From assembly GCA_035686425.1 (NCBI GenBank), contig DASRZL010000126.1, positions 1,712-65,711 on the forward strand: a DNA stretch of 64,000 nt, in the 5' to 3' direction. Numbering within the stretch: position 1 is the stretch's first letter; the number at the start of each line of letters is the position of its first letter. Below the pieces are notes generated by a model that saw nothing but the letters and a program-made list of their open reading frames with translations, was not told the origin of the DNA and did not search any database. A program made the translations under genes and the position numbers. The stretch is from Thermoleophilia bacterium (GTDB lineage: Bacteria; Actinomycetota; Thermoleophilia; UBA2241). Shown here piece by piece: positions 1 to 64,000 of this stretch.

Positions 1-665
1 ACGTCGCCGTCGCCGACGTCGATGAGGAGCGTGCCGCCGCGTCCGCCGCCGCTCTCGCCGGTCAAGGGGTCGACACGCTCGGCCTCGCCGTCGACGTGAC
101 CGACGAGCGTTCAGTGCGCCGCGCCGTCGCCGACGTGCTCGCGGCCTTCTCCCGGATCGACATCCTGGTCAACGCCGCCGGGGTGACTGTGCGCAAGCGG
201 GCGGAGGATCTCCCGGTGGACGACTGGCGGCGCGTCCTGGAGATCAACGCCACCGGCACCTTCGTCTGCTGCCAGGCCGTCGGCGCGGAGATGGCGCGCA
301 GCGGCGGGGGCGCGATCGTCAATCTGTCCTCCGTGCGGGGGCGGTTCGGCGCGACCTTCGGGCAGGCGGAGTACTCGGCGAGCAAGGGCGCGGTCGACTC
401 CCTGACTCGCTCGCTCGCCGCGCAGTGGGCCGAGCTCGGTATCCGTGTGAACGCCGTCGCGCCGACCTTCGTCGAGACCGACCTCACGCGGGCCGTGCTC
501 GCCGACGAAGCCTTCGCCGCCGGCCTGCGCGCAAGCATTCCCATGGGGCGCTGGGCCGAGGCTGCCGACGTGGTCGGTCCCGTGCTCTTCCTCGTCTCGC
601 CGGCGGCGGCGTTCGTCACCGGCCAGATCCTCTACGTGGACGGCGGTCTCACGGCGCGGGTCTGA
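1..665 (+). CDS. Short-chain dehydrogenase/reductase (SDR), 5'-truncated by window edge (in frame from base 3)
   Basis: ORF translation shows SDR catalytic region (NAAG, S...YSASK) and C-terminal VTGQILYVDGG; reading frame is open to the window start. Confidence 0.8.
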   Translation, partial: VAVADVDEERAAASAAALAGQGVDTLGLAVDVTDERSVRRAVADVLAAFSRIDILVNAAGVTVRKRAEDLPVDDWRRVLEINATGTFVCCQAVGAEMARSGGGAIVNLSSVRGRFGATFGQAEYSASKGAVDSLTRSLAAQWAELGIRVNAVAPTFVETDLTRAVLADEAFAAGLRASIPMGRWAEAADVVGPVLFLVSPAAAFVTGQILYVDGGLTARV

Positions 666-917
666 GCGTTCGCGGACCCCGCGGCAGGGCGCTCGGGGGG
701 ATGCTTGACCTGCTCCCGGCCATCTGCAAGAGTGTTCGCATCATGGACTAGCAGTTCCGTATCGTGGGCATTTCGCCCTTGAGCGGACGGCCGGATGGGA
801 CCCCGGTGACGGGGTCGCCGGGCTGTGGGCGAGCTCGCTCGTCACAGCCGCATCGCGCGAAAGCCGCTCCCCGGTCCGTCGCCCGTGAGCCGGACACGAC
901 GCGAGAGGAGACGTGCG

Positions 918-1718
918 ATGGCTGAGCGTGAGATCTGGAGCGTCGACAAGATCCGCGGCCTGTTCGATCTGACCGGCAAGGTCGCGATCGTGACCGGCGG
1001 GTCGGGGGCCTTCGGCCACGACGCCGCCAAGGCGATGGCCGCCTTCGGTGCGAGTGTGGTCGTCACGAGCCGGCGCGCCGAGAACGTCGAGTCGGCCGCG
1101 GCCGACATCGCCGAGGCGACCGGCGCGCGGGTGCTGCCCGTCTCGTGCGATGCGGTCGACCCGGAGAGCGTCGAGGCCATGGTACAGAAGACCGTCGACG
1201 AGTTCGGCAAGGTCGACATCCTCGTCACTGCCGCCGGCCAGGCCAACCGCTTCGCCGCCGAGGAGTTCCCGCTCGACGAGTGGCAGAAGGTCATGGACTC
1301 GCTCGTCAAGGGTACGTATGTCGTCTGCCAGGCTGTCGGCAAACGCATGATCGCCCAGGGCGGCGGCAAGATCATCACCGTCGGCTCCGTGCGCGGCGAG
1401 CTCGGGCATCCCGGAGGGTATTCCGCCTACGGCACCGCCAAGGGCGCGGTACACCTGCTCACCAAGCAACTCGCCGCCGAGTGGGCCAAGTACCACATCA
1501 ACGTGAACTCCATCGCCCCCTGCATCTTCTGGACCCCGCTCACGCAGCAGGTCCTCGACGACCCCGAGCTCTACAAGATCTTCATGCAGCGCATCCCGTG
1601 GGGCCGCGCCGCGGATCCTCAGGACTTCATGGGCGCGACGGTCTACCTCGCCTCGGCGGCGTCCGACTTCGTCACCGGGGACATCCTGATGGTCGACGGC
1701 GGCAGCACCGCCGCCTGA
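918..1718 (+). CDS. Short-chain dehydrogenase/reductase (SDR family oxidoreductase)
   Basis: N-terminal Rossmann TGGSGAFG, catalytic YxxxK (YSAYGTAKGA); ATG at 918 preceded by GAGAGGAG RBS; the longer ORF upstream of 918 is GC-frame read-through. Confidence 0.8.
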   Translation: MAEREIWSVDKIRGLFDLTGKVAIVTGGSGAFGHDAAKAMAAFGASVVVTSRRAENVESAAADIAEATGARVLPVSCDAVDPESVEAMVQKTVDEFGKVDILVTAAGQANRFAAEEFPLDEWQKVMDSLVKGTYVVCQAVGKRMIAQGGGKIITVGSVRGELGHPGGYSAYGTAKGAVHLLTKQLAAEWAKYHINVNSIAPCIFWTPLTQQVLDDPELYKIFMQRIPWGRAADPQDFMGATVYLASAASDFVTGDILMVDGGSTAA

Positions 1719-1741
1719 CCCTCCGGCTGAAGGGGGCTGCA

Positions 1742-2692
1742 GTGAGCACCACGGGTGCTGAGTGCGTCGCCGTCATCGGGGGCGGCATGATGGGCGTCGG
1801 CGTGGCCCAGGTCTTCGCCGCCGCCGGGCATGAGGTCGCGCTCCAGGACGTGTCTCAGGAGGCCCTCGAGCGTGCCCCGGGCACGCTCGCGGCGAACCTC
1901 GCCTTCCTCGCCGAGCACGGTCTCTTCTCGGCCGACGGCGTCGCTGACGCCGTCGGCCGCGTGCGCACCACCGCGGACCTTGCGGAGGCGGCCGCCGGCG
2001 CCGACGTCGTCGTCGAGTGCGTGTTCGAGGATCTCACCCTCAAGCAAGAGGTCTTCGAGCGTCTCGACGCCGTCTGCCCGGTCGAGACGATCCTGTGCAC
2101 CAATACATCGGTGATGGGCATCACCGAGATCGGCGCCCGCACCGTGCGCAAGGAGCGGGTCGTTGGCACGCACTTCTGGAACCCGCCGTACCTGATCCCG
2201 CTGGTCGAAGTCGTGCGCACCGAGCACGTCGATCCAGTCGTGGTCGAGCGCACCATGGACCTGCTGCGACGCGTGGGCAAGCACCCGATCGTCTGCAAGA
2301 AGGACGTCCCTGGCTTCGTCGCCAATCGCCTGCAGCATGCCCTCTGGCGGGAGGCCATCTCGATCGTCGAGCGGGGCATCGCCGACGCGGAGACGGTGGA
2401 CGAGAGCATTCGCTACGGTCCCGGCCTTCGCCTGCCGATCCTGGCGCCGATGGAGAACGCGGACATGGTGGGTCTCGACCTCACGCTGGCGATCCACGAC
2501 TACATCCTGCCGCACCTCGAAGCCTCGGGCGAGCCGTCGCCGCTCTTGCGCGCGAAGGTCGAGGCCGGGGATCTCGGGTTCAAGAGCGGCAAGGGGTTCG
2601 CCGAGTGGACGCCCGAGTCGGCCGAGGCGTCGCGGAGGCGTTTGGCGGCCTACCTGGTGCACGTGCTGGGCGATCCCGAGCGGGGGTTCTGA
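1742..2692 (+). CDS. 3-hydroxyacyl-CoA dehydrogenase family protein (L-carnitine dehydrogenase-like)
   Basis: VAVIGGGMMGVGVAQVFAAAGHEV NAD-binding N-terminus, 3HCDH N- and C-domains, about 316 aa; GTG start after AAGGGGG RBS. Confidence 0.75.
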   Translation: MSTTGAECVAVIGGGMMGVGVAQVFAAAGHEVALQDVSQEALERAPGTLAANLAFLAEHGLFSADGVADAVGRVRTTADLAEAAAGADVVVECVFEDLTLKQEVFERLDAVCPVETILCTNTSVMGITEIGARTVRKERVVGTHFWNPPYLIPLVEVVRTEHVDPVVVERTMDLLRRVGKHPIVCKKDVPGFVANRLQHALWREAISIVERGIADAETVDESIRYGPGLRLPILAPMENADMVGLDLTLAIHDYILPHLEASGEPSPLLRAKVEAGDLGFKSGKGFAEWTPESAEASRRRLAAYLVHVLGDPERGF

Positions 2693-2714
2693 GACGGCCG
2701 AGCGGCGCGACGGA

Positions 2715-3443
2715 GTGCAGGTCCTCTCGCGCGCGGCGCTGTTGCTGCGGGCGCTCTCCGTCACGCCCGAGGGCTTGACTCCCATCGCGCTCGCCGACCA
2801 GGTCGGCCTGCCGCGCTCCACCTGCTACCGCATCGTCGGCGCGCTCTGCCAGGAGGGGCTCATGCGCCTCTCGCCCTCGGGCAAGCTGCACATCGGCGCC
2901 GGTCTCATCAGCCTCGCCGCCGCCGGCCGGCGCGATCTGCGGCACGAGTCGGCTCCGCTCCTCGAGCGCCTGTCACTCGAGCTGCACGAGACCGTGGAGC
3001 TCGTCGTGCTCGACGGCGACGAGGCGCTGTTCACCGACCAGTACGTCCCGCAACGCTCGCTGCGCGTGGTGGCGGAGGTGGGCGACCGCTTTCCGCTCTA
3101 CTGCACCGCGTGCGGCAAGGCGCTGCTGGCCGAGCTGCCGGACGCGGAGGCGGCGCGTCTGGTACCGCCGCGTCTCGAGCCGCTCACCAGCCACACCATC
3201 GTCGACCGGGACGCGCTCTTCCGGGAGGTCGAGGAGGCGCGGATCACCGGCGTGGCCTACGACCACCAGGAACACACGCTCGGCGTATCCGCGGTGGGCG
3301 CCGCCCTCAAGGATGCCGGCGGCGCCATGGCCGCCATCACCGTGGCCATGCCGGCCGCTCGCCTCGACGGCCACGAGGAGCGCATCTCCGCCGCGCTCCT
3401 ACGTACTCGCGACGACATCCAGCAGGCCATCGACGCGAGCTGA
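2715..3443 (+). CDS. IclR family transcriptional regulator
   Basis: N-terminal wHTH (VQVLSRAALLLRAL...GLPRSTCYRIV) and C-terminal IclR effector domain; start choice (GTG 2715) uncertain. Confidence 0.75.
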   Translation: MQVLSRAALLLRALSVTPEGLTPIALADQVGLPRSTCYRIVGALCQEGLMRLSPSGKLHIGAGLISLAAAGRRDLRHESAPLLERLSLELHETVELVVLDGDEALFTDQYVPQRSLRVVAEVGDRFPLYCTACGKALLAELPDAEAARLVPPRLEPLTSHTIVDRDALFREVEEARITGVAYDHQEHTLGVSAVGAALKDAGGAMAAITVAMPAARLDGHEERISAALLRTRDDIQQAIDAS

Positions 3444-3642
3444 CCGGCGGCCGCCTCCAACGCCGGATCCGTATTGACAGCGGATTCGGGACGTCTTAGC
3501 GTATCCACGATACGGCATTTCGTGTCCGAGATGCGGATAGTCGAGCACCGGGCGCACGGCCGCCACATCATCGTCGGCGGGCAGTCCGGGTGCGCGAGAG
3601 CCCGTCTGCCGTGACTGTAACGAGACCGAGGAGAGTAAGCCC

Positions 3643-4602
3643 ATGGGCAAGAAGGTATTCGTTGACCTCACACATCCTTTCAGCGCGGAGATTCCCCGGT
3701 GGCCGTACTTCGTGAAGCCGGTCATCGACTCCATGCACACCCTGGCGAAGGGCGGTGTCCTCACGCAACGCATCGACTGCGTGCAGCACACCGGCACCCA
3801 CGCCGACGCTCCTCGTCACGTCATGGAGCGCGAGTTCAACGGCAAACGTGCCCGCTACACGCACGAGATGCCGGTCGACGCCTACACCGGCGACGCCGTC
3901 TGCCTCGACATCCAGATCGAGAAGTGGGGCCTCATCCTGCCCGCGCATATCGAGGACGCCTGCGAGCGCGCCGGCATCAAGCCTGAGGAGCTCAAGGGCA
4001 TGGTCGTGTGCCTCAACACCGGCATGCACCGCAAGTTCGACGACTCCATGGACTACTACCAGTACTCCTGCGGCACCGGCGTCGAGGTCGGCAGGTGGTT
4101 CGTCGAAAGGCAGGTCAAGGTCGTGGCCATGGACATGCAGGCCCTCGACCATCCGCTCCACACCGCGATGGGCAAGAACGGCCCGCCGCAGATGAACCTC
4201 CCGGGCGCCTCCGGCCGTCCGATCACCGAGGAGTACATCGAGAAGTACGGCATCGAGGCCTACGCCGAGTTCGAGAAGGCCGTCTACATCGAGGTGCACG
4301 GCCAGGACGCCTACGACGCCAAGTTCGGCGACCTCGAGGCGATCGGCTGCGAGGGGACCTGGGAGCCCTGCCACAAGCAGATGCTCGGCCACGGCATCGT
4401 CGGCGTCGAGAACCTCGGCGGCGACCTGGACAAGGTCAGGGGCAAGCGGTTCCGCTTCTTCTGCTTCCCGATCCGCTGGTATATGGGCGACGGCTCCATG
4501 GTGCGCTGCGCCGCCGAGATCGACGAGGACGACCTGAACGACGTGCCGGATCGCACGTACACCTACGCCGGCACCGGCTACGGTCCCGGAGCCGGCTACT
4601 GA
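3643..4602 (+). CDS. Cyclase family protein (kynurenine formamidase-like, PF04199)
   Basis: Conserved HTGTHADAP cyclase motif; strong GAGGAG RBS; gene visibly lower in GC than its neighbours. Confidence 0.75.
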   Translation: MGKKVFVDLTHPFSAEIPRWPYFVKPVIDSMHTLAKGGVLTQRIDCVQHTGTHADAPRHVMEREFNGKRARYTHEMPVDAYTGDAVCLDIQIEKWGLILPAHIEDACERAGIKPEELKGMVVCLNTGMHRKFDDSMDYYQYSCGTGVEVGRWFVERQVKVVAMDMQALDHPLHTAMGKNGPPQMNLPGASGRPITEEYIEKYGIEAYAEFEKAVYIEVHGQDAYDAKFGDLEAIGCEGTWEPCHKQMLGHGIVGVENLGGDLDKVRGKRFRFFCFPIRWYMGDGSMVRCAAEIDEDDLNDVPDRTYTYAGTGYGPGAGY

Positions 4603-4732
4603 TCCGCCTGTCGCCCCCAGGGGCCGACGGCGTGGCGCCCGTTGGCGTTCGCAACGGGACGGCACGGTGTGGCGCTTGACGGCGTTCGTATTCATTCGGA
4701 GAAGCCGGACACGGCTCGAGAAGGAGTGAGGC

Positions 4733-5083
4733 ATGGAGGTCACCAGGTACGACGAGGCCCCGAGCTACGAGGCCCCCGGACATTTCGACGTGTACGGCCT
4801 GCGCCTGCAGGGGTTCGAGGTCAGCAAGACCCGCAACTTCTGGATGAGCATCTCTCACTTCCTGCCCGGGGGCGGCTGCGAGTACGTCGCCACCCCGATC
4901 GAGAAGGTCTACTTCGTGCTCGAGGGTGAAGTCACCGTCAAGACGGAGGAGGGCGAGGTCATCCTCAAGAAGTGGGACTCCATCTACCTGGCGCCGGACG
5001 AGGCCCGCTCGATCCTGAACCACACCAACTCGCCGGCGACGATGCTCGTCGCAATCCCCTATCCGGAGCCCCGCGAGTTCTGA
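4733..5083 (+). CDS. Cupin domain protein
   Basis: Small 116-aa beta-barrel protein with cupin-like motif, GGAG RBS. Confidence 0.55.
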   Translation: MEVTRYDEAPSYEAPGHFDVYGLRLQGFEVSKTRNFWMSISHFLPGGGCEYVATPIEKVYFVLEGEVTVKTEEGEVILKKWDSIYLAPDEARSILNHTNSPATMLVAIPYPEPREF

Positions 5084-5224
5084 GCCGGGACTGCGGGAGC
5101 GTGTCCCGGGTTCTCCGGCGGGGACGACGCGCGCACGCGGACGGCACGGGGACGGACCTCCGCCCTCGCGTGTGCACCCGCGCGCCAGACAATTCCCGAC
5201 CCCACGACCTCCGAGGAGGCCATC

Positions 5225-6055
5225 ATGCCCAGACCGATCATCACCGCGGCGCTCACGGGACCCGTGGCGACCAAGGCCGACAACGCCGGCATGCCGGGGA
5301 ACGTGGCGGAGATCGCCGCGGACGCCAAGGCCTGCCACGAGGCCGGCGCGGCCGTCATCCACATCCACCTGCGTGACGATCGGGGCGAAATGACGGCCGA
5401 CCTCGGCGTCGCGCGGCGCACGGTCGAGGCCGTTCGCGAGGTGTGCCCGGGCATCACGCAGCTCTCCACGGGCGGGCTCCAGTTCACCTACGAAGAACGC
5501 ATGCGCCTGGTCGAGGCGAAGCCCGCGATGGCCACGCTCAACCCTTGCACGATGACCTTCGCCGCCGCGGAGTTCCGCAACCCTCCCAAGCAGATGATGG
5601 AGCTGGCGGCCCGGATGATCGAGCTCGGCGTCAAGCCCGAGGTCGAGATCTACGACACCGGCCATCTCGAGATGATGCTCTACCTGCTGCACAAGGAACT
5701 CCTCGTCCCGCCGCTGCAGGTCTCGTTCGTGATGGGCGTCCGCGGCGGCATGAAGGGCGACCCGGGACTCCTCGCGTACCTCGTACGCGAACTGCCCGAG
5801 GGGACCAGCTGGCAGGTCATCGGCGTGGCCAGGGCCAACCTCCCGATGACGGCGGTCGGCCTGGCCATGGGGGGGAACGCGCGCACCGGCATGGAGGACA
5901 CCCTCGCGCTCGAGAAGGGTGTCCCTGCCGAGTCGAACCGGCAGCTGGTCGAGCGCCTCGTCGGCATCGCCCAGTCGATGCAACTGCAGCCCGCGTCCGT
6001 CGCCGAAGTCGTGGAGCGGCTCCAGCTCCATCCGGAGCTCGTCAACGGAGCCTGA
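5225..6055 (+). CDS. BKACE family enzyme (3-keto-5-aminohexanoate cleavage enzyme-like, DUF849)
   Basis: N-terminal PIITAALTG...HIHLRD and overall 276-aa length typical of Kce/BKACE TIM-barrel enzymes. Confidence 0.75.
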   Translation: MPRPIITAALTGPVATKADNAGMPGNVAEIAADAKACHEAGAAVIHIHLRDDRGEMTADLGVARRTVEAVREVCPGITQLSTGGLQFTYEERMRLVEAKPAMATLNPCTMTFAAAEFRNPPKQMMELAARMIELGVKPEVEIYDTGHLEMMLYLLHKELLVPPLQVSFVMGVRGGMKGDPGLLAYLVRELPEGTSWQVIGVARANLPMTAVGLAMGGNARTGMEDTLALEKGVPAESNRQLVERLVGIAQSMQLQPASVAEVVERLQLHPELVNGA

Positions 6056-6096
6056 GGCAAGCGCGGTCCGAGCGTACCGCGGGGCGGAACCGTTGC

Positions 6097-6124
6097 TTGA
6101 CAGTCTGGAGCCCGGCTATATGAT
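6097..6124 (+). promoter_or_regulatory. Near-consensus sigma-70-type promoter (TTGACA-N16-TATGAT) upstream of the Liv-type ABC operon
   Basis: Sequence read directly; followed by the two CCGTAT(C/G)GTGG boxes. Confidence 0.5.
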
Positions 6125-6345
6125 GCCCGTATCGTGGGAGGGAACGTCCGTATGGTGGATGGCCATGGAGGTGGTATCGCACCGTTGACTAGGCTCTGAG
6201 AGGTGCGCGCGCGGTGTTCTGAGGCAGTCGGTACGGGCGCCCGTTCGCAGCACCGGCATTCGAGAAGGCCATCGGGGGGGTCCCGGCCCGCCGCGTCGCC
6301 CGGCTTGGGCGACGGACGGGGGCGGGACCACGTTAAGGAGGCGGT

Positions 6346-7716
6346 ATGAGTTCAGAGGACAAAACCCGCAAGACGACCGAGACGGGCATCAAGACGCCGA
6401 TCTCTCGTCGTGACTTCCTCAAGACGGCCGGCGCCACCGGCCTTGCTCTGGGCGCCACCGGTGGGCTCGGGGGCGTGCTCGCCGCGTGCGGGGGCGAGAG
6501 CAGCGACACCGCCAGTGAGGGCGAAGGCCGCGAGATCAAGATCGGCTTCGTGTCGCCGCTCACCGGTCCGTTGGCGGCCTTCGGCGAGGCGGACCAGTTC
6601 TGCGTCGACCAGTGGAGCGAAGCTGTCGCCGACGGCCTCGCCACGGCCGACGGCGCGGTGCACCCGATCAACTTCATCATCAAGGACTCGCAGTCAGACT
6701 CGAACCGCGCCGCGACCGTGGCCGGCGACCTCATCAACAACGACGCCGTGGACATCATGATGGTCGCCTCCACGCCGGACACGGTGCCGCCGGTGGCGGA
6801 CCAGTGCGAGGCGTTCGGCGTCCCGTGCGTGTCCAACGACTGTCCGTGGCAGGCCTACTTCTTCGGCCGCGGCGGCGATCCCGAGAACCCATTCAAGTGG
6901 ACCTACCACTCCTTCTGGGGTTCCGAGTCGGCGGCCGCCGTGTTCATGTCCATGTGGGACAGCTTCCCGACCAACAAGAAGATCGGCGTGATGTGGCCGA
7001 ACGACGCCGACGGCAACGCGTGGGCCGACGCCGAGACGGGCATGCCCACCTTCTGGGGCCCCGCCGGCTACAAGTTCACCGACCCCGGCCGGTATCAGAA
7101 CGGCACGGAGGACTTCACCTCCCAGATCTCCAAGTTCAAGGCCGCAGGCGTTGACATCCTCAACGGCGTCATGATCCCGCCCGACTTCACGAACTTCTGG
7201 AAGCAGGCCTATCAGCAGGGCCTCAAGCCCCCGTTGGTCACCATCGCGAAGGCTCTCCTCTTCCCGTCGGCCCTCGAGGCTGTTGGCGACATCGGCTACG
7301 GCCTCACCACTGAGGTGTGGTGGACGCCGCAGCATCCGTTCACCTCGTCACTCACCGGCCAGACCAGCCAGGAGATCGGCGACGCCTACGAGTCGACGAC
7401 CGGGAAGCAGTGGACGCAGCCGATCATGCACTACGCCGTGTTCGAGGTCGTGGCCGACGCCATCAAGCGCACCGAGAACATCGACGACAAAGAGCAGATC
7501 ATCGCCGCCGTCCAAGCCACCGACATCGAGACCATCAGCGGCCCCGTCCACTGGAACGGAAGCGACCTGAACCCGGTCCCGAACGTCTGCATCACGCCGC
7601 TCGTGGGCGGCCAGTGGGTCCAGGGGGAGAGCTACCCGTTCGACCTCAAGATCGTGGAGAACTCCATCGCCCCGGAGGTGCCCACCAACGCCGAGATCGC
7701 GCAGATGGAATACTGA
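6346..7716 (+). CDS. ABC transporter substrate-binding protein (branched-chain amino acid/amide-binding family), Tat-lipoprotein signal
   Basis: RRDFLKTAGATGLALGA Tat motif followed by LAACGG lipobox; type I periplasmic binding fold; first gene of a Liv-type operon. Confidence 0.8.
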   Translation: MSSEDKTRKTTETGIKTPISRRDFLKTAGATGLALGATGGLGGVLAACGGESSDTASEGEGREIKIGFVSPLTGPLAAFGEADQFCVDQWSEAVADGLATADGAVHPINFIIKDSQSDSNRAATVAGDLINNDAVDIMMVASTPDTVPPVADQCEAFGVPCVSNDCPWQAYFFGRGGDPENPFKWTYHSFWGSESAAAVFMSMWDSFPTNKKIGVMWPNDADGNAWADAETGMPTFWGPAGYKFTDPGRYQNGTEDFTSQISKFKAAGVDILNGVMIPPDFTNFWKQAYQQGLKPPLVTIAKALLFPSALEAVGDIGYGLTTEVWWTPQHPFTSSLTGQTSQEIGDAYESTTGKQWTQPIMHYAVFEVVADAIKRTENIDDKEQIIAAVQATDIETISGPVHWNGSDLNPVPNVCITPLVGGQWVQGESYPFDLKIVENSIAPEVPTNAEIAQMEY

Positions 7717-7792
7717 GTGTGGCTGACCCGACCCCGCTGCCCAATCCTGCTCCGCCGCGTCACCACGAGGTAGAAGCGATGCAGGATGGTAG

Positions 7793-8524
7793 ATGCTCAT
7801 GACCGTGGTGCTCCAGACCACCGGACTCAACAAGTCCTTCGGTGGCGTGAAGGTCATCGACGACTTGAGCGTGCAGCTCCACGAAGGCGAAGCACTGGGC
7901 ATCGTCGGGCCGAACGGCGCCGGGAAGACGACGTTCTTCAACCTCGTCACCGGCGTGTATCGGCCCGACTCGGGTCGGGTCGAGTTCAAGGGCAAGGACG
8001 TGACGCACGTTGCGCGGCAGGGCATCTGCCGGCTCGGACTGGGACGGACTTACCAGATCCCGAAGCCGTTCTCGGACATGAGCGTGTTCGAGAACGTGCT
8101 GGTGTGCGCCGCGTATGCCCGCGGCGCGAGCGAGCGCGCCAGCTACCGGCGCTGCGTCGAGGTGCTCGAGCAGACGCGGCTCGCCCACAAGGCCAATCAC
8201 CAGGCGGGCGCCCTGCCCCTGCTCGACCGCAAGCGGCTCGAGCTGGCCAGGGCGCTCGCCGGCGATCCCACGGTATTGCTCCTGGACGAGATCGCCGGCG
8301 GCCTCACCGAGACCGAGGTCGAGGTCCTCATCGGCACCATCAAGGAGCTGCGCCAGGGCGGTATCTCGATCGTCTGGATCGAGCACATCGTCCACGCGCT
8401 GCTCGCGGTCGTCGATCGCATCTGCGCCATCAGCTTCGGCGCCCTGCTCATCGAGGGCGACCCCAACGAGGTCATGTGCAGCGACGAAGTACAGGCCTGC
8501 TACATGGGGGGGACGCCGATATGA
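7793..8524 (+). CDS. ABC transporter ATP-binding protein (LivG-like)
   Basis: Walker A GPNGAGKTT, signature and Walker B LLLDE; start could be ATG 7799. Confidence 0.85.
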   Translation: MLMTVVLQTTGLNKSFGGVKVIDDLSVQLHEGEALGIVGPNGAGKTTFFNLVTGVYRPDSGRVEFKGKDVTHVARQGICRLGLGRTYQIPKPFSDMSVFENVLVCAAYARGASERASYRRCVEVLEQTRLAHKANHQAGALPLLDRKRLELARALAGDPTVLLLDEIAGGLTETEVEVLIGTIKELRQGGISIVWIEHIVHALLAVVDRICAISFGALLIEGDPNEVMCSDEVQACYMGGTPI

Positions 8525-9219
8525 GCATCCTGGAGGTCAAGGACGTCGACGTCTTCTACGGCGACTTCCAGGCCCTGTTCTCGGTCAGCTTCTCCGTCGA
8601 GGAAGGACAGACGTTCGCGTTCATCGGCGCCAACGGCGGCGGCAAGTCCACGCTGCTCAAGACGCTCGCCGGCCTGCTCAGGCCGACGTCGGGCGAGGTG
8701 CTGTTCCAGGGCGAGGCCATCAACAACGTGCCGGCCCACACGCGTGTGGGCATGGGCATCGCCCTCGTGCCCGAGGGACGTCGCGTGTTCCCGAGCCTCA
8801 CGGTCCACGAGAACCTGCTCATCGGCGCCTACGGGGGCCGCAAGGGCGAGTGGAACGTCGAGTCGGTGCTGGAGCTCTTCCCGCTTCTCAGGCCTCTCAT
8901 CAAGCGTCAGGCCTCCAGCCTGTCGGGCGGCGAGCAGCAAGCGCTGGCCATCGGGCGGGCGCTCATGTCCAACCCTCACCTCATCCTCCTGGACGAAGTC
9001 TCGCTCGGTCTCGCACCCGTCGTCATCAAGCGCATCTACGAGGCGATGGGCCACCTGGTGCAGAAGGGCACGACCATCCTCGTGGTCGAGCAAGACGTGC
9101 AGCACGTGCTCACGGTGGCCGACTACGTCGCCTGCTTCCTCGAGGGCAGGATCTCGCTGGAGGGCCAGCCCGGCGACCTGAGTTCCGAGCAAATCACCGC
9201 GGCCTACTTCGGGATGTGA
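8521..9219 (+). CDS. ABC transporter ATP-binding protein (LivF-like)
   Basis: GANGGGKST Walker A, LSGGEQQ signature, ILLDE Walker B; ATGA overlap with upstream ATPase. Confidence 0.85.
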   Translation: MSILEVKDVDVFYGDFQALFSVSFSVEEGQTFAFIGANGGGKSTLLKTLAGLLRPTSGEVLFQGEAINNVPAHTRVGMGIALVPEGRRVFPSLTVHENLLIGAYGGRKGEWNVESVLELFPLLRPLIKRQASSLSGGEQQALAIGRALMSNPHLILLDEVSLGLAPVVIKRIYEAMGHLVQKGTTILVVEQDVQHVLTVADYVACFLEGRISLEGQPGDLSSEQITAAYFGM

Positions 9220-9223
9220 TCGC

Positions 9224-10096
9224 ATGGATTGGGTGAATGTCGCCGTACAGGGGGTCCTCCTGGGCGGGCTGTTCGCACTGTTCGCGACCGGGCTCGCCCT
9301 CGTCTTCGGCGTGATGCGCCTGGTCAACCTCGCTCACGGCGACCTCGGCATCCTCGCCGCGTTCGTCGCCCTGTTTCTGCTGGACAGCTTCAGCCTGGGC
9401 GTGTTCTGGGCGTCCCTCGCGTCAATCGCCATCATGTTCTGCGTGGGCTACGTGCTGCAGCGCGGGCTGCTCAACTACACCATCGGCACCGACGATACGC
9501 GGCCGATCCTGGTCACGTTCGGTTTGTCGATCATCATCCAGAACGCGCTCATCATGCAGTTCTCGGCCGACTCACAGGGCCTTGACGCGGGAGCCATCGA
9601 GAACGCCAGCGTCCGCATCACGGACCAGCTCGCCGTCGGCTGGTACCCGCTGATCGTGTTCGGCGTCGCCGTCGCGGTCATCGCGGCGCTCCAGCTGTTC
9701 CTCAACAGGACGACCCTCGGCCGTGCCTTCCGGGCCACCTCCGACGATCAGGAAGCGGCCGAGCTCATGGGCATCAACAACCGCCACATCTACAGCCTGG
9801 CCATGGCCATCGCCCTGGCCATCGTCGCCCTCGCCGGGATCCTGCTCGCGGTCCGCACGACGTTCGACCCGAGTCAGGGCCCGTTCCGCCTCATCTTCGC
9901 CTTCGAGGCGGTCATCATGGGCGGCATGGGCTCCATCTGGGGCACGCTCATCGGCGGCATCATCCTCGGCGTCTCGCAGACCTTGGGCGCCCAGGCCTTC
10001 GGCGCCGGCTGGGGCATCTTCGTGGGGCACGTCGTGTTCCTGGCGGTCCTGGCCTTCAAGCCGAGCGGCTTCTTCGCGAAGACGGTGACGGCATGA
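9224..10096 (+). CDS. Branched-chain amino acid ABC transporter permease (LivH-like)
   Basis: Polytopic membrane protein with LVNLAHGD motif typical of LivH. Confidence 0.8.
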   Translation: MDWVNVAVQGVLLGGLFALFATGLALVFGVMRLVNLAHGDLGILAAFVALFLLDSFSLGVFWASLASIAIMFCVGYVLQRGLLNYTIGTDDTRPILVTFGLSIIIQNALIMQFSADSQGLDAGAIENASVRITDQLAVGWYPLIVFGVAVAVIAALQLFLNRTTLGRAFRATSDDQEAAELMGINNRHIYSLAMAIALAIVALAGILLAVRTTFDPSQGPFRLIFAFEAVIMGGMGSIWGTLIGGIILGVSQTLGAQAFGAGWGIFVGHVVFLAVLAFKPSGFFAKTVTA

Positions 10097-11184
10097 GCAC
10101 GCCCTTGGAGTCCATGCCCTCCAAAGGTATCCCGGCGTTCCGCATCGCGCGGTCGGCGCCGATGCACCGCTACGTGCTCATCGTGTTCCTGGCGGTCGTC
10201 GCCGTGCTCGCCAGTGTGCCCTTCTGGGCGCAGACCGGCACGATCCGGACCTTGGTGACCTTCTTCACCCTGCTGGCCCTCGCCCAGATGTGGAACCTGC
10301 TCGGCGGCTACGCCGGCCTCATCTCCGTAGGCCAGCAGGCCTACGTCGGCCTCGGCGCCTACGGCGTGTGGCTGATCGCCGACATCCTGGGCCTCCACCC
10401 CTTCATCGCGGTGCCACTCGCCGGCGTACTGGCGGCGGTCGTCGCGCTGCCGGTCGGCCCGCTGCTGTTCCGCCTCAAAGGCGGCTACTTCGCCATCGGC
10501 ACGTGGGTCGTGGCTGAGGTCGTGCGGCTGATCGTCGCCAACATCCAGGCGACGGGCGGAGGCTCCGGCAAGACCATCCTGTCGGCCGCCCGCCTGCCCA
10601 TCGACACGCGCATCCAGGGCACGTACTTCCTGGGGCTGGGCGTCGCCGTCGGCTCCATCCTCCTGGTGTACTTCCTCCTGCGCTCGCGCGTAGGCTTGGC
10701 CCTCACGGCCATCCGGGACAACGACCTGGCCGCGCAGAGCTCCGGCGTGAACGTGTTCCGATCCAAGCTGCTCGTCTACGTGATCGCGGCCTTCGGCTGC
10801 GGCGCCATGGGCGCCGTCGTCGCCCTGAACCTGCTCCGCATCCAGCCGACGGCCGCGTTCAGCATCAACTGGACGGCGTACGCGCTGTTCATCGTGGTCA
10901 TCGGCGGCTTCGGCACGATCGAGGGTCCGATCATCGGCTCGGTCATCTACTTCGCGCTCCTGCAGAACCTGAGTCAGTACGGCACGTCGTACCTGCTCCT
11001 GCTCGGCGTGATCGCTGTGATCATGGCGGCGAAGGCGCCGCGCGGCATCTGGGGCTTCGTCGCGAAGCGCTGGAACATCCACCTGTTCCCGGTCCGGCGC
11101 CGGCTTGTGTTGGAGGCGCCACCCCCGGGTGACGACGGTGGGCCGGCAGACGCGTCGGATCCGCCCCTCGCGGAGCCCGCCTGA
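10093..11184 (+). CDS. Branched-chain amino acid ABC transporter permease (LivM-like)
   Basis: Hydrophobic 363-aa protein, overlaps LivH-like stop; completes SBP-ATPase-ATPase-permease-permease operon. Confidence 0.8.
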   Translation: MSTPLESMPSKGIPAFRIARSAPMHRYVLIVFLAVVAVLASVPFWAQTGTIRTLVTFFTLLALAQMWNLLGGYAGLISVGQQAYVGLGAYGVWLIADILGLHPFIAVPLAGVLAAVVALPVGPLLFRLKGGYFAIGTWVVAEVVRLIVANIQATGGGSGKTILSAARLPIDTRIQGTYFLGLGVAVGSILLVYFLLRSRVGLALTAIRDNDLAAQSSGVNVFRSKLLVYVIAAFGCGAMGAVVALNLLRIQPTAAFSINWTAYALFIVVIGGFGTIEGPIIGSVIYFALLQNLSQYGTSYLLLLGVIAVIMAAKAPRGIWGFVAKRWNIHLFPVRRRLVLEAPPPGDDGGPADASDPPLAEPA

Positions 11185-11364
11185 CGACGGCGCGTGTGAG
11201 GTCCTGAGGCCCGCGCCGCCGGCGCGGCGTCCGGGGCGCGGGGATGACGCGCCGGCTGGCCGGCGCCACATGATGCGGCTCTTCTGAGCCGCCCGCGGTG
11301 AGACCGCGGACCCTCGCCTCGGGGCCGGGGCCGGGGCCGGGAAGCACGACGATGGAGGAGACTC

Positions 11365-12144
11365 GTGATCGAGACCGATCGCGACGTGGAGAAGGAACAA
11401 CGCAACGGCGTCCAGGTGCTCGCCCGGGCCGCCACGATCCTGCGGCTGCTGGCGGCCGACTCGTCGGGAGGTTTGACCTTCAGCGAGCTGGTCGCACGGT
11501 CCGGTCTGCCACGGACCACGGTCCACCGCATTCGCGGCGCCCTCGAGCACGAGGACTTCATCTACACCGACGCCGCCACCGGCCGTCTTCACCTGGGACC
11601 CGGCATCATGCGCCTCGCCATGGCCAAGCGCGATCTGCCGACGGTCGTGCGGCCGTACCTCGAGCAGCTGGCGCGCGAGCTCAACGAGACCGTCGATCTT
11701 GGAGTGCTGGACGGCATGCACGTGCTCTTCATCGCCCAGCATCCGGCGCCACAGCGCTCGCTCATGGTGGTCTCGCGCGTCGGCGCCCGCTTCCCGGCGT
11801 ACTGCACGGCCAACGGCAAGGCGCTGCTCGCCCAGCTCCCCCAGGACGAGATCAAGCCCCGGCTTCCCCAGCGACTGGAGACGCCGGCGCAGCACACACC
11901 CATCAGCCGCAAGGCGCTCCTGGCCGAGCTGGAGGAGGTGCGCGACAGCGGGCTCGCCTACGACTGCGAGGAGCATCGCACCGGCATCTGCAGCGTCGGC
12001 GTGGCCATCACCGACATCGATGGGAGCTCCGCAGCCATCTCCGTACCGATGCCTGCGGCCCGCTTCCACGAGGACCCGGACACCGTCGCCGCGGCGCTGC
12101 TGCGCGTCCGCGACGAGGTCCAGATCGCCCTCCACAACGGCTGA
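11365..12144 (+). CDS. IclR family transcriptional regulator (second paralog)
   Basis: GVQVLARAATILRLLA...GLPRTTVHRI wHTH plus IclR effector domain; clearly paralogous to the 2715..3443 product. Confidence 0.8.
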   Translation: MIETDRDVEKEQRNGVQVLARAATILRLLAADSSGGLTFSELVARSGLPRTTVHRIRGALEHEDFIYTDAATGRLHLGPGIMRLAMAKRDLPTVVRPYLEQLARELNETVDLGVLDGMHVLFIAQHPAPQRSLMVVSRVGARFPAYCTANGKALLAQLPQDEIKPRLPQRLETPAQHTPISRKALLAELEEVRDSGLAYDCEEHRTGICSVGVAITDIDGSSAAISVPMPAARFHEDPDTVAAALLRVRDEVQIALHNG

Positions 12145-12314
12145 TCTGCGGGCGACGCACGGCGCTGCCGGGTACGTCGGGGACGCCGCATCCCGACCTT
12201 CCGTCGTCGCCGTTGTCGCCAGTCCGCGCCGCGGCAACACGGCGACGCTTGCCGACGGTGCGCTGCTCGCGGAGGCCCGTCGCCTCGGCGGCGAGCTCGC
12301 CGCGGCCCTGGGCC

Positions 12315-12926
12315 TCAGCCGGGCCTGATCACCCGCGTCTCGGTGACGATCGCCGTCACCGGAAGGTCATGCGTCTCGCACACGATCCGGGGCATCAGTT
12401 GCGTCTCGAACGCGAGGGCGACCCAGGGCGTGCCCGGGCGGGTGAGCCGAAGGTAGGTGTCGTAGAAGCCGCCGCCGTAGCCGCAGCGGCCTCCCTCCTC
12501 ATCGAACGCCGAACCCGGTACGAACACGATGTCCATCTCCTCCGGAGGGATCTCGAGCAGCCCCTCTCGCGGCTCGGGGATGCCCCAGGTCCCGGCGACG
12601 AGGTCCGAGGCCGGATCGGTGACGCGGAACGCCTCCATCGTCCGGGCGCTGCGGATGCGCGGCAGGCAGAGCGTCTTGCCGGCCGCGAGCACCCGCTCCG
12701 CGAGCGGCGCGGTGTCGAGCTCGGTGCGGAACGAGGCGAACGACATGACGGTACCGGCGGCGGCCAGCTCGGGGAGGCTGGCGGCGCGGGCGCACACGGC
12801 CGCGCTGAGGCGTTCGCGCTCCGCCGCGGGCAGGGCGGCACGAGCGTCGAGGCCGCAGCGGCGTGCCTCCGTCTTGAGGAGGCCCTCGCCGTCTTCGTCG
12901 GGTCGTTGTTCTCGTTCTGGCGTCAT
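12315..12926 (-). CDS. 5-formyltetrahydrofolate cyclo-ligase
   Basis: MTHFS family motifs (GxGYYD-like GGGFYDTYL near the C-terminus); start taken at internal ATG (MTPEREQ). Confidence 0.7.
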   Translation of the reverse strand: MTPEREQRPDEDGEGLLKTEARRCGLDARAALPAAERERLSAAVCARAASLPELAAAGTVMSFASFRTELDTAPLAERVLAAGKTLCLPRIRSARTMEAFRVTDPASDLVAGTWGIPEPREGLLEIPPEEMDIVFVPGSAFDEEGGRCGYGGGFYDTYLRLTRPGTPWVALAFETQLMPRIVCETHDLPVTAIVTETRVIRPG

Positions 12927-13040
12927 GCTGGCCCTTCCGGCGTACACTGGGCTGGTTACGCTTCACGGGCGCCGGGGCGCGATGGTATGTCTGGGCGCCG
13001 CCTCCGTGGCCTATAGTATAGGCAGAGTCGCCCTGCGGGC

Positions 13041-14282
13041 ATGCGGGCTGCTCGACGAGACATCGTGGCCGCTGCGGACCCTGGCGTCTTCGTGGCCACC
13101 GAGAGGATGAGCATGGGGCTGCGCTCACAGGAAGAAGTGTCTCTGGCTACCGTCTTCGCGCGTACGCTGCGGAGCGTCATCGCGTTGACCACGTCCGAGG
13201 AGAAGCGAGTCTGGCCGGCCGCCGGCGAGGTGCTGGCGACGACGCCGGCCGACGCCGTGGCGCCGGCGTCGCTCGTCCGCCTGCTGCAGTTCTCGATCCT
13301 CCCCGAGATCCTCGGCGAGAGCGCCGGGCCCGCCATCTACCTCGCCAGCAAGCGCTGCAGCCGCGACCTCGGCATCACCTCCATCCAGGGGCTCAAGGAC
13401 TGGTTCGCGGAGATGAAGCTGGGCGAACTCGAGGTCGAGGTCGACGAGGAGCGCGTCCTGGTCAAGCTCAGTCACTGCCTCAGCTGCGAACGGCTGCCGG
13501 CCACGGGCACCGCGGTGTGCGACGTCGAGCGCGGCATCATCGACGGCGTGCTCCAGGAGATCACCGGCACGGAGGTCCTCACCAAGGAGACCATGTGCTG
13601 GGGGCTGGGCGATACCGTGTGCCAGTTCGAGGGCTACGCCGGTCAGCAGGCCGGCTATCTCTACCAGGAGAACGGCTTCAACCCGGATGCGCAGCGCCGG
13701 CTGCTCGCGCACCTGGCCGACCAGGCGGACGTCGCGCTCGACAACCTGCGCCTGCTCCACGAGCGTCGCGAGCACGAGACGCACGACCCGCTGACCGGCC
13801 TCATGAACTTCCGGCAGCTGCGCGAGCGGGCCGCGTTCGAGCTGGCGAGGGCCGAGCGCTACGGGCGCAACGTCGCGTTCGTGATGATCGATCTCGACGA
13901 CTTTGCCGTGGTCAACGAAAGCGCCGGACGCGAAGCCGGCGACGAGGTGCTGCGGCACTGGGCGGCAGCCATCACCGCGCAGCTGCGCAGCTGCGATCTG
14001 GTCTGCCGCTACGGCGCCGACGAGTTCCTCCTGGTTCTTCCGGAGACCGCCGACCAGGAGGCTGACGCCATTCTCGGGCGCGTGCTCGGGACCATGCAGC
14101 AGCTGGCCGTCGAGACCGGTGGCCGCGCCATCGCCCTCACCGCCTCCGCCGGCGTCGCGAGCTTCCCGGCCGACGGGCTCACGGCCGAGGAGATCGTCGC
14201 CAAGGCCGCGACGACGATGTACACGGCCCGGAGCGGGGGGCCGGGCCGTGTCGCCTTCTACTCCGGTCCGCCCCGCTCCTGA
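13041..14282 (+). CDS. Diguanylate cyclase (GGDEF domain) with N-terminal cysteine-rich V4R-like sensor domain
   Basis: C-terminal GGDEF domain (RYGADEFLLVL with an active-site-like GADEF motif); N-terminal domain carries conserved Cys (CLSC...C...C) resembling V4R; start could be ATG 13107. Confidence 0.7.
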   Translation: MRAARRDIVAAADPGVFVATERMSMGLRSQEEVSLATVFARTLRSVIALTTSEEKRVWPAAGEVLATTPADAVAPASLVRLLQFSILPEILGESAGPAIYLASKRCSRDLGITSIQGLKDWFAEMKLGELEVEVDEERVLVKLSHCLSCERLPATGTAVCDVERGIIDGVLQEITGTEVLTKETMCWGLGDTVCQFEGYAGQQAGYLYQENGFNPDAQRRLLAHLADQADVALDNLRLLHERREHETHDPLTGLMNFRQLRERAAFELARAERYGRNVAFVMIDLDDFAVVNESAGREAGDEVLRHWAAAITAQLRSCDLVCRYGADEFLLVLPETADQEADAILGRVLGTMQQLAVETGGRAIALTASAGVASFPADGLTAEEIVAKAATTMYTARSGGPGRVAFYSGPPRS

Positions 14283-14292
14283 GCCGGCGCAC

Positions 14293-14757
14293 GTGGCGGC
14301 GCGCGTCGAGCTCCTCGTCGTAGGGTCATTGCACCGCGACCTCGCCCCTGCCGCACGCCACTACATCGAACTCCTGAGGCCGCACATGACGATCACCGTG
14401 CGCGAGGTCAAGGAGGTGGCCCTGCGCGGGCGCAGCGAGGCCGAGGTGCTGCGCGACGAGGGGAGGCGCCTGCTCGCGGCGTGGCCGCAGGCGCCGGTGG
14501 TGTCCGCGCTCGTCGTCGAGGGCGCCGCGCTGGACACCGAGGCCTTCGCCGCCAGGCTTCAGCGGTCGTTCGAGCGGGGCGGCGCCGCCTTCGTGATCGG
14601 CGGGTCGCTCGGCTTGGCATCTGAGGTCCGCGTGCGAGCCACGGACGCCCTTTCTCTCTCGGCCATGACTCTGCCGCATCAGCTTGCCCGCGTCGTGTTG
14701 CTCGAGCAGCTCTTCCGCGCCGGCAAGATCCTGCGCGGCGAGCCGTATCACCACTGA
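14293..14757 (+). CDS. rlmH: 23S rRNA (pseudouridine1915-N3)-methyltransferase RlmH
   Basis: SPOUT/YbeA family: about 155 aa, C-terminal MTLPHQLARVVLLEQLFRA knot region. Confidence 0.75.
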   Translation: MAARVELLVVGSLHRDLAPAARHYIELLRPHMTITVREVKEVALRGRSEAEVLRDEGRRLLAAWPQAPVVSALVVEGAALDTEAFAARLQRSFERGGAAFVIGGSLGLASEVRVRATDALSLSAMTLPHQLARVVLLEQLFRAGKILRGEPYHH

Positions 14758-14864
14758 GGCTGCGCCTCCGGCCCTCGACCGGCACTGTCGCAAGGCGTCG
14801 CCCGGGCGGATAGAATCACCCGGCGCCGGCCGCCCGGCCGGCGCCGGCGACCCCATGGTGGACG

Positions 14865-16607
14865 ATGAGCGACGATCTCTACGACCTGAACGGACTGGCG
14901 GCCTCGCTCCAGGGCGCGCTCGACGAGGAGCTGGCGGCCGCTGGAGCACCCGTGGGAGCGGCGCCGGCCGTCGAGCTTGCCTTGTCGGCACGCCCCGAGC
15001 ACGGCGACGTCACGACCAATGCGGCGCTCGTGAGCGCCAAGAAGTCCGGCCGCGCGCCGCGGGAGCTGGCCGAGGCGGTCGGCGCACGGTGGCTCGCGGG
15101 CCCCGGGGCCGGCGTCTGCGACCGCTTCGAGGTCGCCGGGCCCGGCTTCCTGAATCTCTTCTTGACAGACTCCTGGTACCGCGGCGCCCTGGACCGGCTG
15201 CTCGCCGAGGGCGGCGACTACGGTCGCGGCTCCCTGCCGGCCGGCGCCCGGCAGAGGATGAACGTGGAGTTCGTCAGCGTCAATCCCACCGGCCCCCTTC
15301 ATGTCGGGCACGCGCGCTACGCCTCCTACGGCGATGCGCTGTGCCGCATCCTCGCCTTCGTCGGTCACGACGTCACCCGCGAGTTCTACGTCAACGACTA
15401 CGGCACGCAGATGACCCGCTTCGGACAGTCGCTCGCCGCCCGCTATGGTGAGCGGCTCGGCCTCGACGTGCCCGTCCCCGAGGAGGGGTATCAGGGTGAC
15501 TACCTGCTCGATCTCGCCGACGAGCTCATCGCCGCGGTCGGCAACCGCCACCGCGAGGCGATCGCCGCGGTGGCGCCGGACGTGACGGCGCTGCCGGACG
15601 ACCTCCTCGGCGAGATCAAGCTCTGGGGACGTGACGCGATCCTCGCCCAGTTCCGCGTGACCCTCGAGGGCCTGCGCGTGCCGTTCGACGTCTGGACGTC
15701 GGAGAGCAGTCTCTACGAGGGCGACGGCGAGCACCGCGGGTTCGGTGGGGAGGTCGGCAAGTCCCTCGCAGACCTGGACGGCGAGCAGCTCCTCTACGAC
15801 GAGGGAGGCGCCGCGTGGCTCGCGACGACCCGGTACGGCGACGACAAGGACCGGGTCCTCATCCGCCAGACCGGAGACCCCACCTACTTCCTCAGCGACA
15901 TCGCCTATCACCGCGACAAGATGGACCGCGGCTTCGAGCACATGATCGACATCTGGGGGGCGGACCACCACGGGTACGTGCCGCGCATGAAGGCCGCCTT
16001 CACGGCGCTGCCGCCGCACGACCCGGACAAGCTCGAGCTCATCATCGGCCAGCTCGTGAGCCTGCTCGAGAGCGGAGAGGCGCGGCGGATGAGCAAGCGT
16101 CGCGGCGATATCGTGACCGTGGACGACCTCATCGACGCGATCGGCGTCGATGCGGCCCGCTTCCTGCTGGTCGGCCGCTCACACGACACCACGCTGGAGC
16201 TCGACATCGACCTCGCGGTGCAGCAGAACAACCAGAACCCCGTGTACTACGTGCAGTACGCGCACGCGCGCATCTGCAGCATCCTGCGCAACCTTCCGGG
16301 TGAGGGACGGCCGGCCGGCGGAGCCGTCCCGGCCGTGACGCTGGACCCGCACGAGCGCGCCCTGCTGCGCGCCCTGGCGCGTTTCCCCGACATCCTGGTC
16401 AACGCGGCCGAGCAGCGCGCGCCGCACCGGGTGCACGGCTATCTGGGGGAGCTGGCCGCGGAGTTCCACGTCTTCTACCGCCACTGCCGCGTGCTCAGCG
16501 ACGACGCGGACGTGACCGCATTCCGGTCGGCTCTCTGCGCGGCAGTACGGTCCACGCTCGCCGCCGGGCTCGGCCTGCTCGGCGTCGGCGCGCCGGAATC
16601 GATGTGA
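14865..16607 (+). CDS. argS: Arginine--tRNA ligase
   Basis: 580 aa; class I HIGH-region (NPTGPLHVGHAR), Arg-tRNA synthetase N-domain, anticodon-binding DALR C-terminus. Confidence 0.9.
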   Translation: MSDDLYDLNGLAASLQGALDEELAAAGAPVGAAPAVELALSARPEHGDVTTNAALVSAKKSGRAPRELAEAVGARWLAGPGAGVCDRFEVAGPGFLNLFLTDSWYRGALDRLLAEGGDYGRGSLPAGARQRMNVEFVSVNPTGPLHVGHARYASYGDALCRILAFVGHDVTREFYVNDYGTQMTRFGQSLAARYGERLGLDVPVPEEGYQGDYLLDLADELIAAVGNRHREAIAAVAPDVTALPDDLLGEIKLWGRDAILAQFRVTLEGLRVPFDVWTSESSLYEGDGEHRGFGGEVGKSLADLDGEQLLYDEGGAAWLATTRYGDDKDRVLIRQTGDPTYFLSDIAYHRDKMDRGFEHMIDIWGADHHGYVPRMKAAFTALPPHDPDKLELIIGQLVSLLESGEARRMSKRRGDIVTVDDLIDAIGVDAARFLLVGRSHDTTLELDIDLAVQQNNQNPVYYVQYAHARICSILRNLPGEGRPAGGAVPAVTLDPHERALLRALARFPDILVNAAEQRAPHRVHGYLGELAAEFHVFYRHCRVLSDDADVTAFRSALCAAVRSTLAAGLGLLGVGAPESM

Positions 16608-16647
16608 CCCGGGCCGGCGTGGGTCCGTGCCCGCCGGCCCGCCAGCT

Positions 16648-17067
16648 TCAGCCGCCGTACTCCCGGCGTGCCCAGGCGCGGAGTTCGTCGGTCTGCTCGG
16701 GCGTCAGGTCCTCCTCGAGCCCGAGCAGCATCGCGACGGCGACGCCGGTCTGATCGTTGATGAGCTTGTGCACCACGCTCTCGAGGACCGTCTGTCCGAC
16801 TTCACGCCCCGGAATGGCGGGCGTGTACACGTAGGCGATCCCACTCTTGTCCTGGTCGAGCAGGTGCTTCTTGACCAGGTTGTTCATCACGGTCATCACG
16901 GTGGTGTAGGCGATCGTGCGCCGCTCGCGCAAGGTCTCGTACACCGCCCGGACCGTGGTCCGGTCCTTCTCCCAGACGACGGCCAGGATGTCCGCCTCGA
17001 GAGATCCGATGCCGGTGAAGGGCGCGCCCTTGGTACTGCGCAGCCACTTCGGTCTTGCCTCCTCCAT
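16648..17067 (-). CDS. BlaI/MecI/CopY family transcriptional repressor
   Basis: Winged-helix penicillinase-repressor fold (LEADILAVVW...TVRAVYETL...AYTTVMTVMNNLVKK); start at internal ATG MEEARP. Confidence 0.7.
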   Translation of the reverse strand: MEEARPKWLRSTKGAPFTGIGSLEADILAVVWEKDRTTVRAVYETLRERRTIAYTTVMTVMNNLVKKHLLDQDKSGIAYVYTPAIPGREVGQTVLESVVHKLINDQTGVAVAMLLGLEEDLTPEQTDELRAWARREYGG

Positions 17068-17228
17068 CACGACTCCCTCACACGCGCGGCTTGAACGTAC
17101 CCCCTCAGGAAAGCGCAGTACGTATGACATGCTACGTATTCCCCATCACTGCAAACTCACGCCCGCTTCGCCGTACAGTAGACTAACGGCCCAAGGTCGA
17201 CGGATGGCGCAGACAGAGGAGGGGGCGG

Positions 17229-18293
17229 GTGAGCGCAGAGGGACCAGGCTCGAGCGCCGACCTGGAGTTGCTCCGCGAGCTCTGCCTCACGCCCGGACCG
17301 ACCGGGTTCGAGGCGGCCGTGCAGGACGTCGTCCGCCGCCGGCTCGCGCCGCTCGGTAGCGCCGAGGGCGATCCGCTCGGCAACCTTTGGCTCCAGATCG
17401 GGCCCGCGGACGGACCGCTGGTCGCGATCGCCGCTCACGCCGACCAGATCGGCCTCATCGTCACGCACGTGGACGAGCGCGGCTACGTGTCCGTCGAGCG
17501 GATCGGCGGCGTGGCTCCGCTCCTCGTGCCGGGGCGCCATTTCGTGATCCACGGGCGCGACGGCGACGTGCACGCGGTGGGCGGGCGCAAGCCCACGCAT
17601 ATCATCCCCGTGGAGGACCGCGACAAGGCGCCCCAGCTTCACGAGCAGTTTCTCGACATCGGCGCCGGCGATCGCCCCGGCGCGCTCGCGCGGGTGGCCG
17701 TCGGCGATCCCGTCACCTTCACGCCCGACTTCATCGAGCTGTCGGCGGACGTGGTCGCCACACAGGCGCTCGACGACCGCGGCGGCGTCTACACCATGGT
17801 GCGCGCGCTCGAGCAGTACGCGGACGATCCGGGCGCGGCGCGGCTCATCGGCCTGGCGACCGTGCACGAGGAGACGACGTTCATGGGCGCCAAGGCGTTT
17901 GCCCTGCGGCTGCAGCCCGATGTGCTCATCGTGCTCGACGGCGACTTCTGCAGCGACACGCCGGCCGCGGACGCCAAGGAGCTGGCCGGCGAGGTCAAGC
18001 TCGGCGCCGGTCCCGTCCTCAGCCGCGGCGCCGGCAGCAGCGAGCGCCTTGTCGCGCTCGCCCGCGAGGTTGCCGCGGCGGAAGGACTCACCGTGCAGAT
18101 CAAGGCCTATCCGGGCGAGACCCAGACCGACGCCGACGAGCTCATGGCCGCCGGCACGGCGGCCACGCTCACGGTCGGCCTGCCCATGCGGTACATGCAC
18201 TCGCCGTTCGAGGTCGCGCACACCGGCGACCTCGAGGCGGCGGCGCGCCTGGCCGCTGCCCTGGCGCGCCGCATCGGCGAGGAGTCGCTCTGA
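17229..18293 (+). CDS. M42 family metallopeptidase (glutamyl aminopeptidase/FrvX-like)
   Basis: Conserved M42 motifs (AHADQIGLIV, DDRGGV, HEETT); GTG start. Confidence 0.8.
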   Translation: MSAEGPGSSADLELLRELCLTPGPTGFEAAVQDVVRRRLAPLGSAEGDPLGNLWLQIGPADGPLVAIAAHADQIGLIVTHVDERGYVSVERIGGVAPLLVPGRHFVIHGRDGDVHAVGGRKPTHIIPVEDRDKAPQLHEQFLDIGAGDRPGALARVAVGDPVTFTPDFIELSADVVATQALDDRGGVYTMVRALEQYADDPGAARLIGLATVHEETTFMGAKAFALRLQPDVLIVLDGDFCSDTPAADAKELAGEVKLGAGPVLSRGAGSSERLVALAREVAAAEGLTVQIKAYPGETQTDADELMAAGTAATLTVGLPMRYMHSPFEVAHTGDLEAAARLAAALARRIGEESL

Positions 18294-19108
18294 TGAAGCT
18301 CTTCATCGCCATCGATCTCGAGGGCATCTCCGGCGTCGTCTCCGAGGCGGACGCGGATCGAGAAGGCGCGGCGGCGCAGCGCGCCCGCGCCCACATGCGC
18401 GCCGACCTCGACGCCGTCCTCGAGGGCTGCGCCGCGAGCGGCGCCGGCGAGGTGGTCGTCTGCGATGCCCACGACGACGGGCGCAACCTCGACCCCACCG
18501 GTCTGGACGCGACCGTCACGCTGATGAGTGGTCCCTCCTCTCCGCTGAGCATGGTCGAGGGTCTCGCGCCGGACTGCGACGGCGCGCTCTTCGTCGGCTA
18601 TCACGCGCGCGCCGGCACCGCTGCGGCCGTGCTCGAGCACACGTGGAACTACAAGGTGTACACGGTCGCCGTCGGCGATCTGGAGATCGGCGAGTTCGGC
18701 GTCGCCGCCCTGCTCGCCGGCGAGTTCGGCGTGCCCGCCGTGTACGTGTCGGGCGACGACAAGACGGCCGCTGAGGCGCGCGCGCTCGTCCCCGGCATCG
18801 CTGCCACGGTGGTCAAGACCGGGGTGCGCCGTGAGGCCGCCGCGCTGTGCCCGCCCGCTGTGGCGCGGGCGCGGATGCGCGCCGACGTGGAGGCGGCGCT
18901 GCGGGCCGACCCGTGGCCGGCGCCACTCGTCTGGAACGGCCAGCCGCTTCGGCTGACGTTCACCCGCGTGCCGTTCTGCGATCTCGCCGAGGCCTGCCCC
19001 GGAACGACCAGGCTCGACGGGCGCACGCTGGAGATCGCCGGGACCTCGTTCGCCGAGGTGTACGCGGGATTCCTCGCCTGCCTGCGGCTCTCGGATCTCG
19101 AGGACTGA
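18293..19108 (+). CDS. D-aminopeptidase DppA (M55 family)
   Basis: MKLFIAIDLEGISGV N-terminus characteristic of DppA; 1-nt overlap (TGATG) with upstream peptidase. Confidence 0.75.
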   Translation: MKLFIAIDLEGISGVVSEADADREGAAAQRARAHMRADLDAVLEGCAASGAGEVVVCDAHDDGRNLDPTGLDATVTLMSGPSSPLSMVEGLAPDCDGALFVGYHARAGTAAAVLEHTWNYKVYTVAVGDLEIGEFGVAALLAGEFGVPAVYVSGDDKTAAEARALVPGIAATVVKTGVRREAAALCPPAVARARMRADVEAALRADPWPAPLVWNGQPLRLTFTRVPFCDLAEACPGTTRLDGRTLEIAGTSFAEVYAGFLACLRLSDLED

Positions 19109-19227
19109 CGCGGGCGCCGGCGGCCCTGAGTGCAGTTGCGGGGCCGCCCGTGCTGTGGTGAACTAGCCAACGCAGCACGAACTGGCGAGCGGGGCGCCGC
19201 AGGGGCACCGCTCACTGGCCCACGCGG

Positions 19228-19303
19228 GCGGATGTAGTGTAGTTGGTAACACGTCAGCTTCCCAAGCTGAAGATCGCGGGTTCGAGTCCCGTCATCCGCT
19301 CCA
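19228..19303 (+). tRNA. tRNA-Gly (anticodon CCC)
   Basis: Manual cloverleaf: acceptor GCGGATG/CATCCGC, D-stem GTGT/ACAC, anticodon stem TCAGC/GCTGA with loop TTCCCAA, T-arm GCGGG-TTCGAGT-CCCGT, encoded CCA. Confidence 0.85.
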
Positions 19304-19466
19304 ATCCTCTCCGCCGGTCTCACTCTCACAACCGCGTTCGTCGGCCGTCCTCCTGACCGATGTCAGGATTCCCTCAAGGCGATGGATAGGGTATCCTAAT
19401 AGGGAGCAGAGTCGGGCCTTCGCGCGAGGCGACCGCCACTCACCATCCGCCGATCGGAGACGAGCC

Positions 19467-20126
19467 GTGAGCACACGCACGCAGAGCGTCGAGGAGTATC
19501 TCGAAGCCATCTTCAAGCTGCAGCGAGGCCAGGATCCCGTCACCGTGACGCGAATCGCGGCCGAGCTGGGCGTGGCTCCGCCGTCGGTCTCCGAGATGCT
19601 CGGGCGCCTGCGCGCGGAGGGTCTCGTCGCGGAGCCGGCCGAGGGAATCGGCATCACCCTCACCGCGGCCGGCGAGACGGAGGGCGCGACCCTCGTGCGC
19701 CGCCATCGGCTGAGCGAGCGCTTTCTCGTCGACTACCTCGACATGCCCTGGGACACCGTGCACGAGGAGGCCTGCAAGCTCGAGCACGTTCTCAGCTCCG
19801 AGGTCGAGGCGCGGCTCGCCGAGCAGCTCGGCAACCCGCGCACCTGCCCGCACGGCCACACCATCCCCGGCGAAGACGGCACGCTCGCCGACGACGACTT
19901 GCGGCCGCTCTCCCGCCTCGAGCCGGGCGACGAAGCCGTCATCGGCTGCATCGCGGAGGAGAAGAGCGACCTGTTACGCTACCTCGCCTCGCTCGGCCTG
20001 CTCCCCGACACGACCGTCGCCGTCGAGAGCGTGGCGCCCTTCAACGGCCCGCTGCTGGTGCGCGTCGGCGGCTCGCAGTACGCCCTCGGCCGCGAGGTGA
20101 CCGACAAGATCATGGTCCGCGGCTGA
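19467..20126 (+). CDS. DtxR/MntR family metal-dependent transcriptional regulator with C-terminal FeoA/SH3-like domain
   Basis: N-terminal DtxR HTH (VEEYLEAIFKL...VTVTRIAAELGVAPPSVSEML), metal-binding residues, C-terminal SH3-like domain. Confidence 0.8.
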   Translation: MSTRTQSVEEYLEAIFKLQRGQDPVTVTRIAAELGVAPPSVSEMLGRLRAEGLVAEPAEGIGITLTAAGETEGATLVRRHRLSERFLVDYLDMPWDTVHEEACKLEHVLSSEVEARLAEQLGNPRTCPHGHTIPGEDGTLADDDLRPLSRLEPGDEAVIGCIAEEKSDLLRYLASLGLLPDTTVAVESVAPFNGPLLVRVGGSQYALGREVTDKIMVRG

Positions 20127-20131
20127 CGCCG

Positions 20132-22126
20132 ATGGCCACGTCGCTCCACCCGAGCGGCCATGAGGTCGTCCACACGACTCCGACCGATCGGCCGCTCGTC
20201 GTCTGTCTGGCCGGCAACCCCAACGTCGGCAAGTCCTCGCTGTTCAACTCGCTCACGGGTGAATCGCGCGAGACCGCCCACTGCGCCGGAGTGACCGTCG
20301 AGGCCTGCGCCGCCTTCACACACTGGCGGCACCGGCGCATCGAACTGGTCGACCTGCCTGGCAGCTACGCGCTCGACGGGCTCGGCGAGGATCAGCTGGC
20401 GGCAAGGCGGGCGGTGCTCGACTGGCGGCCCGACGTCGTCATCGCCGTGGCCGATGCGACCAACCTCGCCCGGAGCCTGTTTCTTCCGATGCAGCTGCTC
20501 GATCTGGGGTACCGGGTCGTGATCGCCCTCAATCTCTCCGACGAGGCGCGGCGGGCCGGGCGCACGCCGGACGCCGGGCGGCTCTCGCGGGACCTCGGCG
20601 TCCCCGTCGTCCCGACGGTGGCGCCTCGCGGCGAAGGCCTTCAGGAGCTCAAGGCCGCCGTGCTGCGCGTCAGCGCCGGCGGCGGCCTGGGTGAGACTGC
20701 CGGCACGCCGCTGCCGTCCGAGGTGGAGCAGCGCGTCGGGGAGGTGGCCCTCCACATCGCGGCGCGCGCCGACGAGGGCCGCCTCGCGCCGGGCGGTCTC
20801 AGCCCGCGCGGGGCGGCGCTGGCCGTCCTCGAGGGCGACGCCGATGTCGCCCGTGCCGTCGGCCTTGGCGGCGCCGACTTCCTCACCGCCGCCGACGAGG
20901 GCCTCGCGCTCGAGATCTCCAAGGCGCGGCACGCGGAGGCGCGGGCGCTGGCGGCGGCCGCGCAGGACACGCGCGCCGCCGCCGACCGCTGGTGGCGACT
21001 CACCACCGCGCCGCGCACGGGCGTCCCCATCATGCTCGGCGTCATCACCGTCGTGTTCGCCACGCTCTTTGTCGTCGGCGATCTGCTCGCGCGGGTGCTC
21101 ACGGCGGCGTGGACGGCGTGGATCTCCCCCGCGGTCATCCGTGTGGTCACCGCCATCTTCGGCGACGGCACCCTCGGCAGGGTGGTCCTGTGGGGCGTCG
21201 ACGGCGGCATCCTTGCCACGCTCGCCGTCGGCATCCCCTACATCCTGACGTTCTACTTCATCCTCGCCGTGGTCGAGGACACGGGCTACATGAACGCGGC
21301 CGCCTTCCTCAGCGATCGCATCATGCACCGCATCGGCCTGCACGGGCGCGCCATCATCCCGCTCATCGCCGCCGGCGGCTGCAACGTGCCGGCGATCATC
21401 GCCACGCGCTCGCTGGGCAACAAGCGCGAGCGCACCATCGCCGCCGTGCTCGCCACACTCACGCCGTGCAGCGCGCGCACCGCCGTCATCATCGGGGCCG
21501 TCGCCGGTGTCGCCGGCTGGCAGTACGCGCTCCTCACCTACGCCGTCCTCATCGTCGTCATCATCCTCGCCGGGCTCGGCATGAACCGGCTCATTCCCGG
21601 CGACAAGGGCGTGCTGGTCATGGAGATGTTCCCCTTCCGCCGCCCGGTGCTCCGTCAGGTGGCGCGCAAGACGTGGCGGCGCTTCCGCGAGTTCATCTGG
21701 GATGCCGCCCCCATCATCCTGCTGGGCAGCATGGCGCTCGGGCTGTTGTACGAGACCGGCTGGGTGTGGGAGCTCGGGACCGTCCTCGAGCCCATTGTCG
21801 AGGGGTGGCTCCTGTTGCCGATGGTCGCCGGGCTCACGCTCGTGTTCGCGGTGCTCCGCAAGGAGCTAGCCCTGCAGTTGCTGCTGGTGTTCGCCGCCGT
21901 GCAGGCCGGCGGGGCGGTGGTCAGCATCTCCTCGTTCATGAGCACTTCGCAGATCGTCACCTACGCGATCGTGAACGCGCTCTACGTGCCCTGCGTGGCC
22001 ACCATCGCGGTGCTGGGGCGCGAGCTCGGGTGGCGGCGGACGGCCGTCATCTGCACCGGCACCATCGTGCTCGCGCTTCTTGTGGGCGGCATCGTCGCCC
22101 GCGTGCTCCCGCTGTTCGCCGCCTGA
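20132..22126 (+). CDS. feoB: Ferrous iron transport protein B
   Basis: N-terminal G-domain (GNPNVGKSS, DLPG) plus large polytopic permease domain, 664 aa. Confidence 0.9.
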   Translation: MATSLHPSGHEVVHTTPTDRPLVVCLAGNPNVGKSSLFNSLTGESRETAHCAGVTVEACAAFTHWRHRRIELVDLPGSYALDGLGEDQLAARRAVLDWRPDVVIAVADATNLARSLFLPMQLLDLGYRVVIALNLSDEARRAGRTPDAGRLSRDLGVPVVPTVAPRGEGLQELKAAVLRVSAGGGLGETAGTPLPSEVEQRVGEVALHIAARADEGRLAPGGLSPRGAALAVLEGDADVARAVGLGGADFLTAADEGLALEISKARHAEARALAAAAQDTRAAADRWWRLTTAPRTGVPIMLGVITVVFATLFVVGDLLARVLTAAWTAWISPAVIRVVTAIFGDGTLGRVVLWGVDGGILATLAVGIPYILTFYFILAVVEDTGYMNAAAFLSDRIMHRIGLHGRAIIPLIAAGGCNVPAIIATRSLGNKRERTIAAVLATLTPCSARTAVIIGAVAGVAGWQYALLTYAVLIVVIILAGLGMNRLIPGDKGVLVMEMFPFRRPVLRQVARKTWRRFREFIWDAAPIILLGSMALGLLYETGWVWELGTVLEPIVEGWLLLPMVAGLTLVFAVLRKELALQLLLVFAAVQAGGAVVSISSFMSTSQIVTYAIVNALYVPCVATIAVLGRELGWRRTAVICTGTIVLALLVGGIVARVLPLFAA

Positions 22127-22177
22127 GTGTCGGCCGCGGGGGCGCGCCCCGCCGCGGTGATACACCGCACCAGGGAG

Positions 22178-22996
22178 TCATCGCCTCCGTGCAGGCGCAT
22201 CCGTGGGAGCACCGTTTGCGAGCGCCCAGTCGATCGTGGCGCGCGCCACGAACGCCGAGCGCCCGGGACCGTGATGGCCGCCCTCACCGAGCGCGATGAG
22301 CGCGGAGGGCGCGGCCAGCACGGCAGCGAGGCGTTCGCTGTGCGCGTACGGCACCTCGTCGTCGTCGCGCGCGTGCGCCAGCAGCACGCGCGGCAGGCCG
22401 GTGGCCGCCTCCACGAGATCGAGGCCGCCGAGGAACGGCCGCAGCGCGGCGCCGTCGAAGCGGCCGGAGTACTCGCGGCCCGGCGGCCCGCCGGGGGCGC
22501 TCGCCGGGTCGTTCTCGAGCTCGTCGAGCCCGGCGAGCAGGGACGTGCCGTCCGCCGGGCACAGCAGCACCAGCGAGCGGAAGAGCCCGGGCCGGGCGCG
22601 CGTCGCCAGAAGGAGCAGGCATCCGCCCATGCTGGCCCCGCGCGCCGCCAGCCAGGGGGCGCCGGACTGCGCGAGCAGCCGTTCGCCTGCGGCTACGGCG
22701 TCCCGCCAGCCGTCCGGGTCCATCTCGCCGCCGCTCTCGCCGTGACCGCGGAAGTCGAAGGTGAGCGCGGCCAGCCCGGCCGCGGCGGCCTGCTCGCCCA
22801 TCAGCTCGTGGTTCTCCTTGCGGCTGCCGGCGCCGTGGCAGACGAGGAGCGCGCCGGCGGGCGAGCCCGCCGGCCGGAAGAACCGGCCGGCCAGCTCGAC
22901 GCCGTCCGACGCGATCGTCAGGGGCCGTGGCGGAGGGGTCGTATCCACGACCCTCGAGTTTAGCGAACAGGCAGGGTGTGATGTACTACCGTGCAC
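22178..22996 (-). CDS. Alpha/beta hydrolase (dienelactone hydrolase/esterase-like)
   Basis: HGAGS...FDFRGHGES, nucleophile elbow GASMGG, C-terminal His; exact start uncertain. Confidence 0.65.
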   Translation of the reverse strand: MHGSTSHPACSLNSRVVDTTPPPRPLTIASDGVELAGRFFRPAGSPAGALLVCHGAGSRKENHELMGEQAAAAGLAALTFDFRGHGESGGEMDPDGWRDAVAAGERLLAQSGAPWLAARGASMGGCLLLLATRARPGLFRSLVLLCPADGTSLLAGLDELENDPASAPGGPPGREYSGRFDGAALRPFLGGLDLVEAATGLPRVLLAHARDDDEVPYAHSERLAAVLAAPSALIALGEGGHHGPGRSAFVARATIDWALANGAPTDAPARRR

Positions 22997-23018
22997 CCTG
23001 CAGCACCACGGAGGTCAC

Positions 23019-24269
23019 ATGCACCAGGTCAACGTCGGCCGCAAATCGCTGGCCGACTACCGCAGCATCGTCCCCCGGGACCTGATGGCTGAGATCGACG
23101 AGCTCGGCGAGCGGCTCAAGGGCCGGCAGGTCCTGCACGTGAACGCCACCGCCTTCGGCGGCGTCGCCGAGATCCTGTACACGCTCGTCCCTCTGGTGAC
23201 CGACGTCGGCCTCGAGGCGCACTGGCAGATCCTCACGGCGCCGCCCGAGTTCTTCAACGTCACCAAGAGCTTCCACAACGGCCTCCAGGGGCACGCGGTG
23301 GAGTTCCCCGTCGAGGCGCGGGCGCTCTACGAGGAGGTCTGCCGCGCCAACGCCGCCGAGCTCACGCGGCCCTACGACTTCGTCGTCATCCACGACCCGC
23401 AACCGCTGGCGATGCGCGACTTCGTCACCCGCAGCCAGGACCGCTCGACGTGGTGGATCTGGCGCTGCCACATCGACACCTCCACGCCGGACCAGGGACT
23501 CTACGACTACCTGCTGCCGTCCATCAACCGCTACGACGCGGCCGTCTATACGCTCGCCGACTATGTGCCCAAAGGCCTCACGGTGCCCGTGCGCGAGATC
23601 GCCCCGACCATCGATCCGCTGGCGCCCAAGAACATGCAGCTCTCGGCGGAGGACGCCACGTACATCGTGCGCCAGTTCGGCATCGACGTGGAGCGGCCAC
23701 TGCTCGTGCAGGTGTCGCGCTTCGACCTCTGGAAGGACCCACTCGGCGTGGTCGACGTCTATCGTACCGTCAAGGCGAAGCACCCGGACGTCCAGCTCGC
23801 GCTCGTGGGCTCCATGGCCAGCGACGACCCGGAGGGCTGGGACTACCTCGAGCGCGTCATCGCCTACGTGGGCGGCGACCCCGACGTCTTCATCCTCTCC
23901 AACCTCGACAACGTGGGCTCGGTCGAGATCAACGCCTTCCAAAGTCACGCCGACGTGATCATGCAGAAGTCGACGCGCGAAGGGTTCGGGCTGACCGTGT
24001 CCGAGGGTCTGTGGAAGGGGCGGCCGACCATCGGCAGCAACGTCGGCGGCATCCCGCTGCAGATCGAGGACGGCGTCACCGGCTATCTCGTGCAGTCCGC
24101 CACCGAGTGCGCGGAGCGCTGCCTCCAGGTGCTCGCCGACCCGGCGAAGCACCGCGCCATGGCGCTGCTCGGCAAGGAGACGGTGCGCCGCGATTTCCTG
24201 ACGCCGCGTCTGATCCGCGACGACCTGCGGCTCTTCGCCGACCTCGAGGCGGGTAAGATAGGGGCCTGA
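23019..24269 (+). CDS. treT: Trehalose glycosyltransferring synthase TreT-like (GT4 family)
   Basis: N-terminus MHQVNVGRKSLADYRSIVP...LHVNATAFGGVAEIL and overall architecture typical of TreT; ATG at 23019 after GGAGG. Confidence 0.7.
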   Translation: MHQVNVGRKSLADYRSIVPRDLMAEIDELGERLKGRQVLHVNATAFGGVAEILYTLVPLVTDVGLEAHWQILTAPPEFFNVTKSFHNGLQGHAVEFPVEARALYEEVCRANAAELTRPYDFVVIHDPQPLAMRDFVTRSQDRSTWWIWRCHIDTSTPDQGLYDYLLPSINRYDAAVYTLADYVPKGLTVPVREIAPTIDPLAPKNMQLSAEDATYIVRQFGIDVERPLLVQVSRFDLWKDPLGVVDVYRTVKAKHPDVQLALVGSMASDDPEGWDYLERVIAYVGGDPDVFILSNLDNVGSVEINAFQSHADVIMQKSTREGFGLTVSEGLWKGRPTIGSNVGGIPLQIEDGVTGYLVQSATECAERCLQVLADPAKHRAMALLGKETVRRDFLTPRLIRDDLRLFADLEAGKIGA

Positions 24270-24292
24270 TCAGCCGACGGGAGGAGGGCGAC

Positions 24293-25801
24293 GTGGAGCG
24301 TGTCGATCTCGCACAGCGCCGCCTTGTGGTGGCCGCCAACCGCGGGCCTGTGTCGTTCCACGAGGACCCATCGGGAGAGCCGGTCGTCACGCGCGGCCCC
24401 GGCGGCCTCGTCACCGTCCTCACCGAGGTCTTGCGGCATCACCCCGGCACGTGGGTGGCGGCGGCGCTCGGCGACGAGGAGCGCCGCCTGGCGGCCGAGC
24501 AACGGGCGGTCGACGTGGATCTGGACGGCGACCGCTACCGGCTGCGATACGTCGACGCGGACCCGGTTGCGTACAACAAGTACTACAACGTCGTCGCCAA
24601 CCCCATGCTGTGGTTCATCCAGCACTACCTGTGGGATCTCGGCAGGCACCCCGATGTCGGCGCTGAAGAGCTGGATGCCTGGCACAACGGCTACCTGGTC
24701 GTCAACGACCTGTTCGCGCGTGCGGTCATCGACGAGGTGCGGCGCGGGCAGGACGGGCGCCGCCGCCGCGGCGCCACCGGCGGTGACGCCCTCGTCTTTC
24801 TGCACGACTACCAGCTGTACTGCGTGGCGCCTCAGGTCCGCGTGGCGTGCCCGGACGCGTTTCTGCACCAGTTCATCCACATCCCCTGGCCGCAGAGCGA
24901 CTACTGGCGCGTGCTGCCCGAGCACATCCGCGAGGCGGTGTTCCGGGGCCTGCTCGGCAACGACATCGTCGCGCTCCACACGTCCGGCTATGCGCGCAAC
25001 TTCCTGCGCTGCTGCCAGGACCTGCTCGAGCTGGAGGTGGACGCGGCCGCCGGCGTCGTGCGGTACGAAGGCCGCGACGTGTGGGTGCGCGCCTACCCGG
25101 TGAGCATCGATCCGGCGTCGCTGCGCGCCGCGGCGAAGTCGCGCCGCGCCTACAGAGCGGAGCGCGGACTACTGAGCAAGCGGCGCGAGTTCCTGCTGCT
25201 GCGCGTAGACCGTCTCGACCTCAGCAAGAACATCATCCGGGGGTTCGTGGCGCTGGACCGCTTCCTCGACCTGCATCCGGAGTTCAAGGAGCGCCTGACC
25301 TTTCTCGCCCTGCTGCAGCCGTCCCGGCAAGACGTCGAGGAGTACGTGACGTATCGGGAGAGAGTGGAGCGTGTGGTGGCCGACGTGAACACGCGCCACG
25401 GGACACCCGACTGGATGCCCATCGACCTGCGTATCCAGGACGACTTCCCGGTCACCCTGGCGGCCTACGCCCAGTACGACGTCCTGGTCGTGAACGCCAT
25501 CAGCGACGGCATGAATCTTGTCGCGAAGGAGGGCCCCATCCTCAACCGCCGCGACGGTGTGCTCGTGCTCAGTGAGTACGCGGGCGCCTACGAGGAGCTC
25601 GGCGCGTTCGCGCTCGGTGTCAACCCGTTCAATATCGAGCAGCAGGCGGACGCCCTCTATCGCGCGCTCACCATGGACCCCGGCGAGCGCGAGGACAGGG
25701 CACGGATGCTCCGCACGGTGGTCGAGGGCAACAGCATCGAGAAGTGGGTCGGGGCGCAGTTCGCCGACATCGACGCCAAGCTGGAGGACGCCTCGGCGTG
25801 A
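24293..25801 (+). CDS. otsA: Alpha,alpha-trehalose-phosphate synthase (GT20)
   Basis: LVVAANRGPVSF, WFIQHYLWD, LHDYQL and other GT20 OtsA signatures; GTG start. Confidence 0.85.
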   Translation: MERVDLAQRRLVVAANRGPVSFHEDPSGEPVVTRGPGGLVTVLTEVLRHHPGTWVAAALGDEERRLAAEQRAVDVDLDGDRYRLRYVDADPVAYNKYYNVVANPMLWFIQHYLWDLGRHPDVGAEELDAWHNGYLVVNDLFARAVIDEVRRGQDGRRRRGATGGDALVFLHDYQLYCVAPQVRVACPDAFLHQFIHIPWPQSDYWRVLPEHIREAVFRGLLGNDIVALHTSGYARNFLRCCQDLLELEVDAAAGVVRYEGRDVWVRAYPVSIDPASLRAAAKSRRAYRAERGLLSKRREFLLLRVDRLDLSKNIIRGFVALDRFLDLHPEFKERLTFLALLQPSRQDVEEYVTYRERVERVVADVNTRHGTPDWMPIDLRIQDDFPVTLAAYAQYDVLVVNAISDGMNLVAKEGPILNRRDGVLVLSEYAGAYEELGAFALGVNPFNIEQQADALYRALTMDPGEREDRARMLRTVVEGNSIEKWVGAQFADIDAKLEDASA

Positions 25802-25855
25802 GGCGCAAGCACGGCGGCCGGCGGAGGCGAAGCGCCCGCGGCCGGCCGCCGTGCC

Positions 25856-26551
25856 TCACGCGTGCGGGTACGTGGCGATCAGCATGATGCAGTAGACGAG
25901 AAACACCCCGGCGACGATGTTGACCGCGTAACGCACGCGTCGAATCGTGAAGCGCTGGCCGATGGCGATCAAGAAGAGCACCGCGGCGAGGATGACGGTC
26001 AGCCGCACGTAGTGCTCGCCGGTCTCGCGTGAGGTGACGCCCTCTTCGAAGGCCGCGTGGGCCTCCTTGGCCATGACGGCGGCCTCCTCGGCCCGCGGGT
26101 CGAAGAACTGCGGCATCTCACCAGGGCCGGCGGGGGCATCGGGGTTCGTGAGCGGATCGGTCTTCAGCCAGGCCTCGAACGCGGGTTTGTACTCCTCTGT
26201 GAATCGGTTCGCAAGAATATCGGCGAGCTCGGCGTTGCCAGAGGTAGCCGCCTGCAGCCAGGCCGTGACGTTGCCGGCGTTGTAGGCGAGATACTGGTTG
26301 CTGGTCAGCGACGCCTGTTCGGCTTCCACGCGCAGCCGCGATGAGGTCGCGTAGGCGCGCGAGCTCTCGCCGTCCCAACGCGCGGCCTGGTAGCCGCTGA
26401 CGGCCGTCGCCAGCGCCACGATGGCGAGCAGGACCGCCTCGAGGATCTCGATGATCTCGATGCGCCGGCGGCTCGGTCCGCTCTCGCCGGCGTGCTCTCC
26501 GTGCTCGCGCAGGTGCTCCGCGACTTCGATGTTGATGTTGCCTTCCGGCAT
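25856..26551 (-). CDS. DUF4337 family membrane protein
   Basis: One N-terminal TM helix followed by a coiled region and two C-terminal TM helices; start at internal ATG (MPEGNINIEV) with GGAGG RBS. Confidence 0.55.
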   Translation of the reverse strand: MPEGNINIEVAEHLREHGEHAGESGPSRRRIEIIEILEAVLLAIVALATAVSGYQAARWDGESSRAYATSSRLRVEAEQASLTSNQYLAYNAGNVTAWLQAATSGNAELADILANRFTEEYKPAFEAWLKTDPLTNPDAPAGPGEMPQFFDPRAEEAAVMAKEAHAAFEEGVTSRETGEHYVRLTVILAAVLFLIAIGQRFTIRRVRYAVNIVAGVFLVYCIMLIATYPHA

Positions 26552-26757
26552 TCCCGGTCTCCTCCCGCCCTCGCCCGTGACTGCGTTGCTGGCGGCAGAT
26601 GGTACTACACCGGTGAGTCCGGGCGGCAACGGGAACACTGCCTCCGGACCCTCGCACTTGACCAAGGTCCAGTGTCGTCGCGCCGTGTTCCGGCTATCTT
26701 CGGGACGAGACAGGCGATCGGGGCCGCCGCGCAGGATCGTCGGCGGCCGCCAGACGG

Positions 26758-27012
26758 GTGACCATGATCCTCGAGATCTTCGCGTGCGACGAGAAGCTGT
26801 GCGTGGACGTCGAGTCCGCCGTGGACGATGCCCTGCGTGACCTCGGTCTCGTCGAAGAGACGACCGTCTACCGGATCACGGACCCGGCCAGCATGGTCGG
26901 CCGCGGCGTCTGGCGGGCGCCGGGGCTGGCCGTCAACGGCAAGGTCGTGTCGCGGGGCAAGCCGCTCTCGGCGGCGCAGATCGCCGACCTGATCCGCGGC
27001 GCCGCCGGCTGA
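26758..27012 (+). CDS. Thioredoxin-fold protein (Thioredoxin_3/TM0983-like redox-active disulfide protein)
   Basis: 84-aa protein, MxIEIF...C...C N-terminus and ...PGLAVNGKVV...GKP...I..L pattern. Confidence 0.55.
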   Translation: MTMILEIFACDEKLCVDVESAVDDALRDLGLVEETTVYRITDPASMVGRGVWRAPGLAVNGKVVSRGKPLSAAQIADLIRGAAG

Positions 27013-27077
27013 CGCCCGCGCCCCGAGGGCCGCCTCTCGAGCTTCACGAGCGCCGGAGCGGCGCTACGCCTCATGGC

Positions 27078-28178
27078 TCACGACCCGCCGGCACGCTCAC
27101 GGGCCGGCGTGAGGTACTCCTCGGCGAGGTCGACGCCCACCGAGCGGCGGCCGAGTTGCGACGCCACGAGCATCGCCGTCCCCGTTCCACAGAAGGGGTC
27201 GAGCACGACGCCGTCCGGGGGGCAGGTGGCGAGGATCGGGATGCGGCACAGATCGGCGGGGAAGGGCGCGTAGTGGAGCCCCCGGCCTTGCGTGTCCTCC
27301 GGCATGATGTCCCAGACGTCGCCGGGCTTGGCGCCGCGCGGGTGGTAGCGCAGGAAGTAGAACCCGCGCTGCTCGAGCTCGCGAGCGCGGCCGGAGACCG
27401 CGCCGACGTCGGAGTGCGTCGCCCGCTGACGGCCGCGGATGACCATGCGGAAGTCGGCGAGGCGGCCATCCCTGACATCATCCAGCGTGGTCTCGAGCGC
27501 CGCCAGGGCCGCCGCCTTCTCGAGGTCGTCGAGCGCCGTCGAGAGCTCGATCTGGCGGCGGTAGCGCACGCCGCTGACGCCGGTGGCCGAGACGACGGCG
27601 CCGTTCTCGACCCGCGCTTCGCGAGGAGCGCTGCGCACGGCGTCGGCGTCGTAGAAGTAGCCGCGCGGCTGCCGCACGAAGTGGAACAGCAGTTCGTGCA
27701 CGTTGCGGAGTCTGTCGCGGCTCGTGTCCGGGCCGCCCTTGACCTTGTGCCAGACGACGCTGTTCCGGAGCGTCCACCCCTGCTCGTCGGCGAGGTGGAA
27801 AGCGACGCGCCACGGGATGCCGAGCTGGCGCTTGCCGCGGTAGGTGTCGCCGAGGTTGAGCCAGAGCGAGCCGGTCGGCCGGAGGACGCGGAGGAGCTCC
27901 GCGGTGACGGCTCCGAGGGCTGCCACGTAGTCCCGCCAGCCGCCCTCGGCTCCGATGCCGCCGCCGGCGTACCGCCGGTGTCCGAAGTACGGGGGGCTCG
28001 TGACGACGCAGTGCACGGAGGACGCGGGGAAGAGCCGGAGGGTCTGTGCGGCGTCGCCGCGGAGGAAGAGCGGGCGCGGGTGGGGCGAGTCGGCGACGGC
28101 GCTCCCGCCCGTCAGGTACTCGGCGAGTCCCTCCGGCGCACCGGCGCGGTCGTCAGATCCGTCGCCGGTGTCGCTCAC
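27078..28178 (-). CDS. Site-specific DNA methyltransferase, beta-class amino-MTase (probable N4-cytosine or N6-adenine)
   Basis: Motif IV TSPPY near the N-terminus and motif I DPFCGTGT near the C-terminus (beta permutation); ParB-less orphan arrangement. Confidence 0.8.
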   Translation of the reverse strand: MSDTGDGSDDRAGAPEGLAEYLTGGSAVADSPHPRPLFLRGDAAQTLRLFPASSVHCVVTSPPYFGHRRYAGGGIGAEGGWRDYVAALGAVTAELLRVLRPTGSLWLNLGDTYRGKRQLGIPWRVAFHLADEQGWTLRNSVVWHKVKGGPDTSRDRLRNVHELLFHFVRQPRGYFYDADAVRSAPREARVENGAVVSATGVSGVRYRRQIELSTALDDLEKAAALAALETTLDDVRDGRLADFRMVIRGRQRATHSDVGAVSGRARELEQRGFYFLRYHPRGAKPGDVWDIMPEDTQGRGLHYAPFPADLCRIPILATCPPDGVVLDPFCGTGTAMLVASQLGRRSVGVDLAEEYLTPARERAGGS

Positions 28179-29200
28179 GCTTCGAGGACGCGCCGGTAGA
28201 TCGCCTCGTAGTCGGCGACCATGCGCCCGACCGCGAACCGCTCTTCGACCGTGCGGCGACAGACGGCCGGGTCGATCTCACCGACCCGGCCCACGGCCGA
28301 GATGAACTCCTCGAGGTCGTCACACACGAAGCCGGTGACGCCGTCGTCCACGACCTCCGGCACCGAGCCCTGGTGCAGCGCCACGACGGGCGTGCCGCAG
28401 GCCATCGCCTCGATCATCACCAGGCCGAACGGCTCCGGCCAGGTGATGGGGAAGACGAAGGCGTGCGCGTGGGCGAACAGCTCGCGCTTGCGGGCGTCGC
28501 TCACCTCGCCCTCGTAGACGATCTGGTCGCCGTCGATGTGCGGGGCGACCAATGTCTCGAAGTACTCGCGGAACGGCTCCTGCAGCACGCCGGCCATGAT
28601 GAGCCGCCGGCCGGTGCGCCTGGCCGCCTCGATGCTGAGGTGAAAGCCCTTGGCCTCGCAGACGCGCCCGAAGGCGAGCAGGTAGTCATCCTTCTCGGGG
28701 GTGTAGGGCCACTGCTCGACGGCGATGGCGTTGTAGGCGAGCCCGGCCCAATCCATCGCCGGCGGTCCCATCGACTGCTGGTAGGCGCTGATGCCGACGT
28801 ACGGCACCTCGCCGGCGAACTGCTCGTAGAAGCCGTAGGCGGCGGCGTCGAAGGCGCAGTGCACGGTGTGCAGCATAGGAGTGGCCAGATAGCGGCTGAA
28901 GGCGATGCCGATGAAGCCCGAGTGGTCGTGGACGAGGTCGAACCCGCCCTCGTCGATGTCGGCGAAGGCGAACGAGACCTGCCGCGCGTCGTAGCTGGTC
29001 TGGCCGAGGACCTCGGGCATCTGCCTGGGGAAGAGGGCGCAGAGCTCGGCGGCCGTGTGCGAGTCGCCGGTGGCGTACAGGCGGACCTCGTGCCCGCGCT
29101 CCACGAGCCCGTCGCACAACTGCTGGACGACCCATTCCGTGCCGCCGTAGCCGGCGGGTGGGACGGTGATCCACGGGGGTGCGAGCTGTGCGATGCGCAT
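28175..29200 (-). CDS. Glycosyltransferase family 4
   Basis: GT-B fold, EPFGLVMIEAMACGTPVV motif; stop overlaps methyltransferase start (ATGA). Confidence 0.8.
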   Translation of the reverse strand: MRIAQLAPPWITVPPAGYGGTEWVVQQLCDGLVERGHEVRLYATGDSHTAAELCALFPRQMPEVLGQTSYDARQVSFAFADIDEGGFDLVHDHSGFIGIAFSRYLATPMLHTVHCAFDAAAYGFYEQFAGEVPYVGISAYQQSMGPPAMDWAGLAYNAIAVEQWPYTPEKDDYLLAFGRVCEAKGFHLSIEAARRTGRRLIMAGVLQEPFREYFETLVAPHIDGDQIVYEGEVSDARKRELFAHAHAFVFPITWPEPFGLVMIEAMACGTPVVALHQGSVPEVVDDGVTGFVCDDLEEFISAVGRVGEIDPAVCRRTVEERFAVGRMVADYEAIYRRVLEA

Positions 29201-29346
29201 GGCGGCATTCTATAGGAGGAACGCCGGGGCGCGAGGCGCTTATGGACGTCGGGCATCCTGCCGATGGGAGGCACACGCCCGGTATCCCGGCCGCACGATG
29301 GAGGGTATGGTCACCGGGCGAGGCGACGGCGAGGTAGAGTACGGCG

Positions 29347-30642
29347 ATGATCCTGTACCTGGACTGCTCGAGCGGCATCAGCGGCGACATGCTGGTCGCC
29401 GCGCTGCTCTCGCTGGCCGGGGCGCGCGAGTCCGACCCCGGCCCCTTCGAGGACCTGCTTCGTCCCACGCTGGCCGCGGCCGGCATCGATCCGCGGCTCG
29501 TACAGATCGAGGACGTGCGCCGCGGCGGCATGGCGGCGCTGGCATTCAGGGTCGCCGACCAGCCGGGCTTCGCTACCTTCGATGAACTCATCATGTCCCT
29601 GTACGCGTCGGACCTCGAGCAGCCGGTCGCCGACGCGGTCGCCTCCATCGCTGAGCGCATGGCCGCCGCGGAGGCGGAGGTGCACGGCCGCGACGAGAAG
29701 CACCTGCACGAGCTGAGCGACGTCGACACGGCCGTCGACCTCATCTGCGCCGCGACTCTGCTGGACAGGCTCGCGCCGGAGCAGGTCGTCGCGTCGCCGC
29801 CCGCGCTCGGCGACGGGGAGATAGAGACCGCGCACGGCCGGCTGAGCGTTCCGGCGCCGGCTGTGCTGTCCCTGGTCGCCGGATTGCCGACGGCCGGGGG
29901 AGCCCCCGCCGTCCCGGCGGGGGGGACGCCGGCCGCCCCGCTCGGAGAGCTCACGACGCCGACCGGCGCCGCCCTGCTCGCCCACTACACGGCGGCCTTC
30001 GGCGGCCTGCCCTCCGGCCGCATCGAGCGCGTCGGCTACGGCGCCGGCCGCCGCGAGGTTCCGGGCCGGCCCAACGTGTTGCGCGCCGTCCTCGTGGACC
30101 CGGCGGCTATGCCGGAGGGGGCCGGCGAGCCGCTCGACGCAGCGCTCGCATCCGCGGCGCCGGCCGGCGCCACGCCTGCGAGCGGGCACGGCGCCGGCGA
30201 CCACGTCGTCATCGAGGCCAACATCGACGACATGACACCGGAGTTGCTCGCGCACGCCGCCGAAGCGCTGCGCGAGACCGGGGCGCTCGACGTGTGGATG
30301 AGCGACGCGCTCATGAAGAAGGGTCGCCCCGGCGTGGTGCTGCACGTGCTCGCCGCGACCGCCGATCGCGAGCGCATCACCGCCGCGATCTTTGCCGAGA
30401 CCACGACCTTCGGCCTCCGCGTCGTGCCCTGCGGCCGCGAGTATGCGGAAGAACGCCGCGAGACGGTCCAGATCGGCAAGCTCAAGGTCGACGTCCGTCT
30501 CAGCTTCGTCGGCGGCAAGCTCGCCACCGTCTCGCCCGAGTACGAGGACGTGCGCCGCGTGGCGGCGACGGTGGGACGGCCCGCAAGGGTCGTCTACGAA
30601 GCCGCGCAGTCGGCTGCCCGCAGCCGTTTCAGCGGCTCCTGA
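29347..30642 (+). CDS. larC: Nickel insertion protein LarC (DUF111, nickel-pincer cofactor biosynthesis)
   Basis: N-terminus MILYLDCSSGISGDM diagnostic of LarC; 431 aa. Confidence 0.8.
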   Translation: MILYLDCSSGISGDMLVAALLSLAGARESDPGPFEDLLRPTLAAAGIDPRLVQIEDVRRGGMAALAFRVADQPGFATFDELIMSLYASDLEQPVADAVASIAERMAAAEAEVHGRDEKHLHELSDVDTAVDLICAATLLDRLAPEQVVASPPALGDGEIETAHGRLSVPAPAVLSLVAGLPTAGGAPAVPAGGTPAAPLGELTTPTGAALLAHYTAAFGGLPSGRIERVGYGAGRREVPGRPNVLRAVLVDPAAMPEGAGEPLDAALASAAPAGATPASGHGAGDHVVIEANIDDMTPELLAHAAEALRETGALDVWMSDALMKKGRPGVVLHVLAATADRERITAAIFAETTTFGLRVVPCGREYAEERRETVQIGKLKVDVRLSFVGGKLATVSPEYEDVRRVAATVGRPARVVYEAAQSAARSRFSGS

Positions 30643-30684
30643 CGGCGCAGTCGGACAGTCCTCCCAGCGCGTACCGCGCCAAAA

Positions 30685-30714
30685 TTGACCCGTTTCTGCG
30701 CAGGCTAGTACAAT
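30685..30714 (+). promoter_or_regulatory. Candidate promoter (TTGACC-N18-TACAAT) upstream of fhs
   Basis: Sequence read directly, about 90 nt upstream of the fhs start. Confidence 0.4.
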
Positions 30715-30805
30715 CGGTCACAAGGTGCCGGCGCGCTGCCCTCTCGGCGTGCGCCGGCTCTCATCAGCGAAACGCGCGGGATAGTGGAGACCAAAGGAGG
30801 ACGCG

Positions 30806-32515
30806 TTGAGTTCGATCAGTCGCAAGTCCCCGGTGCCGAGCGATATCGAGATCGCCCAGGCCGCCACCATGCAGCCCATCCAGGCGATCGCCGAGAAGGC
30901 CGGCATCCTCGAGGACGAGCTGGAGCTCTACGGTCGCTACAAGGCCAAGATCGACTACATGGCCCTGCTCGACCGTCTCAAGGACAAGCCCGACGGCAAG
31001 ATCATCGACGTCACCGCGATCACCCCGACGCCGCTCGGCGAGGGCAAGACCGTCACCGCGGTCGGCCTCTCGGAGAGCATGAACGCCGTCGGCATCGACA
31101 CCATGCTCGCCCTGCGTGAGCCGTCCCTCGGCCCGGTCTTCGGCATCAAGGGCGGCGCGGCCGGCGGCGGCTACTCGCAGCTCATCCCGATGGAGGATCT
31201 CAACCTCCACTTCACCGGTGACATCCACGCCGTCGGCGCCGCCAACAACCTGCTCGCGGCGATGGTCGACAGTCACCTCATGCACGGCAACGAGCTCGAC
31301 ATCGATCCGCTGTCGATCTCGTGGCGCCGCGTCGTGGACCTCAACGACCGCGCCATGCGCGAGATCGTCAACGGTCTCGGCGGCAAGCTGAACGGCATCC
31401 CGCGCCAGACCGGCTATGACATCACCGTCGCCAGCGAGGTCATGGCCATCCTCGGCCTCGCCACCTCGCTCAAGGACCTGCGCGAGCGCCTCGGCCGCAT
31501 CACCTTCGCCTACGACACGTCGGGCAAACCGCTCACCGCCGACGACATCGGCGCCGGCGGCGCCATGACCGTGCTCCTCAAAGACGCCATCAAGCCGAAC
31601 CTCATGCAGACGCTGGAGGGCAACGCGGCGCTCATCCACGCCGGTCCGTTCGCGAACATCGCCCAGGGCAACAACTCCATCATCGCCGACAAGGTCGCCA
31701 TGAAGCTCAGCGACTACGTCGTCACCGAGAGCGGCTTCGCCGCCGACCTGGGCGCCGAGAAGTTCATGGACATCATCTGCCGCTACGGCGGCTTCGCGCC
31801 GAGCGCCGTGGTCATCACGTGCACCATGCGCGCCCTCAAGATGCACGGCGGCTTGCCGGTCAACCCCGAGCTGCTCAAGGAAGAGAACAACGAGGCCCTC
31901 TCAAAGGGCTGCGAGAACCTCGCCAAGCAGATCGAGAACATGAAGTACTTCGGTGTGCCGGTCGTGGTGACGATCAACCGGTTCGCGTTCGACCGCGACG
32001 CCGAGATCGAGATCGTGCGCAAGGCTGCGATCGAGGCCGGCGCCGAGGACGCAGTGCCGATCAACGTCCATGCGATGGGCGGCGACGGCGGTCAGGAGGC
32101 GGCCGAGGTCGTCAAGGCGGCCGCCGACAAGGGCGGGGACTTCCAGTTCCTGTATCCGCTCGAGGCCTCCATCAAGGAGAAGATCGAGACCATCGCCACC
32201 AAGATCTACGGCGCCGACGGCGTGGACTACCTGCCCGAGGCCGAGGCCAAGATCAAGCAGTTCACCGAGCAGGGTCTGGACAAGCTGCCGCTCTGCATGG
32301 CGAAGACGCACCTGTCGCTGAGCCACGACCCGGCGCTCAAGGGCCGTCCGCGAGGCTTCCGCGTGCCGATCCGCGACATCCGTCCCGCCACCGGCGCCGG
32401 GTACCTGTACCCGCTGCTCGGCGAGATGCGCACCATGCCCGGCCTGGCCAAGCGGCCGGCCGCCGTCGACGTCGACATCGACGTCGAGACCGGCCGGATC
32501 ATCGGCCTGTTCTGA
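30806..32515 (+). CDS. fhs: Formate--tetrahydrofolate ligase
   Basis: SDIEIAQ...PTPLGEGKTVT...signature, 569 aa; TTG start. Confidence 0.9.
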   Translation: MSSISRKSPVPSDIEIAQAATMQPIQAIAEKAGILEDELELYGRYKAKIDYMALLDRLKDKPDGKIIDVTAITPTPLGEGKTVTAVGLSESMNAVGIDTMLALREPSLGPVFGIKGGAAGGGYSQLIPMEDLNLHFTGDIHAVGAANNLLAAMVDSHLMHGNELDIDPLSISWRRVVDLNDRAMREIVNGLGGKLNGIPRQTGYDITVASEVMAILGLATSLKDLRERLGRITFAYDTSGKPLTADDIGAGGAMTVLLKDAIKPNLMQTLEGNAALIHAGPFANIAQGNNSIIADKVAMKLSDYVVTESGFAADLGAEKFMDIICRYGGFAPSAVVITCTMRALKMHGGLPVNPELLKEENNEALSKGCENLAKQIENMKYFGVPVVVTINRFAFDRDAEIEIVRKAAIEAGAEDAVPINVHAMGGDGGQEAAEVVKAAADKGGDFQFLYPLEASIKEKIETIATKIYGADGVDYLPEAEAKIKQFTEQGLDKLPLCMAKTHLSLSHDPALKGRPRGFRVPIRDIRPATGAGYLYPLLGEMRTMPGLAKRPAAVDVDIDVETGRIIGLF

Positions 32516-32665
32516 GAACCTGAAGGAGCGACCCCGGGGCGCCGGCCGCCATGCGGCGCCGGCGCCCCGCGGAGCCCTTCTGGGCTCCGCTTCGACCGGC
32601 GACTCGTCCGGCCTGCCGGTCGCTCCCCGTCCGCGGCGCCCCGCGCGCCGCGCTGGAGGTACACG

Positions 32666-33307
32666 GTGAGCGACGGTCCCACCATCTACGCATCCGAGCC
32701 CCTGCAGGTCTACCTCGACGACGCCGCCAGCAAGAAGCCGGCGCCGGGCGGCGGCAGCGTGTCGGCCTGTGTCGGCGCCCTCGGCGCCGCGCTCGTCGCC
32801 ATGGTCTGCAATCTCACCCAAGGACGTGAGAAGTTCGCCGACGTCGAGACCGAGATCGTCGCCCTGGTCGGCCAGGCCGACGACGCCCGCGCGCGCCTTG
32901 AGCAGCTCCTCCAGGACGACACCACGGCGTACAACGGCGTCATCGCCGCCTTCAAGATGCCCAAGGACACCGACGAGGAGAAGGCCGCCCGCAAGGCCGC
33001 GGTGCAGGCCGGCCTCGTCGTCGCCGCAGACGTCCCGCTCGAGATCTGCCGCGTGGCCGTGGACGTGTGTCGCCTCGCGAAGGTCGCCGCCGAGCTCGGC
33101 AACCCGCAGGCGGTCACCGACGCCGGCATCGGCGCCATCCTCGGAGAGGCGGCCGTGGTCGGCGCCGCGCTCAACGTGCGCATCAACCTCGGCTCCATCG
33201 AGGACTGCGACTACACCCTGGCCGCCGCGGCGGAGATCGACAAGATCGAGGCCGAGGCCGCGGCGCTCCGTGCCGAGGTCCTCGCCATCACGCTCTCCAA
33301 GCTCTGA
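32666..33307 (+). CDS. fchA: Methenyltetrahydrofolate cyclohydrolase (FchA / formiminotransferase-cyclodeaminase family)
   Basis: Cyclodeaminase/cyclohydrolase fold (GGGSVSA...NLT), about 213 aa. Confidence 0.7.
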   Translation: MSDGPTIYASEPLQVYLDDAASKKPAPGGGSVSACVGALGAALVAMVCNLTQGREKFADVETEIVALVGQADDARARLEQLLQDDTTAYNGVIAAFKMPKDTDEEKAARKAAVQAGLVVAADVPLEICRVAVDVCRLAKVAAELGNPQAVTDAGIGAILGEAAVVGAALNVRINLGSIEDCDYTLAAAAEIDKIEAEAAALRAEVLAITLSKL

Positions 33308-33340
33308 TCACCCCTGACGACCGTAAACGAGAGGGAAGCC

Positions 33341-34204
33341 ATGGCAGCTCAGATCATCGACGGCAAGGCGATCGCCGAGCAGGTCCGCGAGGAGATCAAG
33401 TCCGAGGTCGCGGAGCTCGCGACCTCCGGCGTCACGCCCGGCGTCGCGACGATCCTCGTCGGCGAGGACGGCGGCGCGCAGTTCTATCGCGGCCAGATCG
33501 AGAAGAACACCGGTACGGTGGGCTTCAACTACTTCAGTCACGTGCTCCCGGCCGCCGCGAGCGAGGCTGAGGTCCTCGATCTCATCGCCAAGCTCAACGC
33601 CGACCCGAGCGTACACGGCATTCTCGCGCTCATGCCGATGGACGCCGACATCGACCAGAACACCGTGTTCAACGCGATCGCTCCCGAGAAGGACCTCGAC
33701 TGCGTGAACCCGGCCAACATCGGCCACGTGCTGCTCGGCGACCAGCTGTTCGCGCCGGCCACGCCGAGCGCCTGCATCGAGATCCTCGACCGCGAGGGCA
33801 TCGAGCTGTGTCCCGGCGGCAAGGGTCTCAACGTGACTATCGTGAATCACTCCAACATCGTCGGGAAGCCGGTGGCGCTGCTCTGCCTCAACCGCAACGC
33901 CTCGGTCCACGTGGTCCACGTGTTCAGCAAGGACGTGCCCGCCGCCTGCCGTGAGGCCGACGTGCTCATCTGCGCCGCTCCGGTGCAGAACCTCATCAAG
34001 GCCGACATGGTCAAGCCGGGCGCCGTGGTCATCGACGTCACGACCATCCGCGTCGACGGCAAGCAGGTCGGCTCCCTCGAGTTCGAGGCTGTGTGCGAGG
34101 TCGCCGGCCGCGTCACACCGGTCCCCGGAGGCGTCGGCCCGGTCACCAACGTCATCCTGCTCAAGAACGCCCTCGCCGCCTGCAAGGCGCAGACGGCCGG
34201 CTGA
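33341..34204 (+). CDS. folD: Bifunctional methylenetetrahydrofolate dehydrogenase/methenyl-THF cyclohydrolase
   Basis: MAAQIIDGKAIA..., PGGVGPVT C-terminal motif. Confidence 0.9.
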   Translation: MAAQIIDGKAIAEQVREEIKSEVAELATSGVTPGVATILVGEDGGAQFYRGQIEKNTGTVGFNYFSHVLPAAASEAEVLDLIAKLNADPSVHGILALMPMDADIDQNTVFNAIAPEKDLDCVNPANIGHVLLGDQLFAPATPSACIEILDREGIELCPGGKGLNVTIVNHSNIVGKPVALLCLNRNASVHVVHVFSKDVPAACREADVLICAAPVQNLIKADMVKPGAVVIDVTTIRVDGKQVGSLEFEAVCEVAGRVTPVPGGVGPVTNVILLKNALAACKAQTAG

Positions 34205-34372
34205 TCGCGGGGCCGGCGGCGGGCGCGGCGGCCCTCCGGGCCGCGCTACCCGCCGCCGGCCAAGTATGCTTCACTGAATCCAGACTGAAGACGCAGATGG
34301 GAAGGAGGGCGGCCGGACTGGTGCGCCATGGCCGCCCGACGAACGCGGAAGTGCGAAGGTGGAGTTGATGTG

Positions 34373-34924
34373 ATGCCCAGCCCAGCAGTGCCCTCCAAGC
34401 CTGCCGCGACCGGGGGAGGAGCCCCCGGGGCGGACGTCGACCTCGAGCAGGTCCAGACGCTCGTCGCGGAGATCGACCCCCACGGCAACCTGATCGCGCT
34501 GCTGCAGCGCGCCCAGGCTGTCTTCGGCTATCTGCCGGAGCCGGTCGTCGACGAGATCGCCCGGCTGAGCGGCGTCCCGGCCTCGCGCATCTACGGCATC
34601 ATCACCTTCTACGCCCAATTCTCCACGGTCCCCAGCGGGCGGCACAAGATCTTCGTCTGTCACGGTACAGCCTGTCACGTGGCCGGCGCGACGCGCATCA
34701 CCGAGGCGCTCGAGCAGGAGCTCGAGGTCGGCGACGGCGAGACCACGGCCGACAGGGAGTTCACGCTCGGCTCGGTCGCCTGCATGGGCGCCTGCTCGCA
34801 GGCGCCCGTCATGCGCGTCGAAGAAGAGACCTACGGCAACCTCAGCGCCGACGAGACGCGGAAGATCGCGCGCAAGCTCCTGGCCGAGGTGCTCGAGGAG
34901 CGCGGGGGCGATGGCGATGCCTGA
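34373..34924 (+). CDS. NuoE/HoxE-like 2Fe-2S thioredoxin-like subunit of a NAD(P)H-dependent diaphorase
   Basis: CHGTAC...C...C 2Fe-2S motif (VCHGTACHVAG, ACMGACSQAP); overlaps the NuoF-like gene. Confidence 0.75.
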   Translation: MPSPAVPSKPAATGGGAPGADVDLEQVQTLVAEIDPHGNLIALLQRAQAVFGYLPEPVVDEIARLSGVPASRIYGIITFYAQFSTVPSGRHKIFVCHGTACHVAGATRITEALEQELEVGDGETTADREFTLGSVACMGACSQAPVMRVEEETYGNLSADETRKIARKLLAEVLEERGGDGDA

Positions 34925-36809
34925 GGTCACCCCAGCGCCCGCCGAGGGCGTCAAGGTCGGCGTCTCCACCGGCGCGGACGGCCGGCGGCGCGTCTCGGTG
35001 TGCGCCGGCACCGCCTGCGTCTTCGCCGGCTCCATGAAGATCCACGACGCCTTCGTCGCCGAGATCGCCGAGGCTGGGCTCCAGGACGAGGTCGAGGTCG
35101 GCATCATCGGCTGTCATGGCCTCTGCTCCCAGGGTCCGCTGGCGGTGGCCTCGGACGGAGACACGTATTACCCGCGCCTCAAGCTCAAGAACGTGAAGAC
35201 GATCGTCGAGGAGCACCTCGTCGGCGGCGCGGTCGTGGAGAAGCTCCTGTACACCGACCCCGCGACCGGGGAGCGTATCGCCTGCGCCCACGACATCCCC
35301 TTCTACAAGGCGCAGACGCGTGTCGCGCTGCGCAACGTCGGCGTCATCGACCCGGAGAGCCTGGACGAGTACCTGGCGCGCGGTGGCTACGAGGCCGCGC
35401 GCAAGGCGCTCACGACGATGGAGCCGGAGGAGATCGTCCAGATGGTGCTGGACTCCGGGCTGCGCGGCCGGGGCGGCGCCGGGTTCCCGACGGGCATGAA
35501 GTGGAAGTTCGCGGCCGCCTCGCCGGGTGAGGTCAAGTACATCATCTGCAACGGGGACGAGGGCGACCCCGGCGCGTTCATGGACGCCTCCATCATGGAC
35601 GGCGATCCGCACGCTGTGCTGGAGGGCATGCTGATCGGCAGCTACGCCATCGGCGCCCACGAGGGCTACATCTACGTGCGCGCCGAGTATCCGCTCGCCG
35701 TCAAGCGCCTGCGCCTCGCCATCGCCGCAGCTGAGGAGCGCGGACTGCTGGGCGACGACGCGCTCGGCAGCGGCTGGGACTTCAAGCTCAGGATCAAGGA
35801 GGGCGCCGGAGCCTTCGTCTGCGGCGAGGAGACGGCGCTCATCGCCTCCATCGAGGGCAAGCGCGGCATGCCGCGCACGCGGCCGCCGTTCCCTGCGGTC
35901 TCGGGCCTCTGGGGCAAGCCGACGAACATCAACAACGTCGAGACGTGGGCCAACGTGTCCTGGATCGTCGCCAGCGGGCCGGCCGCCTACGCCTGCCACG
36001 GGAGCGACGCGTGCAAGGGCACCAAGGCCTTCAGCCTCGCCGGCAAGATCGTCAACGGCGGCCTCGCCGAGGTGCCGATGGGCTCCACGCTACGGCACGT
36101 CATCTTCGACGTCGGCGGCGGCATCAAGGACGGCAAGCAGTTCAAGGCCGTGCAGCTGGGTGGCCCGTCCGGCGGGTGCGTGCCGGCGAGCCTCCTCGAC
36201 ACGCCGGTCGACTACGAGAGCCTGGCCGCGACCGGCGCCATCATGGGCTCCGGCGGCATGGTGGTCGCCGACGACACCACGTGCATGGTCGATCTCGCGA
36301 GGTACTTCCTGCAGTTCACCCAGAACGAGAGCTGCGGCAAGTGCGTCCCCTGCCGCCTCGGCACCAAACGCATGCTCGAGATCCTCGAGCGCATCTGCGC
36401 CGGTGAGGGGGAGGAGGGCGACGTCGAGCGCCTCGAGAAGCTGGCCGTCACCATCAAGAAGACCAGCCTCTGCGGCCTCGGCCAGACGGCGCCCAACCCA
36501 GTGCTCACGACCATCCGCTACTTCCGCGACGAGTATCGGGCCCACATCGACGACCGCCGCTGCCCCGCGCTCTCGTGCGAATCGCTCATCGCCTACTCCA
36601 TCGATCCGGAGGCCTGCACCGGCTGCACGTTGTGCGCCAAGAAGTGCCCGGTCGAGGCCGCGACCGGCGAGAAGAAGCAGGTCCACACCATCGACCAGGC
36701 GCTCTGCATCCGCTGCGACGCCTGCCGCGTCGCCTGCAAGTTCGACGCGGTCAAGGTCGTGAGCGGGCCGGAAGAGATCGCCGCGGCGGTGCGGGCGCAG
36801 AGCGCCTGA
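34911..36809 (+). CDS. NuoF/HoxF-like flavoprotein (FMN, NAD(H)-binding, SLBB, 4Fe-4S) with N-terminal 2Fe-2S domain and C-terminal 2x[4Fe-4S] ferredoxin domain
   Basis: GRGGAGFPTG FMN motif, CGKCVPCR N3 cluster motif, C-terminal CTGCTLCAKKCP and CIRCDACRVAC. Confidence 0.85.
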   Translation: MAMPEVTPAPAEGVKVGVSTGADGRRRVSVCAGTACVFAGSMKIHDAFVAEIAEAGLQDEVEVGIIGCHGLCSQGPLAVASDGDTYYPRLKLKNVKTIVEEHLVGGAVVEKLLYTDPATGERIACAHDIPFYKAQTRVALRNVGVIDPESLDEYLARGGYEAARKALTTMEPEEIVQMVLDSGLRGRGGAGFPTGMKWKFAAASPGEVKYIICNGDEGDPGAFMDASIMDGDPHAVLEGMLIGSYAIGAHEGYIYVRAEYPLAVKRLRLAIAAAEERGLLGDDALGSGWDFKLRIKEGAGAFVCGEETALIASIEGKRGMPRTRPPFPAVSGLWGKPTNINNVETWANVSWIVASGPAAYACHGSDACKGTKAFSLAGKIVNGGLAEVPMGSTLRHVIFDVGGGIKDGKQFKAVQLGGPSGGCVPASLLDTPVDYESLAATGAIMGSGGMVVADDTTCMVDLARYFLQFTQNESCGKCVPCRLGTKRMLEILERICAGEGEEGDVERLEKLAVTIKKTSLCGLGQTAPNPVLTTIRYFRDEYRAHIDDRRCPALSCESLIAYSIDPEACTGCTLCAKKCPVEAATGEKKQVHTIDQALCIRCDACRVACKFDAVKVVSGPEEIAAAVRAQSA

Positions 36810-36828
36810 CGTCTTGAGACTCGCGCCT

Positions 36829-36872
36829 TCGGGCCCGGCGATGCCGTCACGGCGTCGCCGGGCCCTATGCGT
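36829..36872 (+). terminator. Rho-independent terminator-like hairpin after the NuoF-like gene
   Basis: GGGCCCGGCGATGCC-N-GGCGTCGCCGGGCCC inverted repeat followed by TATGCGTCTTTACT. Confidence 0.5.
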
Positions 36873-37056
36873 CTTTACTGCGCGGACCCCTTGCCTTCCG
36901 GCATTCCTTGCGCATATCTTTCGCTCGGTGATCAATCTGCGTCACGATCGATACCGCGGACCGAGGGGGTGGACCACACAGCGACAGTCGTGAGAACCAG
37001 TAGTAAGCGGATTGTCGCCGGGGCACGGCCGGGAGTCCGCCAACAAGGGGGGTAGT

Positions 37057-38682
37057 GTGGCAGAAGAACTCGCTTTCGCACGAAAGGCCAGCGGCCTGGT
37101 CCGCGGCCTCTCCATGACCGACGCCATCGCCGTCGGCATGATGAACCAGGGCATCACGCCCAGCATCTGGACGATGATCACCTGGGGCCTCGGCACCTAC
37201 CTGACCGGTAACCTGCTCTGGGCCAGCATCATCTCGCTCGTGCTCGTCGGCTTCGGCTTCCCGCTCGTCTGGGGCGTGCTCTCCGGGAGCATGCCGCGCT
37301 CGGGCGGTGAGTACATCTACAACTCGCGCATCATCCACCCGATCGTCGGCATCGCCGAGAGCTTCGGCAACGCCTTCGTGATGATCTTCTGGGTCTACAT
37401 CCTGGCGCCGTGGATCGCCGACCCCGGGCTCGTGATCTTCGCCGAGTACCAGGGCTGGACCTGGCTCTACGACTCGGCCACCGGAGCCTTCTTCGGCGGC
37501 CTCTCTTACGACTGGGGCGTGTTCGTCGTCGCCACCGTCTCCAACATCATCGCCTTCTTCACGGTCGTCTTCGGCATGAAGATCTTCGCCACCGTGCAGA
37601 AGACGATCATGGGCTTCGCCCTCGGCGGCGCCGCCGTGGTCACCGGGGCGATCATGTTCAGCAGCAAGGACGGCTTCGCCGAGAAGTGGGACGCGATCGC
37701 CGCCCAGTACGACTCGCTCGCCTACTCCGAGGTCGTGCCCGCGGTGTCGGCCGCCATCGGCGAGGCGGTGCCGACGAGCTCGACCTTCTACGGCACCCTC
37801 GGCGTCATGGTCGCCGGCTCGTGGCTGTTCGCCTACGCCTACTTCTGCGTCTTCGTCGCCGGCGAGGTCAAGCGCCCCGACAAGACGCTGATCACGGCCA
37901 ACTTCATCGCCATCCTGATCCCCGCCTGCTTCATGATCTGGACGGCGCTGGCGATGTACCGGACGATGCCCTTCGACTTCATCTCGGCGACCGCCTGGAT
38001 CGACAACAACGGCGGCATCGAGGGCTACAACCTGCCCTACCTGCCGAGTTACATGAGCCTCGCCTACATCGCCCACTCGAACTGGTTCATCGCCCTGGCG
38101 GCGAGCGGTTCCTACATCCTCTTCACCTTCTGGTATCTCTCGCTCAGCTACCTCGCCTTCCCGCGCATCATCTTCGCCTGGGGCATGGACCGCATGGGTC
38201 CCAAGTGGTTCACCTCGATCAACCCGCGGTGGGCGAGCCCGGTGAAGAACTACATCCTCTGCTTCGTCCTCTGCCAGGGTGCGATCGCGCTCTACACCTT
38301 CTGGCTGGGCAGCTACATGCAGGGCCTCACCGTGACCGGCATGGAGATCGTCTCGGTCTGGGGCGTGACCACCATCGCCGCGCTCATCTTCCCCTACGTG
38401 AAGCGCGCCAAGGGCATCTGGGAGTCCTCGCCCTACCGCACCTGGAAGTTCCTCGGCGTGCCGCTCGTCTCCTGGGGCGCCCTGGCTTCTCTGGTCTACC
38501 TGGGCATCCTCTTCTACTTCCTCATCTTCACCGAGGAGATGAAGGACTCCAACGGCCAGTCGTGGATCCTCTACGGCATCGTCTGGATCATCGGTATCCT
38601 CTGGTACTTCTTCTGGGCGGCGCGCAGCAAGAGCGTCGGCGTCGACGTCGGTATGACCTACGGGGAGCTGCCGCCGGAGTGA
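37057..38682 (+). CDS. APC superfamily amino acid/polyamine transporter
   Basis: About 540 aa, 12+ TM helices; GTG start chosen by homology with paralog start MAEELAFARKASGLVRGLSM. Confidence 0.7.
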   Translation: MAEELAFARKASGLVRGLSMTDAIAVGMMNQGITPSIWTMITWGLGTYLTGNLLWASIISLVLVGFGFPLVWGVLSGSMPRSGGEYIYNSRIIHPIVGIAESFGNAFVMIFWVYILAPWIADPGLVIFAEYQGWTWLYDSATGAFFGGLSYDWGVFVVATVSNIIAFFTVVFGMKIFATVQKTIMGFALGGAAVVTGAIMFSSKDGFAEKWDAIAAQYDSLAYSEVVPAVSAAIGEAVPTSSTFYGTLGVMVAGSWLFAYAYFCVFVAGEVKRPDKTLITANFIAILIPACFMIWTALAMYRTMPFDFISATAWIDNNGGIEGYNLPYLPSYMSLAYIAHSNWFIALAASGSYILFTFWYLSLSYLAFPRIIFAWGMDRMGPKWFTSINPRWASPVKNYILCFVLCQGAIALYTFWLGSYMQGLTVTGMEIVSVWGVTTIAALIFPYVKRAKGIWESSPYRTWKFLGVPLVSWGALASLVYLGILFYFLIFTEEMKDSNGQSWILYGIVWIIGILWYFFWAARSKSVGVDVGMTYGELPPE

Positions 38683-38731
38683 TGCTCTCGCGCCACCACC
38701 ACCCCGTCGCCGACGCGGCGACGTGAGACCG

Positions 38732-38769
38732 CTCCGGGGCGGCGCGCCAAGAGGCGCGCCGCCCCGGAG
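38732..38769 (+). terminator. Terminator-like perfect hairpin after first APC permease
   Basis: CTCCGGGGCGGCGCGCC-AAGAG-GGCGCGCCGCCCCGGAG. Confidence 0.5.
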
Positions 38770-39025
38770 CTTCCTGGCGGGACCCTGCCGGCCGCGTCAC
38801 GCGGATTCGGCGCGTGCAGTCCCCCGACTTTCGGCCGAACGACCGAAACGACCCGTGTGGGGAGGCCCTGCTCGGTGCTGGGCCGAGTCTACGCCGTATG
38901 TGGGATTCGGCAGGCTACGAACGTCGTTGATTGCCGAATCCGACACACCTTTCGCAAGCCTTGACATTTTCCGACTCTAGGTATCGAAATATACCTACGA
39001 ATGGGCCTGACCAGGAGGGGTCGCG

Positions 39026-39517
39026 TTGCCATTCTCCCTCGATACGATCGACAGGCAGATCGTGTCACTTCTCATAGAAGACGGCCGCGTCTCCTCGGCC
39101 GAGATCACCCGGCGCATCGGGCACGTCTCCGAGCGCGCCGTGCGCTACCGGATCGAGCGCCTGATTCGCACGGGGGTGATCCGCGTGAGCGCCATCGTCA
39201 TGCCCCAGGCCGTCGGCTTCGAAGTCACGGGCGACGTGCTCGTCGATGTCGCCCCCGGCAAGCTGCAGGACGTCGCCGCGCAGCTGGTCGAGTTCCCCAC
39301 GGTGAGCTACGTGGCCGGATCGGTCGGCGAAGGCGACCTCAGTGTGCAGATCTACGCACGGGACACCGAGGAGCTCCTCCGCTTCGTCAACGAGGTCATC
39401 GGCAAGGTCCCTGGAGTCACGCGCACCAAACTCGCCATGGTGCCGTGGAAGCTCAAGGACGTGTATCAGTGGCACGTGCCCCCTGAGGCCGCTGAGGAAG
39501 GGAGGGCGATCGGCTGA
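39026..39517 (+). CDS. Lrp/AsnC family transcriptional regulator
   Basis: IDRQIVSLLIEDGRVSSAEITRRIG HTH plus RAM domain; TTG start. Confidence 0.8.
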   Translation: MPFSLDTIDRQIVSLLIEDGRVSSAEITRRIGHVSERAVRYRIERLIRTGVIRVSAIVMPQAVGFEVTGDVLVDVAPGKLQDVAAQLVEFPTVSYVAGSVGEGDLSVQIYARDTEELLRFVNEVIGKVPGVTRTKLAMVPWKLKDVYQWHVPPEAAEEGRAIG

Positions 39518-39611
39518 GGCTTTCTCGTTCTTGGTTTGACGTACCATCACTCGATCACTGCAGCGCCGGCCGGGGGGCCTCGTCGGCGAGACATAGAACA
39601 AGGGGGGAAAC

Positions 39612-41267
39612 ATGGCTGAAGAACTAGCGTTTGCTCGCAAAGCCAGCGGCCTGGTCCGCGGCCTCTCCATGTGGGACGCGTTCGGCGTCGGGTTCATGAA
39701 CCAGGGGCTCACGCCCTCGATCTGGGTCATGACCAGCCTCGGCGTCGGCGTCTACCTGGGCGGCAACCTCGTCTGGGCGACCATCATCTCGATGATCCTC
39801 GCCGGCATCGGCTTCCCGATCGTCTGGGGCGTGCTCGGCGGCTCCATGCCTCGTTCGGGCGGCGAGTACATCTACAACTCGCGCATCCTGCACCCCATCG
39901 TGGGCATCGGCGAGTCGTTCGGCAACGCCTTCGTGTGGATCCTCTGGATCTACGTGCTGGCGCCCTGGCTGGCCGACCCCGGCATGGTCATGATGTCGCA
40001 GTTCATGGACTGGTCGTGGCTCTACGACAGCGCCAACGAGACGTTCTTCGGCGGCCTCAGCTACGCGTGGGGCAGCTTCGTCATCGCCACGATCGCCAAC
40101 ATCATCGCGTTCCTGTTCGTGGTGTGGGGCATCAAGTGGTTCGCGCGCATCCAGAAGGTCGTCATGATCTTCGGCATCGGCGGCTGCATCGTCCTGCTCG
40201 GCGCCATCACCTACTACGCCATGAAGCTCGGCCAGACCGGGTTCGTGGAGAGCTGGAACGCCACAGCCACGACGTACGGCTCGATCGACTACGCCGGCTT
40301 CCTCGCGGGGGCCAGCGAAGAGGCCGGTCAGATGATGCCGACCTCCTGGAACTGGTTCGACACGTTCGGCGTCATGGTCGCCGGCTCGTGGCTCTTCGCC
40401 TACAGCTACTGCATCACGTTCATCGCCGGTGAAGTGAAGCGCCCCGACAAGACCATCATCCTGTCGAATCTCTTCGCGATTCTCGTCCCCGGCTTCTTCA
40501 TGCTGTGGGCGGCCCTCGCACTCTACGGCCTGGTCAAGTTCGACTTCTTCTCGGCGACGCAGTTCATCGACAATGCCGGCAGCGACCTCGGCGGCGCCTA
40601 CACCGTGCCGTGGAGTACGAACTTCCTCGGCATCCTCGCCATGGTGACCGCCAACAAGGTCGTCCTGTTCATCTCGGTGCTGTCGTTCCTCGCCTTCGAC
40701 CTGTGGTGGGTCGCGCTCAGCTACCTGGCGTTCCCGCGCATCCTCTTCGCGTGGGGCATGGACCGCATGGGTCCCAAGTGGTTCACGGACATCAACCCGC
40801 GGTTCGCCAGCCCCGTGAAGAACCACGTCCTCTGCTTCGTCCTCGGCCAGATCATGATCGCCTTGTACGTCTTCTGGCAGAACGAAGCGATGCAGGGCCT
40901 GGCAGTCACGGCCCTGGAGATCTTCTCGGTGTTCGGCGTCACGGCTATCGCGGCGCTGGTCTTCCCCTATGTCAAGCGCGCCAGAGGCATCTGGGACGCG
41001 TCTCCGTACAAGACCTGGAGGCTCGCCGGCATCCCGGTAGTCACGATCGGCGCCATCGTCGACCTGATTTACCTGGGCATCCTGGCCTACTTCTTCTTCT
41101 TCCTGCCCGACCCCGCCAAGCGCCTCGAGGGCTTCACCACCTCGACGGGCCTGGTGATCGCCATCACGTGGATCTTGGGCATCATCTGGTATTTCTTCTG
41201 GAAGCAGCGCAGCAAGAGCGTAGGCGTCGACGTTTCGATGACCTATGGCGAGTTGCCGCCTGAGTGA
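39612..41267 (+). CDS. APC superfamily transporter (tandem paralog of 37057..38682)
   Basis: Near-colinear identity with upstream permease (same N-terminal MAEELAFARKASGLVRGLSM, same C-terminal KSVGVDV.MTYGELPPE). Confidence 0.75.
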   Translation: MAEELAFARKASGLVRGLSMWDAFGVGFMNQGLTPSIWVMTSLGVGVYLGGNLVWATIISMILAGIGFPIVWGVLGGSMPRSGGEYIYNSRILHPIVGIGESFGNAFVWILWIYVLAPWLADPGMVMMSQFMDWSWLYDSANETFFGGLSYAWGSFVIATIANIIAFLFVVWGIKWFARIQKVVMIFGIGGCIVLLGAITYYAMKLGQTGFVESWNATATTYGSIDYAGFLAGASEEAGQMMPTSWNWFDTFGVMVAGSWLFAYSYCITFIAGEVKRPDKTIILSNLFAILVPGFFMLWAALALYGLVKFDFFSATQFIDNAGSDLGGAYTVPWSTNFLGILAMVTANKVVLFISVLSFLAFDLWWVALSYLAFPRILFAWGMDRMGPKWFTDINPRFASPVKNHVLCFVLGQIMIALYVFWQNEAMQGLAVTALEIFSVFGVTAIAALVFPYVKRARGIWDASPYKTWRLAGIPVVTIGAIVDLIYLGILAYFFFFLPDPAKRLEGFTTSTGLVIAITWILGIIWYFFWKQRSKSVGVDVSMTYGELPPE

Positions 41268-41279
41268 TCTTTGAGTACC

Positions 41280-41326
41280 GTGAGGGGGCGGGAGCATCCG
41301 CTCCCGCCCCCTCACTGGCCTTTGGA
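41280..41326 (+). terminator. Terminator-like perfect hairpin after second APC permease
   Basis: GTGAGGGGGCGGGAGC-ATCC-GCTCCCGCCCCCTCAC, 16-bp stem. Confidence 0.5.
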
Positions 41327-41334
41327 GTGTGTAG

Positions 41335-42267
41335 ATGATCAAGCTGTTTTTCGTCACCGACATCCACGGCTCGAACGTGTGCTACCGGAAGTTCCTGAAC
41401 GCCCTTCCGATCTACGGAGCCGACGTGGCCGTCCTTCTGGGTGACCTGACCGGCAAGGTCCTCGTCCCGCTCGTGGACAAGGGCGGGGACCAGTGGGAAT
41501 GCACCCTGATGGGGCAGTACCGCGAGATCAACGGGCAAGAGGAGCTCGCGGAGATCAAGAAGATCGTCGAGAACGCCGGCTACTACTGGGTCCACCAGAC
41601 GCGCGAGGAGTTCGACGATACGCGCGCCGACCCGGCCAAGATCGACGCGCTGTTCAAGAGCCTCGTCTTCCAGCGCGTGCAGGAGTGGCTCGACCTCGCC
41701 GACGAGCGACTCGAGGGCAAGCCCTACCAGATGTACATGGCGCCGGGGAACGACGACTGGTTCGTGATCGACGACATGATCGACAACGCCAAGCTCGTGC
41801 ACCCCTGTGACAAGCGTGTCGTCGAGATCGACCATCACGAGATGATCACCTCGTCGGCGTCCAACCCGACGCCTTGGGACACGCCGCGCGAGATGAGCGA
41901 GGACGACCTCGAGGTGCACCTGCGCGAGCTGTGCGCCAAGGTCAAGAACCAGGGCACGGCGATCTACAACTTCCACGTGCCGCCCTACGGCTACTCGCTC
42001 GACCTGTGCCCCAAGCTCGATGAGAACCTGACCATGGCCGCCGACGAGAAGATCCACGCCGGCAGCATGGGCGCCAAGCGGGTCATCGAGGAGTTCCAGC
42101 CGCTGCTCGGCCTGCACGGCCACATCCACGAGTCACGCGGTGCACAGAAAGCCGGGCGCACGCTGCTCATCAACCCGGGCAGCGAGTACTCTGAGGGCAT
42201 CCTCAAGGGCGTCATCATCATGCTCGACAAGAAGAAGGTCAAGGACTACGTCTTCACCTCCGGGTGA
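41335..42267 (+). CDS. Metallophosphoesterase (calcineurin-like phosphoesterase)
   Basis: FFVTDIHGS, LLGDLTG, GNDD, GHIH motifs. Confidence 0.75.
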   Translation: MIKLFFVTDIHGSNVCYRKFLNALPIYGADVAVLLGDLTGKVLVPLVDKGGDQWECTLMGQYREINGQEELAEIKKIVENAGYYWVHQTREEFDDTRADPAKIDALFKSLVFQRVQEWLDLADERLEGKPYQMYMAPGNDDWFVIDDMIDNAKLVHPCDKRVVEIDHHEMITSSASNPTPWDTPREMSEDDLEVHLRELCAKVKNQGTAIYNFHVPPYGYSLDLCPKLDENLTMAADEKIHAGSMGAKRVIEEFQPLLGLHGHIHESRGAQKAGRTLLINPGSEYSEGILKGVIIMLDKKKVKDYVFTSG

Positions 42268-42328
42268 GCGGCGCGTAGACTCCATCTTTCGAGACGACGC
42301 CGAACCCGGAAGGGGGCGATAGGTAGAT

Positions 42329-43135
42329 ATGGGACAGTTCATCCTGCCGAAGGACATTCCACTCGACCGCTATCCCAAGCCCGAGGTCTTCCTCGAGGAG
42401 GGCAAACGGATCACGGAAGCAGCGCAGAAGCAGGGCATCATCATGCGCGTCATGGGCCCGCTTGCGCTGCACTACTACTTCCCGGACCAGGTCGACCTGT
42501 ACGCCAAGCTCGAGCGTCTGGGCGACCGCTACTTCACCGACATCGACTACGCCGTCTACGGCAAGGGCCGCAAGGGCATGGCCAAGCTGATGGAGTCGCT
42601 CGGCTACGAGAACGATCTCCAGACCATGGCCATGACCGGGCAGACCCGCCAGATCTACTTCGGCGGCAAGGTCCCCATGATCGATATCTTCTTCGACAAG
42701 CTCGACTACTGCCACGAGATCGATTACGCGGGGCGCCTCGAGCTCGATCCCTGGAGTGTCTCGCTCGCCGACATCCTGCTGCAGAAGCTGCAGATCTGGG
42801 AGATCAACGACAAGGACCTCAAGGACATCGAGTACCTGTTCACCGTCGCCGACTTCGGCGAGGACGACACCAGGAAGGTCAACGTCGGCTACATCTCCAG
42901 GCGTTTCGCCGACGACTGGGGCTTCTGGTACACCGCGACCACCAACCTCGACCGCGTCAAGGACCACGTCGACGGCGTGGACGCCCTGAGCCCCGACCAG
43001 AAGGCCAAGATCAAGCAGGTGGCCGACGACGTCAGGGCGCGGATCGACCAGGAGCCCAAGACGCGCAAGTGGGAGAAGCGCGCCAAGAAGGGCACCAAGA
43101 AGATCTGGTACAACACCGGTTTCTCCGACTGGTGA
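42329..43135 (+). CDS. Hypothetical protein
   Basis: 268-aa ORF with AGGTAG RBS-like spacer and good coding statistics; no family recognised. Confidence 0.5.
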   Translation: MGQFILPKDIPLDRYPKPEVFLEEGKRITEAAQKQGIIMRVMGPLALHYYFPDQVDLYAKLERLGDRYFTDIDYAVYGKGRKGMAKLMESLGYENDLQTMAMTGQTRQIYFGGKVPMIDIFFDKLDYCHEIDYAGRLELDPWSVSLADILLQKLQIWEINDKDLKDIEYLFTVADFGEDDTRKVNVGYISRRFADDWGFWYTATTNLDRVKDHVDGVDALSPDQKAKIKQVADDVRARIDQEPKTRKWEKRAKKGTKKIWYNTGFSDW

Positions 43136-43262
43136 TCCCGGGCCGGCCCGCCTTCGGCGGCGGCAGCCGGACGGTGTGACGACAAGAGGGCCGGGGCGCC
43201 AACGGCGCCCCGGCCCTCTTCGCGCTGCCGGCAGCCACCCCCCTGCCGCGGCCGGCGCGCCG

Positions 43263-44654
43263 TCAGTGCGCGATGAGCGCGCCCTTCTCGATCAGCACGC
43301 GCACATCGGCGAGCGTGGCCTCGAGGCGCTCCAGCACCTGGTCCATCTGTTCGTACGTGATGATCGCCGGCGGCTGCATGCGCAGGGTCAGGGAGTTGAA
43401 GAGCGTGCCGCCGATGAGCACGGCGCGGCTGAAGAGCCCCTGGCTCACGGCGTAGCCGATGTCGGAGTCCCTGAACTGCATGCCGATGATCACGCCGACG
43501 CCTCGGACCTCCTCGAAGAGGTCCGGGTAGCGGCCGGCGAGCTCGGTGAGCTTGCCCTTGAGGTAGGCGCCCTTCTCCGCCGCCTGACCCGGGATGTCCT
43601 CCTCCAGCGTGGCGTGCAGAGCGCCGATCGCCGCTGCCGTGGCCATCGGGTTGCCGCCGAACGTCGTCGTGTGGATGTACGGGTTGTCGTACATGGTCGA
43701 GAAGACGTCCTCGGTGGCGATGAAGTTGCCGATCGGGATGACCGCGCCGCCGAGGGCCTTGCCCATGGTCATGATGTCCGGGGCCACTCCCGAGTGTTCC
43801 ATCCCCCAGAGCTTGCCCGTGCGGCCCATTCCGGTCTGCACCTCGTCGGCGATGAGCAGAATGCCCCACTTGTCGCAGATCTCGCGGACCTTGGGGAAGT
43901 AGTCGGCCGGTGGGATGATCGCGCCGGCCTCGCCCTGCACGGGCTCCGCGATGAATGCGGCGATGTCAAGGCCTACCGCGTCGCAGATGCCGAGCTGTTT
44001 GTCGAGGGCGTCGGCGTCGCCGTAGGGCACGAAGCGCACGCCCGACATGAGCGGATTGAAGGGCTCGCGGAACTCGCCCTTGCCGCTGACGCTGAGGGAG
44101 CCGAAGGATTTGCCGTGAAAGCCGCGCGTCGTGGAGATGATACCGAGCGTGTGGTTGGGCTTCTTGCGTCGCGCCCACAGCTTGGCGATCTTCATGGCGC
44201 CCTCGTTGGCCTCGGTGCCGGAGTTGCAGAAGAAGGAGTACCGCAGGTCGCCGGGCGTGACCATGGCGAGCAGGTGGCTGAGATAGCCGCGCATCGGGTC
44301 CAGGAGCTCCTGCGAGTGCAGCGCCTGATGCTCGAGCTGGTCACGGACGGCCTTGACCACAGTGGGGTGCCGGTGCCCGAGCATGTAGATGCCGAAGCCG
44401 CCGAGGCAGTCGATGTACTCCTTGCCGTGGATGTCGTAGAAGACCGAGCCCTCGTCGCGCCACTCGACCGACGTGTAGTCCGTCGAGACGGACTTGCGAT
44501 ACTCGAGGATGCCGGGGTTGACGTAGCGGTCGAAGTTCGTCACGCAATCGGTCACGACCGCCTGCTGTTCGTCGGCGCTGAGCACGGATTTCGACATCAG
44601 GTCCAGCGCCTTGCGCGATTCTCGCAATACCTCTTGCCTCGCTGCGTCCTGCAT
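43263..44654 (-). CDS. Class III aminotransferase (putrescine/acetylornithine/GABA aminotransferase family)
   Basis: PLP-lysine motif region (DEVQTGMGRTGKLW), GGFGIYMLGH; start at ATG MQDAARQ with GGGGGAA RBS. Confidence 0.8.
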   Translation of the reverse strand: MQDAARQEVLRESRKALDLMSKSVLSADEQQAVVTDCVTNFDRYVNPGILEYRKSVSTDYTSVEWRDEGSVFYDIHGKEYIDCLGGFGIYMLGHRHPTVVKAVRDQLEHQALHSQELLDPMRGYLSHLLAMVTPGDLRYSFFCNSGTEANEGAMKIAKLWARRKKPNHTLGIISTTRGFHGKSFGSLSVSGKGEFREPFNPLMSGVRFVPYGDADALDKQLGICDAVGLDIAAFIAEPVQGEAGAIIPPADYFPKVREICDKWGILLIADEVQTGMGRTGKLWGMEHSGVAPDIMTMGKALGGAVIPIGNFIATEDVFSTMYDNPYIHTTTFGGNPMATAAAIGALHATLEEDIPGQAAEKGAYLKGKLTELAGRYPDLFEEVRGVGVIIGMQFRDSDIGYAVSQGLFSRAVLIGGTLFNSLTLRMQPPAIITYEQMDQVLERLEATLADVRVLIEKGALIAH

Positions 44655-44943
44655 TCGTTCCCCCTGTGTCAGAAGCGATGACCGCAGAATCACTTGATTT
44701 GCAGTATAGTTCGGACAACCGACCGAACCAGGACTCCAATCTATCCCGATAGGCTCGGCGGTGCAACGGTCATCTGTCCGCCGACCGCCGCAATCGACTT
44801 CCCTCGTAGTGGGGGGTGAAGCACGGTACGCTGGACCAGCCGGTGGACCGCATGGTCGAAGTCACGTGGGCCGAGGTGCGTCATCGGCTGCTGCAGGGCG
44901 GGGAGCTCGCGTGGGACGCGCTCGACGGGAAGGAAAGGGTCAA

Positions 44944-45243
44944 ATGGCTGATGGAGTGAGAGGCGACGCCGCGTACACGCCGTCGGAGGCGGTCGTGGCC
45001 CGCGAGATCGAGGGCGAGATCGTCATCGTGCCGCTGACGGCGGGGATCGGCGATCTCGAGGACGAGTTGTACTCGTTGAACGAGACCGGCAAGGACGTAT
45101 GGCGGCTGCTCGATGGGCGCACGGTGGATGAGGTCGTCGAAGCTCTGACGGCAGAGTACGACGCCTCGCGCGAAGAGATCGACCGCGACGTCTGCGGGCT
45201 GCTCGAGGAGTTGCTGCGCCGCGACATCGTGCGCGCGGCCTGA
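44944..45243 (+). CDS. PqqD family protein (RiPP recognition element, lasso-peptide B1-like)
   Basis: YSLNETGKDVWRLLDGRTVDEVVEALTAEYDASREEIDRDVCGLLEELL matches the lasso B1/PqqD RRE consensus closely. Confidence 0.75.
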   Translation: MADGVRGDAAYTPSEAVVAREIEGEIVIVPLTAGIGDLEDELYSLNETGKDVWRLLDGRTVDEVVEALTAEYDASREEIDRDVCGLLEELLRRDIVRAA

Positions 45244-45296
45244 CGGCCTCGGGCGAAGGGCGGTCGGGACTGACTGAAGAGGCCCCCAGGATCGGC

Positions 45297-47093
45297 GTGC
45301 ACAGCGTCCTGCACCTGGGGCGCACCCTGCGCCTCGTGTGGCGCATCGCGCCCGGGTGGACCGTCGCGACGATCGCGCTCGCAGTCGTCCAGGGCGTCCT
45401 GCCGCTCGCCGGCCTCTACATGATCCAGCTCATCGTGAACGCGGTGAGCGATGGCCTCAATGCGGTCGACAAGAGCGCCGCCTTCAGGGAGGTCGCGTGG
45501 CTGATCGTGATCGCCGGGGTGATCGGTCTGGCGTCGGCGCTGGCGCGTTCCATCTCGACGCTGGTCAGCGAGGCGCAGGGCCAGGTCGTCACCGACCATA
45601 TGTCGGACCTCATCCACTCGCAGTCGATGGCCGTCGACCTCGAGTACTACGAGAACTCGAAGTACTACGACGTCTTGCATCGGGCACAGCAGGAGGCGCC
45701 CTACCGGCCGACCAAGATCGTCAACGATCTCGTCATGGTGGGCCAGAGCAGCATCACGCTTGTCGGCGTGATCGGCATCCTGTTCTCGATCCACTGGAGC
45801 GTCGGGTTGATCATCGTGGCCGCCGCCCTGCCCAGCGCCTACGTGCGGCTGCGCTACTCGCAGCGCCTGTATCGTTGGGAGACCGATCGCACGGACTCCG
45901 ATCGCCGCTCGTGGTACCTGCACTGGTTGCTCACGGACGGCAGCTACGCCAAGGAGATCCGCCTCTTCGACCTGGGCGAGACCTTTCGTGGCTGGTTCAA
46001 GGAACTGCGCGGCGTGCTCCGCGGCGAGCGCCTGCGCATCACGGCGCGGCGCTCGCTCGCGGATCTCGCCAGCCAGACCGTGGCCACTCTGGCCGTGTTC
46101 GGCACCTTCGCCTACATCGCCTGGCGCACCCTGCAGGGCAGCATCACCATCGGCGCCATGATGATGTACTACACGGCCTTCAACACCGGCCTGAGTGCAT
46201 TGCAGAGCGTGCTCGGTGGGGTCGCGGGGTTGTACGAGGACAACCTCTTCCTGACCTACTACCATGAGTTCATGGCCCTGGGACCCAAGGTCGTGGACCC
46301 GGCGGCGCCGCGCCCGGTGCCGAAGCCGATGCGGGAGGGGGTCGTCTTCGAGGGCGTGAACTTCAACTACCCGGACACCGAGCGGACGGCTCTCGCCGAC
46401 GTCGACCTGCACATCAGGCCCGGCGAGGTGACCGCGCTCGTGGGCGCCAACGGCTCGGGCAAGACGACCATCGTCAAGCTCCTCTGCCGCCTCTACGATC
46501 CGCAAAGCGGCCGAGTGACTCTCGACGGTGTGGACCTGCGCGACCTGCCCGTGTCCGACCTGCGACGCGGCATCAGCGTGATCTTCCAGGACTTCGCCAA
46601 GTACCAGCTCACGGCGCGCCAGAACATCTGGATCGGCAACGTCGCGCGGCCGCAGGACGATCCGGCGATCGAGGAGGCCGCGCGCGCCGCCGGCGCCGAC
46701 GCCGTGATCGCCGAACTCGGCCGCGGCTACAACTCGATGCTGGGCAAGTGGTTCGAGGACGGTGAAGAGCTGAGCATCGGCGAGTGGCAGAGGGTGGCAC
46801 TGGCGCGCGCCTTCGTGCGCGACGCGGAGATCCTCGTCTTCGACGAGCCGACGAGCGCTCTCGATCCGGTGAGCGAGTGGCAGGCGTTCGAGCACATCCG
46901 CGCCCTCTCGAAGGGCCGCGCCGTGGTGCTCATCAGTCATCGCTTCTCGACGGTGCGCAACGCCGACCGCATCCACATCCTCGAGCAAGGGCGCATCGTC
47001 GAGAGCGGCGCGCACGCGGAGCTGATGCGGCTCGACGGGCGCTACGCGCGCATGTACGAAGTGCAGGCGCGCGCCTACCAGAACGAGGACTGA
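45297..47093 (+). CDS. ABC transporter permease/ATP-binding protein (type I exporter, McjD/MsbA-like)
   Basis: N-terminal 6-TM domain plus C-terminal NBD (GANGSGKTT, LSIGEWQR, LVFDEPTSALD). Confidence 0.85.
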   Translation: MHSVLHLGRTLRLVWRIAPGWTVATIALAVVQGVLPLAGLYMIQLIVNAVSDGLNAVDKSAAFREVAWLIVIAGVIGLASALARSISTLVSEAQGQVVTDHMSDLIHSQSMAVDLEYYENSKYYDVLHRAQQEAPYRPTKIVNDLVMVGQSSITLVGVIGILFSIHWSVGLIIVAAALPSAYVRLRYSQRLYRWETDRTDSDRRSWYLHWLLTDGSYAKEIRLFDLGETFRGWFKELRGVLRGERLRITARRSLADLASQTVATLAVFGTFAYIAWRTLQGSITIGAMMMYYTAFNTGLSALQSVLGGVAGLYEDNLFLTYYHEFMALGPKVVDPAAPRPVPKPMREGVVFEGVNFNYPDTERTALADVDLHIRPGEVTALVGANGSGKTTIVKLLCRLYDPQSGRVTLDGVDLRDLPVSDLRRGISVIFQDFAKYQLTARQNIWIGNVARPQDDPAIEEAARAAGADAVIAELGRGYNSMLGKWFEDGEELSIGEWQRVALARAFVRDAEILVFDEPTSALDPVSEWQAFEHIRALSKGRAVVLISHRFSTVRNADRIHILEQGRIVESGAHAELMRLDGRYARMYEVQARAYQNED

Positions 47094-47185
47094 CCGCCTC
47101 GCGCTGTCGCGCGAGCGCACGCCGCTACCTGCCTCGGCGAGGTCCTCGGTCCGCCGGCGGGGCGCCATCGCGGGGATGGTAGGGT

Positions 47186-47818
47186 GTGGCGCACGAGGGG
47201 AGCATGATCGGCACCGACAGACTGACAGAGGATCCGACCGCCCAGCTGTCGCCGACGGCGCAGAAGCTGGTTGCCGCCGCGCGCCGTCTGCTCGCGCGCG
47301 GCGGGTACGAGGCGCTCACCGTCGAGGCCGTCGCCGCGGAGGCCGGGGCCTACCGAGATTCCGTCAGGTACTACTTCGGCAGCAAGGCGGCCTTCATCGC
47401 CGCCGTGGTCGATTCCCTGAGTCACGACCAGAGCCTGAGCGCGGTGGTGGAGACGCAGGCGGCGAGGGGCGGCGACGAACGCGTCCGCGGGCTCGTCGCC
47501 GGCGATCGCCGCCTCGTGGACGATCGCGCCGCCTTCCGCGACTTCTTCGCCATCCTCCCGCACGTCGTCCTTGACGACGAGCTGCGCGAACGGGTCGCGG
47601 CTCTCTACGAGTGGTACCGCGACCTCTACGTGGAGGGCCTCGGCGATGCGACCACCGCTGGGGAAGAGCGGCTGCGCCGCTTCGCCTCACTCATGGTCGC
47701 CATGACGGACGGCCTCGCCGTCCAGAAGCTGCTCGACCCCGACGGGGTCGACCTCGGACCGCTCTTCGAGCTGTGGGAGAGCATGCTCCGCAAGGCGCTG
47801 CTCTCCACCGCCGACTGA
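47186..47818 (+). CDS. TetR/AcrR family transcriptional regulator
   Basis: N-terminal HTH (GYEALTVEAVAAEAGAYRDSVRYYFGSK); start may be ATG 47204. Confidence 0.75.
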   Translation: MAHEGSMIGTDRLTEDPTAQLSPTAQKLVAAARRLLARGGYEALTVEAVAAEAGAYRDSVRYYFGSKAAFIAAVVDSLSHDQSLSAVVETQAARGGDERVRGLVAGDRRLVDDRAAFRDFFAILPHVVLDDELRERVAALYEWYRDLYVEGLGDATTAGEERLRRFASLMVAMTDGLAVQKLLDPDGVDLGPLFELWESMLRKALLSTAD

Positions 47819-47997
47819 GGCGGCTGCGCGGGCCGTCCCTGATCGCCCAGGGACGGTGGTCGTCTCCCCGCGGCCGTCTCCGGCTCATTTACAGGCCCCA
47901 GACCGTGTTGTACGCTCGCGACGTGCTTGCGGTACCGCATGGGGGGTCCCGCCGGCCGCGAGGCCAGCACACGGCTTCTTCGTAGGAGGGAAGGGTC

Positions 47998-48201
47998 TTG
48001 GCGCAGGGGAGCGTGAAGTGGTTCAGCAACGAGAAGGGGTATGGCTTCATCGAGCGGGAAGATGGTGACGACCTGTTCGTGCACTACTCCGAGATCACCA
48101 TGGACGGCTACAAGACGCTCGTCCAGGGCCAGCACGTCGAGTTCGAGGTCACCGAGGGCGACAAGGGCCTGCAGGCCTCTACGGTGAGGCCGGTCGCCTA
48201 G
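47998..48201 (+). CDS. Cold-shock protein (CspA family)
   Basis: [18 protein letters not shown]1 motif, 67 aa; TTG start; TAG stop. Confidence 0.85.
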
Positions 48202-48217
48202 TCCAGGAGAGCGCGCA

Positions 48218-48260
48218 GGGGGGTCCCGCCGGAGGCTTTGCCGGCGGGGCCCCCTTTTCT
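48218..48260 (+). terminator. Canonical rho-independent terminator after cspA
   Basis: GGGGGGTCCCGCCGG-AGGCTTTG-CCGGCGGGGCCCCC followed by TTTTCTT. Confidence 0.7.
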
Positions 48261-48329
48261 TGTAGGGCTTCTGAGGCTGGAGTAGGATAGCCGTCCCGCT
48301 TCGGCGGCCCGCAGCAGGAGGAGCGCGAC

Positions 48330-48611
48330 ATGATCTCCGAAGACGACGTCCGCTACGTCGCGAAACTCGCCCGTCTCCGCATCGAACAGGATGAGGCGGC
48401 GCGCATGACCGGCGAGCTGGCCAGGATCCTCGCTCATATCGACAAGATGAGCGAGCTCGAGCTGGCCGACGTGCCGCCGACCGCGCACGTCCTCGACGTC
48501 GTGAACGTCACGCGCGCCGACCGCGAGCGTCCGAGCCTTCCGCGTGACGAGGCGCTCCGCAATGCCCCCGCCGTCGCCGACGAGTGCTTCCGCGTGCCGA
48601 GGATGGGCTGA
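48330..48611 (+). CDS. gatC: Asp-tRNA(Asn)/Glu-tRNA(Gln) amidotransferase subunit C
   Basis: VAKLARL...DE motif, 93 aa, immediately upstream of gatA. Confidence 0.85.
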   Translation: MISEDDVRYVAKLARLRIEQDEAARMTGELARILAHIDKMSELELADVPPTAHVLDVVNVTRADRERPSLPRDEALRNAPAVADECFRVPRMG

Positions 48612-48612
48612 C

Positions 48613-50115
48613 GTGACGGCGCTGGATCCACTGCGTCTCACGGCGCGCGACGCCAAGCGGCTGCTTGTGGACGGGGAGATCTCCTCCGCCGAACTCGCCA
48701 AGGTCTACCTCGATCAGATCGGTGCGGTCGAGTCCAGGGTGCGCGCCTACATCCTCGTGACCGCGGACAACGCCGCCAAGTACTCGACGAAGGTCGACCG
48801 GGAGATGCAGGCGATGCGCGGTCCGCTCGCGGGTCTTCCCATCGCCGTCAAGGACAACATGGTCACCGAGGGCGTCACCACCACCTGCGCCTCGAAGATC
48901 CTGCGCAACTACCAACCGGTCTACACGGCCACGGCGGTGCGCCAGGTGTGGGAGGACCACGTGGTCATGCTGGGCAAGACCAACCTCGACGAGTTCGCCA
49001 TGGGCTCGAGCACCGAGAACTCGTCGTACCAGGTCACGGCCAATCCCTGGGACCTCTCCACCGTGCCGGGCGGCAGCAGCGGCGGCTCTGCCGCCGCCGT
49101 GGCCGCCGGTGAGACTCTGTGGGCGCTGGGCAGCGACACAGGCGGCTCCATCCGTCAGCCGGCCGCCCTGTGCGGCATCGTCGGCATGAAGCCTACCTAC
49201 GGCGCCGTGAGCCGCTACGGGCTCATCGCCTTCGCCAGCTCGCTCGACCAGATCGGGCCGCTCACACGCTCCGTCTACGATTGCGCGCTGCTGCTTCAGC
49301 ACATCGCCGGGCGCGACCTGCGGGACTCGACCAGCGTCGAACTGCCCGAGCCGGTCGCGCTGCCGACGGCAGAGCGGCTCGACGGGCTGCGCGTCGGCGT
49401 GCCGTCCGAGTACCTGGCCGCCGGCATCGAGCCCGGAGTGCGGGCACGCTTCGACGAGACGCTCGCGCGCGTCGAGGAGCTTGGCGGCGCGTGCGTCGAG
49501 ATCAGCCTGCCACACACGGAGTACGCCCTGCCGGCGTACTACATCATCGCCCCGGCCGAGGCGAGCGCGAACCTCGCCCGCTTCGACGGCGTCCGCTACG
49601 GCTACCGCTGCGCCGACCCGGTCGACTTGCGCGATCTCTACGAACGTACTCGCGGGGAGGGGTTCGGCCCGGAGGTCAAGCGCCGCATCATGATCGGCAC
49701 GTACGCGCTGTCGGCCGGCTACTACGACGCCTACTACGGGCGCGCCCAGAAGGTGCGCACCATGGTGCGCCGCGACTTCGACCGCGCCTTCGGCGACGTC
49801 GACCTGATCGCCTCGCCGACGTCGCCGACCGTCGCCTTCAAGGCCGGCTCGCGCACCGCCGACCCGCTCGCCATGTACGTCAGTGACATCTGCACGATCC
49901 CGGTGAACCTCGCCGGCCTGCCTGCGATCAGCATCCCCTGCGGTCTCAGCGACGGTCTGCCGGTGGGCTTCCAGCTCATCGGACCGGCCTTCAGCGAGAA
50001 CCGCATCCTTTCGGCTGCGCACGCGCTCGAGGGCACGATCGGCTTCGACACGGCGCCGGCCTTCCGCGACTCCGGCGCCGGTGATCTGGGCGTCGGCGAG
50101 GAGGCAGCGCAGTGA
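48613..50115 (+). CDS. gatA: Glutamyl-tRNA(Gln) amidotransferase subunit A
   Basis: Amidase signature GGSSGGSAAAVAAG, catalytic K/S/S. Confidence 0.9.
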   Translation: MTALDPLRLTARDAKRLLVDGEISSAELAKVYLDQIGAVESRVRAYILVTADNAAKYSTKVDREMQAMRGPLAGLPIAVKDNMVTEGVTTTCASKILRNYQPVYTATAVRQVWEDHVVMLGKTNLDEFAMGSSTENSSYQVTANPWDLSTVPGGSSGGSAAAVAAGETLWALGSDTGGSIRQPAALCGIVGMKPTYGAVSRYGLIAFASSLDQIGPLTRSVYDCALLLQHIAGRDLRDSTSVELPEPVALPTAERLDGLRVGVPSEYLAAGIEPGVRARFDETLARVEELGGACVEISLPHTEYALPAYYIIAPAEASANLARFDGVRYGYRCADPVDLRDLYERTRGEGFGPEVKRRIMIGTYALSAGYYDAYYGRAQKVRTMVRRDFDRAFGDVDLIASPTSPTVAFKAGSRTADPLAMYVSDICTIPVNLAGLPAISIPCGLSDGLPVGFQLIGPAFSENRILSAAHALEGTIGFDTAPAFRDSGAGDLGVGEEAAQ

Positions 50116-51617
50116 ACAGCCACCGTGGGGGAGCTGTCGAGCCGGGTACCGGAGGCGCATCACTCCGTGCCTGGGAGCCGGTGATCGGGCTCGAGATGCA
50201 CGTCGAGCTCGACACGCAGACCAAGATGTTCTGCGGTTGCGCCGTCGCCAAGGGCGACGACCCCAACACCCACACCTGTCCGGTCTGCCTGGCTCACCCC
50301 GGCGCGCTGCCGGTGGTGAACCGGCGCGCCGTCGAGTACGCGGCGCGCATCGCGCTGGCGCTGCACTGCACCGTGCAGCCGCGCAACATCTTCCACCGCA
50401 AGAACTACTTCTATCCGGACCTGCCCAAGGCGTATCAGATCAGCCAGTATGACGAGCCGCTCGCGACTGCGGGGTGGTTCGAGTACTGGGTGGCCGGCGA
50501 GAACCTCCGTTGCCGCATCAATCGCGTGCACATGGAGGAGGACGCCGCCAAGCTCATCCACGCCGGCGGCGACACCGGGCGCATCGCCGGCTCGGACTAT
50601 TCGATGGTCGACTTCAATCGCGGCGGCACGCCGCTCATCGAGATCGTCACCGAGCCGGACATCCCGTCGCCGGAGGCGGCCCGCGAGTTCCTCCAGCAGC
50701 TGCGCAACCTCGTCGTCGAGCTGGGCGTCAGCGAGTGCAACATGGAGGAGGGGCAGATCCGCTGGGACGCCAACATCAGCATTCGGCCGGAGGGTAGCGA
50801 GGATCTCGGGACGCGCACCGAGCTCAAGAACATGAACAGCTTCCGCTACCTGCAGCAGGCCCTGGACGCGGAGATCCCCCGCCAGATCGAGATCCTCGAG
50901 GCCGGCGGGACGATCGATCTCGAGACCCTGCACTTCGACCCCGACACCGGCACCACGACGCCGCTGCGCAGCAAGGAGGAGGCGCACGACTACCGGTACT
51001 TCCCGGAGCCCGACCTGGTGCCTCTGGAGATCGATCCGGCCTGGGTGGAGGAGCTGCGCGCGACGCAGCCGGAGTTGCCGGCGGCGCGCGTGGAGCGCTT
51101 CACGACCGTCTACGGCCTCTCGCGTGCCGATGCCACCGTGCTCGGCTCGTCGGGGGCGCTCGCCGGGTTCTACGAGGAGGTCGTCGCGGCCGGGGTCGGC
51201 GCCAAGCCGGCGGCCAACTGGACGATGGGCGAGTACCTCGCCCATCTCAACGCCGCCGGCCTCGAGGCCGGCCACGGCCACGTCACTGCGGAGCGGCTCG
51301 CCAGGCTCGTGAAGCTCGTCGAGGAGGGGACCGTCTCGACGAGCGCCGGCAAGGAGGTCTTCGCGCACATGATCGAGGAGCGCGACGAGCCAGAAGCCAT
51401 GATCGAGAAGCACGGCCTCGGTCAGATCAGCGACTCGGCGGAGCTCGAGGCCATCGTCGCCGAGGTCGTGGCCGCCAACCCGGCCCAGGCCGAGCAGTAC
51501 CGCGGCGGCAAGCAGCAGATCATCGGCTTCTTCGTCGGCCAGGTGATGAAGGCCAGTGGTGGGCGCGCCAACCCCAAGGTCGTGAACGACCTTCTCCGGC
51601 GCGACCTCGACGCATGA
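50112..51617 (+). CDS. gatB: Aspartyl/glutamyl-tRNA amidotransferase subunit B
   Basis: VIGLEMHVEL...CGC..C...HPGALP N-terminal GatB signature; start choice uncertain. Confidence 0.9.
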   Translation: MNSHRGGAVEPGTGGASLRAWEPVIGLEMHVELDTQTKMFCGCAVAKGDDPNTHTCPVCLAHPGALPVVNRRAVEYAARIALALHCTVQPRNIFHRKNYFYPDLPKAYQISQYDEPLATAGWFEYWVAGENLRCRINRVHMEEDAAKLIHAGGDTGRIAGSDYSMVDFNRGGTPLIEIVTEPDIPSPEAAREFLQQLRNLVVELGVSECNMEEGQIRWDANISIRPEGSEDLGTRTELKNMNSFRYLQQALDAEIPRQIEILEAGGTIDLETLHFDPDTGTTTPLRSKEEAHDYRYFPEPDLVPLEIDPAWVEELRATQPELPAARVERFTTVYGLSRADATVLGSSGALAGFYEEVVAAGVGAKPAANWTMGEYLAHLNAAGLEAGHGHVTAERLARLVKLVEEGTVSTSAGKEVFAHMIEERDEPEAMIEKHGLGQISDSAELEAIVAEVVAANPAQAEQYRGGKQQIIGFFVGQVMKASGGRANPKVVNDLLRRDLDA

Positions 51618-51655
51618 CCTGCCGTACCCGTGACCACGTTCGTCCACCGAGGTAG

Positions 51656-52915
51656 GTGACCATGACCAGCGATCTCTCCAGCTTCGTCATCGCCAGGGCC
51701 AGGCCGGCCGAGCCGGCGGTCCGCATCGACGACACCACGCTCCGCGACGGGGAGCAGACCGCCGGTGTCGTGTTCAGTAATCACGAGAAGATCCGCATCG
51801 CCAAGCTCCTCGACGAGGTCGGCGTCCATCAGATCGAGGTCGGCATCCCGGCCATGGGCGGCGACGAGAAGGCGACGATCAGGGAGATCGTCGACCTGGG
51901 CCTCGACACGTCGATCCTCGCCTGGAATCGCGCCGTCGTTGACGACGTGCGACACTCTGTCGACTGCGGCGTCGACGCCGTGGCGATCAGCATGTCCGCC
52001 AGCGACATCCACATCGAGCACAAGCTGCAGAAGAGCCGCCAGTGGGTGCTCGACCAGATCCGTGAGTGCGTCGCCTTCGCCAAGGACCAGAACCTGTACG
52101 TCTCCGTGAATGCCGAGGACGCCTCGCGCTCCGACCTCGAGTTCCTGCTGCGCTTCTGCCGGGCGGCCAAGGAGGAGGGCGCCGACCGCCTGCGCTTCTG
52201 CGACACTCTGGGCATCCTCGACCCCTTCGACACGTACAACGTGATCACGTTCCTCAAGAAGGAGGGCGGGCTCGACATCGAGATGCACACGCACGACGAT
52301 TTCGGCATGGCGACCGCCAACGCCTTGGCCGGCATCAAGGCCGGCGCCAACTACGTGAACACCACCGTCAACGGCCTCGGCGAGCGAGCAGGGAACGCCG
52401 CCCTCGAGGAGGTCGTGATGGCGCTCAAGCACCTCGGCAAGGTCGACGTCGGCCTGCAAACGAGCCGCTTCCGCGAGCTCAGCGAGTACGTCGCCGCCGC
52501 CTCCGCGCGGACCATCCCGGCGTGGAAGAGCATCGTGGGCACCAACGTGTTCGCCCACGAGAGCGGCATCCACGCCGACGGCGTCATCAAGAACCCGCTC
52601 AACTACGAGGCCTTCGCGCCCGAGGACGTGGGCCTCGAGCGCCAGATCGTCGTCGGCAAGCACTCCGGCTCGCGCACGATCTACCGCAAGTTCCAGGAGT
52701 TCGGCCTGGAGCTCACGCAGGCCGATTGCCAGGGCGTGCTCGCGCTGGTCCGCAAGACGGCGGTCGAGCTCAAGCGGGCCCTGTTCGACAAGGAGCTCAT
52801 GTACATCTACCAGGACTACCTGGGGCGTCTCGGCGACGCAGTGCCCGTGGGGAAGGACAGAGACGCGGCCGGACCCGATGCTCCCGCCGCCTCTGAATCC
52901 GGAGCCGCGACGTGA
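51656..52915 (+). CDS. Homocitrate synthase / (R)-citramalate synthase (short-form LeuA/NifV family)
   Basis: DTTLRDGEQ, HxHDDFG motifs; lacks the LeuA C-terminal regulatory domain. Confidence 0.75.
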   Translation: MTMTSDLSSFVIARARPAEPAVRIDDTTLRDGEQTAGVVFSNHEKIRIAKLLDEVGVHQIEVGIPAMGGDEKATIREIVDLGLDTSILAWNRAVVDDVRHSVDCGVDAVAISMSASDIHIEHKLQKSRQWVLDQIRECVAFAKDQNLYVSVNAEDASRSDLEFLLRFCRAAKEEGADRLRFCDTLGILDPFDTYNVITFLKKEGGLDIEMHTHDDFGMATANALAGIKAGANYVNTTVNGLGERAGNAALEEVVMALKHLGKVDVGLQTSRFRELSEYVAAASARTIPAWKSIVGTNVFAHESGIHADGVIKNPLNYEAFAPEDVGLERQIVVGKHSGSRTIYRKFQEFGLELTQADCQGVLALVRKTAVELKRALFDKELMYIYQDYLGRLGDAVPVGKDRDAAGPDAPAASESGAAT

Positions 52916-54219
52916 ACAGCATCCGCAGGCACGCTATCGAGCGGGGCGCCGAAGGGGCACCGCTCCGCCCGGCGACGCTTGCCGAGCAGCTGCTCGCCGC
53001 GCACGCCGGGCTCGACTCCGTCGTCCCCGGTCAGATCGTCGTCTGCGACGTCGACGTCGCCATCGCCCAGGACGGCACCGGGCCGCTCGCCATCGAGCAG
53101 ATCGCGGAGCTCGGCATCACCCGTGTGAAGGCGCCGACCTGCGTCTTCTTCATCGACCACGCGGCGCCGGCGCCGCGCAGCGAGCTGGCCAATGCGCAGA
53201 AGACGATCAGAGCCTTCTGCGCATCCTCCGGCGCGACGCTGAGCGACGTCGAAATGGGCGTGTGCCACCAGCGCGTGGCCGAGAGCTTCGCGAAGCCAGG
53301 CGACCTCGTCATCGGCGCCGACTCGCACACCTGCATGGCCGGCGCGCTCGGCGCCTTCGCCACCGGCATGGGCAGCACGGACGTCGCCGTGGGCATGGTC
53401 AGCGGCAAGACGTGGCTGCGCGTGCCGGAGACGTACCGCATCGAGGTCTCGGGCGTGTTCGCGCCAGGCATCGAGGCCAAGGACCTGATGCTCACCCTGA
53501 TCGGCGAGCTCGGCGCCGACGGCGCCACGTACAAGGCGCTGGAGTTCGGCGGACCCGGCATCGACGCGATGCCCATGCACAGCCGCTTCACGCTCAGCAA
53601 CATGGCCGTTGAGGCCGGCGCCAAGTGCGGCCTCATGCCCAGCGACGACGTGACCCGCGCCTATCTCGCCGGGCTGGGTCGCGAGGAGGGCTGGCGAGCG
53701 CTCTTCCCGGACGCCGGCGCGGCGTACGAACGAGTCGTCGAGTTCGACGCCGGCGCGGTCGTGCCCACGGTCGCGCGGCCGCACACCGTGGACAACACTG
53801 CCGCCGCCGCGGAACTCGCGGGCACGAAGGTCGACCAGGTGCTCATCGGCACGTGCACCAACGGCCGCCTCGACGACCTGCGCTCGGCTGCGCGCATCCT
53901 GCGCGGCCGCCGCCGCGCGCCGGGCACGCGCCTCATCGTCACGCCGGCCTCGCAGGCCACCGCCCGCGCCGCGGCCGCCGAAGGCCTGCTGGAGGTCTTC
54001 TGGGAGGCCGGCGCCGTGGTCACCAACCCCGGCTGCGGCGCCTGCGTGGGTATCCACGAGGGCATCCTCGCCGACGGCGAGGTGTGTCTGAGCACGGCCA
54101 ACCGCAACTTCCACGGCCGCATGGGCAATCCGGAGGCCTTCATCTACCTGGGCTCGCCGGCCACCGCGGCCGCGACGGCCGTGGCCGGCGAGATCACCGA
54201 TCCACGCGAGCTACTCTAG
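52912..54219 (+). CDS. 3-isopropylmalate/homoaconitate dehydratase large subunit (archaeal-type LeuC/HacA)
   Basis: Aconitase-family Cys ligands ([15 protein letters not shown]), about 435 aa. Confidence 0.8.
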
Positions 54220-54232
54220 AAGGGAGGGCGTT

Positions 54233-54754
54233 ATGGCCAAGCAGTACAGCGGACCCCCGCAGATGGTCATCGACCCCAGCAAGCGCTACATCGCCACGAT
54301 CGCCACCGACGGCGGCGACATCGTCATCGAGCTGTTCGCCGACAAGGCCCCGCGCACCGTCAACAACTTCGTCTTTCTCGCCCAGGACGGTTACTACGAC
54401 GGCGTGACGTTCCACCGCGTCATCAAGGGCTTCATGGCGCAGGGCGGGGACCCCACCGGTAGCGGCAGCGGCGGCCCCGGCTACCGCTTCGAGGACGAGT
54501 TCCACCCGTCGCTGAAGCACGACGAGCCCGGCATGCTCTCGATGGCCAACGCCGGGCCCGGAACCAACGGTTCGCAGTTCTTCATCACCTACACGGCGAC
54601 GCCACACCTCGATGGCAAGCACACCGTCTTCGGGCGCGTCATCGAAGGCATGGACGTCGTCGACGCGATCCCCGAGCGCGACCCGATGCGGGCCAGGGAG
54701 CCCGGAGTCGCCATGAACTCGGTGGCGATCCGGGAGGAGGAGTGGGTGACGTGA
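54233..54754 (+). CDS. Peptidyl-prolyl cis-trans isomerase, cyclophilin type
   Basis: [21 protein letters not shown] motifs. Confidence 0.85.
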
Positions 54755-55272
54755 GCGAGGAGCTCCTGCTCGGCCGGGCCTGGCTGTTCGGTGACGACAT
54801 CAGCACCGACCACATCGCGCCCGGCCGGCTGTTTCACCTGCGCACGGACCTTCCCGAGCTCGCCAAGCACGTGCTCGAGGACGCGCGGTCGGAGTTCGCC
54901 GGCGAGCTGCGCCCGGGCGACTTCGTCGTGGGCGGCCGCAACTTCGGTCTCGGCTCGAGCCGCGAGCACGCGCCGCGCATCATCAAGATGGCCGGCGTCG
55001 GCGCCGTGCTGGCGCAGAGCTTCGCGCGCATCTTCTTCCGCAACGCGATCAACGTCGGGTTGCCGGTGCTGCAGTGCGACACGTCGGGCATCGGCGAGCA
55101 CGACGACCTCGAGGTCGACCTGGCCGCCGGCGAGGTCCGCGACCTGACTTCCGACGCCGTGATCCCGTTCGTGCCGCTGCCGCCGGTGATGGTGACCATC
55201 CTGAACGACGGCGGCCTGGTGCCCCACGTCAAGAAGCACGGCGGCTTCGCGCTGCCGGGAGGACAAGCATGA
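54742..55272 (+). CDS. 3-isopropylmalate/homoaconitate dehydratase small subunit (LeuD-like)
   Basis: GDDISTDHI...[14 protein letters not shown] aconitase swivel-domain motifs. Confidence 0.8.
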
Positions 55273-56273
55273 CTCATACCGTGACGCTCATCCCCGGCGA
55301 CGGAACCGGCCCGGAACTGGCCGCCGCGCTCGAGATCGTGATCGCCGCCACCGGCGTGCCCATCGTCTGGGAAGTCCACGACGCCGGCCTCGACGTGATG
55401 GAGGAGCACGGCACGCCGCTGCCGCAGCACGTCATCGACTCGATCCGCCGGACGAAGGTGGCGATCAAAGGGCCCATCACGACGCCCGTGGGCAAGGGCT
55501 TCCGCAGCGTCAACGTGGCGCTGCGCAAGGAGCTCGAGCTGTACGCCTGCCTGCGTCCCGCCAAGACGATGAAGGGCGTGCGCACCCGCTTCGACGACAT
55601 CGACCTCGTCGTCGTGCGCGAGAACACCGAGGACCTCTACGCCGGCATCGAGCACATGGTCGGCGAGGACGCCGCGGAGAGCATCAAGATCATCACCCGA
55701 AAGGGTAGCGAGCGGATCGCGCGCTTCGCCTTCGAGTACGCGGTCCGGCACGGCCGCCGCAAGGTCACCGCCGTGCACAAGGCCAACATCATGAAGTGCA
55801 CCGACGGGCTCTTCCTCGCGGTCGCCCGGGAGGTCGCCGAGGCCTACCCGCAGATCGAGTTCGAGGACCGCATCGTCGACAACATGTGCATGCAGCTGGT
55901 GCAGAAGCCCGAGCTCTACGACGTGCTCGTGCTCCCGAACCTCTACGGCGACATCGTCAGCGACCTGTGCGCCGGGCTGATCGGAGGGCTCGGCGTCGCG
56001 CCCGGCGCCAACATCGGCGCGGACGCGGCCGTGTTCGAGCCCGTGCACGGCAGTGCGCCCAAGTACGCCGGTCAGGACAAGGTGAACCCCACGGCGCTGC
56101 TCCGCTCCGGAGTGCTGCTGCTCGAGCACCTCGGAGAGGACGCGGCTGCGAGACGGATGGAAGACGCCATCGCCGCCGTCATCTCCGAGGGCAAGGACGT
56201 GACCTACGACCTCGGCGGCTCTGCCGGCACGTCCGGCATGGCCGCCGCCATCGCTGACCGGATCGCCGGCTGA
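55269..56273 (+). CDS. Homoisocitrate/3-isopropylmalate dehydrogenase family (decarboxylating, NAD-dependent)
   Basis: [13 protein letters not shown]-terminus, NLYGDIVSD metal-site motif; ATG at 55269 after GGAGGACAAGC. Confidence 0.8.
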
Positions 56274-56335
56274 CGGCCGGCCCGGCGGCGGCCGCTGAGC
56301 GGCTGCCGCCCAGCCGGCCCGAGAGGAGGCCTCTC

Positions 56336-56626
56336 ATGGAAGAAGACGAACGCCACATCAACCTGCATGCCACGCCCGAGATGATGGCGGGGGTGTACGC
56401 CAACTTCGCCAACGTCAGTCACTCGGACTACGAGTTCTCGCTCACCTTCGTGCGGCTCGATCACGAAAGCGAGGAGCCCGACGAGATGACTGGCGTCGTC
56501 GTGAGCCGCGTGAACCTGTCGCCGCGCTTCATGAAGGAACTCCTCGACGCCATGAGCGACAATTACGGCAAGTGGCTCCAGGCGGAGAACATCAAGAATC
56601 TGCCGGAGGCTCCCGGCAGGGATTGA
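56336..56626 (+). CDS. DUF3467 domain protein
   Basis: 96-aa acidic protein with GGAGG RBS; motif YANFANVSHSDYEFSLTF typical of DUF3467. Confidence 0.5.
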   Translation: MEEDERHINLHATPEMMAGVYANFANVSHSDYEFSLTFVRLDHESEEPDEMTGVVVSRVNLSPRFMKELLDAMSDNYGKWLQAENIKNLPEAPGRD

Positions 56627-56866
56627 GCGCCGCCACGCGCGTCTGTTCGGGGTGGCGTCGCCGTTCGTGCCAGAATGGCCAAGCGGCTGCACGTTTCGGC
56701 TCCGTTTTGCCCTGCAAGCGGCGCGTTTCGCGGCATTGCCGCACCGCGCTGCGTTGGCTAGAATAGCCAAGCCTGTACTCCCACCGCTCCCGCGTTCTCG
56801 GCCGGGGCTCGCTCCACCGGCGCGCGGGGCGTTGGCGATTTCGTCGCACGTCTTCAGGAGGACGCA

Positions 56867-58657
56867 TTGGACTTCTACCAAGGCAAAGTACTCAGGATCG
56901 ACCTGAGTGCGAGCACCTCCGCCGTCGAGCCGCTCAACATGGAGTGGGCCGAGAAGTACATCGGCGGCAAGGGTCTGCTCCTGCGCTACATGTGGGAGGA
57001 TATACTGCCGGGTCTCGACCCCTGGGCTGCCGACAACCCCGTATACCTCGTGACCGGACCGTTCGCCGGCACCAACGTCAGCACCTCGTCGCGGCTCATC
57101 GTGGGCTGCAAGAGCCCGGTGACCGGCGTCCTCAACGACAGCTACGTGGGCGGTTCGTTCGCCCCGGAGATGAAGTTCGCAGGCTACGACATCATCATCA
57201 TCTCCGGCCGCGCTCCCGAACCGACGGTCGTCACGATCAAGGACGACGTGGTCGAGTTCCGGCCGGCGCAGCCCAAGTACTGGGGCATGAAGACCTCGGC
57301 GATCGAGCAGGCGCTGCGCGACGATTTCGACCCTGGCGCCAAGGTGCTTTCCATCGGCCCGGCCGGTGAGCAGAAGGTGCCGTGGGCCTGCGTCTCCACC
57401 GACCAGTATCACAAGGCCGGACGTGGCGGCCACGGCGCTCTGCTGGGTGACAAGAACCTCAAGGCCGTCGCCATCCGGGGCACGGGCTCTGTGAGCGTCG
57501 GTGACGCCAAGGAGTTCCTCGCCGACGTGTGGCGTATGCACGACGAGTACGTCCTCACCGACGACAACTACTGGGTCCACGAGGAGGGCACGCCGATCCT
57601 CGTCGACCTCGTCAACGGCGCCGGCGCGCTGCCGACCCGCAACTGGTCCGAGGGCGAGTTCGAGGGCGCCGGCAGCATCAATTCGGAGTCGTTCCAGAAG
57701 ATCCGTCTCAAGAAGCGCGCCTGCTACCAGTGCGCCATCGCGTGCCGCAACTTCCATGGGGTGGAGCAGGGCGGCGAGATGGTGCAGGGGGAGGGTCCCG
57801 AGTACGAGACCATCGCCCTGTGCGGCTCCAACTGCGGCATCGGCGACATCGCCGCCCTGGTGCGCTTCAACGAGCTCTGCGACGAGTGGGGGATGGACAC
57901 CATCTCGACCGGCTCCGTCCTCGGCCTCGCCATGGACCTCACCGAGAAGGGCATCAAGGACTTCGGCGTACGCTTCGGCGACGTCGACGGCTACCTCGGG
58001 GCGCCGGAGCTCATGGCGACCCGCACCGGTGTCGGCGAAGAGCTGGCTCTCGGCGCGAAGCATCTGGCCGAGAAATACGGCGTCTCGGAGCTGGCCATGG
58101 AGGTCAAGAACCTCGAGCTGCCGGGCTACGACCCGCGCGGCACCTTCGGCATGAGTCTCTCGTACTCGACCTCCGACCGGGGTGGCTGCCACATGCGCTC
58201 CTACCCCGTGGGCGACGAGATCATCACCGGCGACGAACCCGCCGACACGATGGAGGGCAAGGCGGCCTACAACATCAACGGCCAGAACTTCTCGTCGATG
58301 AAGTACCTCGGCATCTGGTGCGACTTCTGGGCCATCGATCTCGATCAGATGAGCCAGCTGCTCAAGCACCTCTGGAAGCGCGAGGTGACCGAAGAAGAGC
58401 TCGCCACCGCGGGCGAGCGTGTCTGGAACCTCGGCCGGCTTTTCAACCTTCGCGAGGGCATGACGGCGGCCGACGACTATCTGCCGGAGCTGCTCCTCAC
58501 CAAGCCCCACAAGAAGGGTCCGTCGGCCGGTCGCGTAATCGGCACGGAGGCCTTCGCTGAGAAGACGCAGGAGTACTACCGCCTCCGCGGCTGGGACGAG
58601 AACGGCGTCCCCACCGAAGACAAACTCGCCGAGCTCGGCGTCGACGTCCGCCTCTAG
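56867..58657 (+). CDS. Aldehyde:ferredoxin oxidoreductase (tungsten-containing AOR family)
   Basis: N-terminal GKVLRIDLS, 4Fe-4S ligands (C..C...C), pterin-binding motifs; TTG start after AGGAGGA; TAG stop. Confidence 0.85.
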   Translation: MDFYQGKVLRIDLSASTSAVEPLNMEWAEKYIGGKGLLLRYMWEDILPGLDPWAADNPVYLVTGPFAGTNVSTSSRLIVGCKSPVTGVLNDSYVGGSFAPEMKFAGYDIIIISGRAPEPTVVTIKDDVVEFRPAQPKYWGMKTSAIEQALRDDFDPGAKVLSIGPAGEQKVPWACVSTDQYHKAGRGGHGALLGDKNLKAVAIRGTGSVSVGDAKEFLADVWRMHDEYVLTDDNYWVHEEGTPILVDLVNGAGALPTRNWSEGEFEGAGSINSESFQKIRLKKRACYQCAIACRNFHGVEQGGEMVQGEGPEYETIALCGSNCGIGDIAALVRFNELCDEWGMDTISTGSVLGLAMDLTEKGIKDFGVRFGDVDGYLGAPELMATRTGVGEELALGAKHLAEKYGVSELAMEVKNLELPGYDPRGTFGMSLSYSTSDRGGCHMRSYPVGDEIITGDEPADTMEGKAAYNINGQNFSSMKYLGIWCDFWAIDLDQMSQLLKHLWKREVTEEELATAGERVWNLGRLFNLREGMTAADDYLPELLLTKPHKKGPSAGRVIGTEAFAEKTQEYYRLRGWDENGVPTEDKLAELGVDVRL

Positions 58658-58669
58658 GAAGGGAATCCG

Positions 58670-59170
58670 ATGCCCCACGTGATGATCAGCAGGAAGAAGT
58701 GCACCGGGTGCCACATGTGCGAGCTGGCGTGCTCGGCCCACCACGAGAACGCCTACCGGCCGTCGGTCGCGCGCCTCTTCTCGGAGTGCAATCCGACCAC
58801 CGCCGAGATCAAGGGTCACACCTGCCTCCAGACCGGCTGCTCCAAGTGCCAGGAGGTCTGCCCGAACGACGCCATCGTGACCAAGAGGATCACGGTGACC
58901 CCCAAGGGCTTCTTCGAGAGCAAGGAGAAGGTCGGGGACACGGTGGACGGCTACGTCCTCGTCGTCGAGGAAGACAAGTGCAACAACTGCGGGGACTGCT
59001 ACGAGGTGTGCCCCACCGGCGTCATCCACGAGCACCCCGACCGCGAGGTCGCCTTCAAGTGCGACCTCTGCGGCGGCGAGCCGCAGTGCATCGCCTTCTG
59101 CCAGAACAAGTACGTGTACGCCGTCGACCTCAAGGTCGACAAGATGGACAAGGAACTGGCGAAGGCCTGA
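58670..59170 (+). CDS. 4Fe-4S dicluster ferredoxin-domain protein (AOR-associated)
   Basis: Multiple CxxCxxCxxxCP motifs. Confidence 0.75.
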   Translation: MPHVMISRKKCTGCHMCELACSAHHENAYRPSVARLFSECNPTTAEIKGHTCLQTGCSKCQEVCPNDAIVTKRITVTPKGFFESKEKVGDTVDGYVLVVEEDKCNNCGDCYEVCPTGVIHEHPDREVAFKCDLCGGEPQCIAFCQNKYVYAVDLKVDKMDKELAKA

Positions 59171-59172
59171 GC

Positions 59173-59442
59173 GTGGCGAAGGTCACGGTCAAGCTTCCCG
59201 TCGGCGCGGTGACCGCGAGCGGCCTCTCGGAGGTCGCGGTCGAGGCCGCCACGGCCGGCGAGGCGCTCGACAAGGCGATCGCCGTCGAGGCCAGCATCCG
59301 CTCACGGGTGTACCGCGACGACGGGCGCATGTACGCGGGCGTCTTCGTCGGCGGTCGCAACGTCAAGCTTGTCGGCGGCCTCGACGCCGAGCTCAAGGAC
59401 GGCGACGTCCTTCGGATCGTGCCGCCGATCTCGGGCGGCTGA
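59173..59442 (+). CDS. MoaD/ThiS family ubiquitin-like sulfur-carrier protein
   Basis: 89 aa, beta-grasp pattern, terminates in a GG dipeptide (PPISGG). Confidence 0.65.
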   Translation: MAKVTVKLPVGAVTASGLSEVAVEAATAGEALDKAIAVEASIRSRVYRDDGRMYAGVFVGGRNVKLVGGLDAELKDGDVLRIVPPISGG

Positions 59443-59531
59443 CCGGGGATCGAGCCGCCGGGCGGGCAGCACTGGACGGGGCGGGCGCTCGTGAGGAGCG
59501 CCCGCCCCGTTCTCATTGGTACACTGGACCC

Positions 59532-60194
59532 ATGGAAGAGCGCGGCCACAGATCCAGGCTCGAGCTGACGGGGCTCGCCGACGCCGTCCACGGCCGGGCG
59601 AGCGTGCGCCGCTACGCGCCGGAGCGCGTCCCGCGCGAGGACGTCGCCGCCATGGTCGGCCTCGCCGTCCGCGCGGCCAACGCCGGCAACGCGCAGATGT
59701 GGCGCTTCATCGCCGTGGAGGACGCCAATCTGCGCGCGGCGATGAAGGACGCCGTGGACGCGGCCCTCGACGTCATGGCCGCGTGGCCGGAGGCCGAGGG
59801 CATGGAGAAGGAGCTCAGGTCGTATCGCGCCTACTCCACCTTCTTCGCCGGCGCGCCGCTCGTGATGGCGATCGTCGGCCTGCCCTACGGCTCGGTCGCC
59901 GACCGGCTGTTCGATGCACGCGGCACTCCTCGCGACGAACGCGACCGTCTGCGCGCCCGTCCGGACCTGCAGAGCATCGGCGCCGCCGTGCAGCTGCTCT
60001 GCACGGGCGCGCACACCATGGGCTACGGCTCGTGCTGGATGACCGCGCCGGTTCTGGCCGCGCCGGCCATCGAGGCGCTGCTTGGCGTGGAGCCTCCGGC
60101 GGCTCTGGTCGCGGTGGTCCCCATCGGCCGGCCCGCCTCGCCGCCAAGGCCGTCCTCGCGCCGTCCCGTCGAGGACGTCCTCGAGTTCCGGTGA
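59532..60194 (+). CDS. Nitroreductase family protein
   Basis: RASVRRY, ...NAQ.W.F motifs of NADH/FMN nitroreductase fold. Confidence 0.7.
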   Translation: MEERGHRSRLELTGLADAVHGRASVRRYAPERVPREDVAAMVGLAVRAANAGNAQMWRFIAVEDANLRAAMKDAVDAALDVMAAWPEAEGMEKELRSYRAYSTFFAGAPLVMAIVGLPYGSVADRLFDARGTPRDERDRLRARPDLQSIGAAVQLLCTGAHTMGYGSCWMTAPVLAAPAIEALLGVEPPAALVAVVPIGRPASPPRPSSRRPVEDVLEFR

Positions 60195-60306
60195 CCGCGC
60201 CGGTGCGCTTGCCAGCCCCTCTCGGCCCTCGGTACACTCCCGGGGCGCGGCGCCCCGGCGCTGTTCGGTACTCTTCAGCGGCCACAGCGAACGGGAGGAA
60301 CGTCCT

Positions 60307-61377
60307 GTGAACCACCCCGGCGTCTCGATCGGCGGTCTCTGCTCGCGCATCCTCCAGGGCGCCGTCCCGGACGAGGGCGACCTCGAGTCGCTGCTGCGCG
60401 CAGGCGACGAGGCGCCGCTCGTGTTCGCTGCCGCGCGCGAGATGCGCGCGCGGCAGTCCGGCGACGCGGTCTTCCTGTATGGCTTCGTGTACTTCTCCAC
60501 GTACTGCCGCAACGAGTGCGCCTTCTGCTTCTACCGCGCGGACAACGAAGAGAGCCCGCGCTACCGCAAGACCACGGACGAGGTGGTCGCGATCTGCCTC
60601 GACCTCGCCGAGTCCGGCGTCGTCCTGCTCGACCTCACCATGGGCGAGGACCCCGTCATCCACGACGATCCCGGCCACGCCGCGCTGGTGGAGCTCGTCG
60701 CCGCCGTAGCGGACGGCGCCGGGCTGCCGGTCATGGTGTCGCCGGGTGTCCTCCCGGAGGCCGCGCTGGGCCAGATCAGCGCGGCCGGGGCGGACTGGTA
60801 CGCGCTGTATCAGGAGACGCACACGCGGGAGCTGTACGACCGCCTGCGCGTGGGGCAGCCGTTCGAGGAGCGCGGCGCTGCAAGAGACGCGGCCCGGCGG
60901 GCCGGTCTGCTCGTCGAAGACGGCCTCCTCACCGGCATCGGCGACTCGGCCGCCGACCGCGCCCGCTCGATCGTGGCGATGCGGGAGGCCGGCTGGGAGC
61001 AGGTGCGCGTCATGACCTTCGTCCCTCAGGCGGGCACGCCCCTCGAGGACGTGCGCCCGCTGGGCGACGCGGACGAGTTGCTCACCATCGCCGCCATGCG
61101 GCTGGCGATGCCCGACCGCTTCATCCCGGCTTCGCTGGACGTGGACGGTATCGCCGGCCTGGAGCGGCGGCTCGAGGCGGGGGCGAACGTGGTCACGTCG
61201 ATCGTGCCACCGACGGTCGGCCTCGCCGGCGTCTCGCAGGCGGAGCTCGACATCGACGAGGGCTACCGGACGGTACACGGCGTCCTGCCGCACCTCGCTC
61301 GTCTGGGGCTTCGTCCCGCCGGCGTCGACGAGTACCGCGAGCGCATGCGCACGGTGCGCGCCGCCGCGGCGCGGTGA
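60307..61377 (+). CDS. pylB: 3-methylornithine synthase PylB (radical SAM lysine mutase)
   Basis: CRNECAFC radical-SAM motif embedded in FVYFSTYCRNECAFCFY, plus LDLTMGEDP, ALYQETH..ELY..LRVGQ, VRVMTFVPQAGTPLE, IPASLD..GI.G...LEAGANVVTSI blocks that track archaeal PylB almost residue by residue; GTG start after GGAGG. Confidence 0.8.
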   Translation: MNHPGVSIGGLCSRILQGAVPDEGDLESLLRAGDEAPLVFAAAREMRARQSGDAVFLYGFVYFSTYCRNECAFCFYRADNEESPRYRKTTDEVVAICLDLAESGVVLLDLTMGEDPVIHDDPGHAALVELVAAVADGAGLPVMVSPGVLPEAALGQISAAGADWYALYQETHTRELYDRLRVGQPFEERGAARDAARRAGLLVEDGLLTGIGDSAADRARSIVAMREAGWEQVRVMTFVPQAGTPLEDVRPLGDADELLTIAAMRLAMPDRFIPASLDVDGIAGLERRLEAGANVVTSIVPPTVGLAGVSQAELDIDEGYRTVHGVLPHLARLGLRPAGVDEYRERMRTVRAAAAR

Positions 61378-61381
61378 GCGC

Positions 61382-62626
61382 ATGCGCCTCCTGATCGTCG
61401 GCGGCAAGCTGCAGGGCACCGAGGCCGCGTACCTCGCCGCCAAGGCCGGGTGGGAGACTGTGCTCATCGACCGGCGCGAGGCTCCTCCCGCGGCCGGGCT
61501 GACCGATGCGCACGTGATCGCCGACGTCACTGCGGATGAGGCGCGCACGCGGAGCCTCGTAGCCTCGTGTGACGCCGTGCTGCCCGCCTGTGAGGACGAG
61601 CCCACCCTGGCGTGGCTCGCCGAGCGCGTCCCGGCGTGGGGCGTGCCGTTCCTGTTCGACCTCGACGCCTATCGCGTGACGGCGTCGAAGCTGGCGTCGC
61701 GGAGGCTCTTCGCCGAGCTGGATGTGCCCCGCCCGGGTGATTGGCCGGGCTGCGGCCTCCCCGCAGTGATCAAGCCGAGCACGGCGAGCGGGAGCGAGGG
61801 CGTCGTCGTCGCCCACGACAAAGCCGAGCTGGAGGCGGCCCGGAGCGAGCTGGTGGCCGCCGGGCACGACGTGGTCACCGAAGAGTACGTGGCCGGCCCC
61901 TCACTCTCACTCGAGGTGCTGGCGTGGGGCGGAAGGGCCGTACCGCTCCAGGTGACTGGCCTCGAGTTCGACGCGACCTATGACTGCAAGCGTGTGGTGG
62001 CGCCGGTAGGGGAGGCCGCCGGCGGAGCGCCCGCGTCCGCCGGCCCCGGCGGCGCCTGCGACTGGGATGCCGCCGTCGCCGGCGGCGTCCTCGATGCCTT
62101 CGACGCGGCCAGCGTGCGCGTGGCGGAAGGCCTCGGCCTCAACGGCCTCATGGACGTGGAGGTGATGGTGAGCGGCACGGCGCCGAAGCTGCTCGAGATC
62201 GACGCGCGGCTCCCCAGCCAGACCCCGACGGCGGTCTACTGGTCGAGCGGGCTCAACGTCGTCGAGTTGCTGGCCGAGACCGTGCGCACAGGGGCGCCGC
62301 CGGCCGTCGATCGCGCGGCGCGGCGCGCGTGCCTCTATCAGCACGTGCGCGCCTCCGGGGGTCTGCTCGAAGTCCTCGGCGAGCATGTGATGGGGAGTGC
62401 CGGTCCCCTGCGCCTCGTGCCGGGGTTCTTCGGCGCGGACGAGGCGCTCACTGACTACGCCTCCGGGCGCCCGGAGTGGGCGGCGACGTTGATCGTCGCG
62501 GCCCCGACGGTCGATGAGGCGCGCCGCCGCGCCGGGGACACCGTGGAAGCACTGGCTCGATACGAGAACCTTCAAGCTATACTTGAAGGAGAGACATCAC
62601 CTGCCGACGAAGGAGGTCCCCGATGA
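61382..62626 (+). CDS. pylC: 3-methylornithine--L-lysine ligase PylC (ATP-grasp)
   Basis: LLIVGGKLQGTEAAYLAAKAG N-terminus and EIDARLPSQTPTAVYWSSGLNVVELL block match PylC; ATP-grasp fold. Confidence 0.8.
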   Translation: MRLLIVGGKLQGTEAAYLAAKAGWETVLIDRREAPPAAGLTDAHVIADVTADEARTRSLVASCDAVLPACEDEPTLAWLAERVPAWGVPFLFDLDAYRVTASKLASRRLFAELDVPRPGDWPGCGLPAVIKPSTASGSEGVVVAHDKAELEAARSELVAAGHDVVTEEYVAGPSLSLEVLAWGGRAVPLQVTGLEFDATYDCKRVVAPVGEAAGGAPASAGPGGACDWDAAVAGGVLDAFDAASVRVAEGLGLNGLMDVEVMVSGTAPKLLEIDARLPSQTPTAVYWSSGLNVVELLAETVRTGAPPAVDRAARRACLYQHVRASGGLLEVLGEHVMGSAGPLRLVPGFFGADEALTDYASGRPEWAATLIVAAPTVDEARRRAGDTVEALARYENLQAILEGETSPADEGGPR

Positions 62627-63429
62627 CACGACTGACCGAGACCGACGTCACTACGCTGACGCGGGACCTGGACGCGTTCGAGGACCGTCTGAGGGACGTC
62701 ACGGGGTTCGGCCTTCGGGGGATCGCGCTGCGTACCGCCACCGACGAGGCGCGGTGCGTCCTGCTTCGCGGCGCGCGTATCGCCGCCGTCCCGATGTCAT
62801 CGGGGCAAGGATTCATCCCCGGGTTCTCCGAGTGCGTCGTGGCGATCCTCTCGCACCTCGGCTGTGACGCCTGGGCGACGACACAGCCGGACGTGCGCGG
62901 CATCCAGGCGGGCGTCGCCGCCGGCGCCGACGTCCTCTTCCTTGCCGACGACCACCGCTTTATCGCCCTGAACGTGGCCGGGGGCTGCACCGTGGACGAC
63001 GACCCCGCGACCGCGGATGGGTACGTCACGGCGCTGCAAGCCGCCGCGGGTGGATTGCCGGAGCGCCGGGTCCTGCTCCTCGGCCTGGGTCCTGTCGGCC
63101 GGGCCGCCGCGCGACGACTCGTCAGCCGGGGCGCGACGGTGCTCGTCGTCGAGCCCGACAAGGAGCGCTTGGCGGCAGCGCTCGAGGTCGGGCTGAAGGT
63201 CGAGCCCGTCGAGCTGGCCACCGGACTGGAGAGCTGCGACCTGATCTTCGACGCGTCGCCGGCCGCCGGCATCATCGACGCCGCAGACATCAGGCCGGAG
63301 GCGATCGCCGCCGTCCCCGGCCTGCCCTCGGCCTTCACGCCGGCGGCGCAAGAGGCTCTCGGCGTGCGTCACATCCACGAGCCGCTGGCGATCGGCGTGG
63401 CTGTCATGGCGGTGCGCGCGCTGCTCTGA
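62623..63429 (+). CDS. pylD: Pyrrolysine synthase PylD (3-methylornithyl-N6-lysine dehydrogenase)
   Basis: LTETDV..L..DL...E..LRDVTG.GLRGI N-terminus, LADDHRFIALN, Rossmann LLLGLGPVGRAAARRL, C-terminal EPLAIGVA; ATGA overlap with pylC. Confidence 0.8.
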   Translation: MTRLTETDVTTLTRDLDAFEDRLRDVTGFGLRGIALRTATDEARCVLLRGARIAAVPMSSGQGFIPGFSECVVAILSHLGCDAWATTQPDVRGIQAGVAAGADVLFLADDHRFIALNVAGGCTVDDDPATADGYVTALQAAAGGLPERRVLLLGLGPVGRAAARRLVSRGATVLVVEPDKERLAAALEVGLKVEPVELATGLESCDLIFDASPAAGIIDAADIRPEAIAAVPGLPSAFTPAAQEALGVRHIHEPLAIGVAVMAVRALL

Positions 63430-63469
63430 CGGCCGCGCGCGGCCCGCACGGTGTACAATCGCAGGGCGT

Positions 63470-63542
63470 GGGGGGTCGATCGGAAGGATCAGCGTGGGCT
63501 CTAAACCCACGTAGGCGGGTGTGACTCCCGCACTCCCCGCCA
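63470..63542 (+). tRNA. pylT: tRNA-Pyl (amber suppressor, anticodon CUA), pylT
   Basis: Manual fold: acceptor GGGGGGU/ACUCCCC (one G-U), short D-arm GAUC-GGAAG-GAUC, 6-bp anticodon stem CGUGGG/CCCACG with loop CUCUAAA (anticodon CUA), 3-nt variable loop, T-arm GCGGG-UGUGACU-CCCGC, discriminator G, encoded CCA; near-identical architecture to bacterial (Desulfitobacterium-type) tRNA-Pyl. Confidence 0.8.
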
Positions 63543-63616
63543 GAGCTTCTCCTCGCCGGGAGGATGCGCGGTCGACGACGCGATGTCGGGCAGGCCCCGG
63601 CCGGCTGGGGGCTCCT

Positions 63617-64000
63617 TCAGTCCGTGGCGAAGGCGACGGGGATGCGCACTTCGTTCCGGCGGGAGCCATCCTCCATCGACTGCTCGTAGACGATGAGAGT
63701 GCCGCGCGCCGCCGAAGTGGAGAAGGCGATCTCCTTGGCGAAGCGCCCGCGGCCGGGCGCGCCGAGAGATGCCTGCACGGGCGTGTTCACGACGCGGCGA
63801 CCGGACGTGTCCACCAGCCGTGCGATGAAGGAGCCCTCGTAGACGCTCGCCGTGCCGGCGATCGCAAAGGGGCTCGAGATCACCGCGCCGACGCCGGGCA
63901 TCTCCACGAAGATGGCGGGCTCGTAGTCGGGGAAGTCTTGCCGGCGCCATTCCGTTGCCGGCGAGTCCGCGCTCCCGGCAGCCGGGTATGGCTGATCATC
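63617..64000 (-). CDS. Hypothetical protein, C-terminal part (gene start lies beyond the window end)
   Basis: Open frame converging on pylT; translation ...VYEGSFIARLVD...TLIVYEQS... looks like a beta-rich domain; no family assigned. Confidence 0.4.
   Translation of the reverse strand, partial: DDQPYPAAGSADSPATEWRRQDFPDYEPAIFVEMPGVGAVISSPFAIAGTASVYEGSFIARLVDTSGRRVVNTPVQASLGAPGRGRFAKEIAFSTSAARGTLIVYEQSMEDGSRRNEVRIPVAFATD

Follow-up and report, generated by a model that had tools for sequence, protein, structure and literature searches.

A PqqD-family gene, an ABC exporter and a TetR regulator in Thermoleophilia as the probable remnant of a radical-SAM RiPP cassette

RiPP recognition elements (RREs) bind the leader peptides of precursors. 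In PQQ biosynthesis, this role is filled by PqqD (PDB 3G2B, 5SXY), a stand-alone RRE that presents its peptide to a radical-SAM/SPASM enzyme. In lasso-peptide clusters the corresponding B1 proteins include TbiB1 (PDB 5V1U/5V1V) and TfuB1 (PDB 6JX3), the nearest solved folds to the RRE described here. A further relevant system is the SynChlorMet (SCM) cassette, reportedly defined by Haft in 2011, whose components are modelled as ScmD (TIGR04248), ScmC (TIGR04249, PF27840), ScmE (TIGR04250) and ScmF (TIGR04251).

Here, we analysed a PqqD-family locus in a 64-kb stretch of Thermoleophilia DNA, referred to below as the window. A preliminary description had read it as an orphan lasso B1-type RRE with a McjD-like exporter and a TetR regulator, preceded by a small open reading frame proposed as a precursor or leader peptide. 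We compared the window with three Thermoleophilia relatives that carry a fuller version of the locus (L077, L001 and L009, the intact relatives) and with three that share its reduced form (L006, L078 and L079, which together with the window make up the deleted lineage). The features are as follows.

44701..44728, forward strand: conserved 28-nt motif GCAGTATAGTTCGGACAACCGACCGAAC, with a TATAGT -10-like hexamer and the inverted repeat GTTCGG-N8-CCGAAC
44783..44800, no strand: deletion 1 junction, where L077, L001 and L009 have about 2.1 kb more (blastn)
44791..44959, forward strand: 3' remnant of a radical-SAM maturase gene (pseudogene fragment; tblastn E=1.4e-13), including the small open reading frame at 44816-44959
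44944..45243, forward strand: PqqD-family RRE, 99 aa, intact (Pfam PF05402, E=1.4e-18)
45244..45253, no strand: deletion 2 junction, where L077, L001 and L009 have about 2.2 kb more
45254..45277, forward strand: last 8 codons of NTP_transf_5 (RRAVGTD and stop), compared directly with the end of the L077 gene (...YARRAVGTD and stop)
45297..47093, forward strand: type IV (MsbA/ABCB-like) ABC exporter half-transporter, 598 aa, intact (Pfam ABC_membrane and ABC_tran)
47186..47818, forward strand: TetR-family regulator (Pfam TetR_N and TetR_C_6)

The HMM search proposed with the preliminary description confirmed the 99-aa product as a PqqD-family RRE (67.4 bits against PF05402, cut-off 23.4), and the ATG of its gene is preceded by the Shine-Dalgarno-like sequence AAGGAAAGGG. 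Its AlphaFold model (pLDDT 83.7) contains strands at residues 10-13, 17-22 and 25-30 followed by helices, giving the three-stranded sheet and three helices of the winged-helix RRE fold in this predicted structure. A Foldseek search with the model returned TbiB1, TfuB1 and PqqD as the best PDB matches, TbiB1 being the closest solved structure with 30% identity, a TM-score of 0.72-0.86 and an rmsd of 1.7-2.0. All family-invariant residues are present, and the protein is 90% identical to the L077 copy, which sits in an intact cassette. The suggested likeness to lasso B1 proteins therefore holds at the level of the fold, but not as an assignment to the lasso type: the best single NCBIfam match is a lasso PqqD model, yet both lasso models score below their cut-offs (NF033530, 39 bits against 70; NF033536, 32.8 against 80), as does ScmD (TIGR04248, 25.4 bits against 100, E=1.2e-5).

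The exporter and the regulator were both found where they had been described. The exporter combines PF00664 (residues 25-297) and PF00005 (residues 366-520) in one polypeptide; its PDB matches are ABCB and MsbA proteins, and it aligns over its full length with MsbA and Sav1866. Identity to the L077 protein is 92.6%, and homologues with 48-65% identity adjoin the same cassette in several other phyla. The regulator matches PF00440 (E=3.6e-11) and PF13977 (E=7.4e-8), and its gene is syntenic in L001, L009, L006 and L079. Since tetR was seen beside the ABC gene only in Thermoleophilia relatives, the regulator may not belong to the cassette in general. Upstream neighbours of the locus are an AsnC regulator, APC permeases, a metallophosphoesterase, a 268-aa protein without known function and a putrescine-type aminotransferase; downstream lie cspA and gatCAB. 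In agreement with the preliminary description, an open-reading-frame and family scan of the flanks detected no lasso C, lasso B2, radical-SAM or YcaO gene, and tblastn of all intact-cassette genes (L077 and L004 proteins) against the 64-kb window returned no further copy. A weak tblastn match at 10126-10353 lies within a branched-chain amino-acid permease gene and was rejected as a copy of a lost gene.

Gene tables of the three intact relatives showed flanking synteny identical to that of the window, with extra genes at the locus itself. In these genomes, which are 85-91% identical to the window in nucleotides and hold the RRE-ABC pair inside an intact cluster, a ScmC-like P-loop protein and a radical-SAM enzyme are encoded upstream of PqqD, and an S24-like peptidase, a 57-aa Cys-rich precursor and NTP_transf_5 are encoded between PqqD and the ABC exporter. 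Alignment of the window to each of them by blastn gave collinear blocks with the same two breaks. At deletion 1, left-flank homology stops at 44782-44791 and right-flank homology begins at 44801, identically against all three; what is missing comprises the ScmC-like gene and the first 330 or so codons of the radical-SAM maturase. At deletion 2, homology runs as far as the stop codon of PqqD (45243) and is picked up again at 45253/45254; the genes for the S24-like peptidase and the 57-aa precursor and nearly the whole of NTP_transf_5 have been lost. Because stumps of the radical-SAM and NTP_transf_5 genes remain in the window, these are deletions here, not insertions in the relatives, and because the same architecture and junctions occur in four separate assemblies (the window, L006, L078 and L079), we rejected an assembly artefact. 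Comparison of the junctions revealed no convincing microhomology.

The small frame upstream of the RRE exists with the translation originally quoted, but it lies at 44816-44959 and not at 44803-44946; its end overlaps the RRE start, as had been noted, by 16 nt. Its proposed role as a precursor or leader is contradicted by its homology. When the 388-aa L077 maturase was searched against the window with tblastn, residues 321-388 aligned with 53% identity (E=1.4e-13). The small frame corresponds to roughly the final 58 codons of the maturase gene; an in-frame stop codon (TAG) lies at 44807-44809, and the cysteines of the C terminus have been lost. The remnant shares 73-76% nucleotide identity with the intact copies, with 9-15 gap columns, whereas the same region is 89-94% identical and gapless between intact copies. 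Within the deleted lineage it has accumulated 19 substitutions and 3 indel columns across 143 nt. Even among 97%-identical relatives the small frame is frameshifted and start-less, its GTG start having become GCG in L006 and L078; together with the C-terminal homology, this decay led us to reject it as a precursor. The high third-position GC of the frame, judged by eye from the sequence, fits a fragment of a former gene and not a small gene of its own. Nanopore indel errors are an unlikely source of the frameshifts: L006 has 2 indels within the 143 nt of the stump, but its PqqD, ABC and TetR matches are indel-free, and the JGI contig L078 has a stump frameshift too.

The three remaining genes have a different history. 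Across the deleted lineage, PqqD shows 8 synonymous and 5 nonsynonymous changes (binomial P=0.006 against neutrality), a test on 13 substitutions in effectively three lineages. It contains no indels, against 6.2 expected at the stump rate (Poisson P=0.002), and its nucleotide identity is about 89% (33 differences in 297 nt) and gapless, against 73-76% with gaps for the stump. The pairwise dN/dS between the window and L078 is 0.50. Similarly, the ABC gene shows 31 synonymous and 14 nonsynonymous changes (P=7e-10), and tetR shows 18 and 8. These substitution patterns indicate that all three genes stayed under purifying selection after the deletions, and such constraint on the RRE and exporter following maturase loss suggests a maturase-independent use, for example in immunity or in trans.

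The 28-nt motif at 44701..44728 occurs once in the window, is identical in 4/4 members of the deleted lineage and also precedes the cassette in L077 and L001. L001 and L009 carry a second copy upstream of tetR, and a search of the window for the corresponding copy found none. We infer that the motif is a candidate promoter or operator of the cassette that outlasted deletion 1. A sigma-70 consensus scan of 44500-48300 called no promoter, and the sole terminator called lies after cspA.

The wider family of related loci points to the nature of the parent cassette. Where both flanks were available, the PqqD homologue was adjoined by radical-SAM, ScmC-like or S24-like genes at 88 of 91 loci, and beside about 90 homologous loci we found no lasso cyclase, B2 protease or lasso-type core peptide. 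The relatives' precursors are Cys-rich, 57-60 aa long and share the leader WxxPxL...PEExVLxxCK; those in intact cassettes end in Ser. Precomputed matches place the ScmC-like proteins in PF27840, and TIGR04249 is matched at E=2.8e-12, although PF27840 was not returned when the L077 protein was scanned against Pfam. Scores of the intact relatives' proteins are 47 against a cut-off of 125 for the ScmC model and 53-80 against 400 for ScmE/ScmF. By these sequence relationships, the parent is a radical-SAM cassette related to SCM but distinct from it, a sister cassette and not SCM proper; it is not the lasso cluster suggested earlier. The cassette occurs in many uncultured anaerobic lineages, and it appears uncharacterised in the literature we searched, in which queries for SynChlorMet, for HPr kinase with SPASM and RiPP, and for radical SAM with PqqD and S24 returned nothing.

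Taken together, we consider it highly probable (roughly 85%) that the locus is the remnant of a radical-SAM RiPP cassette after two deletions, with the PqqD, ABC and TetR genes kept under selection. A decayed cluster was one of three options in the preliminary description, beside a trans-acting module and something uncharacterised, and it proved right; both outcomes set there as refuting results were found: relatives hold the RRE-ABC pair inside an intact cluster, and the small frame is not conserved. The ancestral order was promoter/operator, ScmC-like gene, radical-SAM maturase, PqqD, S24-like peptidase, 57-aa precursor, NTP_transf_5, ABC and TetR. Deletions of about 2.1 and 2.2 kb then stripped all maturases, the peptidase and the precursor from this Thermoleophilia lineage, leaving the radical-SAM 3' stump that had been proposed as a precursor and 8 codons of NTP_transf_5, and probably brought PqqD, ABC and TetR directly behind the old cassette promoter. 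With maturases, peptidase and precursor deleted, the locus encodes neither precursor nor maturase.

Several other readings of the locus were weighed. An orphan lasso system, with the small frame as its precursor, has in its favour that TbiB1 and TfuB1 are the nearest solved structures by sequence and fold and that the top NCBIfam match, albeit below its cut-off, is a lasso model; it is hardly credible, and we rejected it, given lasso models that all fall short, the absence of cyclase and B2 from about 90 related loci that carry radical-SAM cassettes instead, and a small frame that is a maturase C-terminus behind an in-frame stop, broken in near-identical relatives. It is rather improbable that the RRE and exporter work together with a precursor and radical-SAM enzymes whose genes lie at another site in the genome. 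Purifying selection on PqqD, its predicted intact leader-binding fold, cassettes with duplicated PqqD or precursor genes (L021, L037 and L080) and orphan PqqD homologues in L014 and L026 would all be consistent with such action in trans. However, the 64-kb window holds no further cassette homologue, a genome scan of the MAG matching the window, L006, returned one PqqD-family locus only, and partners lie next to the PqqD homologue at nearly all loci with both flanks available.

A pure relic, in which PqqD is merely undisrupted so far and ABC and TetR are a generic efflux pair with no function tied to the lost cluster, is a possibility we regard as doubtful. The maturases and precursor are all gone, no task is known for an RRE in their absence, and the PqqD test draws on few sites, with a dN/dS of 0.50 between the window and L078. 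Yet over the same clade the 143 nt of the adjacent stump have gathered 19 substitutions and 3 indel columns, while PqqD is free of indels, keeps every invariant residue and shows its synonymous excess at P=0.006; moreover, the L014/L026 lineage retains an intact orphan PqqD of the same family across about 25% nucleotide divergence. The most likely explanation that we can infer from sequence is that the trio is retained as a module for regulated efflux or immunity, directed at the peptide that related strains still make. As RREs bind leaders and, to our knowledge, no role ties an RRE to export or immunity, retention of the RRE itself does not follow from the efflux idea. We advance only tentatively the fuller proposal of a functional stand-alone module, for example an inducible immunity or 'cheater' device directed at the radical-SAM peptide of sister strains, in which the RRE would have a role beyond the maturase. 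If this is correct, the RRE might capture unprocessed or leader-bearing peptide for export or sensing, and the same role, independent of any maturase, would account for the persistence of orphan PqqD homologues in L014 and L026.

For genome mining, the locus illustrates how an 'orphan RRE' can be a deletion remnant and how a gene stump can mimic a precursor frame; neither should be counted as a new class of RiPP. The parent cassette, with its well-defined precursor family and a kinase/nucleotidyltransferase/C-terminal-Ser signature common to phosphorylated lasso peptides, is a reasonable target for heterologous expression.

Compared with known systems, the window RRE shares Pfam family and fold with PqqD of PQQ biosynthesis, but scores under the TIGR03859 cut-off (32.7 bits against 46), lacks pqqA, pqqB, pqqC and pqqE beside it and comes from a cassette with another precursor family. 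Clusters for phosphorylated or glycosylated lasso peptides (paeninodin, pseudomycoidin) share with the intact cassette a stand-alone RRE, a HPr-kinase-like P-loop protein, a PF14907 nucleotidyltransferase, an ABC exporter and a Ser-ending precursor; unlike them, the related loci have radical-SAM enzymes and an S24-like peptidase in place of the asparagine-synthetase-like cyclase, transglutaminase-like B2 and lasso core. The SCM parts list recurs in the intact relatives, which carry a ScmC-like P-loop protein, 2-3 radical-SAM enzymes matching ScmE/ScmF and a small PqqD-family protein, but every one of their proteins falls far under the equivalog cut-offs, and the parent cassette adds an S24-like peptidase, an ABC exporter and often NTP_transf_5. 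The window itself has lost the ScmC-like and radical-SAM neighbours and retains only the PqqD, ABC and TetR genes. We know of no precedent for an RRE retained beside an exporter after biosynthetic loss. Orphan immunity genes in bacteriocin non-producers, on the other hand, are a recognised phenomenon (PMC10598978), and orphan bacteriocin immunity and efflux genes, in which exporter and regulator are kept after biosynthetic loss, may offer a close analogy to the ABC and TetR genes described here (PMC10598978).

The locus lies within DNA of high GC content (0.63–0.73 across the window) and carries the following genes:

37012–38682, + strand: APC permease
39026–39517, + strand: AsnC regulator
39612–41267, + strand: APC permease
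41335–42267, + strand: metallophosphoesterase
42329–43135, + strand: 268-aa protein, no family match
43263–44654, − strand: putrescine-type class-III aminotransferase
44944–45243, + strand: 99-aa PqqD-family protein (PF05402, E=1.4e-18)
45297–47093, + strand: 598-aa ABC_membrane + ABC_tran exporter
47186–47818, + strand: TetR regulator
47998–48201, + strand: cspA
48330–51617, + strand: gatCAB

The PqqD, ABC exporter and TetR genes are present as in the preliminary description, and the gene content upholds its observation that a maturase is absent from their flanks. The GC content of 36000–46000 (0.625–0.666) is below that of its flanks (0.68–0.73), the two paralogous APC-family permeases bracket the AsnC regulator, and the 268-aa reading frame is conserved in synteny among relatives, yet has no match in Pfam or NCBIfam.

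Searching proteins with PqqD as the query yielded 649 homologs of ~100 aa, several annotated as Thermoleophilia and others, 56–65% identical, from quite different phyla. In the Thermoleophilia relative L001, whose PqqD is 85% identical to that of the window, the upstream flank (AsnC, permease, 268-aa protein, minus-strand aminotransferase) and the downstream flank (598-aa ABC gene, TetR, gatCAB) are as in the window; ScmC-family and radical-SAM genes additionally lie between the aminotransferase and PqqD, and a 165-aa gene, a small gene and NTP_transf_5 between PqqD and the ABC gene. The same cluster is cleanly seen in L077 (PqqD 90% identical), in the order ScmC-like (336 aa), radical-SAM (388 aa), PqqD, S24-like peptidase with a GFSMDP motif, 57-aa precursor (MKGWIRPQLVVLGRATPEESVLEVCKNHEVAGQFATGYDRCSWNSQNTNNCRGVTGS), NTP_transf_5 and ABC, with the radical-SAM stop codon overlapping the PqqD start. 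The more distant L002 and L004 carry a fused radical-SAM-ScmC gene, radical-SAM, PqqD, S24-like peptidase, a further radical-SAM gene and a 60-aa peptide. In cassettes otherwise intact, the L001 radical-SAM gene (6849–8016) runs across two frames, and the match to PqqD in L009 (7001–7240) covers residues 1–80 only, reflecting either early decay there too or indel errors; these MFD assemblies are presumably long-read.

Aligning the window with L001, L077 and L009 (a third relative with an intact cassette) by blastn gave collinear blocks with the same two breaks. At the first, upstream homology stops at 44782–44791 and restarts at 44801, ~145 nt before the end of the radical-SAM gene; at the second, homology runs to the PqqD stop codon (45243) and restarts at 45253/45254, leaving ~2.1 kb and ~2.2 kb, respectively, missing from the window. 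Residues 321–388 of the L077 maturase align to 44756–44956 (E=1.4e-13), and 45254–45277 encodes RRAVGTD and a stop, the exact end of NTP_transf_5. Because stumps of both genes remain, the breaks are two deletions in the window lineage rather than insertions in the relatives, and of the options first proposed for this locus, that of a decayed cluster, here a radical-SAM cassette, is the right one. An assembly error was rejected as the source of this architecture: it is shared by L006 (Thermoleophilia MAG MFD09779.bin.2.149, 96.8% nucleotide identity to the window across 42000–48500), L078 (97.8% nucleotide identity) and L079 (identical PqqD), and is therefore a lineage trait.

The short frame upstream of PqqD, previously proposed as a precursor, does exist, although 13 nt from where it had been placed: it spans 44816–44959, sharing 16 nt with the start of PqqD. 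It is no precursor but the tail of the radical-SAM gene, in decay. Its nucleotide identity to intact radical-SAM copies is 73–76%, with 9–15 gap columns, whereas these copies are 89–94% identical to each other in this region, without gaps. The stump has an in-frame TAG at 44807–44809, and has lost the C-terminal cysteines. Across the deleted lineage, whose four genomes are nearly identical, its 143 nt show 19 substitutions and 3 indel columns, and the GTG start is changed to GCG in L006 and L078. It matches no NCBIfam or Pfam family, and its high third-position GC, judged by eye, is inherited from the parent gene.

Every difference that separates the window, L079, L078 and L006 from one another postdates the deletions. 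PqqD has 8 synonymous and 5 nonsynonymous differences (binomial P=0.006 against neutrality) and no indels, against 6.2 expected at the stump's rate (Poisson P=0.002); the ABC gene has 31 and 14 (P=7e-10), also without indels, and TetR 18 and 8. Pairwise dN/dS of PqqD is 0.15–0.23 between the window and intact lineages, close to the 0.10–0.16 among intact lineages. Every invariant family residue is kept in the window PqqD, and lineage-specific changes fall at variable positions, most to a residue common in the family. By these counts, the remnant locus is not simply rotting.

A conserved 28-nt motif, GCAGTATAGTTCGGACAACCGACCGAAC (44701–44728), was untouched by the first deletion. Intact relatives carry it in front of the cassette and a second time in front of tetR (L001:5634–5661 and 12384–12411; L009:11457–11484), the latter in both L001 and L009; the window lineage lacks this tetR copy. 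We regard the motif as a candidate TetR operator/promoter. With the motif left intact and no terminator predicted ahead of the one after cspA, PqqD and the ABC gene now lie directly behind what was probably the cassette's regulated promoter. Between tetR and gatC, the window, L006, L079 and L009 have the cold-shock gene and a strong terminator (48217–48256); only ~65 nt lie between tetR and gatC in L001.

Because it is without precursor and maturase, the remnant locus cannot make a peptide. Our best reading is that the exporter and TetR are probably retained as a module for inducible efflux or immunity that counters the peptide of sister strains, analogous to the orphan immunity genes that occur in bacteriocin non-producers (PMC10598978). 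The retained RRE could serve partners encoded elsewhere or have a maturase-independent role. Orphan persistence in the PqqD family is supported by a second, independent case: the intact orphan homologs at L014:6947–7306 and L026:6983–7309, 66% identical to each other with family motifs preserved, lie in genomes of only about 75% nucleotide identity. Their surroundings are syntenic and non-RiPP, with a beta-galactosidase gene on one side and class-V aminotransferase, ARMT1-like and transglutaminase-like genes on the other, and no radical-SAM or ABC gene nearby. The event at the window locus is of an ordinary type, a biosynthetic cluster undergoing reductive decay, with the modest twist that the orphan RRE and exporter are under selection; the parent cassette is the more interesting of the two.

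We fetched 158 loci, located cassette genes by tblastn and counted contexts at the 91 where the PqqD homolog is flanked on each side by 1.5 kb or more. At 88/91 there were radical-SAM, ScmC-like or S24-like genes within 4 kb of it, a recognisable precursor was present in 62/91 and NTP_transf_5 in 19/91. An ABC gene sharing more than 40% identity with that of the window occurred at 15/91, and the exporter is therefore a recurrent cassette accessory in several phyla (L012, L028, L036, L064 and L104 among others); TetR was seen in Thermoleophilia relatives only. The parent cassette (L077:4840–11372, L004:4811–10167 and about 88 other loci) comprises a ScmC-like P-loop protein (in some loci fused to a radical-SAM domain), radical-SAM, PqqD, S24-like peptidase and a 57–60-aa precursor, and often another radical-SAM enzyme; NTP_transf_5 and the ABC gene may be present or absent. 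By MAG label, its hosts are Aminicenantes, Omnitrophota, Chloroflexi/Anaerolineae, Deltaproteobacteria/Desulfobacterales, Thermoleophilia and a Methanospirillum MAG. The L021 and L037 cassettes have two PqqD genes, and several precursor genes occur in L021 (three) and L080 (two; 1272–1439, 1708–1878). A literature search found no paper on this cassette.

NCBIfam models of the SynChlorMet cassette match proteins of the relatives as well as the window's PqqD, all far under the model cut-offs, which argues for a SynChlorMet-like sister cassette rather than a member. The likeness to lasso systems is real at the level of fold: the lasso B1 protein TbiB1 is the best solved relative of the PqqD family profile (E=1.2e-7), and the AlphaFold model (pLDDT 83.7) superposes best on TbiB1, TfuB1 and PqqD (TM-score 0.71–0.86). 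Every testable defining feature of lasso membership fails, however, and the lasso identity first assigned is wrong, with neither cyclase nor B2 protease at any related locus and radical-SAM cassettes in their place. Phosphorylated and glycosylated lasso clusters nevertheless share with the intact cassette an HPr-kinase-like P-loop protein, a PF14907 nucleotidyltransferase and an ABC exporter. The cassette precursors have a common leader (MKKxWxxPxL[IV][IV]Lx[RK]GxPEExVLxxCK), 3–6 Cys and, in 73/79, a C-terminal Ser, the residue phosphorylated by the lasso-associated kinase (PMC8498205); these shared features suggest that the C-terminus is phosphorylated or glycosylated, as in paeninodin and pseudomycoidin.

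Follow-up and report, generated by a model that had tools for sequence, protein, structure and literature searches.

The window, meaning the whole 64,000-nucleotide stretch of DNA analysed, very probably carries the upstream half of a complete and functional pyrrolysine (Pyl) system used for methylamine methyltransferases, as predicted from sequence comparison. It is an ordinary complete Pyl system with an unusual gene order, hosted by an uncultured soil member of the Thermoleophilia (Actinomycetota) of ~70% GC, in or next to the GTDB order UBA2241. PylB, PylC, and PylD would synthesize pyrrolysine, as their family membership suggests, with pylT supplying an amber-reading tRNA that PylSn (tRNA-binding) and PylSc (catalytic) would jointly charge. 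Pyl would then be inserted at the single in-frame UAG of the dimethylamine and trimethylamine methyltransferase genes mtbB and mttB elsewhere in the genome. The methyl groups may pass to corrinoid proteins, one of them encoded inside the pyl locus, and on to tetrahydrofolate-linked C1 metabolism via the fhs, fchA-like, and folD-like genes of the window, where formate-tetrahydrofolate ligase scored 812 bits (cut-off 652) and FchA-, FolD-, and NuoE/F-like genes adjoin.

In the established pathway PylB, PylC, and PylD convert two lysines into pyrrolysine, and in the window their genes follow one another on the plus strand. The radical-SAM methylornithine synthase PylB (60307-61377, 356 aa) scored 435.5 bits against TIGR03910 (cut-off 348.2) compared to 95.6 bits for the runner-up family HydE, and includes a Pfam Radical_SAM domain (47 bits) with the CxxxCxxC motif reading YCRNECAFC in translation. 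The ATP-grasp 3-methylornithine--L-lysine ligase PylC (61382-62626, 414 aa) scored 339.4 bits against TIGR03909 (cut-off 248.3) and the 3-methylornithyl-N6-lysine dehydrogenase PylD (62623-63429, 268 aa) scored 203.7 bits against TIGR03911 (cut-off 150.05), with a Pfam PylD_N domain at 93 bits. The cut-offs are the NCBIfam curated equivalog thresholds and all three scores far exceed those of sister families (HydE, BioB, Ddl, and DpaA). By these profiles the proteins are assigned as true PylB, PylC, and PylD, in agreement with the identities and coordinates of the preliminary description. The genes are tightly packed, with a 4-nt gap between pylB and pylC, an ATGA overlap of the pylC stop and pylD start, and a 40-nt spacer between pylD and the tRNA.

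The CUA tRNA previously placed 40 nt 3' of pylD was called independently by ARAGORN as a tRNA-Pyl with anticodon cta (pylT, 63470-63542, plus strand, 73 nt, CCA end encoded). A tRNA-Pyl is distinguished by an elongated anticodon stem (≥6 bp), a short variable loop (≤3 nt), a D-loop of 5 nt, acceptor and D stems separated by a single base, and a T-loop lacking T-psi-C. These atypical cloverleaf features were all present in the minimum-energy fold of pylT (-36.7 kcal/mol), including a 7 bp acceptor stem, 4 bp D stem, 6-7 bp anticodon stem, 1 nt between acceptor and D stems, a 5 nt D-loop, a 2-3 nt variable loop, and the T-loop UGUGACU. Alignment of 47 homologues (19 distinct sequences) had 99.3% of cells paired and compensatory changes at 10 pairs, a level reached by none of 500 shuffles, while slid controls gave at most 3 pairs. 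The anticodon was invariant in 47/47 homologues, as were G1, the discriminator G70, and the CCA end, and the pylT ends read GGGGGGU...ACUCCCC-G-CCA. The G73 discriminator and G1:C72 pair, identity elements of the tRNA-Pyl of Desulfitobacterium hafniense, are both matched by pylT. The generic Rfam tRNA model missed pylT, which scored below its threshold, and a tRNA-Pyl was found in 54 of the 55 loci bearing pylBCD. Fold and covariation identify the window tRNA as a true tRNA-Pyl. A -10-like TACAAT hexamer (63454-63459, plus strand) sits 10 nt 5' of the first tRNA base; its position relative to the tRNA is kept across relatives, with TACAAT, TAGAAT, or TATCAT at equal distance in most Thermoleophilia loci, and it is probably a separate pylT promoter.

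The earlier statement that the window holds no pylS is literally true, as tblastn with a validated M. mazei PylRS query found no PylS in the whole 64 kb; the synthetase is nevertheless not missing, and its absence arises because the window ends before pylSn and pylSc. The two halves of a split synthetase, which the preliminary description had proposed to look for, were both recovered past the window end, above their cut-offs. Contig L001, 99.86% identical to window positions 52623-64000 over 11.4 kb, encodes pylSn at 12020-12349 (TIGR03912, 128.8 bits; cut-off 51.15), starting ~640 bp past window position 64000 and ~1.1 kb downstream of pylT. The pylSc gene follows ~3 kb beyond pylSn on the opposite strand, ~4 kb past the window end and ~4.3 kb downstream of pylT, and PylSc of the closest genome (L006, 96.2% DNA identity to the window) scored 321 bits against TIGR02367 (cut-off 178). 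Assemblies of short reads end within the corrinoid gene and leave pylSc unjoined to the window across a ~370 bp gap. The runs SRR8554512, SRR8554643, and SRR8554511, from which the window's own pylD contigs come, also contain a PylSc (P0013), and those contigs align colinearly with L006 at 96.4% identity. That pylSc is part of the window's exact genome is indicated by the samples they have in common, by the same degree of divergence from L006, and by colinearity.

The archaeal layout in Methanosarcina is pylT-pylS-pylB-pylC-pylD with a fused PylRS, from which the Thermoleophilia system differs in its split synthetase, gene order, and host domain of life. Compared to M. mazei PylRS, the PylSc core is 40% identical and PylSn 38% identical to the N-terminal domain. 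PylSc retains A302, L305, Y306, L309, R330, N346, Y384, and W417 and replaces C348 by V, all of them pyrrolysine-pocket positions (M. mazei numbering), and PylSn retains a His and three Cys residues aligned to H24, C42, C69, and C72.

The split-PylRS operon of D. hafniense has the order pylT-pylSc-pylB-pylC-pylD-pylSn. The Thermoleophilia have the same parts (pylB, pylC, pylD, pylT, and split PylSn/PylSc), passing the same curated models, and differ in that pylT comes after pylD and not at the head of the operon, pylSc lies inverted ~3 kb beyond pylSn, and four unrelated genes are inserted among the pyl genes (Germane/Gmad2, radical-SAM, corrinoid, and sometimes SAM methyltransferase). The host likewise differs from the D. 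hafniense type, being a 70%-GC actinobacterium and not a Firmicute or deltaproteobacterium. With pylT placed after pylD, the claim that the gene order is unlike textbook bacterial and archaeal layouts was borne out, and one order recurred in ~66 MAGs at species level, almost every one of them with a Thermoleophilia label (UBA2241 and bog_752 among them): pylB-pylC-pylD-pylT, a minus-strand Germane gene, pylSn, a minus-strand radical-SAM gene, a corrinoid protein gene, a SAM methyltransferase gene in some, and pylSc, again on the minus strand. PylSn and PylSc are separate genes in all bacteria (Guo et al., 2022) and so too in Thermoleophilia. Three loci labelled Deltaproteobacteria (L071), Selenomonas (L072), and Mitsuokella (L073) share the sub-order pylB-pylC-pylD-pylT-pylSn and a pyl-type corrinoid gene within the cluster, with PylSn 57-67% identical and tRNAs aligning over their full length. 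They differ in having pylSc upstream on the same strand, in lacking the radical-SAM and Germane genes, and in a GC content of 51-61%; unlike in Thermoleophilia, a TAG-containing mtbB adjoins the pyl locus of L071, and mtmB plus a RamA-like gene that of L073.

All pyl genes had dN/dS ratios of 0.07-0.33 over ~0.05-0.8 synonymous substitutions per site, with pylB at 0.12-0.25, pylC at 0.16-0.30, and pylD at 0.13-0.33 versus relatives, values that indicate purifying selection on every one of them.

No Pyl-dependent methyltransferase gene was detected in the window, nor in the 10 kb flanking pylSn on each side in 70 PylSn loci. A G/C-third-position motif scan of metagenome contigs found nothing in its strict version, and the relaxed version worked. 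Of 99 JGI contigs that matched the MtbB Pyl-site motif, 57 had at least 66% GC. These 57 contigs carried 59 mtbB genes with one TAG at ~codon 350 followed by ~120-135 more codons, and TAG-interrupted mtbB and mttB occurred on 69-70% GC contigs. One contig (L148) combined a TAG-containing mtbB, a Pyl-type mttB, and an aminotransferase 84% identical to that of a UBA2241 pyl locus, and another (L189) held a cluster of TAG-interrupted mtbB/mttB in an assembly that also yielded a pyl locus with 97% identity to the window. GC content, the single 84%-identical neighbour protein, and the shared assembly provide a circumstantial tie of these high-GC contigs to the Thermoleophilia lineage. An MtbB seed from L071 was discarded, its best high-GC-composition matches lying on 61% GC contigs unrelated to the clade, and the permease of a methylamine cluster (L190) gave no match to the window's two permease-like genes at E <1e-10. 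In Stordalen Mire, Actinobacteriota are reported to express Pyl-type mttB/mtbB, and the UBA2241 genus Bog-752 (GTDB Thermoleophilia) ranks with the most active methylotrophs there (Ellenbogen et al., 2023, PMC10805028); the paper names Bog-752 as a very active methylotroph only and credits the Pyl-type genes to unnamed Actinobacteriota MAGs. The bog_752 (L062) and UBA2241 (L056) MAGs carry the pyl locus of the window. The paper covers the truncated targets and how they are expressed, with neither pylS nor pylB in its main text and hence no pyl machinery or layout (PMC10805028), and the species of the window seems to be absent from its data set.

The amber codon was stated not to be globally reassigned, and the three TAG stops quoted for this are real (cspA, 48199-48201; an aconitase-like gene, 54217-54219; AOR, 58655-58657), so UAG stays a normal stop codon for many genes. 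TAG stops made up 2/47 in the window versus 193/822 in the pooled loci, with wide locus-to-locus spread and crude gene calls; TAG depletion was dropped as a sign of recoding since the sample is too small and the calls too crude. A ferredoxin gene begins 12 nt after the AOR TAG (58655) in the same frame, a junction common to nine relatives, but across 36 loci all three stop codons (TAG, TGA, and TAA) occur and the spacer often breaks the frame, and a Pyl read-through fusion was rejected as incidental. All candidate genes with a single in-frame TAG in the window and L001-L074 were antisense-frame artefacts or chance same-frame neighbours.

The preliminary description also raised a cassette without PylS that would make a 3-methylornithine-derived metabolite and not serve translation; free pyrrolysine is another conceivable product. 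Such an orphan pylBCD would agree with a 64-kb window that lacks both PylS and a Pyl-dependent target gene, but is contradicted by pylSn and pylSc just downstream (within 5 kb, in the same population and ~48 related genomes), by the structurally conserved tRNA-Pyl 40 nt past pylD, and by purifying selection on the pyl genes, making it extremely improbable. A small chance is left to a complete but decaying or idle system, inherited or horizontally acquired, whose targets have gone from this genome. The 70 PylSn loci devoid of nearby methylamine methyltransferase genes, the displacement and inversion of pylSc relative to the canonical operon, and fragmented pyl genes on some related MAG contigs (probably long-read frameshift errors) would fit such decay. 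The low dN/dS across ~0.05-0.8 synonymous substitutions per site, compensatory changes in the tRNA, intact PylSc active-site residues, and retention of the locus in ~66 species all argue instead for a system in use, as do the high-GC mtbB/mttB with in-frame TAG and the expression reported for Actinobacteriota in PMC10805028.

The locus might also belong to another phylum, e.g., Desulfobacterota, on a mis-binned contig. Two almost identical loci carry the labels Deltaproteobacteria (L008) and Zixibacteria (L042), and the nearest relative outside the clade (L071) has a Deltaproteobacteria label; however, the latter has only 51% GC and a different gene order. Over 60 independent MAGs from several projects, with long-read contigs 0.3-2 Mb in length among them, bear the label Thermoleophilia, Actinomycetota, or Actinomycetes, and GC and GC3 are uniform over the 64-kb window and locus, so that mis-binning is very hard to credit. 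The earlier assignment to a high-GC actinobacterium stood, although the host is less unusual than claimed: NCBI already names such proteins pyrrolysine--tRNA(Pyl) ligase subunits of Thermoleophilia and a survey listed two Actinobacteria with PylRS (Guo et al., 2022).

Discussion of Pyl decoding usually centres on methanogens, Firmicutes, and deltaproteobacteria. One conserved Pyl locus is now seen in ~66 species-level genomes of uncultured Thermoleophilia, compared to only two Actinobacteria counted in the 2022 survey. The MAGs derive from soils, peat, lake sediments, and anaerobic digesters, and the locus supports the idea that Thermoleophilia consume di- and trimethylamine anaerobically, competing with methylotrophic methanogens for methane precursors. 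Annotation of this clade has to allow for pyl genes spread over ~8 kb on both strands, with the methyltransferase targets predicted elsewhere in the genome; a search by operon or within a fixed window will mistake the system for an incomplete one. The clade also offers genetic-code engineering a large pool of high-GC PylSn, PylSc, and tRNA-Pyl variants.

The clade-specific genes between pylSn and pylSc include a 292-aa radical-SAM enzyme without a recognisable subfamily, the pyl-type corrinoid protein and, in some genomes only, the SAM-dependent methyltransferase. That they form a functional addition to the Pyl system is a tentative and rather unlikely suggestion; possible roles are a corrinoid-handling, tRNA- or Pyl-modifying, or methyl-transfer module found only in UBA2241-type Thermoleophilia. 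If true, a distinct form of Pyl-dependent methylamine metabolism would operate in these actinobacteria, which are abundant in soil and peat. Nine loci have corrinoid-pylSc gaps of 1.4-1.7 kb, in which methyltransferases were considered and rejected, the genes there being MarR-like, YceI-like, or aminotransferases. Directly 5' of pylB, a nitroreductase-family gene (59532-60194, plus strand, Pfam Nitroreductase) is syntenic in most loci; FbiB-C and BluB-like NCBIfam models match it only weakly, under their cut-offs. The convergent Germane/Gmad2 gene between pylT and pylSn (PF10646, PF10648; 311 aa in all) has its 3' part at 63617-64000 on the minus strand, where it runs off the window. It is syntenic in most loci, has a gene call on L001, and is under looser constraint (dN/dS ~0.4), and is probably a conserved spacer and not part of the Pyl system.

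Profile searches placed the three consecutive plus-strand genes pylB (60307-61377), pylC (61382-62626), and pylD (62623-63429) above their curated NCBIfam equivalog cut-offs, with scores of 435.5, 339.4, and 203.7 bits compared to 348.2, 248.3, and 150.05, respectively, confirming the identities given to them in the preliminary description. The latter had allowed that the radical-SAM protein might belong with BioB, HydE, or ThiH, but these sister families scored far below PylB (HydE 95.6, BioB 77.9, and ThiH 50.6 bits) and the CxxxCxxC motif was present in PylB, while the PylD-specific N-terminal domain was found in PylD with Pfam. The genes are closely spaced: pylB and pylC are 4 nt apart, pylC overlaps pylD by an ATGA, and 40 nt lie between the pylD stop and a tRNA with a CUA anticodon that ARAGORN recovered as tRNA-Pyl (pylT) at exactly 63470-63542 on the plus strand.

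The minimum-energy fold of pylT (-36.7 kcal/mol) has an acceptor stem of 7 bp followed by one base, a D stem of 4 bp with a 5 nt D-loop, an anticodon stem of 6 bp extended by a covarying seventh pair, a variable loop of 2-3 nt, and a T-loop (UGUGACU) without the T-psi-C sequence. The discriminator base is G and the CCA end is encoded. It stayed below threshold with the generic tRNA model of Rfam, and its best match was tRNA-Sec with 28.8 bits vs. a gathering score of 47. An alignment of 47 tRNA-Pyl homologues (19 distinct) had 99.3% paired cells and changes on both sides in 10 pairs, values reached by none of 500 shuffles and compared to at most three such pairs in slid controls; pylT is a genuine tRNA-Pyl. 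A -10-like hexamer (TACAAT, 63454-63459, plus strand) lies 10 nt upstream of its 5' end and a GC-rich palindrome (GGCCGCGCGCGGCC, 63431-63444) lies immediately 3' of the pylD stop. Since the hexamer (TACAAT, TAGAAT, or TATCAT) recurs at a constant distance of approximately 10 nt upstream of tRNA-Pyl in most relatives (loci L005-L057), pylT probably has its own promoter, and the hexamer together with the palindrome suggests separate, almost leaderless transcription.

The reported lack of pylS held within the 64-kb window, where tblastn of Methanosarcina (M.) mazei PylRS (with a catalytic domain exactly matching PDB 2q7e) did not find PylS, but the tRNA-binding half of a split synthetase is encoded just downstream. 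Exact copies of the window's PylD protein occur on four public metagenome contigs, the longest of which, L001 (ENA ERZ27256827, contig k141_637472), is 99.86% identical to window positions 52623-64000 and extends 2.3 kb beyond. This extension carries pylSn as a previously unannotated 109-aa ORF (L001 12020-12349, window-equivalent 64642-64971) that aligns to M. mazei PylRS residues 5-84, scores 128.8 bits against TIGR03912 (cut-off 51.15), and keeps the residues aligned to H24, C42, C69, and C72, the zinc ligands. L001 terminates within a pyl-type corrinoid protein gene, after its first 47 codons.

The catalytic half was identified in the closest locus, L006 (CAVOVA01, isolate MFD09779.bin.2.149; 96.2% identity to the window's final 9.4 kb), with pylSc on the minus strand at 13197-14057 (TIGR02367, 321 bits vs. 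a cut-off of 178). A PylSc sharing 98% identity with its L006 counterpart was found on contigs from SRR8554512, SRR8554643, and SRR8554511, runs that also contain the window's own pylD contigs, and in the sister ENA assembly ERZ27256828. It shares 40% identity with the catalytic domain of M. mazei PylRS and retains A302, L305, Y306, L309, R330, N346, Y384, and W417, with C348 replaced by V. The PylSc contigs are colinear with L006 (96.4% identical), and an unassembled gap of approximately 370 bp inside the corrinoid gene separates the pylSn and pylSc contigs (k141_637472 and k141_4181424) of the window population, whose pylSc would map, across this gap and not physically joined, to about 67.8-68.7 kb window-equivalent. 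Short-read assemblies break inside this corrinoid gene in two independent cases, at the ends of L001 (13665) and of a further contig, L080 (11870), which hints at a repeat or paralogue that hampers assembly, although corrinoid paralogues from methylamine clusters are just 37-43% identical.

A PylSn scan with one genome per species returned 70 loci, approximately 66 of them in MAGs with the label Thermoleophilia, Actinomycetota, or Actinomycetes, with sources including Microflora Danica long-read, Stordalen Mire fen_672, palsa_647, bog_752, UBA2241, lake, and digester MAGs. The common layout begins with AOR, ferredoxin, (ThiS/MoaD-like), nitroreductase, pylB, pylC, pylD, and pylT, continues with Germane/Gmad2 (minus), pylSn, radical SAM (minus), corrinoid protein, and (SAM methyltransferase), and ends with pylSc, amidase, and UppP, all on the minus strand. 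The tRNA-Pyl follows pylD in 54 of 55 loci carrying pylBCD; tblastn detected a PylRS catalytic domain in 48 loci, in each case on the opposite strand. Of the Thermoleophilia-type loci, 45 had both genes placed, with pylSc approximately 20 bp to 9 kb downstream of pylSn. The known bacterial split-PylRS system has the same parts list. In the non-actinobacterial loci L071-L073 (labelled Deltaproteobacteria, Selenomonas, and Mitsuokella), pylSc is upstream on the same strand, unlike the displaced and inverted pylSc of the clade. Because these three loci have the sub-order pylBCD-pylT-pylSn in common with the clade, it is the displaced, inverted pylSc and the interleaved genes that are clade-specific and not the position of pylT.

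Comparison with eight relatives gave dN/dS values of 0.12-0.25 for pylB, 0.16-0.30 for pylC, 0.13-0.33 for pylD, 0.07-0.21 for pylSn, 0.17-0.20 for pylSc, and about 0.4 for the Germane gene. The embedded radical-SAM gene (292 aa; L001 12363-13241, window-equivalent ~64985-65863, minus strand), situated between pylSn and the corrinoid gene, was strongly constrained (0.10-0.17). It was present in approximately 50 Thermoleophilia loci and absent from the non-actinobacterial pyl loci, and its product had weak matches only (HpnJ, MJ0865-type, MnmL, and PDB NocN with 19.7 bits).

Thermoleophilia-type loci on JBLMXT010000229.1 (labelled Deltaproteobacteria, PylSn 97% identical) and CAVTJJ010000002.1 (labelled Zixibacteria, 87%) are probably mis-binned or mislabelled contigs. 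A single MAG (MFD03726.bin.2.9) had two near-identical contigs (L068 and L069), each with pylSn and the radical-SAM gene; a duplication, heterogeneity among strains, or a binning artefact may explain this. CAVPIV010000007.1 has a GC content of 55.6%, yet its PylSn is 83% identical to that of the window population; neither pylB nor pylD was detected at this locus and the contig may be rearranged or chimeric. Finally, ARAGORN predicted a tRNA-Pro (88 nt) and a tRNA-Glu (93 nt) at 14013-14197 of the UBA2241 locus L056 that are likely false positives, as both lie within the coding sequence of a class-III aminotransferase.

TAG continues to serve as a stop codon in this lineage, terminating 2 of 47 window genes and 193 of 822 genes in related loci by crude gene calls, and the TAG stops previously quoted for the cspA, LeuC-like, and AOR genes were verified in the window sequence. 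A search for genes interrupted by one in-frame TAG found none in the window and none in the 10 kb flanks of pylSn at any locus. The AOR gene ends with TAG (58655-58657) and a 4Fe-4S ferredoxin gene starts 12 nt on in the same frame (window 56867-59170), and amber read-through would therefore fuse both proteins. This junction is common to nine relatives but is not conserved across 36 loci, where TGA or TAA can replace TAG and the frame is variable, and it therefore looks incidental.

Candidate targets were found away from the pyl locus. The flanks of L071 and L073 yielded MtbB-like and MtmB-like seeds in which TAG stood where expected. When metagenome contigs were searched with the MtbB Pyl-site motif, 99 stretches were recovered, of which 57 had a GC content of at least 66%. 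The latter contain 59 mtbB genes, each carrying a single TAG at approximately codon 344-356, followed by ~120-135 codons and nearly always a TGA stop. Two of these contigs have loose ties to the lineage. L148 (69% GC) encodes mtbB(TAG), a corrinoid gene, and an mttB ORF whose stop coincides precisely with MTTB profile position 334; its class-III aminotransferase shares 84% identity with the aminotransferase adjoining the corrinoid gene in L056. The second contig, L189 (70% GC), has three copies of mtbB(TAG) and a single mttB(TAG), along with a corrinoid gene and a paralogue of MttB of the non-Pyl type, and its assembly (ERZ25039603) also contains a pyl locus (L079) with 97.3% identity to the window. 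This circumstantial evidence suggests that both contigs may belong to the window's lineage, where pyrrolysine would be inserted at the TAG of mtbB and mttB, targets outside the pyl locus. Pyl incorporation into protein is predicted from these genes.

NCBI annotation already names PylRS subunits in Thermoleophilia and two Actinobacteria are among 81 PylRS-encoding bacteria (Guo et al., 2022; PMC9630628). Pyl-encoding mttB and mtbB are expressed by Stordalen Mire Actinobacteriota MAGs, and the separately named genus Bog-752, given as Thermoleophilia; UBA2241 in an entry of the supplement, is one of the most active methylotrophs there (Ellenbogen et al., 2023; PMC10805028). That study covers target genes and not the pyl machinery, with pylS and pylB absent from its main text. 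The bog_752 and UBA2241 MAGs correspond to loci L062 and L056. In a full-text literature search, "pyrrolysine" and "Thermoleophilia" occurred together just in a soil-geochemistry survey, each word once. The novelty is modest and comprises the breadth of the clade (~66 species) and the conserved, scattered two-strand locus with its embedded radical-SAM gene.

The remainder of the window includes a C1 and electron-transfer cluster (30806-36809) with formate-THF ligase (812 bits vs. a cut-off of 652), FchA-like cyclohydrolase, FolD-like, NuoE-like, and NuoF-like genes. This gene set is consistent with a pathway leading from methyl-corrinoid to tetrahydrofolate and points to a host with anaerobic tetrahydrofolate-linked C1 metabolism. 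Two paralogous membrane proteins of ~550 aa (37012-38682 and 39612-41267) flank an Lrp/AsnC-like gene, are encoded with an unusually low first-codon-position GC (~0.50), and look like permeases by eye; they had no NCBIfam match and no similarity to the amino-acid permease of the L190 methylamine cluster. Lysine is the only precursor of pyrrolysine. A cluster at 51656-56273, ending approximately 4 kb upstream of pylB and directly before the AOR genes, encodes homocitrate synthase (TIGR02660, 533 bits vs. 463), aconitase large and small subunits, a peptidyl-prolyl isomerase, and an isopropylmalate-dehydrogenase-like protein, and could be a putative alpha-aminoadipate-type lysine route. The 3-keto-5-aminohexanoate cleavage enzyme belongs to lysine fermentation, and a gene like it (BKACE family, 5225-6055) scored 257.6 bits, under the curated cut-off of 382. 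Its neighbours, recognized by eye only, are a branched-chain-type ABC transporter and an IclR-like regulator.

Follow-up and report, generated by a model that had tools for sequence, protein, structure and literature searches.

The window, the whole 64-kb stretch of DNA analysed here, carries near its end a run of genes for the synthesis and use of pyrrolysine. On the plus strand pylB (60307-61377) encodes the radical SAM enzyme methylornithine synthase, 356 aa from a GTG start at 60307, the gene call being that of a nearly identical contig (L001, described below). It is followed by pylC (61382-62626), the 3-methylornithine--L-lysine ligase of 414 aa, and pylD (62623-63429), the 3-methylornithyl-N6-L-lysine dehydrogenase of 268 aa. 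All three match NCBIfam equivalogs above the curated cut-offs: TIGR03910 with 434.6 bits for PylB (cut-off 348), TIGR03909 with 339.4 bits for PylC (cut-off 248) and TIGR03911 with 203.7 bits for PylD (cut-off 150). The gene for the pyrrolysine tRNA, pylT (63470-63542), begins 40 nt past the pylD stop on the same strand as pylB-pylC-pylD, and the window ends 458 nt beyond it.

The locus can be followed past this point in two other sequences. L001, a contig from a metagenome that shares 99.86% identity with the window, has after pylT a minus-strand Germane/Gmad2-domain gene, pylSn, a minus-strand radical SAM gene and the first part of a gene for a corrinoid protein. Its pylSn, 109 aa long and 1.1 kb downstream of pylT, matches TIGR03912 with 128.8 bits (cut-off 51). 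L010 (CAVOVA010000001.1), a 279-kb contig from a Thermoleophilia genome bin, shares 96.2% identity with the window across 9.4-11.6 kb, above the 95% customarily taken as the species boundary, and so comes from the same species. There the order is pylB-C-D-T, the Gmad2 gene (minus), pylSn (plus), the radical SAM gene (minus), a TIGR02370 corrinoid protein (plus), a SAM methyltransferase (plus) and pylSc (minus), the last matching TIGR02367 with 321 bits about 4.3 kb downstream of pylT. A tblastn search detected no pylSc in the window or in L001; because the L010 gene lies beyond the span of L001, pylSc can be placed past the end of that contig. With pylSn in L001 and pylSc in L010 the cassette is complete.

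The best PDB matches of PylSc are 3dsq and 2zni (314 bits), structures of the Desulfitobacterium hafniense enzyme, and PylSn matches 5ud5, the N-terminal domain of pyrrolysine--tRNA ligase. Between pylSn and pylSc in L010 (10344-12922) lie the radical SAM gene (292 aa, opposite strand), the methyltransferase-cognate corrinoid protein of TIGR02370 and the SAM-dependent methyltransferase. A corrinoid protein of this methyltransferase-partner family stays in the cluster in 63 related loci. Standard annotation models name the neighbours of pylT correctly, and a standard tool finds pylT itself.

The tRNA gene is 73 nt long with the CCA encoded, and its assignment as tRNA-Pyl(CUA) draws on ARAGORN, a covariance model, the minimum free energy (MFE) fold and covariation. 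The acceptor stem pairs GGGGGGU (63470-63476) with ACUCCCC (63532-63538) and includes a G5.U wobble. A single base, C8 (63477), separates the acceptor and D stems. The D arm (63478-63490) consists of a 4-bp stem, GAUC with GAUC, and the 5-nt loop GGAAG, and is followed by a connector A (63491). The anticodon stem has 7 bp (63492-63498 with 63506-63512), more than the 5 bp of a standard tRNA, and is made up of a G.U pair and the six Watson-Crick pairs of CGUGGG with CCCACG. It carries the loop CUCUAAA (63499-63505), in which CUA lies at 63501-63503 and both U33 and A37 are present. The unpaired variable loop is AG (63513-63514), within a 3-nt UAG region at 63512-63514. The T arm (63515-63531) has the stem GCGGG/CCCGC and the loop UGUGACU, with U54, G57 and A58 and no T-psi-C sequence. 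The discriminator G (63539) precedes the encoded CCA.

Much of this had been read from the letters in an earlier note on the same DNA: the CUCUAAA loop with its CUA anticodon, the very short D loop, the T loop without T-psi-C, and the acceptor stem with a G5-U68 wobble and a G73-CCA end are all in the sequence as described there. The published identity elements G73, G1:C72, G10:C25 and A11:U24 are all present, as are the conserved T-loop features U54/A58 and a purine at position 57 (PMC1851642). Position 8 is C, not G, and is invariant in the clade.

ARAGORN places a tRNA-Pyl (anticodon cta) at exactly 63470-63542 and finds just one further tRNA in the window, a tRNA-Gly(CCC) at 19228-19303. 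The tRNA-Pyl covariance search proposed in the earlier note was carried out with R1, a model built from four pyrrolysine tRNAs, all from outside this lineage: pylT of Methanosarcina, whose sequence was confirmed in PMC9792948 and PMC6566996, and the tRNAs of L089 (a deltaproteobacterial genome), L090 (a Firmicutes metagenome-assembled genome) and L093 (another bacterial contig), each of the last three found by ARAGORN beside pyl genes. In the 64-kb window the one strong match of R1 is 63470-63542, at full length with 83.8 bits (E = 6.8e-21), and the runner-up is the tRNA-Gly with 21 bits. Relative to the model, the aligned gene has just one base inserted, G 63492, located after the D arm and ahead of the anticodon stem. 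The general tRNA family of Rfam, RF00005, does not match pylT: neither a search of the whole window at the gathering threshold nor one of 400 nt around the gene at E <= 10 detects it, which fits a non-canonical tRNA. No Rfam family matches at the locus, and the three hits below threshold, to Atu_Ti3, a tymovirus tRNA-like element and mir-343, are due to chance. Folded by itself, the sequence takes the form of a cloverleaf with an MFE of -36.7 kcal/mol (z = -2.5).

The 66 pylT genes collected from related loci reduce to 21 distinct sequences, all of 73 nt and without insertions or deletions, in which the CUCUAAA loop and the AG of the variable loop are invariant and the G5.U wobble is retained in 20. 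When they are placed on a 7/4/7/5 cloverleaf, 99.0% of the cells are standard pairs and nine pairs are changed on both sides. None of 500 column shuffles reached the observed pairing or the two-sided changes, and sliding the partners by 1-3 columns left only 38-58% paired. RNAalifold, run on the homologues, arrived independently at the same 7/4/7/5 fold. The cloverleaf of pylT is thus under purifying selection across more than 60 species. At one pair of the anticodon stem, columns 26/40 (63495/63509), four distinct homologues have a C.A mismatch where the rest have U-A (13) or C-G (4); it looks like an intermediate between these two.

The one part of the structure that can be drawn in two ways is the junction below the anticodon stem. 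Canonical bacterial tRNA-Pyl has been described with a 6-bp anticodon stem and a 3-nt variable loop (Herring et al. 2007, PMC1851642), and the earlier note read the gene in the same way, adding a connector of two nucleotides. Two bases, A22 and G23, do precede the canonical 6-bp stem, or one if 23:43 (63492/63512) is counted as a pair. In the 21 distinct homologues this pair is GC in eight, GU in eight, AU in four and CG in one, and it is never unpaired; the MFE fold and the RNAalifold consensus both contain it. Since 23:43 covaries without exception, the anticodon stem is given as 7 bp, the connector as A22 only and the variable loop as 2 nt. The reading with six pairs, the unpaired connector A and G, a 3-nt unpaired UAG and no contact between G23 and U43 has in its favour the canonical description, the G.U wobble that the pair would merely be in the window, the treatment of G23 as an insertion by R1, and the compact core of this tRNA family, which could use both bases in tertiary contacts. 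Against four standard pair types with no exception among 21 sequences, and two folds that include the pair, we regard it as unlikely. Of the earlier description, then, the six Watson-Crick pairs, the extra nucleotide and the bases UAG are all real; the seventh pair takes G23 out of the connector, leaving 1 nt, and U43 out of the variable loop, leaving AG.

The 40 nt that separate pylD from the tRNA gene contain a hexamer resembling a -10 element, TACAAT (63454-63459, plus strand), 16 nt before the mature 5' end. Sixty-four distinct upstream regions from DNA of roughly 70% G+C, with diverged flanks, were compared at this point. A TANNNT begins at -16 to -18 in 57 of the 64, within 14-18 nt in 61 and within 14-21 nt in 62. 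Because its position is kept while the flanks diverge, we infer a dedicated pylT promoter with a leader of probably a few nucleotides. A scan for two-hexamer sigma-70 sites found no full -35/-10 site for pylT. No intrinsic terminator was detected after the gene, and the 83 nt downstream fold no better than shuffled sequence (z = +0.8).

The protein genes have a candidate promoter of their own. A sigma-70-like site on the plus strand, TTGCCA (60209-60214), an 18-nt spacer and TACACT (60233-60238), precedes pylBCD, followed by a conserved 5' leader of about 65 nt (within 60209-60306) that ends in a GGGAGG ribosome-binding site. Candidate promoter and leader are conserved in about 18 related loci. 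A structured leader was also considered and rejected; the helix by which, according to RNAalifold, the ribosome-binding site would be sequestered is backed by hardly any covariation. Other species lack the leader, their pylB immediately adjoining a nitroreductase-family gene.

Just upstream of the pyl genes (51656-56273) are a homocitrate-synthase-like gene (HCS_D2 domain), the large and small subunits of an aconitase-family enzyme and an isocitrate/isopropylmalate-type dehydrogenase. They look like the putative first steps of alpha-aminoadipate lysine synthesis, and the same synteny is repeated in L005 and L006. One-carbon and redox genes cluster at 29338-36809 and encode a LarC-like nickel-insertion protein, formate--tetrahydrofolate ligase, FolD, a protein with a cyclodeaminase domain and a NuoF-like flavoprotein that has Fe-S domains; the cluster could act on methyl groups bound to tetrahydrofolate. 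Two open reading frames, 36994-38682 (562 aa) and 42323-43135 (270 aa), are clearly coding, with a third-position G+C of 0.93-0.95, and have no Pfam or NCBIfam match.

Pyrrolysine decoding is usually linked to methanogens, some Firmicutes and some Deltaproteobacteria. In a survey from 2022, 81 bacterial genomes carried the synthetase, of which only two were Actinobacteria (PMC9630628). A scan with a PylSn alignment, one genome per species, detected relatives in 326 species, and the best 80 of the 326 are nearly all metagenome-assembled and labelled uncultured Thermoleophilia, Actinomycetota or Actinomycetes. PylD homologues at 68% identity or more number in the hundreds in metagenomes. For 60 of the fetched loci pylSc was also found, 56 of them in the Thermoleophilia/Actinomycetota group. 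Our literature search found nothing that connects pyrrolysine with Thermoleophilia; the two words co-occur only in a soil survey, once each. With dozens of soil Thermoleophilia species carrying the whole cassette, the trait is wider in terrestrial bacteria than the literature reflects.

Among the best 80 of the 326, 63 loci have, according to ARAGORN, a tRNA-Pyl of 73 nt after pylD. R1 adds three more pylT genes, two cut by contig ends and one complete (L016:8576-8648), a 73-nt gene that scores 84.3 bits with R1 and was missed by ARAGORN. Standard finders are for this reason not fully reliable for tRNA-Pyl of the 73-nt type. The earlier note's remark that such genes are often missed thus goes too far for the window, where ARAGORN finds pylT, but has an instance in L016.

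The extra nucleotide is common to all Thermoleophilia loci examined and to two others, L088, labelled Dehalococcoidales, and L092, an unassigned contig. In both of these mtbB adjoins the pyl genes, and the mtbB of L092 is visibly broken by an in-frame TAG. Two loci whose PylSn is 87-97% identical to that of the window organism were deposited as bins of 'Deltaproteobacteria' (L012) and 'candidate division Zixibacteria' (L049); these names are probably binning or labelling errors.

What the tRNA might read was sought in the genes around it. No homologue of mttB or mtbB occurs in the 64-kb window, and none lies within 10 kb of pylSn in the Thermoleophilia loci, for which about 20 kb each was fetched from about 80 related species. 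Over the same range, the window and up to 10 kb from pylSn in those about 80 species, no gene has an in-frame TAG. Non-actinobacterial comparators, in contrast, have mttB or mtbB beside the pyl cassette. One candidate in the window was read-through of the TAG at 58655, which ends an aldehyde:ferredoxin oxidoreductase gene and would fuse it to an Fe-S gene that follows 12 nt on in the same frame (58655-58669). This is the sole TAG of the window with coding signal on both sides. The candidate was rejected: related loci end the gene with TAG, TGA or TAA and have a spacer of 12-33 nt that is often out of frame and contains the ribosome-binding site, so that 58655 is an ordinary stop. Other in-frame TAG candidates in related loci were likewise all ordinary stops with the neighbouring gene in the same frame.

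Stop codon usage was also examined. Long open reading frames of the related loci end in TGA in 666 cases (70%), in TAG in 221 (23%) and in TAA in 59 (6%). In the window, 48 of 51 long reading frames with high third-position G+C end in TGA, three in TAG and none in TAA, a small and non-independent sample. Depletion of TAG as a signature of amber suppression is thus unsupported for the clade; with 23% of long reading frames ending in TAG there is no sign that the codon was purged. As ordinary TAG stops are frequent, suppression has to be weak, regulated or tolerated.

Taken together, pylT is most probably the pyrrolysine amber-suppressor tRNA gene of an uncultured member of the Thermoleophilia, standing in a complete bacterial cassette with a split synthetase; from sequence and gene context we put the probability of this reading at about 0.93. 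The earlier note's identification of a bacterial-type amber-suppressor tRNA-Pyl is borne out by ARAGORN, R1, the surrounding pyl genes, compensatory conservation and the identity elements. Of the features that define tRNA-Pyl and can be judged in silico, the gene departs from the known members in the one-base insertion alone. In the working model, pylT would be transcribed from its own -10 element in the gap after pylD, and the short leader would then be trimmed from a transcript that carries the 3' CCA from the outset. Pyrrolysine would be made from two lysines by PylB, PylC and PylD. PylSn would grip the T loop and the small variable region of the tRNA while PylSc charged the molecule without reading the anticodon, and the charged tRNA-Pyl would read in-frame UAG codons as pyrrolysine.

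Two other accounts of the gene have to be weighed against this one. The cassette might have been acquired horizontally and now be a decaying or silent remnant, its tRNA no longer decoding, as one could suppose from the lack of a UAG-containing target gene near the cluster in any related locus, from the frequency of TAG as a stop in those loci, and from a gene order that is scrambled relative to the pylT-Sc-B-C-D-Sn of L089. Against a remnant stand the persistence of the tRNA across more than 60 species, its stems 99% paired and changed in a compensatory way, and the conservation of its promoter hexamer; the five protein genes are moreover intact and above the curated cut-offs, and the corrinoid protein is retained inside the cluster in 63 loci. 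We consider a silent cassette very improbable. The scarcely credible case is that of a conventional tRNA, or of a generic amber suppressor inserting a standard amino acid, whose likeness to tRNA-Pyl is fortuitous or comes from reading the loop in the wrong register. The locus folds as a cloverleaf, and no assignment to a conventional isoacceptor scores: RF00005 has no match at E <= 10, and R1 gives 83.8 bits to pylT against 21 to the real tRNA-Gly of the window. The invariance of CUCUAAA in 21 distinct homologues and the constant place of pylT beside pylD speak against this case too, for which the G+C-rich sequence and a single-sequence fold of only z = -2.5 could be cited.

A broader reading of the pyrrolysine tRNA is put forward tentatively, and we think it rather doubtful as a whole. 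The 73-nt form, with its extra base, 7-bp stem, 2-nt loop and C8, may be a natural class of tRNA-Pyl not singled out before, possibly co-evolved with the split PylSn/PylSc and possibly not cross-reacting with the pairs used in code expansion, and its hosts may then make up a large group of actinobacteria from soil, with pyrrolysine in some of their proteins. As no methylamine methyltransferase gene accompanies the cassette, those pyrrolysine proteins would, if this is true, be ones not yet identified. A natural tRNA-Pyl that differs by one nucleotide near the variable region is a candidate source of mutually orthogonal pairs for genetic code engineering.

Compared with known tRNAs, pylT shows an identity of 84% with the deltaproteobacterial tRNA-Pyl (L089), of 77-78% with the other two from bacteria and of 62% with that of Methanosarcina. 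A likeness of shape alone is found in the mitochondrial tRNA-Ser(UGA) of Bos taurus, which has a 6-bp anticodon stem, a 5-nt D loop, one base separating the acceptor stem from the D stem and a 3-nt variable loop (PMC1851642); it is a structural analogue only, with little sequence likeness, its own anticodon, its own identity and nothing that ties it to pyl genes. The Methanosarcina tRNA shares the GAUC/GAUC D stem, the 5-nt D loop, CUCUAAA, the NAG variable region and G73-CCA. It differs in being 72 nt long, with a 1-nt connector, a 6-bp stem and U8, and in being served by a fused PylSn-PylSc synthetase.

The tRNA-Pyl of L089 (CP070652.1) has the acceptor stem and the T-stem core in common with pylT, whereas it is 74 nt long, has a longer D arm and places a single G before a 6-bp stem, with UAG after it. 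Its cassette is also different: pylT precedes pylSc, and genes of the MttB family and for corrinoid proteins are adjacent. The canonical comparators have one base, a 6-bp stem and NAG, which matches the published description (PMC1851642).

Another close system is the bacterial tRNA-Pyl served by a split PylSn and PylSc, the D. hafniense type, compared here through its published description (PMC1851642). The two share the CUCUAAA loop with CUA, G1-G4 and G6 in G:C pairs, and the G5.U68 wobble that is also found in D. hafniense (PMC1851642). They further share the one base between acceptor and D stems, a D stem with G10 A11 U12 C13, G14 as the opening of a 5-nt D loop, an elongated anticodon stem, an NAG variable region, a T loop that lacks T-psi-C but has U54/A58 and purine 57, and G73. 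In both the synthetase is split into PylSn and PylSc, the catalytic subunit of the Thermoleophilia cassette being closest to 3dsq and 2zni. The differences are the one extra nucleotide, with its 7-bp stem and 2-nt unpaired variable loop, and C8 in place of G8, a moderate identity element in D. hafniense. The gene order, pylB-C-D-T...pylSn...pylSc with pylSc on the opposite strand, also departs from pylT-Sc-B-C-D-Sn, the order of the D. hafniense type and of L089, and the host, a member of the Thermoleophilia with about 70% G+C, is unlike the hosts of that type. The one-nucleotide departure is a lineage-specific trim of a known design and no different kind of molecule.
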